Shown here in pieces: positions 1 to 64,000 of a DNA stretch of 64,000 nt (position 1 is the stretch's first letter; each line of letters starts with the position of its first letter). Both the position numbers and the translations under genes were made by a program. The stretch is from Candidatus Bathyarchaeota archaeon (lineage in GTDB: Archaea; Thermoproteota; Bathyarchaeia; Bathyarchaeales; Bathycorpusculaceae): assembly GCA_963815095.1 (NCBI GenBank), contig CAWFFH010000003.1, positions 832,001-896,000 on the forward strand. The letters run 5' to 3'. A model generated the notes under the pieces. The model worked only from the letters and a program-made list of their open reading frames with translations. It made no database searches and was not told where the DNA came from.

Positions 1-1
1 T

Positions 2-385
2 CTAGCCTTCTTTAGCGTGTTGTTTTACAATTTTATTTACAGTTGGCTCTACTTAGTTTTCTTAGCCTTCATGATTTATGCGGTTACGCGTCGGATAGGC
101 TGCAGTAATTGCTACATGTGCAAGGCGTGCACGAGCGGTTTTGGCAGATTAGCAGGGGCTTTTTTTGGAAAAGGGTTCGTTAAGAAGGAAAGTGTCGGCA
201 ACAGAATCGGATTAGTGGCTTTTGTCTACTTTTTGTTGTTGCCTCTTCCAATTGCCTTGTTGTCTGTTTCGATTTTAGGCTCATTTTCATACCTTAAAGT
301 GTTGGTGATGGTTTGCCTTTTAGCGGTAGCGGTTTACAGTTTAAGCAGTTGGTTCAACAGTCCAACAGCACCCAAAAAGTTATGA
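2..385 (+). CDS. Hypothetical membrane protein with CxxCxxCxxC motif (5'-truncated by window edge)
   Basis: Frame open from position 2; hydrophobic segments; GCSNCYMCKAC cluster. Confidence 0.6.
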   Translation, partial: LAFFSVLFYNFIYSWLYLVFLAFMIYAVTRRIGCSNCYMCKACTSGFGRLAGAFFGKGFVKKESVGNRIGLVAFVYFLLLPLPIALLSVSILGSFSYLKVLVMVCLLAVAVYSLSSWFNSPTAPKKL

Positions 386-435
386 TTTGGGGCAAATTTT
401 AAACGGTAGACCCAGAACAGTTACCTATCATCGAA

Positions 436-1578
436 ATGGTTAAAATGGGCAAACTTTCGCTTAAACAAAGACCAATCAGACTGTTAATTATTCTTATTTT
501 AGCTCTTATCATATCTGCTCCCATTGTTTTTCCTCACCAAGTCGCTGCGCAAACCAGTGGGTACTATAATAGATCATTTTCGTGGGATTATGACGGAAAA
601 CATTGGGATTGGAACCTTAGCATTCCACAAAATCCATACGACGCCTACAAGGCGGTTCCAGATTCCACTCGAACACGCGATGGACCCCCAGGTTACGACC
701 TTATGGTCACGACTCAAGATACCTATGTACAAAACCTTGCTGAAAGGCTGAATGCAACCACATCACAACTCGGATATAATTCATACGATCAAGCAAACTT
801 TGTTTTAGCTTTTGTCCAAAGTATTCCTTACAACTCAGATCTTAACACAACCGGGCATGAAGAGTACCCTCGATTTCCAATTGAAACTTTAGTGGATCAA
901 ACTGGAGATTGCGACTGCAAAGCCATACTTTACGTCACATTAATCCTTACGCTAGGCGACGGAGCAGTTTTCATTAATCCAACAGACCATCTAGCTGTCG
1001 GCATATTGGGAAATAACCTTCATGGTACCTACTGGACCCACAACAATCAAACATACTACTATGCTGAAACCACCGGAATAGGATTCACAATTGGACAGTT
1101 GCCTGACGAATTCCAAGGGCAAACCGCTTTTATCTATGATATCGATGAAAGCAAACAATATGTTCCAACTATTGCGGTATCATCACCCGGAGAATCATCT
1201 TTAACCAGTGGACAAAGCATTTCAACGTCGCCTAGGCAAACTTCGGCGCCATTGGGACCCAACACAACCAGCTCGATTTCTCCTAATATCTCTGGACCAA
1301 GCATTCAACCAGTTATGCCACTATCAGTCAACTTAATCGCAAAAGACCCAATCTTGTTCATAGTTATCATATTCGCAATTGTAGTTTCAGTCACTCTTTC
1401 AGTTTGGTCAGTTCGAAGACCAAAGCATCTATCTGTCGAATCCCCCACAATTTCTGAAACGAGCAGTTCACAATCAGATACTCCCATTTTAGAAAGTAAC
1501 AAGTTCTGCATCTTTTGTGGTTCAAACAACAAAGCAATCGCTGCATACTGCGAGAAATGCGGCCAAAAAGTAGCATAA
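436..1578 (+). CDS. Membrane-anchored transglutaminase-like (Cys-protease fold) protein with C-terminal zinc ribbon
   Basis: Signal peptide; YPRFPIETL..GDCDCKAIL, DHLAVGI and YYYAETT motifs; S/T/P linker; TM helix; FCIFCG..YCEKCG. Confidence 0.7.
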   Translation: MVKMGKLSLKQRPIRLLIILILALIISAPIVFPHQVAAQTSGYYNRSFSWDYDGKHWDWNLSIPQNPYDAYKAVPDSTRTRDGPPGYDLMVTTQDTYVQNLAERLNATTSQLGYNSYDQANFVLAFVQSIPYNSDLNTTGHEEYPRFPIETLVDQTGDCDCKAILYVTLILTLGDGAVFINPTDHLAVGILGNNLHGTYWTHNNQTYYYAETTGIGFTIGQLPDEFQGQTAFIYDIDESKQYVPTIAVSSPGESSLTSGQSISTSPRQTSAPLGPNTTSSISPNISGPSIQPVMPLSVNLIAKDPILFIVIIFAIVVSVTLSVWSVRRPKHLSVESPTISETSSSQSDTPILESNKFCIFCGSNNKAIAAYCEKCGQKVA

Positions 1579-1663
1579 TAACGCATTTCGGATAAGCATC
1601 TTTGATTTCTAAGCTAACTGTGCGTTGTAGCCGCGAACACCCAGTCCCGTAAGCAAATGGTTG

Positions 1664-2323
1664 TTATTGTGGTTTTTCGTCGTTTTTATAAAGTCGCTTT
1701 TGATATTGTGATGATTTGAATTTTAAACCTCTGACTGGCTGACGTGGCATAGCGCGTTGTCGTTCGAGGTTCTTAATTCTTGCATAAAGTTTGGAAACTT
1801 TGGTATTCGATGGAATCCTGGACCTTGGTCCATGAACTGGCACTGGAGTGAACGGTTGGGTGATCTCCAGTTTTTTCTGTTTGGATTTCTTGAATGCCAC
1901 GTTGCGAACTTTCTTGAAGGTTGCGTAACCTTCTTTGAAGTTAACCTCTTGGACTTCCCAGCCTGCATCCAACCAAGCCTTTGCATGAAGGCTCGAAGAC
2001 GTATTGCTCCACCATGTTTGATCTCGATAAGCAGCCATAGGAAGGTTGCTACCGATTAATCCGTCAATACGAGCAAACGTTAGTTTTACGGTATCTGTGA
2101 ATGCAGCTCTAAACTTTAGGTGCCCTTCAAGTCCAGCCCACATTGAAACAGTCCTTGGCGAAACCACCCGTCTAGCGCAATGAAGACAAAGCATCGCATT
2201 TGAGTCGCCGGTTGCAACATCAGGGGTCATACAATCTCGGCAAAACATCTTCTTGCAACGTTGACACTGCCGCATATACGTTGTGCGCATAACTCTGCCG
2301 CAGATTCCGCATTCATCCTTCAT
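1664..2323 (-). CDS. Zinc-finger protein with LTF..I..LP..WWSN..AWLDAGW domain and basic tail
   Basis: Four CxxC pairs at N-terminus; conserved-looking central domain; K/R-rich C-terminus. Confidence 0.6.
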   Translation of the reverse strand: MKDECGICGRVMRTTYMRQCQRCKKMFCRDCMTPDVATGDSNAMLCLHCARRVVSPRTVSMWAGLEGHLKFRAAFTDTVKLTFARIDGLIGSNLPMAAYRDQTWWSNTSSSLHAKAWLDAGWEVQEVNFKEGYATFKKVRNVAFKKSKQKKLEITQPFTPVPVHGPRSRIPSNTKVSKLYARIKNLERQRAMPRQPVRGLKFKSSQYQKRLYKNDEKPQ

Positions 2324-2383
2324 CGATGAGACACCCTAAAGCGAAACAAGATTGCTTAAATGAAGAATAGTTTTTAGAAGATA

Positions 2384-3925
2384 TTAATTTTCACTCGTTA
2401 AAGCATTATTTTCGTCTTTTAAACCATTGTTTTTTGATATTAACTGTTTTAGGGTGCCTTTGATTTCTTCCCATATTAATCTAAGAAGCTCTCTGGCTTG
2501 GGCATCAATGACAAGCAACATGGCTAGGTAGAGTGCAAAACCCCCAATGGCTTTTGCTACTGTAGAAAGTAGTGTTGAGGTGGTTGGAAGAAGGAAAAGT
2601 ACAATTCCCATAAGTAATGCCGCCAAAATGTATTTGGCTATGCTTTTCCAAGCTACAGAAATCTTAACGGAGTGACGCATAAAATAATAAAGTCCAAGCA
2701 AAGTTGAAATGTGGACAATCATAAGTATCACCACAACATCCACTGTTGCTTGTACTGGGTTAGCCACCGGCAAACTTGTCAAAACGAAATATGTCAATGA
2801 AATAGCAATTGCAGCTTGAATATAGGGAATACTTAAAACTTTAAAGATTTTACTGCGGATAAGTTTGCGGAATACGATTTTTCCTTCAGCGTCGAATGCT
2901 TCTACACCCATTAGACAACTGGTATAAAATGTGTAGACGATAACAATTAATGTATCAACCGTTAATGCGACGAGAACTGGCCAAGCAACACTGTAGGAGA
3001 TTTTTAGAATGGTTAGAAATGACATGGACATAGCCATAGTTATGGTTGCGAAAGGAATGGCTAACATCATTACTGTTCTAAACGAAACACCTACTTGTTC
3101 ATCATTGCAGGTTTTGGCTAAAAGTTTAGGATACAATGCAAATGCCAAAGAATTCGCGTAACTAATTATTACCGTGAAAGTGAGGGCTGCTTGATAGTAA
3201 GCCCTGGCTCCTGAGCCACCGTATAAGAAAAGCAAGATAAAAACAGTGGACATCAATTGTCCACCTATGGCGTTATAGGCAATTGCAGGAGACCCCTTCA
3301 GCCACTCTTTAAGATAACCCCAATGTATTTTTTGTTTAAAGTAGCTCCGTAAAAGATACCCATAAAAAAATACTTGAACCACACAAGAAACAACTAACCC
3401 CAATATGGCGCCAAGGAACAATAGCTTAAAACCCAAAATCAAAACTAAAGCGACAGATACCTTGACTATTTCCTCAATCATCAAACCGTACCCAACGAAT
3501 TGAGGCTTAATACACTGCAGAATGCTTTCGAAAATTGTGATTGAGTAAAAAGTCAAAATATAGAAACCTGCGATAAGATAAATTACCAAGTAACTACTGG
3601 TTCCAATACTTCTCGAAATCAAAACAATAACGGGAAAATAAATTAATGTCGAAGCAAGAGCAATCGTCAACTGTGCTTAAACGCTGGTTTTAACTGCGCC
3701 TTCTTTGCCTCTAGCCACAAATCTGGTTGCCCAGAAGGGCAACACAGGGTTAAAGAGTAAGAAATAACCTGTGTAATCAAAAATATTTGTCCAAATATTA
3801 AACTGGTCAGTACTCATGTTTCTTGTTAAAAGAAGCGTAAAAACAAGCCCAGTGATTAAGCTCAGCACTTGTGTGGTAAACACTATAAATCCGCTGTACC
3901 GGAGCCTAACTTGGTTCGAACTCAA
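2384..3925 (-). pseudogene. Polysaccharide/oligosaccharide flippase (MOP/Wzx-like) interrupted by an in-frame TAA
   Basis: ORFs 3677..3925 and 2384..3670 are in the same frame (GAVKTSV*AQLTIALAS); multi-TM protein. Confidence 0.7.
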
Positions 3926-4064
3926 ACGCTTATTCCTGCTGCGTTGAATTAGTTTTCCATTATGCTTTGTTCAACCGTTAAATATAGAATTACCCAAATC
4001 AAACCCAACTGAAAAAAGGGGGAAATCCTAAAATCCTCTTCTATTTGGCTAAAAAAGTGGCATT

Positions 4065-5543
4065 TTATCCTTTTACGACTGCCAACGGAACAAGCCTTGC
4101 AACTTTAGTAGCTATCCCAACTTTGTCGCTTACATCCGCTACTATGTCAACGTTCTTGTATGCTGAATCGGCTTCTTCAGCCAGAACTGACGCACTTGCT
4201 GCACGAACCACGATGCCGCGTTTCTCCAAAGCAGACTTTATATCTCCGCCCCAATATTGACGTTTTGCGGCTGAACGACTCATCATCCTGCCTGCACCGT
4301 GCGCTGTAGAACCGAATGTTAAATCCATCGCTTTCTGCGAACCCACCAGAATCCACGAGCTTGTACCCATACTGCCTGGAATAAGCACTGGTTGCCCTTC
4401 GCTGCGGTAGTCGTCTGGAACATCTGGGTGTCCTGCTGGGAAAGCGCGTGTTGCTCCCTTGCGGTGAACCCAAACCTTCTTTTGAATTCCGTCAATGTTG
4501 TGGGTTTCTGCTTTCGCTATGTTGTGGGCAACGTCGTAGACAAGGTTTAAGCCGAATTTTTCGGGGTCTTGGCCGTAGACTTGCTGGAAACTCTGGCGGA
4601 CCCAATGCATAATCGCCTGTCGATTGGCAAAGGCGTAGTTGACTGCGCAAGCCATCGCCTCAATGTAGTCTTTGGCTTCATTGCTGTTTCCGGGCGCGCA
4701 AGCTAATTCGCGGTCAGGTAAAACGATTTTGTATTTTTGTACGGCGTGCTCCATAACGCGGAGGTAATCTGAGCACACTTGGTGGCCATAACCTCTTGAG
4801 CCACAGTGAATCATAACCGTAACTTGACCCTCATGGGTAATTCCGAAAGCTTTGGCGGTTTTTTGGTTGATGATTTTGTCTACTTTTTGAATTTCGAGGA
4901 AATGGTTTCCTGAGCCTAATGTGCCGATTTGGGTTAAGCCACGGTTTTTCGCGGTGTTAGAAACCTTGTCTGGGTTGGCGTTTTTCATTTGTCCATTTTC
5001 TTCGCAGTGCTTTGCGTCTTCAGACCAGCCTAAACCGCGGTCGATTAGCCATTGTACGCCTTCGGTAACGAGTTTTTCTAGGTCGCTATTGGATATGGTG
5101 AAGTCTTTTCGTTTGCTACCAAGACCTGAGGGAACGTTGCGGAAAATAGCTTCTGCTAAGGGTGCAAGTTTAGGGCGGATATCTTTTTCCGAGAGATTTG
5201 TTGATAGGAGGCGGACACCGCAGTTGATGTCATAGCCGACTCCACCTGGACTTATTACGCCGTTTTCGTAGTCGGTTGCTGCTACTCCGCCAATAGGGAA
5301 CCCGTAACCTTCGTGTCCATCTGGAAGTGTAATTGCATGCTTGTAGATGCCGGGCAACTGGGCAACATTTGAGCATTGCCACAGTGTGCGGTCGGTCTGC
5401 ATCTTCTCGAGTAGCTCTTGATTAGCAAAAATCATGCCTGGAACACGCATCTCTGGCTTGTACTTAGGAATCTGCCACATGTAATCGTTAATTTTTTCTA
5501 AGGGAACTCGCTCTGGAGTGGCTCTGCTTTCATTTTCGCCCAA
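4065..5543 (-). CDS. rtcB: RtcB RNA/tRNA-splicing ligase
   Basis: LPDGHEGYGFPIGG, GVGYDINCGVR, GTLGSGNHFLE, HRKGAT, PGSMG, HGAGR motifs. Confidence 0.97.
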   Translation of the reverse strand: MGENESRATPERVPLEKINDYMWQIPKYKPEMRVPGMIFANQELLEKMQTDRTLWQCSNVAQLPGIYKHAITLPDGHEGYGFPIGGVAATDYENGVISPGGVGYDINCGVRLLSTNLSEKDIRPKLAPLAEAIFRNVPSGLGSKRKDFTISNSDLEKLVTEGVQWLIDRGLGWSEDAKHCEENGQMKNANPDKVSNTAKNRGLTQIGTLGSGNHFLEIQKVDKIINQKTAKAFGITHEGQVTVMIHCGSRGYGHQVCSDYLRVMEHAVQKYKIVLPDRELACAPGNSNEAKDYIEAMACAVNYAFANRQAIMHWVRQSFQQVYGQDPEKFGLNLVYDVAHNIAKAETHNIDGIQKKVWVHRKGATRAFPAGHPDVPDDYRSEGQPVLIPGSMGTSSWILVGSQKAMDLTFGSTAHGAGRMMSRSAAKRQYWGGDIKSALEKRGIVVRAASASVLAEEADSAYKNVDIVADVSDKVGIATKVARLVPLAVVKG

Positions 5544-5589
5544 AAATCTTCACCTTTCACAACAAAGGATGAAGGAGACTATAAAATGT

Positions 5590-6501
5590 TTATGAACTTT
5601 GCTTTTGTTTGGCGTATCCAATGAAGCCTAATATGCAATTTTCCAGCATAGTCTTCGAGTAGATTCGATTTGACCTAACAAAGTCGGCGATTTGATTCAT
5701 CGCTTTATCTTCAGTAATGATTCGGTCGCGAATCTGTTCTAAACTTTGGTTTTTCCTCACTCCGTCCAAGGCTATGTCTGCCCATAGGTTTAGCTGAACT
5801 TTGTATTCTCTTAGGCGTTTCAATGCATCGTTTGCTTTTCCGAAATGGCTAAAATAGAGCACAGTTGGTTTTAGGCTAATCAGTTTGTCTAAAGAAGCCA
5901 ACGCTGCATCTAAATAGAATGGGGGTGGTGTGGTTGGAACAACAACATCAAATTCAGGAAGATATGTCCCCGCTGCGTCACCAGGAAAAACGCCGTCATT
6001 AAAAGATTCTTGGAAACTCAAGTTATGCGAAGCATGACCAACCGTTTCGGTTACGATTAATTTTTCTCCGGAGCCTAAATCAAAGGAGCCTTCAGTAAGA
6101 GGGATTACTCTATCTTTTGGGACAGGCTCGGGCTTGCCAAAGATTTCGCTCACAAACCCCAAAACTTTTTGTGATGAAGGCCACAGGCGTTCGGGGTCAA
6201 TGAGGTGCGGCATACCTCTCGGATGCACTATGACTTTCGCGTTTGGCAAAGCTTTTAGTAACGTGCCAGCGCCGCCACCGTGGTCAAGGTGCACATGAGT
6301 GACAGCAACATATTCTACATCCTCAAACTTTACATCAAGCTCCTTTAAGCCAGAGAGCAGATTCGGGATGGAATTAGTCGGACCCGCTTCTATAAGAACG
6401 GTCTTTTTGCCTTTGAGAACGTAGCTACATATGAGGTTTCTGAAGCCCCCCGTCTCCAGTTCCACCATGAACAGGTTTTCCTCAACTTCTTTAGTACGCA
6501 C
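5590..6501 (-). CDS. MBL-fold metallo-hydrolase
   Basis: THVHLDHGGG, GHASH, PGDAAG; probable GTG start at 6501 after AGGTG. Confidence 0.9.
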   Translation of the reverse strand: MRTKEVEENLFMVELETGGFRNLICSYVLKGKKTVLIEAGPTNSIPNLLSGLKELDVKFEDVEYVAVTHVHLDHGGGAGTLLKALPNAKVIVHPRGMPHLIDPERLWPSSQKVLGFVSEIFGKPEPVPKDRVIPLTEGSFDLGSGEKLIVTETVGHASHNLSFQESFNDGVFPGDAAGTYLPEFDVVVPTTPPPFYLDAALASLDKLISLKPTVLYFSHFGKANDALKRLREYKVQLNLWADIALDGVRKNQSLEQIRDRIITEDKAMNQIADFVRSNRIYSKTMLENCILGFIGYAKQKQSS

Positions 6502-6620
6502 GGTCTGCACCTTTACCTTGTGTTTAAGGGTTTTGTGGCATAAATATTTCCTTGAAAATCGGGCAGGCATAAAATTTAATTATACATTGCTATTGTATGA
6601 AAAGACAATAGGCGAAATCT

Positions 6621-7277
6621 ATGTTGAAAGCGATTATCTTTGGAGCGCCAGGCGCAGGAAAAGGCACATACGCCTCAAGACTCCAAGCCAAACTTGGGGT
6701 TGACGTCATTTCGATGGGAGATATTTTCCGTGAACTTGTTAAAGAAAAATCTGAACTTAGTAGCAAAGTTAAAAGTTACATGGACAAAGGCTCCTTGGTT
6801 CCTGACGACGTTGTTGTTGAAGTTTTAAAGGCTCACTTGGCTAAAATTTCTAAAGGAAAAGGCTTCATCCTGGATGGGTACCCTCGCACTCTTGATCAAG
6901 CAAAAAAACTTGACGGCATAACAAAAATTGATGTCATCATGCAATTGAATGTTCCCGATTGGATAATCATCGAACGCTTGTCAACTCGGCGAATCTGCAA
7001 AAACTGCGGAACAGTTTACAACGTAAAATTCCTAAAACCCAAAGTTGAAGGCGTTTGCGACAAATGCGACGGACCACTCTACCAACGTTCAGACGACAAC
7101 CCTGAAACTATCAAGAACCGACTTAAAGTATACCAAGAGCAAACAACCCCGCTGATTGCATTCTACAAAGAAAAGAATGTTCCATTCATAGAACTTGAAA
7201 CAAAAACCTTAGACCAACCACCGGAACCCATGGTTGAAAAACTGTTTTCGGAACTAAAAAGACTAAAGTTTGCTTAG
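6621..7277 (+). CDS. adk: Adenylate kinase (bacterial-type, Zn-lid)
   Basis: GAPGAGKGT, GFILDGYPR, RRICKNC..CDKC lid, QRSDD. Confidence 0.95.
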   Translation: MLKAIIFGAPGAGKGTYASRLQAKLGVDVISMGDIFRELVKEKSELSSKVKSYMDKGSLVPDDVVVEVLKAHLAKISKGKGFILDGYPRTLDQAKKLDGITKIDVIMQLNVPDWIIIERLSTRRICKNCGTVYNVKFLKPKVEGVCDKCDGPLYQRSDDNPETIKNRLKVYQEQTTPLIAFYKEKNVPFIELETKTLDQPPEPMVEKLFSELKRLKFA

Positions 7278-7735
7278 ATATCTAAGATAAACTCCAAAAT
7301 CACCCTATCCATCTCTCGAATAATTACCATGAGATGGTAAGTTATGGCTTTAACCGCGACTTTCTGTGGGTGCTTTTGAGGGTCAAATTTTTCTCCCCAA
7401 ATTTTAGCTTTTATCTTAAAGTTCTCGTTTGTCTCTTTCCAACTGGTTATTTGAAATTTTGAATAAAGCATATCTAAGGTTTCTGATTTTACCAGCAAAG
7501 CCTCCAACCAATTGTAGAGAAGCGCATAATGGTCTTCTGCTTCAACTTCAAGCGAATCTTCTTGGGCAGGAACAACCTTTTCAGTGTCTGTGATAGTTTC
7601 AAACATTGAAAGCGCAGCGTTTTCGTAAGCTTCCTGCATCGTTTTGCCGTGTGCCCGAACATAAACATCTGCCGTGTGTTCTAAAAACTCGAATTTTCCA
7701 GCGAATTTATCAGGTTTACTCATGCCTAAGACCAC
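7274..7735 (-). CDS. Archease (RtcB cofactor)
   Basis: FEFLEHTAD and VKAITYH motifs; near rtcB. Confidence 0.93.
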   Translation of the reverse strand: MVLGMSKPDKFAGKFEFLEHTADVYVRAHGKTMQEAYENAALSMFETITDTEKVVPAQEDSLEVEAEDHYALLYNWLEALLVKSETLDMLYSKFQITSWKETNENFKIKAKIWGEKFDPQKHPQKVAVKAITYHLMVIIREMDRVILEFILDI

Positions 7736-7783
7736 TTTAGAATAGAAGAAAGAGAGAATTAAAACAATTGGTAAAGAAAAAAA

Positions 7784-8827
7784 TTAAAAGTATTTAGTAG
7801 CTTTTTTGATGGCTGAGGCTGTCAGTTTAGCGGAGTTTTCGATGTCTTTTAGGCTGAGCATGCCGACGGGGCTATGGATGTATCGTGTTGCGATTGATAT
7901 GTTTCCGCATGGTATGCCTTGGCGTGTGATGGATATTCTTGCTGCGTCTGTGCTGCCAAGTAAGCCTGATTCGAGTTGGAAGGGAATTTTTTCTTCTTCC
8001 GCCGTTTCGATGAGCCACCTCAAAACCTTCGGGTGTGTAATCAAGCCGGAGTCGGAAATTGTGAGTGCGGGACCTTTACCCATCTTTACGCTGGTGTCGA
8101 ATTCTCTTACGCCTGGAACGTCACCTGCGATGGTTACATCTAGGGCTATTGCAAGGTCTGGGTCAACTCCAAACGCTGCTGTTGATGCACCGCGTAAACC
8201 AACTTCTTCTTGGACTGTTCCGACTGCGCACACAGTGCAATCGGTTTGCGTTAGTAGTTTTAGAGTTTCAACCATTACGATGCAGCCGGCACGATTGTCA
8301 AATGCTTTGCCCATCACTACGTCATTGCCAAGTTTGACGTATTTTATATCGAAGGCTATCGGATCGCCGACTGCCACGCCAATATTGGCTGCGGCTTCTT
8401 TGTTTTCTACGCCAACGTCAATGAAGAGATCATCATAGTTCAAGATTTTTTTGCGTTCTTCTTCTTTTTGGATGTGAGGCGGTTTGGACCCAATAATGCC
8501 TGGAAGTTGTCCTTTTTTGGTGTAAAGGGTGACTTTTTGAGCGGGTAGAATGCGGTCGTCTATGCCGCCCATTTTTGAAAATTGTATGAATCCGTCTTTT
8601 GTGATTGTTTTCACCATTAAGCCAACTTCGTCTATGTGAGCAGCTAACATGATTTTTGGTGCTTTGGCTTTGCCTTTTTTGATGGCAATTACGTTCTCCA
8701 TTTTGTCAATTTGGATTTCGTCAGCATAAGGAGTCATGAATTGAACCATCAAGTTTCTAACTTCTTCTTCTCTACCTGTCACTCCACAAGCATTGGAGAG
8801 TTTTTCGAGATTAGTATTTACAGACAA
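7784..8827 (-). CDS. M42 family (TET-like) aminopeptidase
   Basis: AAHIDEVG, KAFDNRAG, TVQEEVGLRGA, RYIHSP. Confidence 0.93.
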   Translation of the reverse strand: MSVNTNLEKLSNACGVTGREEEVRNLMVQFMTPYADEIQIDKMENVIAIKKGKAKAPKIMLAAHIDEVGLMVKTITKDGFIQFSKMGGIDDRILPAQKVTLYTKKGQLPGIIGSKPPHIQKEEERKKILNYDDLFIDVGVENKEAAANIGVAVGDPIAFDIKYVKLGNDVVMGKAFDNRAGCIVMVETLKLLTQTDCTVCAVGTVQEEVGLRGASTAAFGVDPDLAIALDVTIAGDVPGVREFDTSVKMGKGPALTISDSGLITHPKVLRWLIETAEEEKIPFQLESGLLGSTDAARISITRQGIPCGNISIATRYIHSPVGMLSLKDIENSAKLTASAIKKATKYF

Positions 8828-8994
8828 TCAGGATGCCTTCTTGATTTCAATGGTTAAAGCTCTGAGGACTTGGTTATTAAACAGTTGCGGTTTTAAGATT
8901 GTAAGTTTCGAGTTTCGTTTCTTAGTCTTCATTTAGGGTTTGGATAATTCTTAAATCGTTAAACTGTATTCACAAACAAGGTAAGGTGTAAAAA

Positions 8995-9930
8995 TTGGCA
9001 CAACAACCAAGTTATAAAACAGTTTTCGTTTTCCTAGACACTGATAAATATTGCAGTCCTTTCGACATGCTTGTAGCTATAGATGCGTTTCCAGACTCAA
9101 TGATTTTCAAATATGAAAACGTCACAGGTGAAGACGCCCCAAAAATCGTCTACGACCTTCTCTTCCCACGCGGACCTGAAGGAGCAAAACATACCAAAGT
9201 TTTCATCAACGGAAGCAACTTTGAAATGGTTGAACAAGTGGTCGCTGCAACACAGAAAGCCATGAAGTCAGCTCCATGGGGAAACAGCATCATAGTTGAC
9301 CCACGAGGCGGATACTCTACAGCTGCAGCTGCAGTGGCAAAGACCTTCGGAGCTGCAATGGAGAAAGGTTTCGGATCCTTAGAAGGCAAGAAAGTCACAG
9401 TTCTCGCAGGCACAGGACCAGTCGGGCAAACAGCAGCAAGAATCTATGCAGCAGAAAAAGCAAACGTAACCATAACAAGCCGCTCACTTGCAAAAGGCCA
9501 AGTCGTAGCAGATAAAATCAACGCTGAATGCGGCGCAGCAAGAGTCAAAGTCGTCGAAGTTACAAAACCTGAACAGACAGCTGCAGCAATTAAGGGCGCT
9601 GAAATTGTTCTCTCTGCAGGTGCAGGAGGAATCCAACTTCTCTCAGCAGCAGACCTTAACGCTTCTCCAACCTGCAGAATAGTTGCAGACATAAACGCTA
9701 TCAAACCACTCGGAGTTGAAGGTTTAACACCAAACGACGACGGTAAAGAACTCAAAGCGGGTGTATATGGCATTGGCGCTTTAGCTATTGGCAAACTTAA
9801 AATTAAAACTGAAACAGAAATGATTAAACGTGCAACTGCAGAGCCATCAGGACTCTTCGACTACGCAATCGCCTACACTATAGCTAAAGACCAAATCCTA
9901 AAGAAACTCGCAAAAGCAGCTGCCAAATAA
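8995..9930 (+). CDS. NAD(P)-dependent methylene-H4MPT/H4F dehydrogenase, MtdA/MtdB/MtdC family
   Basis: LDTDKYCSPFD, PRGPEG, DPRGGYSTAAAAV, VLAGTGPVG, ADINAIKPLG, GALAIGKLK are collinear with MtdA motifs. Confidence 0.85.
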   Translation: MAQQPSYKTVFVFLDTDKYCSPFDMLVAIDAFPDSMIFKYENVTGEDAPKIVYDLLFPRGPEGAKHTKVFINGSNFEMVEQVVAATQKAMKSAPWGNSIIVDPRGGYSTAAAAVAKTFGAAMEKGFGSLEGKKVTVLAGTGPVGQTAARIYAAEKANVTITSRSLAKGQVVADKINAECGAARVKVVEVTKPEQTAAAIKGAEIVLSAGAGGIQLLSAADLNASPTCRIVADINAIKPLGVEGLTPNDDGKELKAGVYGIGALAIGKLKIKTETEMIKRATAEPSGLFDYAIAYTIAKDQILKKLAKAAAK

Positions 9931-10179
9931 ACGCAGCTAATTTCTTATCTTTTTGTTTTCTATTATCATTTTTATCTGCTTTTTTTTAATTATTTATCCT
10001 TACACTTTTTGTTCATCTTTTGGCCCCAATTGACACTTTCTCTAAACCTGATAAAGAAGTAATTTTGACTTTTTGATCAATTAAAAACTAGAACTTGCTT
10101 GCGCAGATAAAACCCAGTTTCCAAGCATAGCAGATATAAGGAACCCTTACAATATTGACGGCACAGAAGTGTTTAGTTC

Positions 10180-10359
10180 ATGTCAGAAAAGTTGTCCTTA
10201 GTCACATGTACAAGTTGCGGAAAACCAATCCCGCCCGGCAGCGAATCCACAAAGTTCCTCTGCCCAAACTGCGGAGATATCCAAATTAAACGCGACGGAA
10301 AATGCCGCAAATTCGGACGCCTCTACAAATGCCCCAAATGTGGGTTTAGCGGACCATAA
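10180..10359 (+). CDS. Small zinc-finger protein (HVO_2753/DUF1610-like), 59 aa, absent from ORF track
   Basis: MSEKLSLVTCTSCGKPIPPGSESTKFLCPNCGDIQIKRDGKCRKFGRLYKCPKCGFSGP; typical position directly upstream of aEF-1beta. Confidence 0.9.
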   Translation: MSEKLSLVTCTSCGKPIPPGSESTKFLCPNCGDIQIKRDGKCRKFGRLYKCPKCGFSGP

Positions 10360-10373
10360 AATAGGCGAATAAA

Positions 10374-10652
10374 ATGGGCAGCGTATTAGTAACCTACAAG
10401 GTTTTTCCCGAAGACATTATGCCCAGCTTTGAGGGTCTCAAAGAGAAAATTAAAGCTATTCTCCCTGAATTTGCAGCAATTGAGGGATACGGTGAAGAAC
10501 CTGTAGCTTTTGGGCTAGTAGCACTTTTAGTTCAAATAAGATATCCTGAAGATAAATCAGGTTTGGTCGATGAATTCGAAGAAAAACTCGCAAAAATTCC
10601 TGGTGTAAGCCAAGCTCAAACGTTCCAAATTCGCAGAACCAGCCGCGATTAA
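10374..10652 (+). CDS. ef1b: Archaeal elongation factor 1-beta
   Basis: YKVFPED, EEPVAFGLVAL, IPGVSQ. Confidence 0.9.
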   Translation: MGSVLVTYKVFPEDIMPSFEGLKEKIKAILPEFAAIEGYGEEPVAFGLVALLVQIRYPEDKSGLVDEFEEKLAKIPGVSQAQTFQIRRTSRD

Positions 10653-10790
10653 GCTACAAACCTCCTAAAACATCTCTTTATTTAAGCTCGAGCGCTTTTG
10701 CGCTTACAATTTAAAGTTTATATAGGAATAACTGCTTTTTCAAACACACATCCCAAAAAGGTACCTCAGATTATTTAGGAGAAATTTTAC

Positions 10791-12962
10791 ATGAGCGAAA
10801 TACAATTACGCGTTGGAGACGCACGGCAAAGAGATGTTGGCAGAGGAATCGCCCGTATTGACCAGCGAACCATGCAGAAACTAGGCATAAGCGCTGGAGA
10901 CGTAATTGAAATTGTGAACAAACGCACTACCTCCGCTATTGCTTGGCCAGCCTATAGCGAAGACCAAAATCGTGACATCATCCGTATCGATGGCTTCACT
11001 CGCAAAAACAGTGGAGTGGCCATAAACGAGTATGTGGTTATACGGCCTGCAAAAGTCAAAACTGCCCTTGCAATAACACTTGCACCAGTAGATATGCGCC
11101 TTAACGTGGATGAAGATTTTACTAACTTTGTTAAGAATCGCCTCATGGAACGCACCTTAGTCGAAGGTGACACAACCCTTGTTATGATGCTTGGACATGC
11201 AATCCCATTTACTGTTTCCAAAACACGTCCCCATGGAATCATAAAGGTTACCGCCGAATCCCGGCTTACAATCCTAAACGAGCCGGCGCCTGAAGGTAAA
11301 GGCTTACCCAGAACAAACTACGAAGACATCGGAGGACTCCAAGTAGAGATCCAGCGGGTACGCGAAATGGTAGAGTTGCCGCTTCGTCACCCTGAACTAT
11401 TCCAACGCTTAGGCATAGAACCTCCTAAAGGCGTGCTGTTGCATGGTCCTCCAGGATGCGGGAAAACTCTCCTTGCACGAGCAGTTGCTAACGAGTCAGA
11501 AGCCAATTTCTACTCTATCAATGGCCCTGAAATCATGAGTAAATTCTATGGAGAATCAGAAGCACGCTTACGCGAGATTTTCCAGCAAGCCCAACAAAAC
11601 GCACCAAGCATAATCTTCGTTGATGAACTCGATGCCATTGCACCAAAACGTGAAGAAGTCACTGGCGAAGTGGAAAGACGCGTTGTTGCTCAACTTCTCG
11701 CATTGATGGATGGGCTCTCTGGAAGAGGAAACGTCATAGTCATAGGCGCAACTAACAGACCAGGCGCACTTGACCCAGCCTTGCGTAGACCCGGACGGTT
11801 TGATCGAGAAATAGAAATCGGTGTTCCAGACAAGAAAGGTCGTTACGAAGTTCTCCAAATCCACACCCGTGGCATGCCGCTTGCTGAGGATGTTGACTTA
11901 CCGAAACTTTCTGCAATGACTCATGGCTACACGGGCGCTGACTTATCTGCGCTTGGCCGAGAAACCGCTATGAAAGCACTCCGAAGATACCTGCCCCAGA
12001 TTAACCTTGAAGAAGAACGCATCCCACCAGCCGTCCTCGAAAAGATGGAAGTTAGAATGGATGATTTCCTTGGTGCATTCAAAGAAGTTACTCCTACCGC
12101 AATGAGAGAAGTCTACATTGAAGTCACAACTGTCCACTGGGAAGATGCAGGAGGACTTGACGATGTAAAACAACATCTCATTGAAGCTGTTGAATGGCCA
12201 ATTAAGACGCCTGAAATATTCACTAAACTCGGGATACGCCCGCCTAAAGGCATCCTGCTATATGGTCCACCAGGTTGTGGAAAAACTTTGCTCGCACGCG
12301 CAGTGGCAACTGAAAGTGAAGCTAACTTCATATCAATTAAGGGCCCCGAAGTATTCAGCAAATGGGTTGGCGAATCAGAAAAAGCAATCCGCGAAGTCTT
12401 CCGCAAAGCCCGCATGGCAGCACCCGCCGTAGTATTCCTCGACGAAATAGACTCACTAACACCAAAACGTGGAATGGGTATGTCTGACAGTGGCGTTTCA
12501 GAACGCGTCATAAGCCAACTTCTGACAGAGATGGATGGAATAACCACCTTGCACGATATCGTAATTATCGCAGCCACTAACCGCCCTGACATGGTTGATT
12601 CCGCAGTTCTCCGTCCTGGACGCTTTGACCGTTTAATCTATGTGCCTGAACCTGATGAGAAAAGCCGTATGCAAATCCTCAAAATCTACACCAAAGGTAT
12701 GCCGATTAGCAAAGATGTGGACTTGAACCAGATTACAATTGCAACCAGGTACTATTCTGGCGCTGACATAGAATCTCTCTGCCGCGAAGCCGCAATGCAT
12801 TCACTGCGAAAGAACGTAAACTCAAGCGAAGTCACAATGAAAGATTTCCAGGATGCCCTAAAAGAGATGGGTCCATCGATTACACCTGACGTTGAGAAAT
12901 GGTACAAGAGCTTCATGCAGCAAATCCGACAAGTACAAAAGCCCGCTACTCCAGTAGCTTAG
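10791..12962 (+). CDS. cdc48: CDC48/VCP (VAT) AAA+ ATPase
   Basis: N-domain [10 protein letters not shown]; two GPPGCGKT Walker A motifs; RPGRFDR. Confidence 0.97.
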
Positions 12963-12973
12963 AAGGAACGCTT

Positions 12974-13210
12974 ATGCCGCAGATTAAAACTTGGAAAACA
13001 CGCCCAGCCTACTTTTTCCTCTTGGAAGTTTTAACCAAGAAAGGCGACCTGACTGACGATGATCTCTTTGACCAACTTAAAAGTGAATATGAAGATTTAG
13101 GCTTCAAAGACTTTAACGAACTTCTGCTTAAACTTGAGGTAAGCGGCAAAATTCGTACATCATCGATGTCTCGGGGCAAACGTCGAGTCGAACTAGTTCA
13201 CCCACGCTAA
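12974..13210 (+). CDS. Small winged-helix-like hypothetical protein downstream of cdc48
   Basis: ATG 11 nt after cdc48 stop; helical pattern plus LLKLEVSGKI wing. Confidence 0.65.
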   Translation: MPQIKTWKTRPAYFFLLEVLTKKGDLTDDDLFDQLKSEYEDLGFKDFNELLLKLEVSGKIRTSSMSRGKRRVELVHPR

Positions 13211-13254
13211 TTCTATACGGTGAGTTAAGAAAGAATTTTTTCTTTCTTTTTGTT

Positions 13255-13713
13255 TTATTCTATTTGTGATGTTCCTGGTTGGGTAAAGGGTTCAGTCATC
13301 CCGACGAGGAATTTGCCGAATATGTTTATGTGGGTTTCTTCTTCAGCTAAAATCTCTTCCAGAAGTCGCCTTGTAGTGTAGTCGCCTTCTTCAGCTGCCA
13401 CCTGTATTGCTTGCTTGTAGAGGTTGATAGCTTTTTCTTCGTCTTGTTCGTTTTGTTTGAGCATTTCGATGAGGCTGCCTCTGACGAAAATTGGGTCAGG
13501 TTTGATTGTTGCTACGCCGTTGAGGTAGTCTAAGCGTTCTGCTAGGCGTTCGGCGTGTTTCATTTCTGCGATGGCGGTTTTGCGGAAAACATCTTCCACT
13601 ATGGCGCCGTCTGTGCCTGTAACTTGGATGTGTTGCCACATGTATTGAATGCTTACTTGCAGTTCACGAGCTATGCCTTTGTTTAAATAATCTAAAAGTT
13701 TTTGAGAGGCCAA
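13255..13713 (-). CDS. Bacterioferritin/ferritin-like protein
   Basis: ARELQVSIQYMWQH, EMKHAERLAERL, EEETH diiron motifs; TTG start. Confidence 0.88.
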   Translation of the reverse strand: MASQKLLDYLNKGIARELQVSIQYMWQHIQVTGTDGAIVEDVFRKTAIAEMKHAERLAERLDYLNGVATIKPDPIFVRGSLIEMLKQNEQDEEKAINLYKQAIQVAAEEGDYTTRRLLEEILAEEETHINIFGKFLVGMTEPFTQPGTSQIE

Positions 13714-13823
13714 AATTATCCCTACAAAAATTAGGTCAACTCGGTATATAAATTGATTGCAGTCTAAATTGACCCCAAAATATAATAGCGTAATCGTATC
13801 AAACTCAAATGTCTGTGACACTT

Positions 13824-14285
13824 ATGAAAACGCTAATTATTTGTTTTTCTTATCATCATAAAAATACTGAGACAATCGCTTCGGTCTTCTCGAAGATTCT
13901 TGATGCAGAAATAAAAACTCCTACCGAAGTTGACTTAAATGCGCTCTCTGATTTTAATATGGTCGGGTTTGGTTCGGGAATTGCCTTTGGAAGCAACTAC
14001 GAAGTTCTGCTTGATTTAGCTGACAAGTTGCCCACAGTAATCAACAAGAAAGCGTTCATTTTCTCTACCAGCGGTCGAAAAGGGAACGGACCTAAATTCC
14101 ATAGAAAATTGCGGGAGAAACTTGAATCTAAAGGTTTTAGCATTGCTGGTGAATTTAACTGCACCGGGTTTGACACTTATGGGGCGCTCAAAATTTTTGG
14201 GGGCATACAGAAGGGGCACCCTGATGAAGAGGACTTAAAGCAAGCGGAGGTTTTCGCTCAAAGTCTCAAGGAAACAGGAAAGTAA
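13824..14285 (+). CDS. Flavodoxin family protein
   Basis: SYHHKNTETIA, GFGSGI, AFIFSTSG, EFNCTGFD. Confidence 0.85.
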   Translation: MKTLIICFSYHHKNTETIASVFSKILDAEIKTPTEVDLNALSDFNMVGFGSGIAFGSNYEVLLDLADKLPTVINKKAFIFSTSGRKGNGPKFHRKLREKLESKGFSIAGEFNCTGFDTYGALKIFGGIQKGHPDEEDLKQAEVFAQSLKETGK

Positions 14286-14308
14286 CGTCTTATCAAGCTG
14301 GAAGTTAA

Positions 14309-14866
14309 ATGAAAACTTTGATTATTTATGGCACCAGATATGGCGCTACGGAAGGTACCGCAAAGGAAATTGCAAAGGTGCTCGAGGAAGAAAAATTCGA
14401 TGTCAAAGTAGTTAACGTTAAAGAAGAAAAAATCAACGACATCTCTTCTTATGAACTCATCATAGCCGGAACAGGGCTACAGATGGCAAGGTGGGTTGGC
14501 GAAGTCGAGGATTTCCTCAAAAAACACCAAAAAGAATTGGCTCAGAAAAAAGTAGCGCTTTTTTTGTCAACTATGAAAACCGTCAGCGAACGGGAGGGTA
14601 AACTTGAAGATTTAGCGAAAGCTAAAAAGATGGAGCTCGACAGCAAACTCGGCAAATACAATTTCGAATTTCTAAGCATCGGGTTCTTTGGCGGTGTGTT
14701 AAATTTTAATAAAATGAATATAATCTCTCGGAAAGCTTTTGGCTCTTTGAGGGCAAGGCTGGAAAAGGATGGGTTTAAAGAAATTGAGCCGGGCTTGTTT
14801 GAGTTGCGTGATTGGGAAGAAATCCGCGGTTGGGCTAAAGAATTAGCAATTAAGTCACGGCAGTAG
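14309..14866 (+). CDS. Flavodoxin-domain protein (HemG-like fold)
   Basis: IYGTRYGATEGTA, FFGG, RDWEEIRGWA. Confidence 0.85.
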   Translation: MKTLIIYGTRYGATEGTAKEIAKVLEEEKFDVKVVNVKEEKINDISSYELIIAGTGLQMARWVGEVEDFLKKHQKELAQKKVALFLSTMKTVSEREGKLEDLAKAKKMELDSKLGKYNFEFLSIGFFGGVLNFNKMNIISRKAFGSLRARLEKDGFKEIEPGLFELRDWEEIRGWAKELAIKSRQ

Positions 14867-15547
14867 GGCTGGATTTTCTGGTTGTTGAGTACTTTTTGTT
14901 TCTTCAGGCTTGCCCTTTTTGCCTCTAATTATGGGGATGACAAATTCAAGAACTACAAGCAACAGTATTAGCCCAACTATCACTGGCAAGCCCCATGAGT
15001 TGTTCCTTAAAAACAAGGTTACCCATCCAAACCATGGAATGCGCATAACTACTTTGCCTATCACGAGGTTTTGGGGAACGCCTTGTCCGCCGCTCCAAAG
15101 GGTGTTGGAGTCGTATTGGAGTGATGAGACAGGTGTTGGCCATTGGTCACCGTTGCCATCTCCTTTTGTTTGAAAGTACAATGTGCCGTTGATTCTGTTT
15201 ACGGCAACTATACGGTGAACGATTGGCGTGGATGTTGGGTTGGTTGGGTTTTCATAAACGATGATATCGCTGTTGGGGTAATTTGTGTTAAGGTCAGCTG
15301 GGTTTACTTCTTGAATGACTATAATATCGCCTATATGTAAGGTCTGGGCAAAGGGATGGCTCCAGCCATTGCAAGCGCCGTCATAAGGAACACACATACT
15401 GCCGCTTTCAACAACCCTTACTGGAACACCCGTTCCGAGAACTAGTTGTAAACCAAAAAATAATCCTAGAACTATAGCTACAATTACGGCGATAACGATT
15501 GCTGACTTGAAATATTCGTTTCGACGAATTTTTGTAGCAATGCTCAA
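14855..15547 (-). CDS. sec11: Signal peptidase I (archaeal S26B/Sec11 type), paralog 1
   Basis: VVESGSM, GD, IVHRIV, TKGDGN, GKV..RIPW.G. Confidence 0.88.
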   Translation of the reverse strand: MSIATKIRRNEYFKSAIVIAVIVAIVLGLFFGLQLVLGTGVPVRVVESGSMCVPYDGACNGWSHPFAQTLHIGDIIVIQEVNPADLNTNYPNSDIIVYENPTNPTSTPIVHRIVAVNRINGTLYFQTKGDGNGDQWPTPVSSLQYDSNTLWSGGQGVPQNLVIGKVVMRIPWFGWVTLFLRNNSWGLPVIVGLILLLVVLEFVIPIIRGKKGKPEETKSTQQPENPALLP

Positions 15548-15680
15548 TGTCTTGCCTTCAGCAGTTAACTCCTAAACGAAATAGAAACACCATTAATAAA
15601 GTAATTTCTTTCTTCGATTTATCAAATTAGAATTGTTTCGGCAAGCGTTGGAGCAATAGCATTGCATACTTTTTAATTGT

Positions 15681-16379
15681 TCAAGATTTTTGTTTAGTCT
15701 CTTGTTGTGGTGTCTTTTTTCTTCTGAACACTGGAATAACGAACTCTACAACTATCAACAAGAGTATGATCGCAATAATTATTGGGAGCCCCAATGAGTT
15801 ATCTCTTAAAAGTAAGGTGATCCAGCCCAACCATGGAATACGTAAAATTACTTTTCCTTCTACAAGATTTTGGGGAACGCCTTGTCCATGCCCATTGTAG
15901 ACGGTGTTTGAATCGTAAATTGTAGCTGGTGGTATTAGGGGCCATTGTTGTTCGTTTCCATCTCCTTTTGTTTGGAAGTACAGAGTGCCGTTGATCTTGT
16001 TCACAGCGACTATACGGTGAACGATGGGTGTATCAGAGGGGTTAGTAGGGTTCCGATAGACTATGATGTCGCTGTTTGGATAATTTGTATTCAAGTCTTT
16101 CGCGTTAACTTTTTGAATAATTATTAAATCGCCTGTGTCGAGGGTTCGGTCAAAGGGATGCTCTAAGGTTTGTAAGAAATTATTCAAAGAGTAGGGCGGT
16201 CCAGTTATGAAATTGAGTGGAAGACTCATACTACCGCTTTCCACAACCCTAATTGGAACTGAGGTGCCAAGAACCAGTTGTAAACCAAAGAAAAGTCCTA
16301 AAATTACTGCAATAATTATTCCGATAACAACTACTGAGGTGAAGTATTTGTTTTGTCGAATTGTCTTGACTATGCTCAA
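15681..16379 (-). CDS. sec11: Signal peptidase I (archaeal S26B/Sec11 type), paralog 2
   Basis: Same motifs; tandem paralog of 14855..15547. Confidence 0.88.
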   Translation of the reverse strand: MSIVKTIRQNKYFTSVVVIGIIIAVILGLFFGLQLVLGTSVPIRVVESGSMSLPLNFITGPPYSLNNFLQTLEHPFDRTLDTGDLIIIQKVNAKDLNTNYPNSDIIVYRNPTNPSDTPIVHRIVAVNKINGTLYFQTKGDGNEQQWPLIPPATIYDSNTVYNGHGQGVPQNLVEGKVILRIPWLGWITLLLRDNSLGLPIIIAIILLLIVVEFVIPVFRRKKTPQQETKQKS

Positions 16380-16499
16380 TATTCTGCCTTCGACTGTTGG
16401 TTCTGAGAGGAAAAGAATGCACCATTAATAAACCACGTTCTTTTTTTGAAATAGCAAACAAAAAATAGTTCTAAGCTAGCTTTCTTTTGGGTTTATGGC

Positions 16500-17693
16500 G
16501 TGTTTAAGAGTAAATGGACACAAAGAGCCTTCTTCTTTGTAATATGCGCCATAGGCTTTTTTGCAATTTTTAGTTCAACTATGTCAAAGAACCCAGTTCT
16601 CAAACCCTTCGCAAGCAGCCTTGGTACCCCCAGCGACCTGTTGGGCATAGTCGCTTCCGCCTCAACTATCCCCGGTATCCTCATCAGTTTACCTGCCGCT
16701 TCGCTCTCCAACGTCTTTGGAAGACGCAAGGTTCTGTTGTTTGCCGCTTTTGTTTTTGCTTCGGCGCCTTTTCTTTATTTAGGGGTAAATTCGTGGTGGA
16801 CATTGGCGCTTGTGCGTTTCTATCATGGATTTGCAACTGCAATTTTTATGCCTGTGGCTGAAGCTACAATCGCAACGTTGTTTCCGACTAAGCGGGGCGA
16901 ACGTATGTCACTTTTTAATTCCGCAACTGCCGTAGGCAGAGCCATGGCACCGTTCATAGGTGGTTCCATTCTTTTTGCAACCAACCAGAGCTTCTTTACT
17001 CTTTACGTTGCCGTTGGAATTGCCGGAGTTACAGCTTTTGTTATTGCCCTGCTTTTCTTGGTTGAGAAAAGGGCGGGTGTAACCGAGGTGCCTTTGGAAA
17101 AGTCGCCAAGAAAAATGTTCAGCGGATGGCTATCTATACTAAAAAATACCAGTGTTTTAGGTGTCAGCTTTGTTCAAGCAATTCAATACTATGTTTTTGG
17201 AACGGTTGATTTCTTTTTGGTTGGATACTTAACTGACGTTGTTGGCTTGAACATTTTCTTGATAGGGGTCATAACAGGCAGTGAGATTATTGCGCTGATT
17301 GTTGTTAGACCTTTAATTGGCAGGATATCTGACAGAACCGGAAGAACAAAACCAATCATAATTGGCATCGTCGCCAGCTGCTTAATTGTTGCAGCAATAC
17401 CATTCACAACCCAATTTCCGCTTTTACTTTTGTTAGCGATTGGTTATGGGGCATCTTTTGCCACGGTTCTATCCTCCACTTCGCCCTTAGTGTGCGACTT
17501 AGTGCCTGCATTGCTGGTGGCTTCTTCAGTGGGGTTCATTTCAACCATGATGGATATTGGGCAAACTCTGGGACCAATAGCTAGCGGTGTAATCTTTGCA
17601 TCTTCACTTGGGTATTCGGGAATGTTTCTTTCTCTTAGTTTTCTGTTGATAATTTCAATAGTAATTTTTGTGTTGTCCACGAAGAAAAGATGA
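16500..17693 (+). CDS. MFS transporter
   Basis: About 12 TM helices; SNVFGRRK and GRISDRTGR motif A. Confidence 0.9.
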   Translation: MFKSKWTQRAFFFVICAIGFFAIFSSTMSKNPVLKPFASSLGTPSDLLGIVASASTIPGILISLPAASLSNVFGRRKVLLFAAFVFASAPFLYLGVNSWWTLALVRFYHGFATAIFMPVAEATIATLFPTKRGERMSLFNSATAVGRAMAPFIGGSILFATNQSFFTLYVAVGIAGVTAFVIALLFLVEKRAGVTEVPLEKSPRKMFSGWLSILKNTSVLGVSFVQAIQYYVFGTVDFFLVGYLTDVVGLNIFLIGVITGSEIIALIVVRPLIGRISDRTGRTKPIIIGIVASCLIVAAIPFTTQFPLLLLLAIGYGASFATVLSSTSPLVCDLVPALLVASSVGFISTMMDIGQTLGPIASGVIFASSLGYSGMFLSLSFLLIISIVIFVLSTKKR

Positions 17694-17698
17694 TTTTT

Positions 17699-18364
17699 TT
17701 AGAATTGTTTTCTTTCAAACAGAGTTATGGCCACTGTGAGGAGTGCGATTGTGACTGCGGCTGCTAAACCTACGGTGAATAAGTTTGCGTTAGGTAAGTT
17801 CAGCAGGGTTGGAATTAGGGGAATGACGGATGTTTGGTTTCCTCCGTAAATGACCAATATGGCTCCGACAAGAACTGTCGGAGAGGCCACGCCGATGAGT
17901 ACGCCTGCTGAGCATGCGACTGCAACCATTGACAGGCTTATGGCTAAAGATTGAGCGGTGTCGTTGAGGACTGTGGCTGGAAATGCGCCCGCTGTAAAGA
18001 AGTCGGCCATTAAACCCGCGAGAATTGCTATAAAACTTGCAATCGCGACACAGGTGTACACTGAAAAGAATTTTGCAAGCATCAAATCTCTGCGTTTTAG
18101 TGGTCTTATTACGAATAATTCGTAAACGTGTCGGTTTTTTTCGTTAATTATTGAGACTGCAAGCATTACTGCGGCTAAGGTTCCGGCAAGGCTGGAAACT
18201 ACTAATGAAGAGATAACTGTGAAAGATATTGCCTGTCCTGTGGTGCTGACTTGGATAAAGCGGAACAATAGTGCGATGACTGGTAGGCCTATCCAGAGGA
18301 AGAGCATTACTTTGGATTTGTAGAAGCCCCTTAATTCGTCAACGTAGAGTAGTTGTAGCTTCAT
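17699..18364 (-). CDS. ABC-2 type transporter permease
   Basis: Multi-TM; EKNR..RPLKRRDLMLAKF; 4-nt overlap with ATPase gene. Confidence 0.8.
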   Translation of the reverse strand: MKLQLLYVDELRGFYKSKVMLFLWIGLPVIALLFRFIQVSTTGQAISFTVISSLVVSSLAGTLAAVMLAVSIINEKNRHVYELFVIRPLKRRDLMLAKFFSVYTCVAIASFIAILAGLMADFFTAGAFPATVLNDTAQSLAISLSMVAVACSAGVLIGVASPTVLVGAILVIYGGNQTSVIPLIPTLLNLPNANLFTVGLAAAVTIALLTVAITLFERKQF

Positions 18365-19329
18365 GCTGTTTCCCCCTTTTGGATATAGTTCAGGTAAATT
18401 TCATCTAGCGAAGGCGATAGCAACGTTACGCCGAGGATGCGAATGCCAAGTTTGGTTATGGTTTGCACGAGGTCGTTGATTACTTGGTCTTCGTCTGCTC
18501 CTGTCTGAAGATAGATTAAGATTCTGCCGGGTGAGGTCTGCTCGACTTTGCTTACATTCGCAATTGAGCTGAATTGTTGCCATTTGTCGGTGACGTATGA
18601 GAGGAGTACTTCGACTATTTTTTGGTTAGACAGTTGGGATTTGAGTTCATTCATGGAGCCGACCATTTTGATTTTTCCGCGGCTTAGGATTCCAATTCGG
18701 TCTGCTACGTCTTGGACGTCGCTTAGGATATGTGATGAAAACAGAATTGTGGTGCCGTTCTTTGCGAGTTTTAGAACAATTTCTTTGAATTGGTGGCGGC
18801 TCAACGGGTCCAATCCGCCTAAGGGTTCATCCATAACCAAAAGTTTGGGATCATGCAAAAGCGCCTGCGCTAACCCAACCTTCTGTGCCATGCCGCCGGA
18901 GAGCTGAGAAATCTTTTTGTGACGCACATCACTAAGAGACATCAACTCCAAAATTTTGGGTATGCGTTCCTCCACTTCCATTTCGGTGAGCCCTGAAAGT
19001 TTCCCAAACGTCTTAAGTGCATGGTCAACGGTGCGCCACTCTTGGAAAGCCACGTTTTGGGGCAGGTATCCCAGTAATTTATGTGCCTCAAATTTCTGTT
19101 TTGGCAAGCTGTAACCGCCTATGAGGACTTCTCCCTGAAAATCGTTAATTAATCCAACCAGAATTTTGAGGGTAGTGGTTTTTCCTGCCCCGTTGGGACC
19201 AATGTACCCAAAGATTTCTCCTTCTTTAATTTCAAAAGACACGTTGTCTAGGGCGCGGAATTGGTTGTAGTTTTTGGTTACCTCGCGAAGTACAACGCAT
19301 GCATTTTGGTTGGGGGAATAGTTAGCCAT
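18361..19329 (-). CDS. ABC transporter ATP-binding protein
   Basis: GPNGAGKTT, LSGGM, VMDEP, SSH. Confidence 0.95.
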   Translation of the reverse strand: MANYSPNQNACVVLREVTKNYNQFRALDNVSFEIKEGEIFGYIGPNGAGKTTTLKILVGLINDFQGEVLIGGYSLPKQKFEAHKLLGYLPQNVAFQEWRTVDHALKTFGKLSGLTEMEVEERIPKILELMSLSDVRHKKISQLSGGMAQKVGLAQALLHDPKLLVMDEPLGGLDPLSRHQFKEIVLKLAKNGTTILFSSHILSDVQDVADRIGILSRGKIKMVGSMNELKSQLSNQKIVEVLLSYVTDKWQQFSSIANVSKVEQTSPGRILIYLQTGADEDQVINDLVQTITKLGIRILGVTLLSPSLDEIYLNYIQKGETA

Positions 19330-19429
19330 TTTTTAACCTGTTCCATTTATTCTGTGACTTGTCTTTTTATGTTATTCGAATCATTTTAAGAAAAAACATC
19401 CAAGCGAAGTAGGATAATCAAATGTGCCT

Positions 19430-20791
19430 CTAATTTGGTGAATCGACCCAGCCAAAACTTTTCTTAACCGCCCAAACAATGAAAGGAAACACCAAGCTGA
19501 GTGCTATCAAAACAAAGGCTGAAGTATGAAACAGTTGAAAGTAATTATTCATCGGTCCAGAGAAAACGTTAAACCCATAATATGTGACGGAGTCCACGCC
19601 GAAAGCCACAAACCCAACCCACTTATCCAGAAAAGTGATGCTTTCGATTAAAGAAGCAAACAGTAAAACTAACCCAATTCCAATGAGAATTGGCTTAATC
19701 CAATGAACTCTCTTTTTCCAATTTGCTGAAGCAATCAGTAAGGTGCCTTTATCTGCCAAAGACGCAGCCAGCAAACAGTAAAACGGCAAAGCCAGATAAT
19801 TGTACTTAAAAGCGCTAACGTAGGGAACTGTTAAATGAGAACCAAACACCAAAAACAAATCCAGCACAGCAACCGCTACTATAGTTCCAACACAGAGAGC
19901 ATCCAACCAAACAATTTTTGCCAAAACTTTCCTATAGAGACGTGATAATACCAAAGAGAAAAGTCCCGCGGCAAACAGAAACCACCCGGCACTCTTAACC
20001 AGGGTGATGGGCAAAAACAACAGCGAAGGATTAGACACCAACACTGGATGGGTTATGTCGCTTGCTAAGTAGACTCCGAAGAAGTTTTGGTTGGCAAACC
20101 CTCCAAACCAAACCGCCTGCAACACAAAAGAGGGTGCAAGAAAAATCAGCACTTTAGGCAATGTTAGTTTGAATTGGTACTCTTTTCTTTGCAGAAGAAT
20201 CATTAACAAAAGGGGAACGAGCATAAAGACAGCAAAGAGTTTGGTCATTAATGCGACGGCAAAAAAGACCCCTGATAGCGCCAGTAGCTTTTGGGAATTT
20301 TTGCGAACAGCAAAAACCCCTGCAATCAAGAATAGCAGGCTGAAGAACAGGCTTTGGTTGTCTATGAGGAAGATTCTTGACATGTAAAGGTGCCAGGGAA
20401 CGATGCCGAAGAGTGCAGCAGCCACCAACCCTGTTCGTTTTCCGTATAGCAAGGTGCCTAAAGCATAGACGAGCAAGACGCAGCCAAGTCCAAAGGCAGT
20501 AACCACATCTACCCCGTTAAGGTAGGATAACCCGAATGCCTGGAAGACAGGTGCATCCATGTAGAAGCCCAAGGGCGGCTGATTAATCATAAGCCCAGTG
20601 GTCACATAAGGAAACCCACTCGATATTACACTTGACGCGGCTTGAAACTCAAGCTGCGCATCCCAATTGGTGTAAGTGCCCGTTGAAACTGACACGAGGA
20701 AGGCGCCAAGTAAAACTCCAATTAGTTGGTAGTGTGCATCCAAATGGGATCTAAAATTTCTTGTTTTCACTTTGCCTTCCTGCAGTAGCAT
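19430..20791 (-). CDS. GT-C (PMT/GT39-like) membrane glycosyltransferase
   Basis: NWDA, NQPPLG, LYGKRTGLVAA, ALMTK; multi-TM; start uncertain. Confidence 0.8.
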   Translation of the reverse strand: MLLQEGKVKTRNFRSHLDAHYQLIGVLLGAFLVSVSTGTYTNWDAQLEFQAASSVISSGFPYVTTGLMINQPPLGFYMDAPVFQAFGLSYLNGVDVVTAFGLGCVLLVYALGTLLYGKRTGLVAAALFGIVPWHLYMSRIFLIDNQSLFFSLLFLIAGVFAVRKNSQKLLALSGVFFAVALMTKLFAVFMLVPLLLMILLQRKEYQFKLTLPKVLIFLAPSFVLQAVWFGGFANQNFFGVYLASDITHPVLVSNPSLLFLPITLVKSAGWFLFAAGLFSLVLSRLYRKVLAKIVWLDALCVGTIVAVAVLDLFLVFGSHLTVPYVSAFKYNYLALPFYCLLAASLADKGTLLIASANWKKRVHWIKPILIGIGLVLLFASLIESITFLDKWVGFVAFGVDSVTYYGFNVFSGPMNNYFQLFHTSAFVLIALSLVFPFIVWAVKKSFGWVDSPN

Positions 20792-20969
20792 ACTTGGTGT
20801 TTACTGTTTTAAAATTTCGCAATCAAACCCTGATTATCTCGTTGGGATCTGTATTTTTGGTTTGGGAAATTTGGGGTTTGTGGTAAGTTTTAAAAAGGTT
20901 TCGTGGTTTAGTAAGAATTACTATTTGAGGTGGATAAGTTGTGGCGATGTTTGGCTGGAGGGTTTACCT

Positions 20970-21488
20970 TTGAGGGGAAAGGCATGGTCGATTGATGAAG
21001 AGCGGCTATTACGACAACTCGTTGAAGAAGGAAGGGATATCGATGGAATTTCCCAAGTTATGGGTATAACGCGAATTTCCATAAAGGGTAAAATTAGCAA
21101 TTTAGGATTAAAACTGATTGTTGCAACTGGTCTGCAGAATTCAGTTGCAGCAGCAGCAACAACTTCTCCGGTTCCAACCTTCGATTCCGCTGGGGTTGTT
21201 GATCCAGCTTCAGTCGTCCATTCTGTTATAGTCGAGAAGGTTGAAGCGGAATTGAAGATAAAAAGACCCTTACCCAGCATCGAGGAGAAAATGCGGGAAG
21301 TGGATGATGCTTCAAGAGCGTTACATCAAAAGGGTCTTAATCCAACAGAGATTAAACGATTAAGTAAGATCATCGACGCTGCGAAAGTGTACAACCAACT
21401 CTTTGAAAAGTATGCACACTACCGCGACTTAGAAAATGAACTCATCGAGTTGAGGCGCCAGCTTGCGACAGAAAGATCCAAAAAGTAA
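20970..21488 (+). CDS. Myb/GcrA-like HTH protein with coiled-coil C-terminus; putative terminase small subunit-like partner
   Basis: GKAWSIDEERLLRQLVEEG..ISQVMG..IKGKISNLGL; overlaps terminase gene; TTG start after GGAGGG. Confidence 0.6.
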   Translation: MRGKAWSIDEERLLRQLVEEGRDIDGISQVMGITRISIKGKISNLGLKLIVATGLQNSVAAAATTSPVPTFDSAGVVDPASVVHSVIVEKVEAELKIKRPLPSIEEKMREVDDASRALHQKGLNPTEIKRLSKIIDAAKVYNQLFEKYAHYRDLENELIELRRQLATERSKK

Positions 21489-22923
21489 CGCTCAAAGTCG
21501 TCGATGCTTCCACCCAGATGAGCTTCAAGCTCAGTGGGAAGGTCTTCGGGAAGACTACCGGCTCCATCAGGCGTCCAAGGTTGCGCAGGTTGATGCAGTT
21601 AAGGGTGATACTGGAAAGTTCTTCAGCGAAATTTGCCATCTTAAACCTTTTGCATATCAGCTTGAGCTAGCAGAGTTGTATCGGCGTTATCAGTTTTTGG
21701 CTGTTAGGTGGCCTAGGCAGACGGGCAAGAGCACCTCCATCGGTGGACTCCTTTTGGAGGATGCCTATGAGAATAACGATCTCAATATTGGGTTCATTGG
21801 ACCCAGCTTTCGCCAAACCAAACTCAACCTCCGGCGCGTAGCGGGTTTTTGCCGCAACCTACCTTCTGGAACTTGTAGCATTCAAAGAACCCGCATAAGC
21901 TTCAAAAACGGCTCCTTCATTGAAGCTTTTCCAAATAATCCTGAAACAATTCGAGGCAATACTTTTCATAGGCTTTGGTGGGATGAGACCAACTTTACTG
22001 CAGGTGATGACGACCTCTACGACGCCATCCTGTTCACCTTGGGAACCACAAACGGCAAGCTCATCGCTAGCAGTACTCCCTTCAACACCGACTCCCTGTT
22101 CTGGAGAATGTGCAACCACAAAGACTTCACCGACTTTGCAAGACACCATTTCTCCTTCGAGGCAGCCTTGGATCCTAAGGGTCCACTTAATGCGGCGATG
22201 GTTGAGCGGATAAGGAAACAGTTTGGGGATGACCCAACTCGGTGGCGGCGGGAGATGGAGGCGGAGTGGGCTGAAGATGAGGATGTGTGGTTACCGCAGA
22301 GCTTGATTGTTTCGTGTATTGGCACGGCTAAGAATTGTGGTTGAGACCTCGAAGTTTACGATACTGAAAAGTGTTATAGTGGAGATTTTTTTGTTGGCTT
22401 AGATATAGGTCAAGTAAGAGACTACACCTCCCTGACTGTTGTCGAGCGGGTTGATGACATGATCTATTTGAGGCATCAAAAGCTGTTTCCACATCCCACC
22501 AATCATGCACACATCTTAGGCTACCTCAAACGATTGCAGGACCAATGGGGGGGCTTCCAGAAAATTCGCGTAGATTTCACCCGCGAAGGACCCAGCCTAA
22601 TCAAAGACATGGAAACTGCAGGGATAGAAAACGCTGAAGGCGTAAACTTTAGTGTTCCCCGCAAAAGCGAAATGGCGTATCTTTTAAAAAAACGGATGAT
22701 GAATCAACAAATCCGCTTTCCCTTGCTTACCTGGGAAAAACCCTACCGAAGCGACATATGCACCGAACTAAACGTTGAAAAATACCAACTGCGCAAAGAC
22801 GGCAACATAGGATACAGCCACCCAAACGGGACCCACGACGATGTATTCTGGAGCTTCGCGTTGGCTGTTTACGGAACAGTTGACATGGAACCCGAACCAT
22901 TCTTGGCTATAGTGCCTCGATAA
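21463..22923 (+). pseudogene. Phage terminase large subunit (ATPase + RNase H-like nuclease) split by in-frame TGA at 22342-22344
   Basis: YQ adenine motif, RQTGKST Walker A, IRG..WWDE Walker B, SSTP motif III; same frame continues through FVGLDIGQVRDYT, VDFT and HDDVFWSFALA. Confidence 0.85.
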
Positions 22924-23136
22924 ACTGTTAGTTTGTATCAGAAAACGAGAAATGAGTTAAAATGGTTCGAGGTCAGCCCCAGTCCGCAGGAAAAGGTCTC
23001 CTGTTGGCAAAAAACTCAGCCAGAGGAGGGTATAAAGCTAAAAAGTTTGGTATTTTATTTTGTTGTGATGTTAAGCTATTTGGCGGTAAGTCTTTCCTAC
23101 GGTATCCCCGATTTTGGAAAGGCCTTGGTTGGATGT

Positions 23137-23388
23137 TCAAGCGGAATTGCTGGCAACAATTAGAACTTGATCAGTCAAGAAATCTGTCAATTTTTTTAAG
23201 CTTGCTTTCTTGTGTGTGGCTAAATGATTCTTTATGGCGCCGTTCATAGCCTTCAAGTCGGGCACTACTAGAATTTCAAAGCCGCAGGAACATTTGATAA
23301 TTGGCATGCGTGTTTGATTTTCAACAAACTTGCTGGTCTGATCTTGGGTAAAAATGAAGTTTGTTTCTTGGGTGCCTTTTTTCTTCAT
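23137..23388 (-). CDS. Small putative Zn-binding hypothetical protein
   Basis: IIKCSCGFEILVVPDLKAM..HLATH; start uncertain. Confidence 0.6.
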   Translation of the reverse strand: MKKKGTQETNFIFTQDQTSKFVENQTRMPIIKCSCGFEILVVPDLKAMNGAIKNHLATHKKASLKKLTDFLTDQVLIVASNSA

Positions 23389-23662
23389 GATTATTTCTTT
23401 GCTCCGAGAATGGAAGTTTATTGTTGTTTGGCAAAATTTATTGACTTGTTGTAGGCGTGGCACAGTCACAACTGCATCGCAATTTATGGGTAATTCTTCT
23501 TATTTATGTATCATTCAATTTATTTTGTTGCAATAACATGTAATATGCTAATAAAAAGCAAAATTGCTTGAATTAAACAACAGCAAAACAACAAAGCTTA
23601 TTACATTCTGCTTCATAACATACAGATATATATGAATAAATTCGAAGGAAAGGAAATTAAAG

Positions 23663-23956
23663 ATGAGACGATCAAAACTCGAAATGTACATTGACATCAT
23701 TAAAATGTTGGCACACTCAGGTCCATCAAAGTTAACACACATCATGTACAAAGCTAACCTCAACTGCAGCATTCTCAACGAGTATTTGGACTTCTTAATC
23801 AAACAGGGTCTTGTCGAAAAACGAACCATTGAAAAAGATCATACAGTTTTCGTAGTTACTCAAAGAGGCATAAATGTACTGAAGTATTTCCGAGAACTCA
23901 CGCAATCGCTGCCGCTAGAACAAGAAACCCAACGACAAAAGACACAATTGCTATAA
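23663..23956 (+). CDS. Archaeal winged-helix transcription regulator
   Basis: MRRSKLEMYIDI..THIMYKANLN..YLDFL..GLV..VTQRG. Confidence 0.85.
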   Translation: MRRSKLEMYIDIIKMLAHSGPSKLTHIMYKANLNCSILNEYLDFLIKQGLVEKRTIEKDHTVFVVTQRGINVLKYFRELTQSLPLEQETQRQKTQLL

Positions 23957-24271
23957 TAACCGACCAATGGTCTTTAGAACCACGCCACAGAGAATTACCG
24001 AAAACTTGCGATGCTTTCTTAAAAGGTGTCGTATCTGACAAAAAAACCTTGAATACCTTTAATATTTTTTAAAGGTCTGATTATAAGGCAAATGCTTTTT
24101 ATTATAAGGACACAAATTTGGGGCTCCATTAAATTTTAATAACTTTAAAAGATGCTTAAAACAAAACAAATATTCTATCTATTGAAAAACATTTTTCAGG
24201 TAAAATCAATTCACTTATTCAAAGTCAGAGTTAAAATAAGACCCAAAATTGAAGCCTAAAGAATTAAGCAG

Positions 24272-24287
24272 TGAGTGTTCTCTCTCA
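24272..24287. promoter_or_regulatory. TGAG-N8-CTCA palindrome upstream of wHTH/DUF1724 regulator
   Basis: TGAGTGTTCTCTCTCA; same geometry as sites at 30371, 31210 and 34589. Confidence 0.4.
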
Positions 24288-24349
24288 ACTATTAGGAATC
24301 GATAATAATTACCTAAGATATATGGGTACACAATATATGAGTTGATGTC

Positions 24350-25135
24350 TTGGATTATCTGTCGCCTCTTAGATCAGAACTTAAACTTAAAATTTTATTA
24401 AGTCTCTTAACCGGTGAGAGAAAAATAGCTGACCTTAGATCTGATGTTGAGACCCGAGATACCACCATTCTTCACGTTCTTGGAGAATTTGGTGAGCTAG
24501 GCCTAATAACAAAGTCGCAAGGAGTGTACCGATTGTCTTCTCTTGGTCTACTTGAAACCAACGTTTTTAAAGAGCTCATTTCAACAACCGACGTTATTGA
24601 AAAGTTTAAGGACTTTTGGTTGTCACACAACGTTACTGATATACCCTCATATCTTCTTCTAAACTTAGGTGCATTAAGCGACGCTTCGATAGTTCGCACT
24701 GAAGCGACCGATCTGAACCTCGTTCACGAAAAAATCGTAAATATTCTAAAATCCTCAAAAAGGATCATGGGAATTTCGCCAGTATTTCATGGCGATTATG
24801 TTCCGGTTGTCGAAAAATCGTTGAAAGAAGGCAATTCTGTGACCTTAATATTTACCCCTAAAGTTCTAAAGAAAGCTTCGGCGTTAGCAGAGACAGGAAT
24901 CATAAAAAAATATGTTCTGGAAGGGAAATTGAAAATCTTCGTAAATGAGGACGTAAAGATTGCTCTAACTGTGGCCGAGAATAGTTTTTCTATGGGCTTA
25001 TTTAATCTAAACGGTGAATACGATTATGGCATAGACTTGATGTCCACAAGCAAGGCAGCCATCGAATGGGGTGAACATCTCTTTGAAGATGTCGCTAAAC
25101 GAAGTATGCCAATGGACATAAAGTCATTGATTTAA
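24350..25135 (+). CDS. wHTH + DUF1724 (FilR1-like) transcription regulator
   Basis: N-terminal ArsR-like wHTH; FWLSHNVTDIP; GISPVF; AIEWGEHLF. Confidence 0.8.
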   Translation: MDYLSPLRSELKLKILLSLLTGERKIADLRSDVETRDTTILHVLGEFGELGLITKSQGVYRLSSLGLLETNVFKELISTTDVIEKFKDFWLSHNVTDIPSYLLLNLGALSDASIVRTEATDLNLVHEKIVNILKSSKRIMGISPVFHGDYVPVVEKSLKEGNSVTLIFTPKVLKKASALAETGIIKKYVLEGKLKIFVNEDVKIALTVAENSFSMGLFNLNGEYDYGIDLMSTSKAAIEWGEHLFEDVAKRSMPMDIKSLI

Positions 25136-25273
25136 GAAAGCGATTCTTGCGTTTTCTTCAATTGGATTAAGTCGTTAATTTTAACTCGATTTTCACTTGA
25201 TTATCTGAATGGGTAAATGTGGATTTTGAATATAGATTAGGTCTTCATAAGTCTCAATACTTATCGAGAATCT

Positions 25274-26206
25274 ATGTTTGGATGGAGAAAGTTCATGAAG
25301 GCTCTATCCACTAAAATAGAACCAGCCAAACCCTCAAAAAATTATGCAAATCACCTTCTGAAAATAACCTATTTTCGAGCAAGCAAAATTACAAAATTCA
25401 TGACTTCAACATCACTCTTCCTATCTTTGTATGCATCATTGGTAGTAGTTTTTAGTTTTCTCGTATATGGACATAGCATTGCCCCCGAGATTGTCTTGGC
25501 AGCATTCCTGGTAACCTTTTCAATATATAGTTTGAATAAGGCCACTGATAAGATAGAGGATGCGATCAATTCCCCAAATATTGAGTCAAGATCTCGCTCA
25601 TATTATGTGATTGCTTCGGTTTCCGCAATGATTGCCTGTCTCTCAATTGGCGTATTAGATGGTTTGAAGGTTCTTCTTGTTTTATCAATGCCTTTTGCGA
25701 TCGGTCTTGTTTACAGTGTTAGAGTAGCTAAAACCTTGCCTCGCCTTAAAGAAATTACAGGGGTGAAAAGCTTTATAGTCGCACTTAGCTGGGCTGTGAC
25801 AGGCGCTTTTCTGCCATATGCGCTTGGAGCCGTACAATTTCAAATAGTATTCTTCGTTTTCACTTTCATATTTATTCAAGTGCTGGTAAAAGAAGTTATT
25901 TTTGACTCCTTGGATATGAAAGGAGACAAGGTTTCTGGAGTAACTACGATTCCTATGGTTTTGGGAAAACGGAGGACAAAATTCTTTTTAGTGATTATAA
26001 ACGCATTCTCCGGATTACTGGTAATGTTTTCCACTTTTAGTGGCTTAATTGTTCAATTTGTTTCTTTATCGATCTTCGGTATCGTGTTTAGTTTCTTAAT
26101 AATTTGGCTTTTTGTTGGCAAAGATCATAAGAAACTCCATGGGGAACCAGTTGTTGAAGGAAAATGGATGCCTGTAGCAGATTTAATAAAATCTATCCTG
26201 CGTTAA
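25274..26206 (+). CDS. UbiA-family prenyltransferase
   Basis: NKATDKIED and DSLDMKGD Asp motifs; YS..RLKEITGVK; GVTTIP. Confidence 0.8.
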   Translation: MFGWRKFMKALSTKIEPAKPSKNYANHLLKITYFRASKITKFMTSTSLFLSLYASLVVVFSFLVYGHSIAPEIVLAAFLVTFSIYSLNKATDKIEDAINSPNIESRSRSYYVIASVSAMIACLSIGVLDGLKVLLVLSMPFAIGLVYSVRVAKTLPRLKEITGVKSFIVALSWAVTGAFLPYALGAVQFQIVFFVFTFIFIQVLVKEVIFDSLDMKGDKVSGVTTIPMVLGKRRTKFFLVIINAFSGLLVMFSTFSGLIVQFVSLSIFGIVFSFLIIWLFVGKDHKKLHGEPVVEGKWMPVADLIKSILR

Positions 26207-26441
26207 TCAAATAGATTATCGAGTTTCACGGATGAAATAAGATTTGATAAGATTTGTTTAATACTCAACTGTCCAAAAGTTAGGTGTTAGTGCTGGTCTA
26301 ACTCGTATGATCTCGCAGTCTGTTATTCCTCTTAGTTACAGTTGTTTTGGCTGTTGGATTTGTGAAAAGTTAATCCACATAATTGTAGTGAGTCGTAAGA
26401 CTTATAAGAATAGCTAATGCAATAAAACAGTTGACCCAAAA

Positions 26442-27245
26442 TTGAATAGCGTCTCGAGTAATACTAAATCTGTCAGCAGAACTATCTTTCTTATCTCAGT
26501 CGTAATATTACTCGTGGTTTGCGTTACAGTCGGTTTTGTAGGGTACAACAACACAAATAATCTCCAAACCAGCTACAACTTACTGCAAACCGACCAACAG
26601 AACCTTAATTCTACATACACCCAGTTACAAACAACATATAATCAGTTACAAGAATCAAACCAGAACCTGCAGATACAATTAGCATTACTTCAATCAAACA
26701 ATAGTCAACTTCAAAATACCAACATCATCCTTCAATCCCAGTGGGGTTTACTCGACGACCAATTTACCTCACTTAACAGTCAGTACAAACAATTGCAATC
26801 AACCAACAATCAGTCCCAGACACAGATAGCTAATCTTCAACACCAGATTGCAAGCCTTCAGTCACAATTATCGAACGCGACAATTTTAATCGCTCAGTTG
26901 CAAGGTCAAACAGGAATCATACCCTCGTACATAGACCTGCATTACGTCGAACCCACAGGTTCACCGAGTTATTACTTTTTGCAATTGTCACTGAAAAATA
27001 CTGGAGAAGTGCCCATAAAACAGATATTTGTTACTTTCAATTCTGTCCGGATTCCGATGACCTTCACGTATCTGAATTCAACGATTAGTGCTGACATACC
27101 ACTTCCTCCAAACCAAACGACTAATGGAGGTCAGAGCGTCACGCCGCCAGTCAATAACGTTGGCACCTATCCACTGGTAATCCAGGGATGGGCCACCAAC
27201 TCGTCAGTCTATACCTATCAAACAACAATAACTGCCCACCTATAA
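26442..27245 (+). CDS. Membrane-anchored coiled-coil surface protein
   Basis: N-terminal TM, Q/L/N heptad repeats, beta-rich C-terminal domain (LKNTGEVPI). Confidence 0.65.
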   Translation: MNSVSSNTKSVSRTIFLISVVILLVVCVTVGFVGYNNTNNLQTSYNLLQTDQQNLNSTYTQLQTTYNQLQESNQNLQIQLALLQSNNSQLQNTNIILQSQWGLLDDQFTSLNSQYKQLQSTNNQSQTQIANLQHQIASLQSQLSNATILIAQLQGQTGIIPSYIDLHYVEPTGSPSYYFLQLSLKNTGEVPIKQIFVTFNSVRIPMTFTYLNSTISADIPLPPNQTTNGGQSVTPPVNNVGTYPLVIQGWATNSSVYTYQTTITAHL

Positions 27246-27680
27246 TCAGTCATCGCAGTGGTTCTGTAGGGTAAATTTTTGGATTGAAAAACGCTAGTGC
27301 GAATTGTACCACTCAACAATTGTGCGCGCAATCTGCTCTGAATAACCAGCCTTAACTAACATTTGGACAAATTCTTGATCGCTCAAACGCATTACCCACC
27401 ACATCTCAAGCCTCGATTAATATTAAGCGATATTTCGGTTCTGTGAATATTTCGGAAAATATTCCCGACGGACCTTACATTGATTGAGCACATGAAAACA
27501 TAACATTTTAAGTGCCAATTAGCCAAATGTCAATAGTTTGAAAGAATGTCAGCACAGTCATACTAAATAACAAAGCGTTATGATATTGATTGTTTAATTT
27601 TTCATAACAATTATGAACAGATCTCAACCACATTTATATCGAGTCAAAGGTAATCAATATCAAGAAAGCAAGGTGAAAAA

Positions 27681-27743
27681 ATGGAAAAAACAACCCCAAA
27701 GAAAACTGCCCCAAAAGAAACCCTGTACTTCCCACACGTATAG
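27681..27743 (+). CDS. Putative 20-aa micro-protein (MEKTTPKKTAPKETLYFPHV)
   Basis: AGGTGA RBS 4 nt upstream of ATG; TTTATA box at 27633. Confidence 0.4.
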   Translation: MEKTTPKKTAPKETLYFPHV

Positions 27744-27752
27744 GTGAAAAAA

Positions 27753-27875
27753 ATGATTGCAGAAATAGTATTTGCTCTAAGCACAAGCATGTTGATGGCA
27801 GCCTTTGCATATTACAACATCAAATACCGAAAATTCATCAAATACAACACTTCCAAACATAACAACAGGAGATGA
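27753..27875 (+). CDS. Putative 40-aa single-TM micro-protein
   Basis: AGGTGA RBS overlapping previous stop; MIAEIVFALSTSMLMAAFAYYNIKYRKF.. (hydrophobic then basic). Confidence 0.45.
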   Translation: MIAEIVFALSTSMLMAAFAYYNIKYRKFIKYNTSKHNNRR

Positions 27876-28090
27876 CCATATCAGACCAGGAATTATCAAA
27901 CCAAAATCTTTCGAGAATACCTTCAATTCCTCTTTTTTAATCAAAATATAGCTCGCCTATGACACCAAACTAAATATCTTGCAAGGCAAAGACCTGAAAA
28001 AATTGGCAGGTTAGAATAGATGCTAGCCGTTCATCAAAATACTGAAACTTTAATATCCCGCTTCTTTCCAATAAAATGTGAAGCATTATT

Positions 28091-28930
28091 ATGACAATTT
28101 TTCAGGCACCAACTAAGCTTTCGAAAGGCATGCGCCTTATCTTGCTAGCAGCGAGCATTCTTGTTCTTTCAGCAGGAGTTGATCTCACCCTCCTCACTGA
28201 ACAGACTGCCACCTCGTTTGCTTGGACCATCCAATCCTCAATAACAGCTGCCTTCCTAGGCGCAGGCTACCTAGCTAGCTTCCTGCTTGAATTTCTTGCG
28301 TATCGGCAAAAGACATGGGCCAACGCCCGTATAGCCGTACCATCAGTTCTCATATTCACAGTCCTAACTCTGATTACAACCATTTTACACTTCGACAAAT
28401 TCCATTTTAACAGTCCCATATTTTCAGCTATGTTAGCCGCTTATCTATGGTTAGCTATTTACGTCGCAGTCCCAATCGTCTTGCTGATTATTCTTATCAA
28501 TCAAATCAGGCTGCAAAGTTCGACACCGAAACGAAAAGCCCCACTGTACACTTGGATGCGCCTTGTACTCGCAACTCAAGGAATAATAATGCTGGTTACA
28601 GGCTTGATCTTATTCTTGTTGCCTTCGACAGCCTCAACCTTCTGGCCTTGGGCACTCACCCCATTAACGAGTGGCGCGATTGGTTCCTGGCTTCTTGGAA
28701 TTGGCATTATAGCATTGCATATGACGTGGGAAAACGATCATCAGCGCAACAAGATTGCATATATAAGTTATACAGCGCTGGGGGTACTTCAAGCGCTATC
28801 ATTAGTGCGCTATAGCGGGGAGGTCGGCTGGTCCACGGAGGGCAGCTGGGTTTATCTGATTTTTGTCGTCAGCATTATTGCAACGGGATTATTAGGGTGG
28901 AAAGCTTCAAGGCAAGTAAAAATCGATTAA
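28091..28930 (+). CDS. Integral membrane protein (about 8 TM, internal duplication)
   Basis: FAWTI..TAAFLGAGY repeated as WPWALTPLTSGAIGSW. Confidence 0.65.
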   Translation: MTIFQAPTKLSKGMRLILLAASILVLSAGVDLTLLTEQTATSFAWTIQSSITAAFLGAGYLASFLLEFLAYRQKTWANARIAVPSVLIFTVLTLITTILHFDKFHFNSPIFSAMLAAYLWLAIYVAVPIVLLIILINQIRLQSSTPKRKAPLYTWMRLVLATQGIIMLVTGLILFLLPSTASTFWPWALTPLTSGAIGSWLLGIGIIALHMTWENDHQRNKIAYISYTALGVLQALSLVRYSGEVGWSTEGSWVYLIFVVSIIATGLLGWKASRQVKID

Positions 28931-29279
28931 TCTCCAATAGCGTAGCAGTGAGAAATTTGACTTTAAAGGCCACATCCGACTGGAAATAGGATCTCTATCT
29001 GTAAAAAAAATACCTATTTGAAAGAGTTCGATTTTTCCTTAGCTGTTGTGGTTTGACCCATGGTTCAAATCCCATGGAAACCAACATGATCCACATCAAC
29101 CCGTTCAGGTAAGTCCAGTCTGACTATATCTCAACATCTTCTTATCAGTTAATGGAGATAAAATTCCCACGTTTTAGGTTCTTAATACAATAATTATTCT
29201 ATTAATATTCCGTATGAAACGTGAGCCAATAGAGTTATATTGACTGTGCAACCATCTGATTTATAGGAGAATTTTTGAA

Positions 29280-29666
29280 ATGACTACTGATGGGAACAAA
29301 GTCATCGTTCTCAGATTCATCAAAGAAGTTTTGGGCGGCGGCAATATCGATCTTATCGACGAATTGCTAGCACCGAACTATGTGAATCCGAGTATGGGCG
29401 TCACTAATCGACTTGGTTTCAAGGCTGTGATTTCCGGTCTGAAGACCACTGCGCCAGCACGCGATTTTCAAATCGCAGACCTAGTGGCCGAAGGCGACTC
29501 AGTCGTATTTCGAGGCAGCATGAACTTTACCCTCTCCACCGGGAAAAAAGCCTCTGCCAGAGTTATCACCTATTACCGTCTCGTCAACGGGAAGATCGTA
29601 GAAGATGAACCGATAAGTACCCCACCTCTAACCGAATTGTTGGCCGACATGATGCCGCCGAAATAA
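29280..29666 (+). CDS. SnoaL/NTF2-like (ester cyclase) protein
   Basis: NKVIVLRF..GNIDLIDELLAPNY, VAEGDSV, NGKIVE. Confidence 0.8.
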   Translation: MTTDGNKVIVLRFIKEVLGGGNIDLIDELLAPNYVNPSMGVTNRLGFKAVISGLKTTAPARDFQIADLVAEGDSVVFRGSMNFTLSTGKKASARVITYYRLVNGKIVEDEPISTPPLTELLADMMPPK

Positions 29667-29791
29667 GGTTCCTAAGCTACATCTTCAAAAGTAAGAGTCT
29701 TGCGAGTGCTTATTGGGCCAAGGATCCCCTCATGATTGATATTTCGGAAATGACCAATGGGATTTTTTTTAAACATTTTCCTTAAATTTTT

Positions 29792-30360
29792 TCAAGTTAA
29801 TTTTGTGGGTTTGTGGCTCTTGATGAAGGTTCCCTCTTCGAGTTCTTCGAACGCTTTGTCTAATTCCTCTTCAGTGTTCATCACAATTGGTTCTCTCCAC
29901 GCAACTGGCTCGTTCAAAGGTTCACCAGCTACAAAAAGAAATCGAGCACCAGATAGGCTTGAAATTTTAACTGAATCGCCTCTACTGAAAACGGCGCATT
30001 GTCCATTTTTAATTTTCTGATCAGCAACTTCGACAGATCCGTTTATGAAGTAAATAAAAACTATAAGGTTTTTGTGCGTCAAATGTTGGAATTCTTTTCC
30101 AGCAGCCAACTCAACGTCAAAATATTCGGTTTCAGTCGACTGGTCCCGAACGGGTCCTTCAACTCTATCTATTTTACCCGCTATGACTTCAATCGTTTGA
30201 ACGTCTTTCACGAATGTAGGTATTTGCTCATTTGTTATCCCCGATATTTTGGATCAGTCATCTTCCTTTTAGCTGGCTGATTCACCCAGAGCTGAAATCT
30301 CTGCATTAAACCGTCATATTTTTGGAGCAATTCTTGATGGAAAATGCCTGATTTTAGATT
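29792..30360 (-). pseudogene. Pirin-family gene remnant (5'-truncated, 1-nt deletion near 30238)
   Basis: GIFHQE..FQLWVN.PAKRKMTDPKYRG, then shifted frame ..VIAG..GPV..GEPLNEPVAW..PIVMNT. Confidence 0.8.
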
Positions 30361-30363
30361 CAT

Positions 30364-30387
30364 TGGTGTTTGAGTTTTGTCACTCAC
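30364..30387 (+). repeat. 24-bp direct repeat, copy 1 (contains TGAGT-N6-ACTCA palindrome)
   Basis: TGGTGTTTGAGTTTTGTCACTCAC, identical at 31203..31226. Confidence 0.9.
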
Positions 30388-30457
30388 CCATCCTAATATT
30401 GAATGAACTCTAACTAATTTTTCGCATATGACTTTAGCGTTTGAGGGAGGTGAAAAA

Positions 30458-31054
30458 ATGAATAAGAAAATCTTAGCTTTCATATCTGTACTTCTATTGG
30501 CATCTATGGCCGTACCCGCTCTTGTTCAGGCAACACCTCTGAAGGAAAAAAACAATGACAAATTCCTAACCTGGAGCGACTCAGCAACCTTTAGCCTTTT
30601 TAACATACTCGGTGGTGACCATCAATACGTTCCTTCAGTTGAAGAAACGAATAAACTAGTTATAAACTACGACGAATCATTCATAACTTATACAATTACA
30701 ATCGGCAGCCACACCTACAATCTGGGTACTGACTTCACATACACTGGTCACGTCGAATACACCTATTTTGACCCTGTGTTTGAAGGACCAGCAGGTCTAC
30801 TTTTCCCTTCGTCTTATAGCGCATCACAAGTTAAAGTCGACTATACACTTGACTTTTCAGCCATTGCAGGTGGCGTAGACGGAACCGTTAACATGAGGGC
30901 AGTGTTTGGCCCCGGGAACAGCGGAATAACGAGTTTGTCAGGAACAGGTGACTTACAAAACGTTCAGGTAAAACTTGCCAACGGAGAGTCAGGGGTATCC
31001 GGCTACGTAGTTAGTATCGCGCACGCAGGCTTAGTTTCTGGTTGGCCAGAATAA
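30458..31054 (+). CDS. Secreted hypothetical protein
   Basis: GGAGGTGA RBS; signal peptide MNKKILAF..VQA. Confidence 0.7.
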   Translation: MNKKILAFISVLLLASMAVPALVQATPLKEKNNDKFLTWSDSATFSLFNILGGDHQYVPSVEETNKLVINYDESFITYTITIGSHTYNLGTDFTYTGHVEYTYFDPVFEGPAGLLFPSSYSASQVKVDYTLDFSAIAGGVDGTVNMRAVFGPGNSGITSLSGTGDLQNVQVKLANGESGVSGYVVSIAHAGLVSGWPE

Positions 31055-31202
31055 ATGTGATAGCCGTTAACACTTTTCCCTTTTTTTTTAAATCTTTCAA
31101 GTTAATCCTGCATGAAGCTACATCAACAAAGGAATTAATATTAAAACACAATTTCGAAGTACACTTAGTCTTCTCAACTTATGCTTACCCAACGGAATGC
31201 AA

Positions 31203-31226
31203 TGGTGTTTGAGTTTTGTCACTCAC
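31203..31226 (+). repeat. 24-bp direct repeat, copy 2 (putative operator/promoter element)
   Basis: Identical to 30364..30387; both are followed by ATCCTA(A/T)AT and then a gene start. Confidence 0.9.
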
Positions 31227-31277
31227 TTAATCCTATATGCTGAAATCAACTGTTAGGTTAATTGTAAAGGGCGAATT

Positions 31278-31673
31278 ATGCCAGAAATCAAATGGACAAC
31301 ACTATCCCAAGTTAATCCTCAACAAAACTACTTCGCCTATGCTGCACTTGCAGAACGGAAAACCGCTTGGTCCTATTTTAGTTACCTTATGAGAGCACGA
31401 AAAATCCAAAACCAGCTAAACCACACGGAAGGAATAGTTGGTTTTACGGCGCGATTGGATTTCCTCAGCAAAAAAGTAATCCAGTTAGCCGTCTTCAAAA
31501 ATGAAAACTCTCTCAAAGAGTTTGCGCATTCTGGACAACACGCCAACTGCATGGCAAACACAAAAAGCAGCATGAAATGGCTCAAACAATCCACTTGGAA
31601 TATTTTAGGCTCTGAAATTCCTCCAAACATGCCTGATGCTCTTAATAGGATTGAAGCGGAGGTGAGAACATAA
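31278..31673 (+). CDS. Dimeric alpha-beta barrel (DUF3291/ABM-like) protein
   Basis: QL..TEGIVGF..F.NE.SL.EFAHSGQH pattern. Confidence 0.6.
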   Translation: MPEIKWTTLSQVNPQQNYFAYAALAERKTAWSYFSYLMRARKIQNQLNHTEGIVGFTARLDFLSKKVIQLAVFKNENSLKEFAHSGQHANCMANTKSSMKWLKQSTWNILGSEIPPNMPDALNRIEAEVRT

Positions 31674-32107
31674 CTAGAATTGAAAGAACCCTTGAAATTA
31701 ATGCATAACCAGAAAAAATCTTTGGTCTTCTAAATTGGGAAAACAGTGTTCAATGGTATTCAGCGTTTAAGACAGTTCAGCGTACTTCTACAATTAAGAA
31801 TGCTGTAGGCGAAACTGTTCATATAATTGGCGAAGTTGCTGGCACTAAAGCGGAATGGGATGGAGAGACAACTGAATCAGTGGAGAATGTAAGGCATGCC
31901 TGGCGTTCAATAGGTGGAAGCTTTACTGGTTTTGGATCCTTTAATCTCGCCCCGACTGACAACGGAACTAAAGTGTCAATGATGATGGATTATGAGTTAC
32001 CCTACTCCATTTTTGGCAAACTGTTGGATAAGCTGAAGTTCCAAAAAGCATTCGAGAAAACTATCGAAGAAGGATTAGCAAGGCTGAAAGAAATAACTGA
32101 AAAATAA
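31670..32107 (+). pseudogene. SRPBCC/START-like protein with ATA start and in-frame TAA at 31706
   Basis: GGAGGTGA RBS then (I)TRIERTLEINA*PEKIF..W..GTKV..DYELP..GKLLD..GLARLKE. Confidence 0.75.
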
Positions 32108-32164
32108 AAGGCACATACCATCTACAATTTTTTTATTGGTAAACGGTAAACGTGAGGAACGACA

Positions 32165-32512
32165 GTGGAAAAAGAACTGATGACAAAGCTCTTAACCAAA
32201 AATGGTCTTGCAGTACACGAAGTAGCAGTCTATATGTATCTTGCCCTAAATGGGCCAAAAACAGCAATTGAAATAGCCAATTCCCTAGAAATATACAGAA
32301 GAAAAATCTATCGAACTCTCAAAAAACTCTCGCAAATGGAATTTGTAACAAGCACCACAAATTTTCCATCAACGTTTGCCGCTGTCTCCTTCGATAAAGC
32401 CTTTGACCAATTTACAAAAGCAAACGCCGATGAAGCAGACCGTCTAGAACAAGAAAAAGAAAAAATTTTAGCATTCTGGAAGAGTAAACTCAATCAACTT
32501 ATGGATCGCTAA
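32165..32512 (+). CDS. TrmB-type HTH protein (DNA-binding domain only)
   Basis: GL..EVAVYMYL..GPKTAIEIA..IYRTLKKL..FV..P..F.AV. Confidence 0.8.
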   Translation: MEKELMTKLLTKNGLAVHEVAVYMYLALNGPKTAIEIANSLEIYRRKIYRTLKKLSQMEFVTSTTNFPSTFAAVSFDKAFDQFTKANADEADRLEQEKEKILAFWKSKLNQLMDR

Positions 32513-32528
32513 CTCATTTTTGCTTCTC

Positions 32529-34571
32529 CTACTTTGGCGGATAAAACTCTATGATAACATCTCTGCCAAAAGCCCCATCAGTGCCAGGTCCAGAATACTT
32601 CGACTTAGGATGGAGAAATGTAACAAATGCCTCAAGGATATTGCCTTCAGTTTTTAGCAAGTACCCTGAAGGGATAATCGCACGGTAGGCATTTGTTTTA
32701 ATGTCGCCATAGCCTTCAAATTGTAAGCAAGAAGGCGGAATCGCATGTTTCCCGTACAGAAGAGTTATTGGAATTGTCCATCCCACAAACAATGTGTTGC
32801 CATGTATGCAGGCTTCAAGCTCATTTTTCTTGATTAATTGAAGGTTCTCTTTGGCTGGGGTTCCTTCGAGTGCTTTTCTCCAAAAATCCATAGACTTAGG
32901 ATTGTCTGTTATAACGGCACAGGGAACGAAGGCTTCGCCATCGAGAGTTTTAAGCCAAAGATGTACAATCATCGCATCTTCCGCTCCATAAGTTGAATGC
33001 TTCTCTATATGGTATGTATGGAACAGGGTGACTGGGAGATTGAATTGGCTGGGTGGATGAATAATTGCTTGCCCATTAACGGTATAAAAGGTAACTATGT
33101 CAGTTTCTGCTGGCGCATGTAGGTTTTTTTGGGCATTAATAATTTTTTCTATAACTGATTTCTCAGTCAGATTTTTTGAAGCTTCCAAATCTTCCATCAC
33201 AGTGTGCTTGAGCATTTTTTTGGTTGCCTTGTACACTACATGGTCTGAGGCAGATGCAATAGTGGCACCCGCAATGGAATCCAACGTTATGACTGAGGGT
33301 GCCTGAGCCTTCTTCCACATTTCCTCAAGCATTTTACTGGTTTTACCAACATGCTCAAGTTCACTCGTGTAGAAAATATCTTCAAACCTCGGCGCTTTCT
33401 CGTTATCAACAGAAATTTCAAATTGGAAGAGATACTTGCCATCAACCACGGTGGTTCCCAAGTAACCGTTTGAAACGTGCCTAATTTCTCCATAATTAGA
33501 TAGTTCTTGTACAGTTTCAAAGTTTCTTCTTGTTATGGGGGCCATGATTCTGGTAAATACGCCTGCCTTCTTCCAGGCTACAAGCTCGGCAGCGTGAAGC
33601 TCCATTAAACCGTCCACTGAAGTCACTATGACAATTTCTTTCTTGGCAGAATCTAATGTTTCTGAATACTTTTTGCGCGCAGCTTCCGGGTTTTTGATTA
33701 TGCCCGTCTGGACCGGTGATTTACCTGTCTCTATTTCGGATATTCGCAGATAGATATCGCGTGAATTCTGCCAAAGATCTTCAAAGACCCCTGTGAAGGT
33801 CTGAACTAAAGATTTGCAGTTTGTCCAAAGACAAACATTATCCTCGACGGATAGGTCTTCGATTCGGGGTCGAATAAAAAAGAGTGTCTCATCGTCATCT
33901 TTTATTATTAACTCGGGTGAGAGGGTTGAATGTAAATCGGGGTTTCTGCCCCTGAAGTTGAAGCCTGTTCGAGACATTTTTTTAAGTATGTTTTTGGTAG
34001 GGGTGAGGTTTTTGCTTGAGAACTCTGTTAGGAAACGGAATTGTATCTGTGTTTTAAGTGGGTGTTTGGAGGCGACGTCAAAGAGTCCTTCTTGTTCAGC
34101 TCTTAAGAGGTTCTGTATTGTTGTTATTGCGGAGAGCTGCGTTTTGCTTTCTGTTACCATCTGTGAGATTTTGGCATTTACTTTTTTTCTTCCATCGATT
34201 ACGATAAACTTTTCAACCTGTTGTGGGACTTCTTTTTTGTTTAGGGTTTTCCAGTATGTGAGGACTTCTTGTTTAGTTTTTTCTATTCTTTGGGCTTCGT
34301 TTCGTTTTGCTTGGATTAGCGAGTCGACTATTTCTCCCAGTGGAACAGGTATGTATCGGACGGGGGATTCTAAAGTTGTTTCCACTAATCCTTTGGTTTG
34401 GAGGCTTTTGAGTAAATGGTAGATTTGAGCTTTGTCCTTTTTTGTCTGTCGAGAAATTTCTGTGCCCTTTGAAAGCGGATATCTGGACAGATAGAGGTAG
34501 ATTTCCATCTCAGTCTCTGTTATGTTAAGATTCTTTAACATTTTTTTTAGTTCATCTTCACCCAAAAACAC
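32529..34571 (-). CDS. Large TrmB-family transcription regulator with tandem effector domains
   Basis: N-terminal TrmB HTH (IYHLLKSLQTKGLVETTLESP); two PLD-like effector repeats ending FEDLWQNS and LEEMWKKA. Confidence 0.85.
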   Translation of the reverse strand: MFLGEDELKKMLKNLNITETEMEIYLYLSRYPLSKGTEISRQTKKDKAQIYHLLKSLQTKGLVETTLESPVRYIPVPLGEIVDSLIQAKRNEAQRIEKTKQEVLTYWKTLNKKEVPQQVEKFIVIDGRKKVNAKISQMVTESKTQLSAITTIQNLLRAEQEGLFDVASKHPLKTQIQFRFLTEFSSKNLTPTKNILKKMSRTGFNFRGRNPDLHSTLSPELIIKDDDETLFFIRPRIEDLSVEDNVCLWTNCKSLVQTFTGVFEDLWQNSRDIYLRISEIETGKSPVQTGIIKNPEAARKKYSETLDSAKKEIVIVTSVDGLMELHAAELVAWKKAGVFTRIMAPITRRNFETVQELSNYGEIRHVSNGYLGTTVVDGKYLFQFEISVDNEKAPRFEDIFYTSELEHVGKTSKMLEEMWKKAQAPSVITLDSIAGATIASASDHVVYKATKKMLKHTVMEDLEASKNLTEKSVIEKIINAQKNLHAPAETDIVTFYTVNGQAIIHPPSQFNLPVTLFHTYHIEKHSTYGAEDAMIVHLWLKTLDGEAFVPCAVITDNPKSMDFWRKALEGTPAKENLQLIKKNELEACIHGNTLFVGWTIPITLLYGKHAIPPSCLQFEGYGDIKTNAYRAIIPSGYLLKTEGNILEAFVTFLHPKSKYSGPGTDGAFGRDVIIEFYPPK

Positions 34572-34587
34572 TGCCCCCTGACCTAGG

Positions 34588-34605
34588 GTGACATCGATTT
34601 GTCAC
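34588..34605. promoter_or_regulatory. GTGACA-N6-TGTCAC palindrome in leader of TrmB regulator (putative auto-operator)
   Basis: GTGACATCGATTTGTCAC lies between AT-rich promoter region and start codon. Confidence 0.55.
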
Positions 34606-34771
34606 AGTAATTCCAATTTAAATCAAAGAACTATATTTTGTATTCGCAAAATCAAAATTAAAAAATGAAACTTTCACAAACGTAAAACGGCATCTTTGCT
34701 TAAAAAATGTTCAAAAAGCTTTTCAGCTAACAAACACATCGATAATTCTAAGGAGAGTTGAGTTGGAATCT

Positions 34772-34984
34772 ATGCCTGCTCCCACTGTAAAAGATGGCAA
34801 ATGGTCTAAAGAACGTGAAAGAACAAAATCTGGAAGATGGCGAAAAAAACGTTCTGACGCAAATCAACCCAGACAGAAAAAATCGAACCGAAAGTACGCT
34901 ATCGCTATCGTAGCCGCAGGCATAATCGTCGTAGCCTTAATTGTGATTTACTTTTATTTCCCTAACCTGCTAAAATTGCAATAG
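34772..34984 (+). CDS. Small basic protein with C-terminal TM anchor
   Basis: RTKSGRWRKKRSDA basic region plus TM; AGGAG RBS. Confidence 0.6.
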   Translation: MPAPTVKDGKWSKERERTKSGRWRKKRSDANQPRQKKSNRKYAIAIVAAGIIVVALIVIYFYFPNLLKLQ

Positions 34985-35321
34985 CAAACTGAACAATAAA
35001 TAACGATTCACGCGTGTTTTTTATTTTTTAATAGTTCGTAGGAGGTAAGTTCGGTAAGTCTCAGCCTTATTTGCAAAAAAGTTTGTTGATGCGTTATTTT
35101 CAGGCTTATTCAAATCAATTTTGCTCTCTTATTCATTGCAGTTTGAACCCAATTGGGTACAAATCCCGCCCGATCTATAATTTACGGTAAGTGTAAGCCT
35201 TGGAATTCAGGCGAATAGAATTCCAATTTGGTTAAAAAGAAAACAAAGCCAAAAAGTTCCTTGCGCTCTGAATATTTTTTACGATGGTCAGTACATTGAT
35301 ATGTACCAATATTTGAATTGA

Positions 35322-35579
35322 CTATAAATGGTCACCAAACCATTTTATAAACCATTTTTCTCTTGCTAATGTTCTCTCGTTCATAGCTTCACAGGTTGCT
35401 TTCCAATCAGGGTTTTCATATTCCGTATTAACCCATTTTTCTGTGAAAGGCGGCATTTCTTTTTTGACTTCATCTAAAATCTGTTTTATCTTAGCATTTG
35501 CAAGTTCAGGAGTACTGTACCCTTTATAAGATAATTGTTCAATTGGAATTAATTCTTCATAAAGTCTGCCTTTGCTCAT
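35322..35579 (-). CDS. Hypothetical protein
   Basis: ATG with GAGG RBS; 85 aa; no recognised motif. Confidence 0.55.
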   Translation of the reverse strand: MSKGRLYEELIPIEQLSYKGYSTPELANAKIKQILDEVKKEMPPFTEKWVNTEYENPDWKATCEAMNERTLAREKWFIKWFGDHL

Positions 35580-36150
35580 ATTTTTGCGCCTCTTTTCCCT
35601 TATCTGTTTAAAATGATTTTAAGCATTTGTATTTATTCTTGCTCTATATCCACAGTCTTTCGAATGCCCTTTACTGGTATCCAAATGTAAATTAGGTAAT
35701 GCACAAAAATTTTTACGTGCTTAAACACAGATCGTGAAGATTTGGCAGAAGGGTCGAGAAAGCCTTTTAACAGTTTCTTTTGAGGCTCTGATTTTTCCTA
35801 AACTGCCGTTTTGCGCTGGCTTATCCCTAAATGTGTTATTTTTTGGTTCATGAGTCTATCTTGTGGTTTCTGTGAACCAGAGTTAGTTCGGACTGCATTT
35901 GCAGCGAAGGTTAATGTTATAAGTCAATTTGTAGTCGCAAAAGAAAGGAACTTTTACAACAGCAGGTTTGATATCGACCCACTATAATTCTAAACTCACA
36001 CAAGTTTTCCGAAATATTATAAATGCTACTTTTTTTAGTGATGTTACTCTTTTATTTATTTTAGACCTAACGCCCTTACACATAGATTAACCTGTTAACT
36101 ATGACCAATAATCCCGAATGAAAACTACGATCTTTTTTCAGGTCGGCAAA

Positions 36151-37029
36151 TTAGATTTTAAATAGTGATTCGCTGACTAATCTGGCGATATCATTTGGCT
36201 TCTCAGCAATCTTAACTCCAGCGGTTAAAAACGCTTCAATTTTGCTGTGTGCAGTACCTTGCTTACCCGTAATTATTGCTCCTGCATGTCCCATTCGTTT
36301 GCCAATTGGCGCAAATTTGCCAGCCACATAAGCTACAACAGGCTTAGGATAATGATTTTTAGCCAAGTATTCTGCGGTTTGCTCTTCCATATTGCCGCCG
36401 ATTTCGCCAATTAAAACCACAGCTTTTGTCTTTGCATCTTCTTTGAAAAGTTTCAATGCATCAATAAAATTCAAGCCAACCACAGGATCTCCCCCCACGC
36501 CAAAGCAGGTTGACTCTCCCAAACCTTTGACTTTTAGGCCAGCAGCTATTTCATAGGCTAAGGTGCCGCTTCTAGAGACCAAACCAACATCGCCTGGGCT
36601 AAAAATGTCGGAAGGCATTATGCCAAGTTTACACTCTGCGGGCGTAATGATTCCAGGCGTGTTTGGACCAATAATAGAAATGTTCGATTGAGCCGCGTTG
36701 GCGAGTATGTTTATTGAATCTTTTATTGGAATATGCTCAGTGATTACGACAATAGTTTTGATTTTGTTTGCAGTAGCTTCCAGTACTGCATCTTGAGTAT
36801 TTTTTGCAGGAACAAAAACGATCGAGGCATCAGGCGAATATGAATCAACTGCCTCTTCCACTGTATCGAAAACTGGCAGTCCCTCAATTGTATTCCCTCC
36901 CTTTCCGGGAGAGACGCCTGCTAATATTTTCGTGCCATAATCGAGCATTAGTTTAGTTTGGTAACTGCCTTGTTTTCCAGTGACTCCTTGAACAATTGCT
37001 CTTGTGCTTGCACCAATTAGAATTCCCAT
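36151..37029 (-). CDS. sucD: Succinyl-CoA synthetase alpha subunit
   Basis: QGVTGKQG, IGPNTPG, SRSGTL, GEIGG, MGHAGA phospho-His. Confidence 0.95.
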   Translation of the reverse strand: MGILIGASTRAIVQGVTGKQGSYQTKLMLDYGTKILAGVSPGKGGNTIEGLPVFDTVEEAVDSYSPDASIVFVPAKNTQDAVLEATANKIKTIVVITEHIPIKDSINILANAAQSNISIIGPNTPGIITPAECKLGIMPSDIFSPGDVGLVSRSGTLAYEIAAGLKVKGLGESTCFGVGGDPVVGLNFIDALKLFKEDAKTKAVVLIGEIGGNMEEQTAEYLAKNHYPKPVVAYVAGKFAPIGKRMGHAGAIITGKQGTAHSKIEAFLTAGVKIAEKPNDIARLVSESLFKI

Positions 37030-38177
37030 TACTGTTTTGCTCCTTCCGCAAACTTTACCGCCTGTTTAGCTGCTTCTTCCATGCTATCCAAAGAAGTTAT
37101 TCCTGCGTCGGCGAGAATTTTTAGACCTTCCTTTTCGTTTGTTCCAACAAGCCTAACTGCCAAAGGCTTTTTGACCTTGACATCTTTGACGGCTTCAATT
37201 ATGCCTCTTGCAACCTCTTCACAACGAGTTATTCCGCCCAACACATTAACCAGTACAGATTTGGAATCTGGATCTTCAAGGACAATTCGAAGGGCAACTC
37301 TGATAGCTTCCACGTCTGCGCCGCCGCCGATATCTAAAAAATCTGCTGGTTTGCCTCCATAGTAATTTAGCAAATCAAGAGTTGCCATTACCAAGCCCGC
37401 GCCATTGCCAACTACGCCTATGTTACCGTCAAGTTTGACATAAGCCACCTTGTTCTTTAAAGCCAAAGTCTCCATCGACGAGAGCGCTTGAGGTTCTTTA
37501 AGCTCGTATTCGGGATGCCTAAAGAGGGCGTTGTCATCGATTATCATTCGAGCATCGGCAGCCACAAAACTCGTCGTCTCTGTCTCTATTAAGGGATTGA
37601 TTTCAGCCATTTCAGCATCGTTTTCTATGGCAGCTTGGTATAGTTTCTGTATGATACTTGATAATTCCGCAAGTTGATCGCCGCCATAACCTAATTTTTT
37701 CGCAATCGATAATGCATCAAAGGAACGAAATCCGGATTGAGCATCAACAGGGGCGCGGACGATGGCTTGCGGAGTTTTTTCTGATAATTCCTCAATATCC
37801 ATGCCACCCCTTTTAGAAGCTAACATAACATAGCAACGGTTGAATCTATCAACAGTAAAACCTGCGTACAGTTCTTTTTTGGCTGCAAGTTTTTCTTCTA
37901 TTAACACTTTCATAACGAGAACATTCTTTATTTTGGTTTCTAGAAGTCGGGTTACAGCATCTTGCGCATCATGGATTGAGTTGGCAGGAATTATCCCACC
38001 TGCTTTTCCTCTTCCGCTGACAGGAACCTGAGCCTTAATCATGTAAGGAGGCTTTAAGTTATTCAAAGCTGAAACGGTCTGATTGGAGTCAGAGATTAGA
38101 ATTCCCTTTGGAATCGGAATCCCATAATTATGCAGAATTTGCTTTGCTTCAAACTCACTTAAGTTCAAAATTATCAA
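37029..38177 (-). CDS. sucC: Succinyl-CoA synthetase beta subunit
   Basis: KAQV..GRGKAGG, EINPL, GNGAGLVMAT, FLDIGGG, RLVGTN. Confidence 0.95.
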   Translation of the reverse strand: MIILNLSEFEAKQILHNYGIPIPKGILISDSNQTVSALNNLKPPYMIKAQVPVSGRGKAGGIIPANSIHDAQDAVTRLLETKIKNVLVMKVLIEEKLAAKKELYAGFTVDRFNRCYVMLASKRGGMDIEELSEKTPQAIVRAPVDAQSGFRSFDALSIAKKLGYGGDQLAELSSIIQKLYQAAIENDAEMAEINPLIETETTSFVAADARMIIDDNALFRHPEYELKEPQALSSMETLALKNKVAYVKLDGNIGVVGNGAGLVMATLDLLNYYGGKPADFLDIGGGADVEAIRVALRIVLEDPDSKSVLVNVLGGITRCEEVARGIIEAVKDVKVKKPLAVRLVGTNEKEGLKILADAGITSLDSMEEAAKQAVKFAEGAKQ

Positions 38178-38313
38178 TAATACTTTACAGTTTGGAAGAT
38201 AAGAATTTTTTTGGTTTAGCTGGCATGTTCCCGGGAGCGTTAATTCAACCGGATGGTAACTCTACGCTTATCAGATTGAAATTCATATAAACACAATTCA
38301 ATCAGATAAAAAA

Positions 38314-39099
38314 ATGAGTTGCAAAGAAAAAATGTATGTTTCCCAAATCAGGAGTACATCAGATGTCGATTTCGTGTTCCCTGCTGATTTTTCTTTCTTT
38401 GAACCTTATCTTAATTATCATATCAAAGAGATTCTTGAAATAGGCGGCGAAGCCTATGTGTCCCGAACCTCTGATGGTACTATTTCAGGTATTTTCATAT
38501 ACGACGACTTTGAGAAAGGAGGAACAATTTATTCAAAGTCACAAGAAGTTTTTGACTATTTTTATGGCTTAAAACAGTTCAATTTTCTCTTCTCAGAGCT
38601 GAAAACTGAACTCGAAAATGAAATCTATGACCTCTATACGGTAGATATTGAACATCTTGCCCTTGCTCATCGATTCAGCTATGAAATTTCAACGATAGAC
38701 AAGGGGCGCGAAGAAGAGATTGAGCGATTCATGGTTTTAACCCATCCAGGAATAAACAAGAAGTGGGTGAATGTTGCACTGAAAAACGGAGAAAAATGTT
38801 ACATTGTTAGGCTAAACAACGAAATTGCTGGGTTGGGTTGGGTCTCACTTGTCAATGGTATTGGAAGACTGCACTCGCTTTATGTGAAACCTCAATATCG
38901 AAGAATAGGCATGGGAGAAGATATCCTCAATGCGCGACTTCTCTGGCTCAAGTCAAACCATGCCCGTTCAGCATTCACTGAAATTTCATGCTATAACATC
39001 CCGTCTTCAAATAATGTCATGAAAGCGCAAATGAAGTTGTCTGGACAGGTTTACCAATATTTTAAAAAGAAACAAACAAAAAAGATTGATAATGTCTAG
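38314..39099 (+). CDS. GNAT N-acetyltransferase (C-terminal GNAT domain)
   Basis: LYVKPQYRRIGMG acetyl-CoA motif A; N..S motif B. Confidence 0.8.
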   Translation: MSCKEKMYVSQIRSTSDVDFVFPADFSFFEPYLNYHIKEILEIGGEAYVSRTSDGTISGIFIYDDFEKGGTIYSKSQEVFDYFYGLKQFNFLFSELKTELENEIYDLYTVDIEHLALAHRFSYEISTIDKGREEEIERFMVLTHPGINKKWVNVALKNGEKCYIVRLNNEIAGLGWVSLVNGIGRLHSLYVKPQYRRIGMGEDILNARLLWLKSNHARSAFTEISCYNIPSSNNVMKAQMKLSGQVYQYFKKKQTKKIDNV

Positions 39100-40160
39100 G
39101 TTCTTGGTGCTCCGCAAATTGGACAGGTCTCAACTGTTGAATCTATTAGAGCTCCACAGTAGCGGCACTTAACCTTCACAACTTCCTTAATCACAATCTG
39201 CTGCACTGGCGGTTGCTTAGGAGTCAGATTGAAATTCTCTGGAGGAGGTCCTGGCGGAGGAGGCATCTGTTGGTAGGGATGTTGGGGAAGCGTTTTTCTT
39301 CCACTTCTTGAAATTGCCAAAATCAGAACTACGATAAAAACAACTGCTACGAGGAATATGGCTGCTCCGACAATGTAAGCAAGATTGGGAATTAGAATGG
39401 GTGTGGTTATTGTGATGCTTGCGGCTGGTGTGGGTGTTTCTACGTTTGTACTATTTGGGGAAGCAGCAGTTAATTGATAGCTAGTTGAAGTCACATACAG
39501 GTTTTCGGTGTAAGTGAACCCTGTTCCTGAAGGAGTGGTATCGTGTTCGTCATAGGTATATCCAACGATATATCCTGTGGATGGATCAAAGTAGACTTTC
39601 CATGTATAGGTGGCACTGAATTGTCCGTATATATCATTTCGCTCGTAACTCGACTGCCCTTGAGCAAAGATCACATTCACATTTCTGGTCTGAGAGGGCA
39701 AATAGTAGCTGTAATTTGTGGATATGACTGTCATCTCTGTGTTCAAAAGAGAAAAAGTACCGCCTACCGTGATTGAGTTATCCATAACGAACCAAACAGT
39801 CGGGTTAACATATCCAGTCTGATCATCAGTGCCGTTAACATAAAGAAAAGTTGTCGGTGAAAAGGTGAAGTCTCCAGACGGATTCCCAGTTTCTGTAGTA
39901 CCTGAGCTGTTACTCCATGAATAGGAATAACTATAGTGCGCAGATACAGTTCCATCGGTATTGACGCCATTTATTGTTTCTACTCCGTTATACGTAGCAT
40001 GTTCGGTGTAACCAGTGTAATCGCCGGTGCCGCTTCCAAGATCTGTAACTTCATAATAGCTGAAGTGATCTTCGACATGGGGGACATAAGCTGAGGCTAC
40101 AGGAGCGACAAAAAGACCTATGAACAGTAAAATTATAGCAAAAAAGTACTTTGAATTCAT
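39096..40160 (-). CDS. Single-pass membrane protein with extracellular beta-domain, Pro-rich linker and cytoplasmic zinc ribbon
   Basis: Signal peptide; YFDPSTGYIV; TM; PPPPGPPP; VKCRYCG..CPICGA. Confidence 0.75.
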   Translation of the reverse strand: MNSKYFFAIILLFIGLFVAPVASAYVPHVEDHFSYYEVTDLGSGTGDYTGYTEHATYNGVETINGVNTDGTVSAHYSYSYSWSNSSGTTETGNPSGDFTFSPTTFLYVNGTDDQTGYVNPTVWFVMDNSITVGGTFSLLNTEMTVISTNYSYYLPSQTRNVNVIFAQGQSSYERNDIYGQFSATYTWKVYFDPSTGYIVGYTYDEHDTTPSGTGFTYTENLYVTSTSYQLTAASPNSTNVETPTPAASITITTPILIPNLAYIVGAAIFLVAVVFIVVLILAISRSGRKTLPQHPYQQMPPPPGPPPENFNLTPKQPPVQQIVIKEVVKVKCRYCGALIDSTVETCPICGAPRT

Positions 40161-41722
40161 CCCATGAAACCTCCTACACCATGAACATGGGCAGGATGAT
40201 ACCCGCCGATGCCGCTAAATGTTGAATGGTAAGATGAATGCGCAATGATCAAAGGCGCATAGTAGAAGAAGAATACGTTTCTTGGGACATAAGTGAACTG
40301 CACTGGAGTCTTCACAATAGTTGCGGTTGGATCAAGTTGCTTGACGAGTTCATTTCTTATTCCATGAATCATCCTAACTGCAAGACTTACCACTTCCGAT
40401 CGTTCAAGATCTCTAACATAAGATCCCAACAAAAAAGAGGCCTTTTCCATCAAATCAAGAATCTCATTAGCTTCAAGAGTTGAAATTGAAGCAAGTATTG
40501 CAGAAGCCACAAGAGGATACTCCAGATAATTTCTAAGCCCACTCTCAATTATTGTTAACTTCGACCTCACATTTTCTGGTCCCAAATCTGAAATCGCTAA
40601 ATAAGCTGAAGCAAGTTCGGTATCTTCTGATACCTCGAACCCCCAGGAATTGAAAAGCAATCGGAATGATTGGAACCTGCTAGCCAACTGGTCCATAGGT
40701 ACATTAAAAATAGCGAGTATTGCAGCTGACTCATACGAAGAAGTCATTTTGGAAAACTCCCCAAATCGGTCCGTTGGAAAAGTCCCATCATATCTACGCC
40801 CAAACAAGATAGTAGCAGCAACGCCTGCTGAAAGCGGATTTGGAACGTGCGCATCATGCCTAAGCTGGTGATCTAGTTTAGTTAAAGTTTCCGACAAGTT
40901 CTGAAGATCAGAATTTGTCGCTGTTTGAGAGGGATCTGCCCTAGATGAAGCCATAATTTCGCCTGCCATCATCTTATTTTCAAGAGTGCAATCAAAATGC
41001 TTGAGAAGATCGAGTGCAAAAAGAAATCTTTGACCAATTTGATTTGGGTCACCTTGAAGCTTAGCCAAACCTATCGATACGCTCCAGAGCTGAGAAAGAT
41101 CCATTTCTGGGAAACTAACTTTCAAATTAGATACATGATAGCTGCTTATCTCCGCTATGGACCGCAATTCGCCGAACGTACCCTGTATTTCTTCAACAAA
41201 TTCGGAAAATTCCTCATCAGAAACCCTGTAATTTCTCACGATAAGATCGTTTAGAATCATTACTCCAATACCAGTGAGGGACAAATATTTTCCGTCATAT
41301 GGTACCATCCTGTCAAGTTTCGATTTCTTTTTAATTAGCTCGTTAATCGCGTTTTCCCTTCCAATTACCTCAGCTTCCATTTTTGAGACTAGAATTTTTT
41401 CGCTTTCTACTTTATTCCTTTCATCTTCTTTCTTCTCTTTGTCTTCAAAAAGAAATGTTATTGAATGGGTTTTTTTCTCATCTTCTTGTAGAGCTGCCTT
41501 TGCGCTTCTGTCAGCGTTCTGAGCATTTACTAAATCTGTAGTCATCTGGGTCAAGTTTGAAAGTTCAGCAGCTGCATGATCATACTCTTCTTTTTCCATT
41601 ACAGAAAGATACTCTTTGCTGCTGAGAAAATCCAGGTCGGAAGATTGAATTTGCATCGAAACGGATTTTTGAGAAATTTGAGATAAGAACATCCTTATGT
41701 CGTTGCATTTCATTTCAATCAT
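40157..41722 (-). CDS. Hypothetical coiled-coil/alpha-helical protein with His/Gly-rich C-terminal tail
   Basis: 521-aa ORF with ATGA overlaps on both sides; ends HSSYHSTFSGIGGYHPAHVHGVGGFMG. Confidence 0.7.
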   Translation of the reverse strand: MIEMKCNDIRMFLSQISQKSVSMQIQSSDLDFLSSKEYLSVMEKEEYDHAAAELSNLTQMTTDLVNAQNADRSAKAALQEDEKKTHSITFLFEDKEKKEDERNKVESEKILVSKMEAEVIGRENAINELIKKKSKLDRMVPYDGKYLSLTGIGVMILNDLIVRNYRVSDEEFSEFVEEIQGTFGELRSIAEISSYHVSNLKVSFPEMDLSQLWSVSIGLAKLQGDPNQIGQRFLFALDLLKHFDCTLENKMMAGEIMASSRADPSQTATNSDLQNLSETLTKLDHQLRHDAHVPNPLSAGVAATILFGRRYDGTFPTDRFGEFSKMTSSYESAAILAIFNVPMDQLASRFQSFRLLFNSWGFEVSEDTELASAYLAISDLGPENVRSKLTIIESGLRNYLEYPLVASAILASISTLEANEILDLMEKASFLLGSYVRDLERSEVVSLAVRMIHGIRNELVKQLDPTATIVKTPVQFTYVPRNVFFFYYAPLIIAHSSYHSTFSGIGGYHPAHVHGVGGFMG

Positions 41723-42888
41723 CGATCCAAGATTGGAAATTCCTTTGTTAAACGCTTTTCTCCTAATATGTTACCTATTACAAGATTAAGGCTTTGTCCC
41801 TCACTTGCAAGGTCGACAACTTCATCATTCTTGAGAGCATCTTTGAGAAGATATTCGAACTGGCCTTGCCTATCGGAAGTATCTCCAAATCTTGCAGATT
41901 TTTCGCGTTCTATCTGCTCATAAGCGTACATAAATTCGTATAATGATCTGTATATCTGGTCGTCTATCTTTTCCGAGATTTTCTTTTCCTCAACAGTTAT
42001 CCATTCTAAGCCCTCAAGGTCAACGAAGAAAATTGTGCCGTCAGGAGCTAGAACTGCGTCCTTATCTAGCCAAACATCATAAAAGTCCAATCCACTGAAA
42101 GTTCCATCCCTGTTAGCTTTTAATGTCCTTACAAAGAGAGTAAGATATGCAATTCCGCTCTTAACGAAATTTCTCAGAAACTCTAATGCTTTATCGTTAT
42201 TGTCTAATTGAAACATGTTAAAAATTGATTTTATATTACTGCCGATTGTGCTCCCTGAATGAAAATAAATTCGGACATTGGACGGAACCAATCTTGTTTC
42301 CTGAACCATCCGCCCTCTGAATTTACGGTACCAATATATTTTTTTGATTTCAGCTTCTAGATCTTCAGGTAGGAAAACAATTTTCACGAGGGGTGCAATT
42401 CGGAACCCATAAATTGAGGTGAGGTCCGCCATTTCTGAGACTTTCATCGAAGTGGTTGCATGCTCAAGTCCCTGTCCCCCATAAGAGGAACCTCTTAACC
42501 ATAATTCCCCTGTTAAGTATCGGGGAGCTGTTTCTGCTGAATTTACAATTTTTTCTTTTAATTTGGAATCTTTTAGTAGACTACATATTTCATTTTTCCC
42601 CAAAAGCTGATGAGAAAAAGGATTGGTTGTTGAACCAATTCCTTTAACTGAAAGATAAAAGTCAGTGCCATCCATCTTTAAAGAAGGCAAAGGGCAAACT
42701 GCTCCTCTATTATCATCCGCAACAAACTCTTTAGTAGCTTGAGGGTTGAAATCTGTGAAAGGAGTCATACTTTCAGGAAGGTGAATTTTTTCGAATTCAT
42801 CCATTTTGAGTTCCTTAAAATGCCTGTTTGTTAGCATTTCAGAAACTTCATAAGTATTCAGATTGATGGGTGAGCCTTTCAACTTCAT
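41719..42888 (-). CDS. Divergent SelO-like / protein-kinase-fold enzyme
   Basis: DNRGA, SVKGIG, VSEM, RLVPSNVR, LDKD and FVDLE occur in the order of SelO motifs DGRA, QLKG, SEAM, RxAPSxxR, NTDN and IDYG. Confidence 0.55.
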   Translation of the reverse strand: MKLKGSPINLNTYEVSEMLTNRHFKELKMDEFEKIHLPESMTPFTDFNPQATKEFVADDNRGAVCPLPSLKMDGTDFYLSVKGIGSTTNPFSHQLLGKNEICSLLKDSKLKEKIVNSAETAPRYLTGELWLRGSSYGGQGLEHATTSMKVSEMADLTSIYGFRIAPLVKIVFLPEDLEAEIKKIYWYRKFRGRMVQETRLVPSNVRIYFHSGSTIGSNIKSIFNMFQLDNNDKALEFLRNFVKSGIAYLTLFVRTLKANRDGTFSGLDFYDVWLDKDAVLAPDGTIFFVDLEGLEWITVEEKKISEKIDDQIYRSLYEFMYAYEQIEREKSARFGDTSDRQGQFEYLLKDALKNDEVVDLASEGQSLNLVIGNILGEKRLTKEFPILDR

Positions 42889-43133
42889 TGGACGTTCGTT
42901 TTTTGTATGTGGATGGTTTAACACTTAAGCTTTTTGCGCAACGTACCAATCAGTGTAAGCCACCAGTCGTCTATCTTGATTGGGTTTTTGGCTTTACAAA
43001 GTCGTAAAGATATTGACCTGACTAATAGAATTATCGCTTACCACGCTTGTTTGATTCTTCTCTGACACCCAACAAGTGATCGGGCATAAGCATATAAACT
43101 GATTAAATAGTATGTGGATGAAACGGAGTAGAA

Positions 43134-43541
43134 TTGAAATTGGAATTATCACTAGAAGATGCAAAAAAGATTATACAGGATGCTGAAGCAAAGGCAAAAG
43201 AGATTGGCGTGAAAATGAACATTGCAGTAGCAGATGTTGGCGGGAACCTAGTTGCTTTTGAAAGAATGGATAATGCATGGATGGGCAGCATAAACATCGC
43301 CCAAAGCAAAGCTTTCACAGCAGTCGCCTTCAACATGACGACTGAAGATTTAGGCAAAGAATCTCAAGCTGGCAAATCGCTTTTCGGCATACACACAACA
43401 AATAATGGAAAAATAGTGATTTTTGGTGGCGGCATTCCTCTAACAAGAAAAGGAGTATTGGTCGGCGCAATCGGCGTAAGTGGAGGAGCTGTATCTCAAG
43501 ATATAGAAGTTGCAAAAGCCGGCGCAAAAAACTTCAAGTAA
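43134..43541 (+). CDS. Heme-binding protein, GlcG/HbpS family
   Basis: IAVADVGGNL..RMD..IAQSKAFTA..GGGIPL..GAIGVSG. Confidence 0.9.
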   Translation: MKLELSLEDAKKIIQDAEAKAKEIGVKMNIAVADVGGNLVAFERMDNAWMGSINIAQSKAFTAVAFNMTTEDLGKESQAGKSLFGIHTTNNGKIVIFGGGIPLTRKGVLVGAIGVSGGAVSQDIEVAKAGAKNFK

Positions 43542-43575
43542 GAGGATTCCCAAAAACTTCTTTTTTTAATTAAGG

Positions 43576-44346
43576 ATGATCTACCTTTTGACAGAACCCA
43601 GCTTGACAAGAAAATGCGTTGCAGAGTTTATTGGAACATTCATTCTTGTTTATGTTGGAGCAGGAGCAGCTGCAATAACTATTCTACTCGCAAACGGAGA
43701 ATCATCTAAATCCATTTTCTTATCAAACGGCATAGGCGCTCTGGGAGGTTTAGCCGATTGGCTCTCCATCGGATTGGCTTTTGCCTTTGCAATCGCTGGA
43801 GCATTCTACATTTTTGGCCACATATCAGGTTGCCACATTAACCCAGCCGTAACCCTTGCGTTGTGGTCGGTGAAAAGGATGCCTGGAAGAGATGTTGCTC
43901 CCTACATTGTTTCCCAGTTAGCAGGCGCCACTATTGCAAGTATCTCCTTTGTTAGTATAGTTGGTGCTCGTGCAGCAACGATTGGAGGCAGTGGTGCAAC
44001 TGCGCTATTCCCAGGTATAAGCTATTTACAGGGGCTTTTTAATGAAATTGTGATTTCGTTTATTCTTATGCTTATTATCATGGCGTTAGCGGTTTATGAA
44101 CGAGGATCTAAACTTTTTTCCGGCTTAATCATTGGCTTAGTGGTAGCTGCGGGAATAACAACCACGGGCAATATTTCAGGTGCCTCTTTTAATCCTGCAA
44201 GAACTTTTGGGCCCTATGTTGCAAATTCCTTGTTTGGTGGACCAAACTTTTGGATTCAGTTTCCAATTTATGTTATTGGTCCGATATTTGGAGCATTGCT
44301 TGCAGCTTTTGTTTACACTTTCTTGACTGAAGTAAAGACAGATTAA
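43576..44346 (+). CDS. MIP-family channel (aquaporin/glyceroporin)
   Basis: AEFIGT, SGCHINPAVT, SFNPARTFGP. Confidence 0.95.
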   Translation: MIYLLTEPSLTRKCVAEFIGTFILVYVGAGAAAITILLANGESSKSIFLSNGIGALGGLADWLSIGLAFAFAIAGAFYIFGHISGCHINPAVTLALWSVKRMPGRDVAPYIVSQLAGATIASISFVSIVGARAATIGGSGATALFPGISYLQGLFNEIVISFILMLIIMALAVYERGSKLFSGLIIGLVVAAGITTTGNISGASFNPARTFGPYVANSLFGGPNFWIQFPIYVIGPIFGALLAAFVYTFLTEVKTD

Positions 44347-44386
44347 ATATCAATTTGTTTTACCATTTCTAGTTGAGCGTCACTGC

Positions 44387-45250
44387 TTAAATTCGCATAG
44401 CCTTCTTATTTATTGCTAAGATCAAATTTATGGCACCTGAAGAGCGAAAAATTGGGTATCGGAAGTCAGCGTATTTTTGCAGTTTAGTATGAATTTTAAA
44501 TGAATTCGCCTCAGAGAAAATAGGATGGTTGAAAAGCGTAATCGGTAAGAAACCAACTGTTCTACTTTGAACAGAGACAAGGCTGGTTTTAAGAAGATAT
44601 CGTTTGAACTGCTTTGCCGAATAAAAATTGGGACCTACTGACACAGATGTAATTGGACTTAACCATCCAAACTTTCGAAGTTGATCATTAACCACCCATC
44701 GAAGCAGTTGAGCTACATCTAATCTTGAACCCCATCGGGTATCAACACTTAAAATCGCATACCCCCCAGGCTTCAAAACTCTTGTAATCTCAGTCATAAC
44801 TTTTCTCAAATCATGAAGCCAATGAACAACACCCAAAGCAACAACTAATTCAAAGGTGTTATCTTCAAAGGTAAATTTATGTGCATCTTCAATACTACAA
44901 TGAACTAGTTTTTCCATACCGGCCAACTTGGCTACCTGTCGAGTTTGCTCAACCATCGCTGCAGCATGATCTACCGCATCCACATTAAACCCCTTTCGAG
45001 CTAGTGCAACTGACATTACTCCGCCGCCACAACCAACATCGAGAACCCGCGCACCTTTTTCTAAAGGCAACGCATCAACATAAGTAAGCCCGGCAATCTG
45101 CCTCTGTCTCAAAATATGCGTGAGCAAAGTATTCTTCCCGTAAATATCACTCCAAAATTCCGACTCAGCATTAAAGCGATCATCTATTCTGTCCTGAATA
45201 TCAAAATGACCAAATTCAGACGAAGACTTACCGACAACCATGCCTGTCAA
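44387..45250 (-). CDS. Class I SAM-dependent methyltransferase
   Basis: VLDVGCGGG, FEDNTFE, RVLKPGG. Confidence 0.9.
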   Translation of the reverse strand: MTGMVVGKSSSEFGHFDIQDRIDDRFNAESEFWSDIYGKNTLLTHILRQRQIAGLTYVDALPLEKGARVLDVGCGGGVMSVALARKGFNVDAVDHAAAMVEQTRQVAKLAGMEKLVHCSIEDAHKFTFEDNTFELVVALGVVHWLHDLRKVMTEITRVLKPGGYAILSVDTRWGSRLDVAQLLRWVVNDQLRKFGWLSPITSVSVGPNFYSAKQFKRYLLKTSLVSVQSRTVGFLPITLFNHPIFSEANSFKIHTKLQKYADFRYPIFRSSGAINLILAINKKAMRI

Positions 45251-45252
45251 AC

Positions 45253-46380
45253 CTACTCGCTAAACACCAACGAACAAATAGACTTAACGATCCGATCTGT
45301 AGCATGTGGAGCTTCATCAACGTATTCGCTAATCAGTTCTTGTCTACTGGTATTTTCACCACAAAAGCTGTCCTTTGCTTGACCTACTGCCCAAATTACT
45401 TGTTCCGGAGAGGAAATGGTAACACAGGCTTCTCTAAGAAGCGTTAATTTATTGAGGTTACTGACAACCTCGTCGTTGTGTTTTTTCAGATCAAGAAAAA
45501 CTGCGGGTTTGTTGAGAGTAAGGTATTCAAGAATAAGTGAGCCATAATCCGCAATTAAAACGTCCGCCAAGTGCAGATATGGATAGATGTCATTATCATG
45601 CACAATCTGAAAGTTTTGCTTGTCAGCAAACTTTTCGAATTGGTTATAGTTTTGTGCTTGCGAAGAGTGCAAACCAAAATTAGAATTATCATGCATTTTT
45701 AACAGGACATTTGCTTCTAAAGAAAGTAACCGCTCAACTATTTTTGTTCCAAACGTTTCAAGGCAACCATGACTCCCCCAAGTGGGAGCAAACAGAATCA
45801 CAGGCAAATCATTATCGATGTTTAACCTCTCCTTCAACGAACTGTCGTTATATTGCCCGCTGGTTAGCTCTTCCAAGCGAGGAAATCCACCGTACTCAAA
45901 GTTTTCCCTAAATTCATCATCAAACAATTCGTTAAGCCGATCAAGCTGCTTTTTTGAAGAGAAAAATATTCTATCATATGATTTTATGATATCACGTAAC
46001 CGTTCCTTATCGTCCTCAAATAGATATTTTTTCTCGCTTATACCATGAGAAATCAAAACCATCTTTGGCTTTCTTAAAAGGGGAAACTTAATCGGCAGAA
46101 ATCTAAAGACCATGTTGCTCATTAACCGAGGCTCGAAAACATCAGCAGAAATATACAAATCCCACTTCATTAAGAATGCATTTCTTTTCTCAACAAATTG
46201 CACACTGGGAATCCCGAATTGTTCATAAAAATTATAGTCATTAATTGAGTTCATGAAATAAATATCAAAAATTCCACATTGTTTTAGACGATTATAGATT
46301 GGCTTAAAGACCATAAATTGTATAGGGGTTATTCCGTTGAAGAGTACGCGTTTTCTGGGATGTGTTAGGTTGGGTAGCAT
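45253..46380 (-). CDS. CDP-glycerol glycerophosphotransferase (TagB/TagF-like GT-B) family protein
   Basis: SHG, GFPR, ILFAPTWG, LKMH, ADVLIADYGS..EYL..KP. Confidence 0.8.
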   Translation of the reverse strand: MLPNLTHPRKRVLFNGITPIQFMVFKPIYNRLKQCGIFDIYFMNSINDYNFYEQFGIPSVQFVEKRNAFLMKWDLYISADVFEPRLMSNMVFRFLPIKFPLLRKPKMVLISHGISEKKYLFEDDKERLRDIIKSYDRIFFSSKKQLDRLNELFDDEFRENFEYGGFPRLEELTSGQYNDSSLKERLNIDNDLPVILFAPTWGSHGCLETFGTKIVERLLSLEANVLLKMHDNSNFGLHSSQAQNYNQFEKFADKQNFQIVHDNDIYPYLHLADVLIADYGSLILEYLTLNKPAVFLDLKKHNDEVVSNLNKLTLLREACVTISSPEQVIWAVGQAKDSFCGENTSRQELISEYVDEAPHATDRIVKSICSLVFSE

Positions 46381-47220
46381 TTTTGTAGACGCTTCGAATC
46401 AACAATTAAATATGTACTGTAGTCTATTGGGTGAAAAACAGATCAAATTCAATATTCGTAATTTCTCGTTTAGCCAACCGGTAAACTGCAAGTTAGGTAC
46501 CCATATGACCCATAACTTAGCTGTCTTAATTTAACACTTTCCATTTATAATTTATTCTGAATCATATATTTTACCTCGAAAATTTTTAGAATCAATCATT
46601 TTGAATTCTTTGCTTCAAAATACTTTTCAACTTCATTTTGCCAAATTCTCGCAAAACTTTGGAGCTTCTAAACCCTTCATTTTCGATAAGCCAAGAGAGA
46701 TTTTTCACTCTATTACGCAAAACATAAAATCAAGATAATAGAAGCTTGACAGGTGTTCAAATTAACAGTTAATTAAAATTCCTTGACTCTCTGATTAACC
46801 TCAACTTGATAGCGTTTTGGATGAACATTTCACTTAATTGTATAAGTCAACAAGATTCTGTTTGGAACGAACATTTCAAACGTTTCAGGGTTGGGTTTTT
46901 CCGTTTGGTTTTTTCTTTGACGCTGAAATTCTTCCAAATCTTGGGCTTGGTAATTTGGTAAAGTGCACATGATTGTCCATTTTGAAGGTTCAGCTAATTA
47001 GGTTTTATGAATTAGTAGTTCACTCCAAAAGAAAAAATATTTAATGCGAATGAATCTCTTGGGCAAAGAATCATCCTTTTGCAGCTTCAACATCGCCAAG
47101 AAACTTTTTGCAAAGCTTTTCACTGATTCGTTTTGTTAAAGGAGAAATTCGAGTAGATGACCATTTTAAGAAACAAAATTCTAATATTAACCAATGCAAT
47201 CTCTTAATCAAACACCCTGT

Positions 47221-47298
47221 GGGCCGATCGTCTAGCCTGGTTAGGACGTTGGCTTTACACGCCAAAGGTCGCTGGTTCAACTCCGGCTCGGCCCACCA
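47221..47298 (+). tRNA. tRNA-Val (anticodon TAC), CCA encoded, no intron
   Basis: Acceptor GGGCCGA/TCGGCCC-A-CCA; anticodon arm TTGGC-TTTACAC-GCCAA; T-loop GGTTCAACTCC. Confidence 0.95.
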
Positions 47299-47518
47299 CA
47301 ACTCCGCTCCTAATATGGTAAGTTCAACCCATTTTGTTTCCAACTGTAGTTCGACCGGAAGTTTAAGTGACAGTGAACTTGCAATCCGTTTTCTAGGGAA
47401 CAAACGTCTGTTGCAATTGAGAATAGTGGTTTTAGGTCAAAAACACCAAAAGATTTACTGCGAAATGTTTTTATGTGCATCTCGGCAATTTCCAGATCAA
47501 AAAGGAGAAAAACTATCA

Positions 47519-48355
47519 ATGTCAACCAAACACTCGAACAAGCCCTATCAGGGATCTTTTGTCGTTCTACTTATAATTATGTTAACCGTCACAATTATCC
47601 TGGGTGCTTCACCTCAAGTAAAAGCGCAGACAGAACCAACTGTTCTGGTAACTGGATACAATGGAACAAGCATAAACTACACATTAACTCAGTTAGAAGC
47701 GATGCCCAGCATCACCATGTACGGTGGCTTCTATCAACCTAATCAACATGTAATTAACAGTGGTTTATGGGTTGGTGTATCGCTGCTTTATCTTTGTAAC
47801 CAAGTAGGCGGCATTACCTCAACCTGCAATGTGACAGTTACAGGTCAAGGCACCAACAATTTCACTTACGAAATGGTGAATAGCGGCACCAACTTCAACG
47901 CACAATACATAACCTACAATGACATCACAGGAGTAGAGCAAAATCAAGTCCAGCCAGTCACCCTCATATTGGCATACCAAGTTAACGGCACTAACCTCCC
48001 CAGTAGCTCACTACCAGCCCCAAGATTAGTAATAGTTGGTTCTGAAGGCTTACTGATGGATGGATCAGGAGGAAGAAGCATAACGCAAGTAAACATAACC
48101 AATACTGCCCCCACACCAACACCCACCCCCGCTCCAACACCAATTCCTACTCCCACCCCCACTGCAACTCCAACCTCGACACCAACATCTACTCCAGCAC
48201 CAACTGCATCGCCAACCCCATCAGCATCTCCATCACCTACACCCACAATCCCAGAATTTCCAGCAGCCGCTACCCTCATAATCTTACTAATGGCAACAAC
48301 GACAGCATTGGCAATTTATAAAAGAAAATCAAGTCAACAACTAACTTTAATCTAG
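47519..48355 (+). CDS. Surface protein with Moco-oxidoreductase-like domain, Pro/Thr linker and PEF-type sorting signal
   Basis: YTLTQLEAMP, WVGVSL, ILAYQVNG, PRLVIVG; (PT)n; IPEFP + TM + KRK. Confidence 0.7.
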   Translation: MSTKHSNKPYQGSFVVLLIIMLTVTIILGASPQVKAQTEPTVLVTGYNGTSINYTLTQLEAMPSITMYGGFYQPNQHVINSGLWVGVSLLYLCNQVGGITSTCNVTVTGQGTNNFTYEMVNSGTNFNAQYITYNDITGVEQNQVQPVTLILAYQVNGTNLPSSSLPAPRLVIVGSEGLLMDGSGGRSITQVNITNTAPTPTPTPAPTPIPTPTPTATPTSTPTSTPAPTASPTPSASPSPTPTIPEFPAAATLIILLMATTTALAIYKRKSSQQLTLI

Positions 48356-48363
48356 ATTTAAAA

Positions 48364-48921
48364 TTATATACTATCTTTCTTTTTATTAGCTCGATTTGGA
48401 AAATGTAAATGCTGCGTACGATTAACCACTATTGATGAAATTATGCCCCCCGCCCCTCCAAAAATCAGGCTTGACGTTCCTGCAACTCCTATACCGACTA
48501 AAAGTATGTGGGCATTTTGACCTATCATACTTGTTATGTAAAAGTTCACCATGGTTTTATCAAAACTTCCAAAAGCACCAAGAACGCAACCAACCAAAAT
48601 ATTGCCCAAATGACCTCTAAAAACAACAGCTAAAACATCCATAGTTATTCCCATCGCCGCATACTCAACCACCTCTAGAAATCCCTTATCAGCCATTCCG
48701 AGTACACCTAAAAGCAATCCTGAAAGCAACCCTATGTAAATGCCTGCACCAAACTTCTGTGTTAAACCAATTCCTATTATGAAAGGGATTACCCAAACAA
48801 TCGCAGTATGTGCGGGCAAGCCAATCGGCGTTTTGAAGAAAGCTTTGAAAACGTAAACAAGGGCAGCCATAACCGACAAAAAAGAGACCTCGTAGACCAA
48901 GAAATACTTCTGACGTTTCAT
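48364..48921 (-). CDS. ECF transporter S-component-like membrane protein
   Basis: About 6 TM; KTPIGLPAHT..W; GAGIYIGLLSGLL. Confidence 0.6.
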   Translation of the reverse strand: MKRQKYFLVYEVSFLSVMAALVYVFKAFFKTPIGLPAHTAIVWVIPFIIGIGLTQKFGAGIYIGLLSGLLLGVLGMADKGFLEVVEYAAMGITMDVLAVVFRGHLGNILVGCVLGAFGSFDKTMVNFYITSMIGQNAHILLVGIGVAGTSSLIFGGAGGIISSIVVNRTQHLHFPNRANKKKDSI

Positions 48922-48930
48922 AGCCTCATC

Positions 48931-49710
48931 TCAACCAGGTACACTCGATTTCAGATCTAATTTGAAATTATGATCTATGGTACCGTTAACGGCAACTAAC
49001 AACACTAAATCATCCTGAACTCTGCCACCCGTAAAATCGACGTAAAAGATGCCACTTGTGTTGCTTGTTGAGGTGACGTTGCCGCTGGGATTTCTTGGGT
49101 TAGTTGTAAAATGGAGAGAATTCAATCCGCCACCATCCTTGCCAAATTTCATAAAATAAGTATTATTTCCAAAATCATTGAATGTAGCTCCTTCTTTGTT
49201 TGAAACCTTCACATATATCTGGTCAACGCCAGGCATCATCTGAGCATTTGCCATAATGCTTGATGACTCAGCAGCTAGCGTAGTTACATAAAAACCGCTC
49301 GCTCCAGTCCCCTCCACGCGATTCGTCCATGAAAATCCCCTACTATCTTTGATGTATCCGTAAACGTGGAAGGCCGCCGTCCCATGTAAACCACTAAACG
49401 AGTAATCCACTCTTACACATGGAAAGGTAGCGTTCAAATTAGATGTCGCATTCAAATCAACAAACATAACGTAAAATTTTCCGTTACTGTTTGCATCAAC
49501 GCCTGGCATAACAGGCAACTTAGAAGCATAAGGCACCCATGTTTGAGGACCATAAAGAAAGCTCCCTTGAGAAAATGTTTGATCCAGATAATAATTTCCT
49601 CCAATAGTGTCCGCCGGCTGGCTTAAGTAAACCCATTGAACAGTAAAAACTATTAAAATCAGCAAACCAAAAACCGCAAAAGCAGCCGCCAGCTTGTACT
49701 TAAACTGCAA
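48931..49710 (-). CDS. Membrane-anchored extracellular protein
   Basis: N-terminal TM; GGGLNSLHFT..GIFY..TGGR..DDLVLLVAVNG. Confidence 0.65.
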   Translation of the reverse strand: MQFKYKLAAAFAVFGLLILIVFTVQWVYLSQPADTIGGNYYLDQTFSQGSFLYGPQTWVPYASKLPVMPGVDANSNGKFYVMFVDLNATSNLNATFPCVRVDYSFSGLHGTAAFHVYGYIKDSRGFSWTNRVEGTGASGFYVTTLAAESSSIMANAQMMPGVDQIYVKVSNKEGATFNDFGNNTYFMKFGKDGGGLNSLHFTTNPRNPSGNVTSTSNTSGIFYVDFTGGRVQDDLVLLVAVNGTIDHNFKLDLKSSVPG

Positions 49711-49712
49711 TC

Positions 49713-50405
49713 TTAAGCCCTCTTAAGTGCAATCCAATAATCCTCGTGTTGCTCCACAAAAAGCACTGCTTTGCCCTGAATGAAAGAGGGGGTAGCGTTT
49801 TTTGGAATCTGCACTTTGCCTTCAATAACTGTCTTTCCTCGAAGTGTTACTACTTCGTCTATGCCTGCGTTAATGATCTCTGAAATTAATCGAACTCCTG
49901 AGAGTTCTCTATTTTTGCCTTTCAGAAGGAACCTGCCATCATTCTTCAAAGAAGCTAAACCGATACCTGCGATTGCGCCTATTATGCCACCTTCAGTTCC
50001 GCCTAAACCCTCAAAACGGATTTTGCCATTTTTTGCTACTTCTATAGCCCTCTTTTGCGTAACAACGATTGCCTTAGCATCTAAACCAAATGCCACTAAT
50101 CCAGGCGTTATCAGGTTACTCTCGGTTATAGCTAATCCTGGATCGCTTCCTTCAATAAAATCTTCCAGCATCAGCTTTTTTGTGGTGCAAAATATTTCTT
50201 CAATGGCTGATTGTGATGATTCTATATGGACTACAGCACAGCTGTTATGTGACGTAAAAGGTATTTCTGGGTGTACCAGAAGTTGGTGGCGTGTGACACC
50301 GAATATTTGGTATTTCTTTGAGAGTTCGGCGGCGATATTTCTGGCAAGCCTGCCGGTGCCTCTAGAACCCAAAATGTCAGTGTCGTCTATTCCTACATAA
50401 ATCAT
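49713..50405 (-). CDS. Stand-alone TiaS N-terminal-like (IDDTD) enzyme
   Basis: MIYVGIDDTD..GTG, RHQL..P.IPFTSHN, SDPGL, GIIGAIAG; lacks OB and Zn-ribbon regions. Confidence 0.75.
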   Translation of the reverse strand: MIYVGIDDTDILGSRGTGRLARNIAAELSKKYQIFGVTRHQLLVHPEIPFTSHNSCAVVHIESSQSAIEEIFCTTKKLMLEDFIEGSDPGLAITESNLITPGLVAFGLDAKAIVVTQKRAIEVAKNGKIRFEGLGGTEGGIIGAIAGIGLASLKNDGRFLLKGKNRELSGVRLISEIINAGIDEVVTLRGKTVIEGKVQIPKNATPSFIQGKAVLFVEQHEDYWIALKRA

Positions 50406-50720
50406 TTATGTGCCTCAAGTTAAATACCGTTATGTATTTTTAGGCATATCGTTTGAACTATTAAAGTTGTTGGAAAAAACCCTACAAGCATACGAAAAAG
50501 ACTACAACTTAAGCCCCCAACCACAGAACTTACGCCAAAAGAATTACGCTCTCTAAAGAGATTCCCTCATAAAGGTCACTATAAAACGCATAAATGTAGT
50601 CATCTCTTATTCTCTACAAGCCGATTATTCGCTTGACGCGCAGAAGGTATCATATTTACCTTAGAAAAAGAGTTAAACCTAAAAGCTGATTATGGGTAAA
50701 AAAATGATTTAAGAAAAAAA

Positions 50721-51989
50721 CTATTTATGACGTTTTCTACGCAAAACAACTCCGACCAAGGCTAATATTATAACAACTAATACTGCAGCTATTGCGTAGT
50801 AAACAATGTTAGGTATCGCTGAACTTGAATTGTTTGCTGTTTGCCCAATTGCGTAAAAGTTGCCATCATATGAGCCGAAGTAGGCAATTCCGTCAACTAT
50901 AGCAGGCGATGAATAGATGTTGTCACCTGTTTTGAAGCTCCAGATTAAGTCGCCTGTTTGGGCATTAAGAGCATATGTTGTGTTAGCTAAGGTGGAACTA
51001 ACATAGACTCTATCACCTATTATTGCGGGGGCTGAAGTTATTCCTGCATCCGCACTGTAAGTCCATTTTGTAGCGCCAGTAGCTGCATCTAGAGCATAGA
51101 CATTCTTGTCAAAAGCGCCTCCAGTGAAAATTACGCCGCCTGCAAAACCAGGCGAAGCCTGAACGCATTGATCATAACCTGTGGTTTTGCTCCAAACTAA
51201 AGCGCCAGTATCAGCATTTAAGGCATAGGTTTCGTTATCAAAACTTCCAATGTAAACATTGCCATCTGCTACAACTGGGGAGGAAGCCACAACGCTTCCG
51301 GTTGTGAAATTCCATTTCAAAACACCTGTTATAGCATCAACAGCGTAAACTTTGTGGTCGTACGAGCCAAAGTAAACTATGCCATTAGATACAGCTGGAC
51401 CAGAGGTAACATAGCCACCCGTTGTAAAATTCCAAATTGGCATGCCAAGCGCGTCATCAAAAGCGTACAGTTTGCCATCATTTGAACCCGCATACAGTAT
51501 ACCATTTGAAACTGTTGGAATGCCCTCTGCTTCCCCGTCAGTAATGCACTTCCAAAGATACGCACCTGTAGTTGCATTTAACGCGTAAATAGCATGGTCG
51601 TCGGACCCAAAAAATACCATACCGTCAGCAACAGCGGGAGAAGTATAAATTTTAGCGCCAACTGAATAATTCCAGATTTTTGAGCCATCTTTGGCATTCA
51701 ATGCATAAATGTCATTGTTTGAGACGCCGAAGTAGCCTTTGTCAGAAGAAGTAAAGTAAACTATTCCGTTGACGACTGCTGGAGATGATAATACCCAACC
51801 GTTTGTGTTGAAAACCCAAAGAGTTTGGTTAGTGCTGGGTCCCGTGGCGGCCGTGTAGCCTGTGTGGGCTGGATCTGAATGGAACATCGGCCAAGACTCT
51901 GCTTGTTGAGCGTTAACCTCTAATGAAACAGATACTATAACTGAGAGAAACAAAATTGCTAAAGTAATCGCTACCAAAAATTTTTTCAA
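50721..51989 (-). CDS. PQQ-like beta-propeller repeat surface protein
   Basis: WPMFHSDPAHTG; about 8 SSPAV..G.VY.GS.D..YAL.A.TG..W repeats; C-terminal TM. Confidence 0.9.
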   Translation of the reverse strand: MKKFLVAITLAILFLSVIVSVSLEVNAQQAESWPMFHSDPAHTGYTAATGPSTNQTLWVFNTNGWVLSSPAVVNGIVYFTSSDKGYFGVSNNDIYALNAKDGSKIWNYSVGAKIYTSPAVADGMVFFGSDDHAIYALNATTGAYLWKCITDGEAEGIPTVSNGILYAGSNDGKLYAFDDALGMPIWNFTTGGYVTSGPAVSNGIVYFGSYDHKVYAVDAITGVLKWNFTTGSVVASSPVVADGNVYIGSFDNETYALNADTGALVWSKTTGYDQCVQASPGFAGGVIFTGGAFDKNVYALDAATGATKWTYSADAGITSAPAIIGDRVYVSSTLANTTYALNAQTGDLIWSFKTGDNIYSSPAIVDGIAYFGSYDGNFYAIGQTANNSSSAIPNIVYYAIAAVLVVIILALVGVVLRRKRHK

Positions 51990-52173
51990 AATTATCCACC
52001 TTACTCCAGAATAAATAAGTCTTTTAACACTTATATTTTGTCCCTGAAACGTAAGGGTTTCTTTGTTTTTTAATTTTGGTTGTTGGGTAGATGCAATCAC
52101 ATATTTTTAATAAGCCTTCAATCGCTGAGATAATTGTTTTTAACTATCCAGTTTTATGCTGGAGGTGAAATGT

Positions 52174-52344
52174 TTGGCTAAAAAAAATGTTAAAGAAGAC
52201 CTTAAAAGAACAGCTCCACGTGTTACGGTTCCTGAGCCTGAAATGACTAAGGATAAAAAATTCAAATGCCCCATCGATCAGGAAGTTTATGACAATCGTA
52301 AAGATTACGAGTCACACTGCAAAGAAGAACATGATGTTCTATAA
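52174..52344 (+). CDS. Small C2H2-like zinc-finger protein
   Basis: FKCPID..Y..HCKEEH; GGAGGTGA RBS. Confidence 0.65.
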   Translation: MAKKNVKEDLKRTAPRVTVPEPEMTKDKKFKCPIDQEVYDNRKDYESHCKEEHDVL

Positions 52345-52404
52345 AACGGGCAAACTTGTTACTTGTGAAAGGAGAATAGGTAACTGTTGAAGCGTCGAAT
52401 GTTA

Positions 52405-52560
52405 CTATCGGATTGCTTCGTCTATTCTTTGGTCACGTTTTGTTCTTGTGACTTCTTTGAATAGTTCGAGGCATTCTTCTTTTGTTGGCGCTTCGATACC
52501 TATACTGCCATAAGCACCTATGTCGATTCTATATTTTCTTTTGTCGTCATTTTGGCTCAT
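52405..52560 (-). CDS. 51-aa hypothetical protein, absent from ORF track
   Basis: MSQNDDKRKYRIDIGAYGSIGIEAPTKEECLELFKEVTRTKRDQRIDEAIR; purine-rich RBS. Confidence 0.55.
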   Translation of the reverse strand: MSQNDDKRKYRIDIGAYGSIGIEAPTKEECLELFKEVTRTKRDQRIDEAIR

Positions 52561-52608
52561 ATTAGCCCCTCTCCCCTTTCAATAGAGTTTAATTATCTAT
52601 GTACACTA

Positions 52609-53391
52609 TTATAAGGTTAATCCATGTTCACTGAGTAATTCAAGGCTCTTTTTTGCATTAAAAACAACAAAAACCGAATTCCTCAAGTACCTGCCCATAA
52701 TACCGACCAATCCAGCAGCATTAGTGCCAAGTTTACATGTAAGGGCATGCTCAAACATGCCTAAAGTCTCAACCTCAAACACATCACGATTTAGGCGTGT
52801 CCGTTCAAGAACATTCTCGATCGTTTCCTTTGAGGCGCCCAAAATGATTAATCTGTCCAAAAGCGATTGCTGCCACAAATGAAGTTTCTCAGCTTGTTCT
52901 ACAGTCAACTCCGCCTGCAACTCTTCAACATCCTCAACGATTGCAGAAACTGCTTTGACACTCAACGGCGAGCGTTCAGCAAGTCCAAATATTTCTGCGA
53001 TTTTTTTCAAATCCAGTTTTCGTCCATTCGCCAATTGGGCCTGCAAACAAGACAAAGGCACAATTGCAAAAACTGTTTTAGGCTCAAAAATCCCAACATC
53101 CACAATCAACTCTTGCTTGTTTAAATCAAGTTTGGATATGTATCCCCTTAAAACAGGAAAGTTTTTGGCGTTTTCAAGGCTTGTGGGACAGGTGCCAATT
53201 TCCTTTTTGATATAGCTAGTAGCTATGGGTTCGTCTTCACCTGAAAGTGAAACCTGAACCCATCTGTTTGCTGAGGTGTTCAAAACCTGTACTTCGACAT
53301 CTAAATCTTCAAACTGGGTTCTAAGCAATTCATCTATTTGTTTTACTTGCCCAAGATTCGAAGCCTTAACTAGTAACGTTAACGTGGTCAT
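52609..53391 (-). CDS. DUF2110 family protein
   Basis: VSLSGEDE..A..I..EIG; CKLGTNAAG; usual position in tfe/HDIG cluster. Confidence 0.75.
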   Translation of the reverse strand: MTTLTLLVKASNLGQVKQIDELLRTQFEDLDVEVQVLNTSANRWVQVSLSGEDEPIATSYIKKEIGTCPTSLENAKNFPVLRGYISKLDLNKQELIVDVGIFEPKTVFAIVPLSCLQAQLANGRKLDLKKIAEIFGLAERSPLSVKAVSAIVEDVEELQAELTVEQAEKLHLWQQSLLDRLIILGASKETIENVLERTRLNRDVFEVETLGMFEHALTCKLGTNAAGLVGIMGRYLRNSVFVVFNAKKSLELLSEHGLTL

Positions 53392-53920
53392 GGTTTATGC
53401 CTAGTAAACTGGTTATTTCATCATACAGCCTTCTAACTCTTTCTGCAGCATCCACCTTATTTTCCTTTTCAAGCCGCTCAATCTCCTTTTCTATAGGGAC
53501 TCTTTTGGACCGGTCAATTAGTTTATCCGAGTAAGAAACAATTTTCTCTTCCAGAGTTTGAGGCACGTAGACGTCTATGGGCCAACCAAACTTAGCCGCT
53601 TCTTCTGGCGTGATTCCTGCACCAACATGCCGCTTAATTATCCTAATTACCAAATCAGGCAAACCCATGGATTGCCCTATTTGGGCACCGACTATTCCGT
53701 GATCGACCGTGTGGTTTTTTGAGCGACCAATGTCATGCAAAAGAGCACCTGCCTCCACAAGCTCAACGTTAATCTTAAGTCCATTCTTCTGAAGTTTATT
53801 TGCAGTTTCAACAGCTAAGTCTGCGACACCTATACAATGGTTAATGACATTGGGTGGACAATTGTTTTTGCGAAGGAGTTCAATAGCTTGCTCCCTATTC
53901 GGAAGCCCACTATTCACCAA
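53366..53920 (-). CDS. HDIG-domain protein (TIGR00295-like)
   Basis: LLHDIGRS, HVGAG, PQTLEEKIVSYSD. Confidence 0.9.
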   Translation of the reverse strand: MVNSGLPNREQAIELLRKNNCPPNVINHCIGVADLAVETANKLQKNGLKINVELVEAGALLHDIGRSKNHTVDHGIVGAQIGQSMGLPDLVIRIIKRHVGAGITPEEAAKFGWPIDVYVPQTLEEKIVSYSDKLIDRSKRVPIEKEIERLEKENKVDAAERVRRLYDEITSLLGINHDHVNVTS

Positions 53921-54422
53921 GTTCCTTCCTTAAGATCTCAACTTTCTCAGAAAGTTTATCAATCATTCGCTCGTTTGCAAAATGCACCAGGTTTTTGCCG
54001 CATGTGGAACAGTGAAAAACCAATTCAACCGCTTCTTCAAAGGGAACCCGTTTGCATTCGGGGCTATCACAGTAGTAGAAATCATGGTTTTTTTCGTATT
54101 CTAACCTGACATTGAGTTTTTCTAAAACACGCCTTTTCTGACTTAAAATAAAACCTTCCAACTGGTCGGGTTGAAGTTTCCAGTGAAAAATAAACCATCC
54201 AGTTTTTGGATCTCGAGTCCTTCTTAGGCTTACAAGAGAGTGATCATAGAGTTTGTAGAGGATTTTGCGGACTGAATTGAGGCGGATACCTGTTTTATTC
54301 GCGATTTCATCATCCGTTATCTCTTCCACGCCTTTTAAGTGAGCTATAAGTTGAACTGCTTCTTCTCCCCCTAACGCCAATGCTACTTTCGTTAGGGTTG
54401 AATCATCAATAGTCGATAACAT
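53910..54422 (-). CDS. tfe: Transcription factor E (TFE alpha)
   Basis: TDDEIA..VRKILYKLYD..RD..TGW; Zn ribbon C..FEEA..F.C..CG. Confidence 0.93.
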   Translation of the reverse strand: MLSTIDDSTLTKVALALGGEEAVQLIAHLKGVEEITDDEIANKTGIRLNSVRKILYKLYDHSLVSLRRTRDPKTGWFIFHWKLQPDQLEGFILSQKRRVLEKLNVRLEYEKNHDFYYCDSPECKRVPFEEAVELVFHCSTCGKNLVHFANERMIDKLSEKVEILRKELGE

Positions 54423-54488
54423 ACTCTAATGTTCCTTTTGAATACCCTAATAATTGAAACTTGAGGTAATAAAACCCTTCCCAAAACA

Positions 54489-55085
54489 TTAAGGAAAATC
54501 AATGTCGTTCTCATGACTTCTGATTTCTTTACCCCTCGCTTTAGGGACAATTTCAATTTTAGCTTTCTCGAAAGGTTTACCTAATTCTTTGCCTCCAAAG
54601 TAACGGTCCAAAAAAATAGCAAGAGAAGAACACTCCGAATGCGGCTGATTCCCAACAGCTACGTTAAAGTCTGAGACTTCATTTGAATAAAACTCTCCCG
54701 GAACCTTCTGACTACCGACAAGAAGCATCACACATTTGTTGACTGCCTTTATTCGGTTCATAACGTCGCTTGTTTGGATGTTTTCACCGTAAGCAGTTAA
54801 ATGCACAATGATGCCGCCTTTAGTTTTCCATTCGCGGACGGCTCTTTTCCAAGGGGTTCCCATTTCAAAGCGAAAGTTTCCTCCCCAGGCTTTAGTGATT
54901 TTAGTTACGGTTTCTTCAATGTGTGAATCAAGTGTATCTGAGAGTATGAAACCTGAAGCACAAAGAGCCCTCGCCGTTAAAGCAACATGTGTTGTTAACC
55001 TTACGTCACGTTGCGGTCTATGTCCCCAGCGCAGCACAAAAATCTGGGGTGCGTCAATTGGTTGGGATGATTTGGAATTTTCCAT
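54489..55085 (-). CDS. trm56: tRNA (cytidine56-2'-O)-methyltransferase
   Basis: GHRPQRD.R.TTHVALTARA, VHLTAYG, KVP, NQPHSE. Confidence 0.95.
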   Translation of the reverse strand: MENSKSSQPIDAPQIFVLRWGHRPQRDVRLTTHVALTARALCASGFILSDTLDSHIEETVTKITKAWGGNFRFEMGTPWKRAVREWKTKGGIIVHLTAYGENIQTSDVMNRIKAVNKCVMLLVGSQKVPGEFYSNEVSDFNVAVGNQPHSECSSLAIFLDRYFGGKELGKPFEKAKIEIVPKARGKEIRSHENDIDFP

Positions 55086-56296
55086 TTAAGTCTTCCACTT
55101 TTCTTCTTACTTGGTCAATCAATGCTGGGGCAGATTCGAAAATCACTTCAACTGTCTCATTGGTGAAGGTTTCTTTTTCGATATGTGTTTTTTGATGAAC
55201 CCACGAAATAAATGGCATAGCTTTACCTGTTAAGGGGACAGAAAACTGGGCTCGCTGAAAGTTTTCTAGGATTCGCAAGATTTGTTTTCGCAGTTCGTCA
55301 AGGTTTGTTTTGCACTTTGCGGATAATAGGATCGGATTTTTGACTTTGTCTTTTAGAGCTTCGAGTTTTTGCTGCATTTCTTCTTCGGTCAACTTGTCAA
55401 TCTTGTTTAGAGCAGTAATAGTTGGAATGCCACATGCTCCAAGCCGCTCGATTGTGTCTAAGCAAACGTTGTTTTTATTCTCGATTGTTTCAAGGGGCTC
55501 GTTTAAGTCTATAAGTATTATAATCAAATCGGAAAAGATGGTTTCTTCAAGTGTTGAATGGAAAGCTTCAATCAACGATATAGGTAAACGGTCAATGAAG
55601 CCCACGGTATCAGTTATGAGGAATTTGCGGTTCGAAAACTCTACCATACGTGTCGTGGTCGAAAGCGTAGTAAATAATGCATTATCCACTTCAACGGTGT
55701 CCTGCGTTAATGCATTGAAGAGGGAGCTTTTTCCAGAATTTGTGTATCCTGCAAGCGAAACAGTGAGAAAACCCAGCTCCGTCCTCCTTTCACGTTGAAG
55801 AACCCTTTTTTCCCGCACGTGCTCGAGTTTTTTGAGGATAGTTTGAACTTGCCTTTTGATGGCGTCACGATAAACATCTGCTTCGTAAGCGCCAAGACCC
55901 ATAAACCCAGGTTGCTCACTTCCTTTGGAAAGTCGCACTTTTTCTCTTGCGTGTTTGAGTTCGTTTCGTACTATGGCAAGCTGAATTTGTAGCTGAGCTT
56001 CAGTTGTAGTGGCTCGTTTCGTAAAGATTTCTAAGTATGAGTTGGAAGCGATCTATGACCTCAACTTTTGTTGCTTTTGCAAGGTTGTAGACTTGAGTTG
56101 TGCGTAGTTGGTTGTCAAAAATTACTTTGCTCGCATCCGTTTCCTGAACCATTCGAGCAAGTTCCTCGACTTTTCCCGCGCCAATCTGGTAGCGTGAGTC
56201 AGGCGGACGGGTTTGCTCCATTGAGCCTACAACCGTGTATCCTGCAGCTTGCGCTAATGCTTTGAGTTCCTCTAAGGTTGATTCTTCACGGTTCAA
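55054..56296 (-). pseudogene. hflX: GTPase HflX split by a +1 frameshift near 56034
   Basis: N-part IGAGK..VIDRFQLIL; +1 frame continues LEIFTKRA..QLA..GYTNSGKSSL, DTVGFI, NKID. Confidence 0.88.
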
Positions 56297-56307
56297 CCTG
56301 CGCTGAG

Positions 56308-56877
56308 CTATGATGGCTTTCGTTTTATGGGCGCCTCCCCGCTTTTCTCATCAAACTCGACGAGGTCCCCTAAAGTCATCTCTTCACTCGCTACTCTACC
56401 GATATGGGCGTTTGCTTTTTCTTCAGCGATAGGAACCATCAATTGAATTCTCAGAGCATGCTCCAATTTAGAAGCTAATTGGTTATTGGGTCCCACTTTG
56501 CCAGTTTCGATATGTCTGAGCAATGAGGCTTTTTCGTTAATTTTTTTGCCCAAATCCTCATGGCTTAAAGCAAGTTTTTCTCTTGCAACTCTAATTTTGC
56601 CTGCGTACCCTTCGACGAGCTCTGTGGTTAATTGTACTTGGGCAACTGGTGGTTTTCTTTGGATAACTGGTAAATGCACGTACGATTTGGTGGAGGATGA
56701 GGCTGCCGATGGGTGCACAGTTTGAGATTTCGGCGGAGCAAACGGTAGGTCATGTTCTTCGTGGATAATTACTCTTCCATGTTTGGAGCATTCTAAACAT
56801 ACGGTTAGTTTGGCTCCTTCAATAACTGCCCGAACTGGTTCATCATGGATTTTGCGTCCACAAACTTCACATCTCAA
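56308..56877 (-). CDS. mbf1: Archaeal multiprotein bridging factor aMBF1
   Basis: CEVCG..IEGAKLTVC..C; ELVEGY..IR.ARE..HTH; TLGD. Confidence 0.9.
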   Translation of the reverse strand: MRCEVCGRKIHDEPVRAVIEGAKLTVCLECSKHGRVIIHEEHDLPFAPPKSQTVHPSAASSSTKSYVHLPVIQRKPPVAQVQLTTELVEGYAGKIRVAREKLALSHEDLGKKINEKASLLRHIETGKVGPNNQLASKLEHALRIQLMVPIAEEKANAHIGRVASEEMTLGDLVEFDEKSGEAPIKRKPS

Positions 56878-56958
56878 GAAACATTCACCTTTCACTGTGT
56901 TTATTATGTTGTTGTGTTTATACTTGTCGAAACGACACACCCCAAACGATGATGACGC

Positions 56959-57426
56959 ATGGAAAACAACCTGAGCAAAATTAGGAGTATTGCTGATTAC
57001 CAATTCGGCAAAGGCGTAGGCGCACTACTATTTCCGGATAACATCGAAATCCAGTATTCTCCGCGGACAGGCAGAATACGATACATTAACTTAAACGGCG
57101 AACGATTGGCCACCCTACGTCCAACGGATGGTGTGCTTTCCTTGAGCCTTAAAGCCGCCCAATTTATGGCTAAGAGTACACCTTTTGCTAAATGTTTCGT
57201 AACCGTACAAAACGAGGTTTCCAAGTTCATTGCCGCTGGAGGAGATGTTTTTGCAGTCCACGTCGTTAAAGTCGATGCGGAAGTTGGCGCCAAAGATGAG
57301 GTCATTACACTTGACGAAGATGGGCAAGTTCTGGCCGTTGGACGCACAGTTCTATCCAGTGATGAAATCAAAGCTTTCAAAACCGGCGTAGCTGTCAAGG
57401 TCAGACACGGCACTCAAGAAAGTTAA
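56959..57426 (+). CDS. PUA-domain RNA-binding protein (arcTGT C-terminal-like)
   Basis: IADYQFG.G, S..TGRIR, G.DVFA.HV, GVAVKVR. Confidence 0.85.
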   Translation: MENNLSKIRSIADYQFGKGVGALLFPDNIEIQYSPRTGRIRYINLNGERLATLRPTDGVLSLSLKAAQFMAKSTPFAKCFVTVQNEVSKFIAAGGDVFAVHVVKVDAEVGAKDEVITLDEDGQVLAVGRTVLSSDEIKAFKTGVAVKVRHGTQES

Positions 57427-57468
57427 GTATATCAAGTTCTAGCGCAGAATACTTGTTGGTGCAACTAT

Positions 57469-57834
57469 ATGAATAGACACATGAATCCTCGAGAGCAAAA
57501 ACGCATGATGCAACGCATGGGAATGAACATGGACTCAGTCCCCGACGTTCAACAAGTCATCATCCGAACCAACACCAAAGACATCGTTATCGATGAACCT
57601 GAAGTGGCGATTTTGCAGGTTCAGGGACAAAAAATGTACCAAATCATAGGCGGCCAAGTCAGCGAACAAGCACCCTCACAGCGAGACGCAACTGCAGCTA
57701 CGGCACCAATGTTTTCCCAAGAAGACGTACAGTTAGTGTCTGACCAAACAGGCAAGAGCTTAGAAAAAGCAAAAGAAGCACTCCAAGAATGTGGCGGCGA
57801 CCTAGCAAAAGCCATTTTGCTGCTTCAATCTTAA
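57469..57834 (+). CDS. nac: Nascent polypeptide-associated complex protein
   Basis: MNPR..RMMQRMG, YQI.G, EDV.LV..Q, GDLA.AI. Confidence 0.93.
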   Translation: MNRHMNPREQKRMMQRMGMNMDSVPDVQQVIIRTNTKDIVIDEPEVAILQVQGQKMYQIIGGQVSEQAPSQRDATAATAPMFSQEDVQLVSDQTGKSLEKAKEALQECGGDLAKAILLLQS

Positions 57835-58326
57835 TCACTTTTCTATATATTTTAATTTTATTTTAATCTAAGAAGTCAAAATTGGATCTTATCTGTAACA
57901 AATTAAGGGGCAAAAACATTATGTTAAGCGACTTTAGCCGTGCGCTAACATCCAATAGGACGCAAAAGCCTTCCGAAACGTCTTATTTGCGTTAGCAGCC
58001 AAACTCGCTCAACAATTGTTGGCTCTTTAGCTTTCCTTGTTTTATTATGTTAGGTTCGTTAATAATATAAAATGATGTTGTCACAACTATGAACCAACAA
58101 TTGTCAAGGCTATTGCTTTAACCAAACCTTCACTTGCCCTTAGGCGTCGGTTGGGTGCTGAGGTTTAGAAATTTTATATTCAATATTAAATCGTGGTTGT
58201 ATCCCGATCTTTAATTTTCATGGAAGAATACCGTAGGGGCCATATTACCGAAAAAGCAGCGCGTTAACCTGTCTAAAATTTAGTTACAATAAGAGAGGAA
58301 AATAGGTCTCTTTGTGAGAAGCCTAC

Positions 58327-59673
58327 TTATCGCAGTTTCATTAGCACCATTTCAGCCGCGAGTACCATGGGTTCCCATGTTTCGCAGAGCGGGGGCGCAT
58401 ATGCTGTATCAGCTTTGGCTAATTCGCGTACAGTCATGCCTTTTTGAATGGCAAAGCTCAGGCAGTTTATGCGTTGGGTAACTTCTTCTCCGCCTATGAC
58501 TTGTCCGCCGATGATGCGTTGAGATTCTTTTTCTACGACGAGTTTGATTTTTATGGGTTTGGCGCCTGGGAAGTAGTCTGCTTTGGTTTTGCTACTTATT
58601 GCCCCTGTTACAACTTCAATGCGGTTGCGTGCTGCGGCTGTTTCAGTTAAGCCAGTATTACCCGCTTGAATCTCAAACAGCATTGTTACCGCAGAAGCCA
58701 AAACGCCGCTAAACTGCGAGTAATCGCCTCCAGCATTTGCACCTGCCACTTTACCCTGGCGGACTGCAATGGTTCCGAGTTGGGCACAGGTGGGTTTGTG
58801 GGTGATAATGTTTGGAGCTTCAGCACAGTCGCCCACAGCATAAATGTCTTTTATGTCGGTTTCCATTCTGCCGTTAGTTTTAATCGCGCGGGTTTCGCCT
58901 AAAGGTATACCTGCGTCAGCGGCAAGCTTCGTGTTGGCGCGTACACCGAAGGCACTTATGAATAAGTCAGCCTCAATTTTTTCGCCACCTGCCATAACCG
59001 CAGTTACTTTTTCTTCGCCTAGGAATTCTTCGACACCCTTGCTGGTGAGGATAATCATGCCTTTTTCTTGCAGGTGCTCTTGGACCATCTTTGCCATATC
59101 CGCGTCGAGTAACTGAGGCAAAATCTGCGGCAACATTTCAACGATGGTAACTTTAAGTCCTCTCTCCATTAAGCCAACGCCGACTTCCAAACCGATTAAG
59201 CCTGCACCCATGATTACGGCTGATTTTGCGCCTGCTTTAACAGCTGCATCAATTTTTTCGCCATCTTCTATGCCCCGGAGAGATAAAATTCCTGGCTTTT
59301 CTTTGCCTTTAATTGGCGGCATAAAGGAGTCTGCACCCGTAGCAATTACAAGGCTGTCGAAAGTCAACACTTCAGTTGATCCTTCCTTAGTGGCTACAGT
59401 TACGGTTTTCTCTTTGGTGTTAATTGCTGTAGCTTTAGTTTCGTTGCGCAAGTTGAGTTTGAGCATTTGGAAGTATGCTGGTGGGTAAACAATTAGGTCT
59501 TTAAAATTTGCAATCTGTCCGCCAATCACGAAGGGCAAACCGCATCGGGAGTAGCCTGCGTTTTTCTCGCTAGTTATGAGGGTGATTTCTGCGGTTCGGT
59601 CTTTTTTGCGTGCGGCTGAGGCTGCTTCTACGCCTGCAGCGTTAGCGCCTATAACGATTACGCGTCGCGCCAT
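58327..59673 (-). CDS. FAD-dependent pyridine nucleotide-disulfide oxidoreductase (Nox/CoA-disulfide reductase family)
   Basis: IGANAAG, single-Cys YSRCGLP, ATG, GAGLIGLE, YAVGDC, YAPP. Confidence 0.9.
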   Translation of the reverse strand: MARRVIVIGANAAGVEAASAARKKDRTAEITLITSEKNAGYSRCGLPFVIGGQIANFKDLIVYPPAYFQMLKLNLRNETKATAINTKEKTVTVATKEGSTEVLTFDSLVIATGADSFMPPIKGKEKPGILSLRGIEDGEKIDAAVKAGAKSAVIMGAGLIGLEVGVGLMERGLKVTIVEMLPQILPQLLDADMAKMVQEHLQEKGMIILTSKGVEEFLGEEKVTAVMAGGEKIEADLFISAFGVRANTKLAADAGIPLGETRAIKTNGRMETDIKDIYAVGDCAEAPNIITHKPTCAQLGTIAVRQGKVAGANAGGDYSQFSGVLASAVTMLFEIQAGNTGLTETAAARNRIEVVTGAISSKTKADYFPGAKPIKIKLVVEKESQRIIGGQVIGGEEVTQRINCLSFAIQKGMTVRELAKADTAYAPPLCETWEPMVLAAEMVLMKLR

Positions 59674-59685
59674 CTATTTCGCCTC

Positions 59686-60102
59686 TTACTTAGATTGTGC
59701 TTGAGCTTTATGCCACTCTACGGATTTGTCAAAATCCATAAGGTTAGCTAATTCAGCTTGTAGGTTTGAAGGTTTAACAACGATTAACCAGCCTTTCACA
59801 TATGGATCTTCGTTGAGTGTTTCTGGTTTTGATTGGACTTCATCGTTGACTTCTTGAATAGTTCCGCTAACGGCTGCAACAAGGTCGGAGACAGCTTTCA
59901 CAGATTCAAGTGTTCCATATGGCTCACCCTGTTTAACTTCAGAGCCAACACTTGGCAATTCAGCATAAACGATTTCCCGCAGCGACTTCTGAGCGTAGTC
60001 GGTTATGCCCATGCGGATTTTGTCGCCTTCGATTTTTATCCATTCAAAATCTTTAGAATAATAGAGGCCTTCAGGCACTTCGTATGCTTCAACTTTTACC
60101 AT
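59686..60102 (-). CDS. gcvH: Glycine cleavage H-protein-like lipoyl carrier
   Basis: GITDYAQ, ESVKAVSD lipoyl-Lys, NEDPY..GW. Confidence 0.93.
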   Translation of the reverse strand: MVKVEAYEVPEGLYYSKDFEWIKIEGDKIRMGITDYAQKSLREIVYAELPSVGSEVKQGEPYGTLESVKAVSDLVAAVSGTIQEVNDEVQSKPETLNEDPYVKGWLIVVKPSNLQAELANLMDFDKSVEWHKAQAQSK

Positions 60103-60183
60103 GCACTTGAACCTTCTTTAATTTACAATAGTATCCAGAATAGAATCATACATAAAAGGATTAATGAAAAGAAAAAAAGGTTT

Positions 60184-61269
60184 TTAGCGTTCGCGTTTGC
60201 CGGCTATCCAATCTTCCGTCCATTCTCTAGCTTGTGAATCTGGCACTTGAACTGGCGGATGCTTAAACGCATAACTCGGCATGCTTATGAGTGTACCTGA
60301 GATTTTGCGGTCCAGAGCGATTTTGGCGGCGCGAATAAGATCTATGACTACGCCAGCGCTGTTGGGTGAGTCTTCCACTTCGAGTTTTGCACTGATGGTT
60401 ATAGGTCGGTCACCGAAGGCGCGGGTCTTGATTGATAAGTAGCATATTTTCTTGTTCTTTAGGAAAGGCACGAAATCTGAGGGTCCGATTCTTGTTGGCA
60501 GAGGGTAGGGTACAAGGCTTGTGACTGCCTCGGTTTTGCTTATGCGTTTGGATGTGAGGCGGTTTTCGACGGTCATGTTTTGGAAGTCTGTGTCTCCACC
60601 TAGGTTCAACTGGTAAGTTTCATCCACGATAGCGCCGCGGTCTAGGCAAAGCCTGATTAAGGTACGGTGCAAAATCGTTGCGCCAACTTGGCTTTTGATG
60701 TCATCGCCCAAAACTGGCAATCCTGCAGCCTCGAATTTTTTGGGCCATTCTTTGGAAGCGTCAGAACCAATGAATTCAGGCATGCAATTCACAAATGCAC
60801 ATCCCGCGTCGATAGCACATTGGGCGTAGAAGCGAACTGCGTCGTGGCTGCCGACTGGAAGGTAGTTGACGAGAATTTGTGCTTTGGATTCTTTGAGAAC
60901 TTTGACGACGCTATCTTTGGGAGTTTTGCTGTCGTCATAGACATTGAATGTTTCCCGCATATGGGGTGCGGTGCCGTCCATGATTGGGGCGGGTGAAACT
61001 TTGACGCCGAGTTTGGGGACGTCGGCGAATTTTTCGCAGCAGTTCGGTTTTACCCAGATGGCTTCGGAGAGGTCTTTGCCGATTTTGTCTTTGTTAACTT
61101 CAAATGCGGCGACAAATTTTATGTCACTGATGTGGTAGCCGCCGTAATTCACATGCATGAGTCCGGGAACAGTTTCAGTTTCTTTAGCGTTCTTGTAGTA
61201 TTGGGTTCCTTGAATGAGGGCTGATGCGCTGTTGCCAACGCCTACTAATGCTACGCGAATTTCAGGCAT
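60184..61269 (-). CDS. ino1: myo-Inositol-1-phosphate synthase
   Basis: GVGN, NYLPVGS, GDDIKSQVGAT, SKRISKT, DSPNSAG. Confidence 0.95.
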   Translation of the reverse strand: MPEIRVALVGVGNSASALIQGTQYYKNAKETETVPGLMHVNYGGYHISDIKFVAAFEVNKDKIGKDLSEAIWVKPNCCEKFADVPKLGVKVSPAPIMDGTAPHMRETFNVYDDSKTPKDSVVKVLKESKAQILVNYLPVGSHDAVRFYAQCAIDAGCAFVNCMPEFIGSDASKEWPKKFEAAGLPVLGDDIKSQVGATILHRTLIRLCLDRGAIVDETYQLNLGGDTDFQNMTVENRLTSKRISKTEAVTSLVPYPLPTRIGPSDFVPFLKNKKICYLSIKTRAFGDRPITISAKLEVEDSPNSAGVVIDLIRAAKIALDRKISGTLISMPSYAFKHPPVQVPDSQAREWTEDWIAGKRER

Positions 61270-61570
61270 GAAACATTAACCATCCAATGAATCTGTTTTA
61301 GTTTAGGCTTAATGTGTGCCTACGCTATAACTTTTTCTAAAGAAACAATATTTTCTCTGGTGGTTGTTTATAAAAGGTTGTTTCGTTCAACAACTTCAAA
61401 AAGTTACTGGTTTATTGTGTTTTGTTGTTTGGGTTTCATTCTATTAGCCCCGAGAGTTACATGTGAACTTGAAACACTACTGAGATTATTCATTGAAACT
61501 GTTGTTTTGCTCTATAAGTGACTTCGATAAATTTGCCCAAGAGCTATAGCTGCACGTTTTTGAGTTAGAT

Positions 61571-61771
61571 CTATGCTGCTATTACTAATACCCATTTAAC
61601 TGAGCCGCATTTCCGGCAGGGTGGAAAAGTCTCAGTTTTTGACAAGGGGATGCGTGACTTTTCACCTTTACTTTTGCAGAAATGTTCGTACAATCCTGAT
61701 TCTGGGCATTTCTCGCCGGTTCGGAAGAATTTTTTGGTCGTTTTTTTGTATGCGGCTTTTTTCTCTGGCAT
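61571..61771 (-). CDS. YjzC-like small zinc-ribbon protein
   Basis: TGEKCPESGLY..TFPPCRKC..W. Confidence 0.7.
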   Translation of the reverse strand: MPEKKAAYKKTTKKFFRTGEKCPESGLYEHFCKSKGEKSRIPLSKTETFPPCRKCGSVKWVLVIAA

Positions 61772-61859
61772 AACTATCAGACAAGTATTCTTTTGGTATG
61801 GTTTGGCATTATAAGCTTTGCTTACCCTTCAACTCACAATAAAGCAATTAAATGGTTGG

Positions 61860-62474
61860 TTAGAGGACTTTTCTAAGTGTTTCCATGTTAAAAACTGTGC
61901 ATGCACAGCCATTTTTTAACAAGGGTATACCTTGCCCAGTTATGTCCATGCCTTTGATAAGTGGACCCATAATTTTCATCTCTTCCCCACATGCAACCCC
62001 AACTATACCTTCATAGTTACTGTTTTTGATAATCTTGGGTATGCAGGAACCCCCGGGTAACAAGTAAACGTCGTAACCCTTCTTTCTCGCATACTGGTCT
62101 GCTTTGTTTACCATGCAATCATCTGAGCAATGCGCACACGTATAACATGGAATTTCCGAGTTGAACTTTGCTTTACAATTGCCATCCATATATTTTCGCG
62201 AGCAATGTGGAAGGAAAAGTGCTCTCTTCTTGGTTTGTAAAAACTTACCCCTCTCAATGCTGTTAATGGCTTGTAAGTCAATCAAATCCTGAATCAAAGC
62301 AACCGCATCTGAGAGGTTTAGTCCAGTTGCCTCTTGAATCTTAAACTTAATAATTAAATCATTGAGCGTTGTGAGGAAACTTTTGTGCATGCCCTTCTGA
62401 TAACTAACCAAAGCGATTTCAGTGAAGAAGAAACGCGGGACCTTAGACAGGTCAAAAGTGAATTTATAGGGCAT
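61860..62474 (-). CDS. DUF116 family protein
   Basis: FLPHC, C..C..C, PGGS, GVAC..E, PL..GC. Confidence 0.85.
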   Translation of the reverse strand: MPYKFTFDLSKVPRFFFTEIALVSYQKGMHKSFLTTLNDLIIKFKIQEATGLNLSDAVALIQDLIDLQAINSIERGKFLQTKKRALFLPHCSRKYMDGNCKAKFNSEIPCYTCAHCSDDCMVNKADQYARKKGYDVYLLPGGSCIPKIIKNSNYEGIVGVACGEEMKIMGPLIKGMDITGQGIPLLKNGCACTVFNMETLRKVL

Positions 62475-62534
62475 AACTTAGCATAAGTTACATGCGTACT
62501 TAAAAAAATTGCTTATCACTAGTTAAGATTTGCC

Positions 62535-62813
62535 TTAACTCTTTTTTTCCAGATTTGAATCTAAAAGCTCTCGAATGGATTTGAGGTCTTCCCGCAACCG
62601 TTCTACTTCCGCTTCAAGGTTGCTTGCTTTTGTCTCAGCATCCGTCTTCAAGTCCTCAAGGCTGTTTTGTAATTCAGGTTTTGAATCAAGCATTTCCATA
62701 TTCTGATGTAGCTTTTTGAGGTTTTGTTTGAGTCCTGATTGGATTTCTTTAAGTTTAGCAATTGATTCTTTAATATTTGGCAAGTTTGAAGTTTCTACGT
62801 CGGAATTAACCAT
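62535..62813 (-). CDS. Coiled-coil hypothetical protein
   Basis: Heptad pattern; 92 aa downstream of tfb. Confidence 0.6.
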   Translation of the reverse strand: MVNSDVETSNLPNIKESIAKLKEIQSGLKQNLKKLHQNMEMLDSKPELQNSLEDLKTDAETKASNLEAEVERLREDLKSIRELLDSNLEKKS

Positions 62814-62840
62814 AAATAGAGCCTTAAAAGGGAGGGGAAG

Positions 62841-63821
62841 TTAGATGCTTATTTGGAACATTAAGCGTTCCACGAGCTCTTTGTACCTGTTCCGGATAGT
62901 AACTTCAGTTACTTGTGCAATCTCGGCGATTTCTCTCTGCGTCTTGCGCTCACCTGTTAATACGGATGCAACATAACTTGCTGCGGCTGCAATTCCTGTT
63001 GGTCCTCTGCCTGAGGTAAGTTTAAGTTCTTTTGCTGCACCCAGAATTTTGTGGGCAATTTCCTCCACTTTACCTTGCATGGTGAGTTGGTTGGAGAACT
63101 TTGTTATGTATTGGCTTGGTCTTAGCGGTGGGATGGAGTAGTTTAGTTCTCTGATTAGAAAACGATAGCTTCGTCCAACTTCTTTCTTATTAACTCCCGA
63201 TGCCTGAGCTATTTCGTCTAAAGTTCGAGGTAAACCGCATTGCCTGCATGCTAAATAGAGAGCGGCTGAGGTAACGCCTTGAATGGATCTGCCTCTGATT
63301 AGACGCTCTTTTACTGCTTTACGGTAAATTACTGAGGCTGTTTCAAGGATGTTCTTTGGAAGGTTTAGGTTGCTGGAAATCTTTGTGATTTCGGAGAGTG
63401 CAAACGCCAAGTTTCGTTCGGTTGCGTCTGAAACCCTGATGCGTCTCTGCCACTTCCTAAGTCTGTAAACTTGTGCTTTCTGACCAGGTGAGAGGCTTTT
63501 CCCATAGATGTCTCGATCGTGCCAGTCGATGGTTGTTGATAATCCCTTGTCATGGATTGTATAGGTTAGAGGCGCCCCAACACGTGTTCTCTTTGACCTT
63601 TGCTCATCATCAAAAGCTCGCCATTCTGGTCCACGGTCGGCAAGTTTTTGTTGCACGACAATTCCGCAGTCCATGCATACTATCTCGGCTGCTTCAGAAT
63701 CATGCATAAGTCGCAGACTGCCGCATTCAGGACAGACCCGCGCTTTCTGGGGTTCTGCTTGAGGTGCAGCTTGATCTGGATTGACTTTTGTTTGTTCATG
63801 TAACTTGATAGCTCTACTCAT
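62841..63821 (-). CDS. tfb: Transcription initiation factor IIB
   Basis: CPECG Zn ribbon, GPEWRAF, HDKGLST, two cyclin repeats, TEVTIRNRY. Confidence 0.97.
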
Positions 63822-64000
63822 GATCTATTGCTCCGTTTTGTTTTCGAGAGAAGCAAGTAGACCGGTTTATTCACTAGTTTCTCAGGTTCCCTAACGCTTG
63901 ATTTAATCACTGCATAAGGTGCTGAGACAGGACCTATGATATCAAAAACTTTGCCCACAACATTTAAGTTCTCGTCGACAACTTCAAAGCCCATTTTCGG
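63818..64000 (-). CDS. gar1: H/ACA RNP component Gar1 (5'-truncated by window edge)
   Basis: ..[19 protein letters not shown]..; ATGA overlap with tfb, the usual gar1-tfb arrangement. Confidence 0.85.

Follow-up and report, generated by a model that had tools for sequence, protein, structure and literature searches.

A pair of overlapping genes, a TerS-like helix-turn-helix (HTH) gene followed by a gene for a terminase large subunit (terL), was analysed in a window of 64,000 nt, the whole stretch of DNA under study (GCA_963815095.1, contig CAWFFH010000003.1, forward strand, 832,001-896,000), from a Bathyarchaeia archaeon (Candidatus Bathyarchaeota; Bathycorpusculaceae). The features of the locus are collected in Table 1, where all positions are window coordinates. 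For comparison, we used a first set of 20 related loci and a second, later set of 80 loci in the host genus; the genomes compared are metagenome bins throughout.

Table 1. Features of the HTH-terL unit and its borders, in window coordinates.
Feature	Positions	Strand	Basis or remark
Left end of inserted unit and putative promoter region	20840-20969	+	Homology limits; conserved non-coding block
TerS-like HTH gene, 172 aa, TTG start	20970-21488	+	Pfam/PHROGs profiles, structure model, homologs upstream of terL
terL reading frame	21463-22923	+	Pfam Terminase_6N, phrog_2
terL 5′ ORF, 293 aa, ATPase domain, ends at TGA	21463-22344	+	Walker A, Walker B, coupling motif; profiles
Walker A RQTGKST	21715-21735	+	Motif scan
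Walker B LWWDE	21973-21987	+	Motif scan
Coupling motif ASSTP	22066-22080	+	Motif scan
In-frame TGA, linker between TerL domains	22342-22344	+	Residue 294; alternative allele CGA (Arg)
terL 3′ remainder, 192 codons, RNase H-like nuclease domain	22345-22923	+	phrog_5909, alignment, motifs
Nuclease motif GLD	22393-22410	+	Motif scan
Nuclease motif VDFT	22567-22581	+	Motif scan
Nuclease motif HDD	22828-22842	+	Motif scan
Right end of insert relative to empty site	22924-23040	.	Approximate, about 23040

The two genes have the same orientation, and the HTH gene overlaps the terL frame by 26 nt. A conserved TATA-like block, GTGGTAAGTTTTAAAAAG (20880-20897), precedes the HTH start by about 75 nt, and the conservation of this non-coding stretch suggests a promoter role for the region in front of the gene. 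The N-terminal HTH of the product was matched by Pfam GcrA below the cut-off (E 0.0022) and by phrog_323 (E 8e-6). In the structure model (pLDDT 75), a three-helix HTH is followed by a disordered stretch (52-89) and a long C-terminal helix of 47 residues (125-171), so that the earlier note's description of a Myb/GcrA-like HTH/coiled-coil gene overlapping terL was borne out. In the first set, terL is immediately preceded by a homolog of this gene in 18 of 19 rows, counting that of the window; in the second, a homolog was matched at 77 of the 80 loci. Both viral and lone loci have it. No TerS family model in Pfam, PHROGs or NCBIfam matched the protein, and the proposed structural comparison with TerS had the same outcome: a fold search of the model against PDB and BFVD gave no match at E <=0.001, TerS included. 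The best fold matches were generic HTHs, the GcrA DNA-binding domain reaching TM 0.81 over 45 residues at E 0.56. In a protein atlas, a Terminase_5 cluster at only 0.80 can serve as a lead only; the other clusters there were unnamed viral and Bathyarchaeota ones at 0.93-0.94.

The TerL reading frame was matched by Pfam Terminase_6N (PF03237) with 42.2 bits at a cut-off of 22 and by phrog_2 with E 1.1e-26, and its C-terminal part by phrog_5909 (E 3.4e-6). The nearest solved relative is gp17 of T4/RB49 (E 8.7e-7), where the stretches SRQLGKTT, IYIDE and TTTP, which we take to be Walker A, Walker B and motif III, align to RQTGKST, LWWDE and ASSTP of the window. In the alignment, these ATPase motifs are kept in 30 relatives, and all 18 intact copies aligned keep both the ATPase and the nuclease motifs. 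The aspartates of GLD, VDFT and HDD (D303, D360 and D448/D449) are invariant in alignment A2 and, by analogy, are presumably the catalytic residues. The terL frame thus encodes a T4-type terminase large subunit with an ATPase and a nuclease domain. Of the complete TerL architecture that the earlier note had described, all the motifs of both domains are indeed present, but the reading frame is not complete, as it is broken by the TGA between the domains.

This TGA is the only in-frame stop inside the terL frame of the window, and the remainder behind it has no in-frame ATG, GTG or TTG ahead of the GLD aspartate. The closest relative (L053) and 66 of the 80 related loci have a single open terL frame, whereas the window copy is interrupted. 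The only public contig over position 22342, from run X4 (261 nt, two differences from the window, depth 2.2), reads C there, giving CGA (Arg), and is the sole source of this allele; the contigs compared came from four runs and covered the stretch in part. Since this near-identical contig has CGA, the TGA either arose very recently from CGA or is an error of assembly. Recoding of the TGA as selenocysteine or tryptophan was ruled out both by the CGA allele and by the variability of the aligned column, which holds E in 33 of 67 rows and Q, F, V, L, K and others in the rest. In the remaining broken copies, the stops are TAA or TGA and, judging by the ORF lengths, lie elsewhere in the gene.

No portal, capsid, tail or integrase family was detected by Pfam among the 71 window ORFs of at least 75 aa or by PHROGs among the 7 + 27 window ORFs scanned. 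Moreover, when the proteins of five full proviruses were used as tblastn queries, the window gave hits in the HTH and TerL genes and in one beta-propeller repeat gene only, which confirms the absence of these viral genes from the 64 kb as first noticed. A search for portal or major capsid genes elsewhere in the genome, suggested at the same time, revealed no intact capsid module of this virus family. Two structural modules are present on contig C4 (at about 217.7-226.3 kb and 29.1-39.9 kb), both split by frameshifts and without terL, and only the first with a capsid-gene match. The genome also bears a second lone unit, a dead one, where the start of the HTH gene is fused to the last 48 codons of TerL. 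Among the defence models of PADLOC 2.0, no family matched the HTH protein or TerL.

The survey of related genomes clearly showed that homologs of the pair do not always lie within proviruses. In the first set, the pair closes a structural module in 5 of 20 loci. Among the 80 loci of the second set, 42 hold the pair inside siphovirus-like proviruses, 26 hold it alone between host genes (lone meaning that at least 4 kb on each side are free of viral markers), and 12 were unclassifiable. In the viral loci, the pair stands at the end of a module that includes an HK97-type capsid gene, a tail tube and a gp10-like gene; one of these loci (L029) has a tyrosine integrase beside tRNA-Leu, and integrase homologs were found in three more (L078, L082 and L097). 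No virus-structural Pfam family was detected among the 142 flanking ORFs at 15 lone loci or in the other flanks scanned, and the flanks of lone loci encode tRNA synthetase, ribosomal proteins, glycosyltransferases and similar products. The lone copies form clades of their own in the TerL tree: the window belongs to a clade of 16 (SH-aLRT 99) composed of 13 lone, 3 unclassifiable and no viral members, and two more lone clades are present. At least five switches between the lone and the viral state are needed over the 70 rows of this tree, in which rows with one internal stop each (L049, L065, L088 and the window) are included. As judged from the loci compared, a lineage of lone pairs appears to persist at a few chromosomal loci across many species.

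The lone copies are under purifying selection as strong as that acting on the viral copies. By pairwise Nei-Gojobori estimates, with many pairs saturated, the median dN/dS was 0.083 for lone-lone pairs (16 pairs, dS 0.02-1.5) vs. 0.088 for viral-viral pairs (43 pairs). Copies at the same locus, with dS of 0.09-0.17, gave values of 0.04-0.09, and the window's own branch carries 32 synonymous vs. 8 non-synonymous changes, so that the proposed check of TerL phylogeny and dN/dS revealed no relaxed selection. This bears directly on the possibility that the pair is a plain proviral relic, where everything but terS-terL was deleted and the pair now decays neutrally, the TGA being the first visible lesion. 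The stop in the window copy would agree with such a history, as would the two frameshifted, terL-less structural modules and the dead HTH-TerL fusion in the same genome and the TerL fragments common in the genus; broken copies, too, are slightly more frequent among the lone (6 of 26) than among the viral ones (5 of 42), with 20 of 26 and 37 of 42 intact, respectively. Neutral decay is, however, hard to reconcile with a dN/dS of about 0.08 maintained over dS up to 1.5 and with the excess of synonymous changes on the window branch, and also with the 20 of 26 lone copies that stay open across about 1460 nt, the deep branching of the lone clades and the non-stop allele in the near-identical contig. 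The selection data thus disfavour a plain relic, which we consider unlikely. Since homologs are not always proviral and selection is not relaxed, the first alternative of the earlier note, a domesticated or satellite-like unit, is favoured over the second, a minimal proviral relic.

Recombination with other terL-bearing DNA is evident as well. In G009 and G022, two genomes with the pair at the same locus, terL is mosaic: identity is 84-89% over the 5′ half, comparable to the flanks, but 64-71% over the 3′ half, and the old 3′ end of terL (94% identical) is displaced 4 kb downstream. The comparison fits homologous recombination followed by deletion. Downstream C-terminal terL pieces, in the same orientation, were found at 5 of 38 loci classed as lone or unclassifiable vs. 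none of 42 viral loci, and the TerL gene tree is at odds with the divergence of the flanks. A fixed att site in the 3′ end of terL was rejected as the source of the duplicated pieces, which start at many different residues. Because of this recombination, the low dN/dS could in part have come in with functional viral genes. Carried to its end, the argument makes the lone copies functionless, repeatedly overwritten by the terL of infecting viruses and serving as passive landing pads for viral DNA; the mosaic gene with its displaced 3′ end, the distribution of the C-terminal pieces and the conflict between gene tree and flanks all speak for it. On the other hand, no virus-embedded copy falls into the window's clade of 16, although 80 loci were sampled, so that the donors would need to be unsampled, and the close copies at one locus retain a low dN/dS all the same. 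We therefore regard a merely borrowed signature of selection as quite unlikely.

The window's pair is an insert, as its own locus has an empty counterpart in another genome, G076 (L137). At the left border, the G009 and G022 copies of this locus align with the window from 20850 onwards, and the match to the empty site gives out at about 20836-20850. Across different loci, the copies share no homology beyond the terL stop codon. In G010, a unit of 2579 bp separates two convergent genes; in the window's genome, the same two genes are spaced by about 10 bp. Comparison of filled and empty sites at two loci gave inserts of 2.2-2.6 kb. When 29 other orthologs of the glycosyltransferase gene were inspected, the unit was present beside 3 and absent beside 24, the flank being too short in 2. 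The window's insert of 2.2 kb consists of the two genes only, with no integrase, replication genes or att repeats bounding the unit, and no tRNA fragment was found near it. Candidate att-like or inverted repeats around the unit were discarded as short, AT-rich matches such as chance alone would give. The flanks vary downstream of terL at two loci and upstream at a third, and the site beside the glycosyltransferase gene is variable even in genomes without the unit; for these reasons, a directional hypervariable flank was dropped as a signature of packaging, and the lack of a consistent direction weakens a simple lateral-transduction reading.

Discrete inserts at two loci could also be left by a self-mobile cassette, where the terminase nuclease/ATPase and the HTH protein would move the 2-kb unit in the manner of a transposase or homing enzyme. 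One TerL clade does occupy at least three shared loci and several unique ones, and copies of one locus are nested among those of another. Nevertheless, no conserved termini or inverted repeats shared by the unit ends were found across loci, no clear target duplication was seen at the window junctions, where AT-rich sequence permits no firm call, and the sharp limits of homology at ORF ends are expected anyway when dS is >1. Terminases are not known to mobilise DNA in this way, and self-mobility seems to us very unlikely. Least probable of all is that the pair forms part of some larger mobile element or virus that has escaped recognition, its remaining genes being without detectable homologs: many family-less small ORFs do occur near some copies, and toxin-antitoxin genes, methylases and tRNA 3′-end fragments near several units, but the flanks are housekeeping genes with an order conserved in genomes without the unit, so that at the two loci with empty sites this is largely excluded.

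We therefore consider it reasonably probable that the pair is a capsid-less terminase module kept by selection, derived from a provirus and standing now as a lone 2.2-kb insert. Purifying selection equal to that on viral copies argues that the pair is used rather than merely decaying. Its function would probably be to act in trans on the capsids of helper viruses, either hijacking their packaging or interfering with it. The pair would have been derived from the siphovirus-like, integrase-bearing proviruses common in this genus of Bathyarchaeia. The HTH protein may mark DNA as TerS does at a pac site, and TerL may then cut the marked DNA and translocate it into procapsids of an infecting or co-resident related virus; as both structural modules of the window's genome are broken, action in trans would need an incoming virus here. 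As a result, either the chromosomal DNA beside the unit would be packaged and transferred, as with a satellite, a gene transfer agent or lateral transduction, or the virus's own packaging would be spoiled, which amounts to defence.

A more specific form of this proposal, which we offer tentatively and with doubt, is that such minimal units of about 2 kb are packaging initiators that load the neighbouring chromosome into procapsids of related viruses. Consisting of a promoter, a TerS-like gene and terL, without integrase or replication genes, the unit would cut at its own site once a related tailed virus provides procapsids, and the capsids would carry the adjacent variable islands (surface-glycan, toxin-antitoxin and regulator genes). 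The virus yield would drop, and the unit would spread by homologous recombination of its flanks. If true, no smaller satellite-like element would be known, and archaea would have a counterpart to lateral transduction.

The TerS and TerL of tailed viruses (T4 gp17-type) have the same domain order, the same motifs and a small overlapping upstream HTH gene, and in the proviruses of the genus the same pair accompanies an HK97-type capsid gene, a tail tube and an integrase. The window pair differs in having no portal, capsid or tail gene in the 64 kb, no match to a TerS model and a stop in the assembled terL. Genes of domesticated defective prophages are reportedly kept under purifying selection, as Bobay et al. 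are said to have found in 2014. Just as these, the lone pairs are virus-derived, chromosomal, inherited at fixed loci and subject to purifying selection; unlike these, the piece retained is exactly a two-gene packaging enzyme, in an archaeal class, with several copies per genome and clades of its own.

Among phage satellites, as far as the available parts of the sources describe them, terminase genes of their own are carried by SaPI/PICI (small terminase) and by capsid-forming PICIs, and lateral transduction starts from chromosomal pac sites (PMC6687093, PMC8575950, PMC12829572). Like such satellites, the unit is a chromosomal element that encodes packaging specificity, would depend on helper capsids and is adjoined by variable DNA. 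In contrast to them, it has no integrase, replication module, repressor or att sites, and the variability of its flanks has no consistent direction. Gene transfer agents are multi-locus systems with the terminase included, according to the accessible portion of one account (PMC5026251); they share with the lone pairs a host-kept terminase of viral origin under selection but keep an intact head-tail cluster in the genome, whereas both modules of the window's genome are frameshifted. From the same host class, a complete Bathy-6 genome is described with a 46.8-kb siphovirus-like provirus, which comprises structural genes together with a terminase and an integrase and is reported there as common among Bathyarchaeia; this is a whole provirus, and the passages of that paper on terminases, proviruses and mobile elements do not mention lone terminase pairs (PMC11697101). 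Bathy-6 is available in enrichment cultures (PMC11697101). In the literature searched, as far as its accessible texts go and supplements aside, no report of lone or domesticated terminases in archaea was found.

In the host genus, about one-third of the terminase loci are not in proviruses and yet are conserved as strongly as the viral ones. Terminase genes routinely serve as provirus markers, and terL-based counts of proviruses would be too high in these genomes. Since the lone copies are conserved like viral ones, a capsid-less packaging enzyme in the chromosome would seem to serve some purpose. Should it act on capsids of infecting viruses, the enzyme would count as a satellite-like or defence-like element of very small size and would open a path for gene transfer in Bathyarchaeia, a class of abundant, uncultured archaea of sediment and soil in which no mechanism of gene transfer is known to have been demonstrated.

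As for the surroundings of the unit, its placement at the left edge of a regulator-rich accessory region held only in part: in G076 (L137), where the pair is missing, the two genes to the right of it directly adjoin the same glycosyltransferase gene. The sole tRNA gene within the 64-kb window is situated at 47221-47298.

Two overlapping, co-oriented genes lie between a PMT_2-type glycosyltransferase gene and a zinc-ribbon-like gene in the window. The product of the second gene, TerL, scored 42.2 bits against Terminase_6N (cut-off 22) and E 1e-26 against phrog_2, and among solved structures it is closest to gp17 of T4/RB49 (E 8.7e-7). All the TerL motifs listed by the earlier note were found in this frame. 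The product of the first gene matched Pfam GcrA under the cut-off (E 0.0022) and phrog_323 with E 8e-6; its AlphaFold model, obtained with 20 relatives as input (mean pLDDT 75), predicts an HTH of three helices, disorder over residues 52-89 and, at the C-terminus, a long helix (125-171). The claim that the 64 kb lack portal, capsid, tail and integrase genes was upheld, as none was revealed by Pfam (71 ORFs of at least 75 aa), by PHROGs (34 of these) or by tblastn searches with the complete protein sets of five full proviruses. The gene content of the window is archaeal (RtcB, archease, TFIIB, TFIIE, aTrm56). The stretch 23000-27500 is low in GC (0.36 vs. 0.42-0.47 around) and encodes a zinc-ribbon-like protein, an HTH_45 regulator, a FilR1-like regulator, a UbiA prenyltransferase and a Q/N-rich coiled-coil protein; as a whole it is common only to L053, the closest relative of the window's copy, while its first two genes are also present in the genome G076.

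Features of the HTH-terL pair, its neighbours and related loci (plain positions refer to the window; L, fetched loci; C3, a contig of the same genome)
Feature	Position	Strand	Remarks
PMT_2-type glycosyltransferase gene	19430-20791	minus	left neighbour of the pair
HTH gene	20970-21488		TTG start, 172 aa; weak GcrA/Myb-like HTH signal
terL frame	21463-22923		T4-type large terminase
Zinc-ribbon-like small gene	23137-23469	minus	right neighbour of the pair
ABC-ATPase/GNAT fusion gene	L027:11474-12913, L026:11417-12868		in proviruses
IS110-family transposase gene	L026:8677-9705		splits the HTH gene in two
Dead unit	C3:314785-314931		L002, L125
tRNA-Pro(GGG) 3′-end match	L023:11471-11494	opposite	24 nt, 92% identical
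tRNA-Arg(CCU) 3′-end copy	L023:11722-11747	opposite	26 nt, exact
Perhaps another integrated element	L051:12518-15760

In calling this TerL complete, the earlier note overlooked an in-frame TGA at 22342-22344. The codon falls within the linker joining the ATPase and nuclease domains, where the relatives bear E, Q, F, V, L or K, and no restart codon was found in the window's terL upstream of the first nuclease aspartate. In four public runs, position 22342 was covered by a single contig (run X4, 261 nt, depth 2.2), which shows two differences from the window and has C at 22342, giving CGA (Arg). The TGA is either recent or not real. The terL of L053 is intact and 90% identical to that of the window; after their split, the window's branch, polarised with two outgroups, acquired 32 synonymous and 8 non-synonymous changes (31 and 15, respectively, on the branch of L053), indicating that until very recently the window's copy was evolving like a working gene.

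TerL matches with E ≤0.001 occurred in 32 of 41 genomes of the same order and in 20 of 24 within the genus, with up to 10 matches per genome. We inspected the 20 kb surrounding each of 20 TerL copies (first set) and then sorted 80 loci out of the 190 relatives found, with flanks of up to 10 kb, by 13 marker proteins from full proviruses (second set), a locus being regarded as lone when the adjoining 4 kb or more on both sides were free of markers. This gave 42 loci with viral neighbours (terL intact in 37), 26 lone loci (intact in 20) and 12 with flanks too short for classification (intact in 9). In the first set, five copies terminate a structural module with the order HK97-type capsid gene, unknown genes, tail tube, gp10-like gene, tail/baseplate gene, small gene, HTH, TerL, followed by an ABC-ATPase/GNAT fusion gene; in one of these loci (L029), a tyrosine integrase gene adjoining a tRNA-Leu gene lies farther on. 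These five copies belong to tailed integrating proviruses, and passages on the complete Bathy-6 genome already report a provirus of the same kind (PMC11697101). In these proviruses, the structural genes precede the pair, an unusual order. The gene next to terL encodes not a portal but a conserved product of about 480 aa (38 of the 42 viral-context loci), in which an ABC-type ATPase is joined to a region resembling GNAT acetyltransferases and which gave weak PADLOC matches to mad3/mad8 and PtuA. The provirus with the transposase-split HTH gene is otherwise complete. A further close TerL relative with capsid-module genes, L095 (70% identity over residues 85-486), is on a contig in a Methanocella bin; its presence in the bin of a different archaeal class could be due to erroneous binning or to a change of host.

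In the remaining 15 copies of the first set, both flanks carry ordinary host genes (glycosyltransferases, Nuo/Mrp subunits, ribosomal proteins, UbiD, AcnX, DnaJ, P-type ATPase). By tblastn, an HTH homolog directly precedes terL in 18 of 19 rows, including the window, and the only miss is due to short-flank indexing. Pfam analysis of 142 ORFs flanking 15 lone loci detected no virus-structural families; what it identified were housekeeping and surface-glycan genes, besides some toxin-antitoxin pairs. Many lone pairs adjoin surface-glycan genes (PMT_2, GT2, GT4, GT87, rhamnose/UDP-sugar enzymes, exosortase) and toxin-antitoxin pairs (HepT/MNT, MazE/PIN), as in L043, L044, L107, L112, L113, L085, L033 and the window, this being a listing with no baseline for enrichment.

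In a maximum likelihood TerL tree of 70 rows (quick search, LG+G4; one internal stop each in the window and three other rows), the window's copy belongs to a clade of 16 members (SH-aLRT 99), 13 lone, 3 unclassifiable and none viral, with two viral copies as the nearest outgroups. The tree contains two more lone clades, and the lone/viral label requires at least five changes on the tree. Judging from these sequences, the lone copies are a lineage rather than scattered debris. The clade occupies a few common chromosomal sites along with single ones: beside the PMT_2 glycosyltransferase gene (window, L053, L051, L042, L056), beside a GT4 glycosyltransferase gene (seven genomes) and at a third site (three genomes). 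The median terL dN/dS (pairwise Nei-Gojobori, only pairs with dS 0.02-1.5) was 0.083 for lone-lone (16 pairs) and 0.088 for viral-viral comparisons (43 pairs), with 0.04-0.09 for GT4-site copies at dS as low as 0.09-0.17. The HTH gene is less constrained than terL (0.15-0.41).

Comparison of filled and empty sites delimited the unit. In G010, a 2579-bp insert comprising a putative promoter, the HTH gene, terL and 445 bp with two tRNA 3′-end fragments separates two convergent genes whose spacing in the window's genome is about 10 bp. In the locus L023, the tRNA-Pro and tRNA-Arg pieces downstream of the GT4-site lone pair resemble the att scars that integrated elements leave, and the homology between G001 and G010 breaks within the tRNA-Arg copy. 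At the window's locus, G076 (L137) has the glycosyltransferase gene and then, about 0.5 kb on, orthologs of the two genes lying to the right of the pair in the window, with no pair, which places the window's insert at ~20840 to ~23040. In 29 other genomes of the genus, the best glycosyltransferase ortholog has the pair beside it in 3 and lacks it for at least 1 kb in 24, while the flank is too short in 2. Between sites, DNA homology starts 100-600 nt upstream of terL, taking in a TATA-like block as well as the HTH gene, and ends at most about 60 nt from the terL stop codon, except for one pair (about 75 nt) and two pairs where it ends inside terL; no common termini were found at the unit ends between sites. 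Such limits would be expected from selection on the two genes alone at dS >1, and their sharpness is not by itself evidence for a transposon. In L128 (G075) and L140 (G059), the glycosyltransferase gene adjoins the tRNA-Val region. The window has this region 26 kb farther right (46848-47298), so that its 20.8-46.8 kb segment represents an insertion or a rearrangement with respect to both loci.

Several units lie at gene-order breaks between genomes. For G009 and G022, with copies at one common locus, the host flanks differ by dS 0.3-0.6 vs. 1.6 for terL, the 5′ half of which is 84-89% identical (flank-like) and the 3′ half 64-71%; in the same comparison, the old terL 3′ end, 94% identical to that of G009, was found displaced 4 kb downstream. 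The HTH genes of the window and G009 (dS 0.34) are closer than the flanks. Same-strand C-terminal terL pieces lie downstream in 5 of the 38 loci that are lone or unclassifiable, and in none of 42 viral ones. The terL mosaic and these pieces indicate that lone genes recombine with incoming terL-bearing DNA. Part of the apparent terL constraint could be imported via recombination with viral genes.

The only other TerL trace in the window's genome is the dead lone unit on C3, which takes in the listed interval and about 100 nt upstream of it. Here the first codons of an HTH gene (KRWTVQEETEL) are fused, with almost nothing in between, to the last 48 codons of TerL; an intact lone pair occupies this site in G013. 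Contig C4 (L122-L124) bears two frameshift-split structural modules of the provirus family (~217,700-226,300 and ~29,100-39,900) with tail tube, gp10-like and tail/baseplate genes, a capsid-gene match in the former only, and no HTH-terL pair; the window's genome is therefore unable to fill capsids of its own.

Taken together, the data fit a virus-derived terminase module retained for use without a capsid. DNA translocation by a terminase requires a portal-bearing procapsid and related proviruses are abundant in the genus, which makes action in trans the most economical idea: a lone terminase would act on the capsids of a helper, whereby chromosomal DNA would be packaged or viral packaging spoiled. 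We infer such a use in trans. It finds no support in family or fold comparisons: the HTH protein has no TerS family match, its model retrieved nothing beyond generic HTHs at E >0.001 in fold searches, and the pair has no match among known defence models. Flank variability without consistent direction weakens it. In the article main texts searched, we found no description of lone terminase pairs as selected lineages of their own in archaea; already known in general are prophage remnants under selection, satellites that carry terminase genes of their own, gene transfer agents and lateral transduction.
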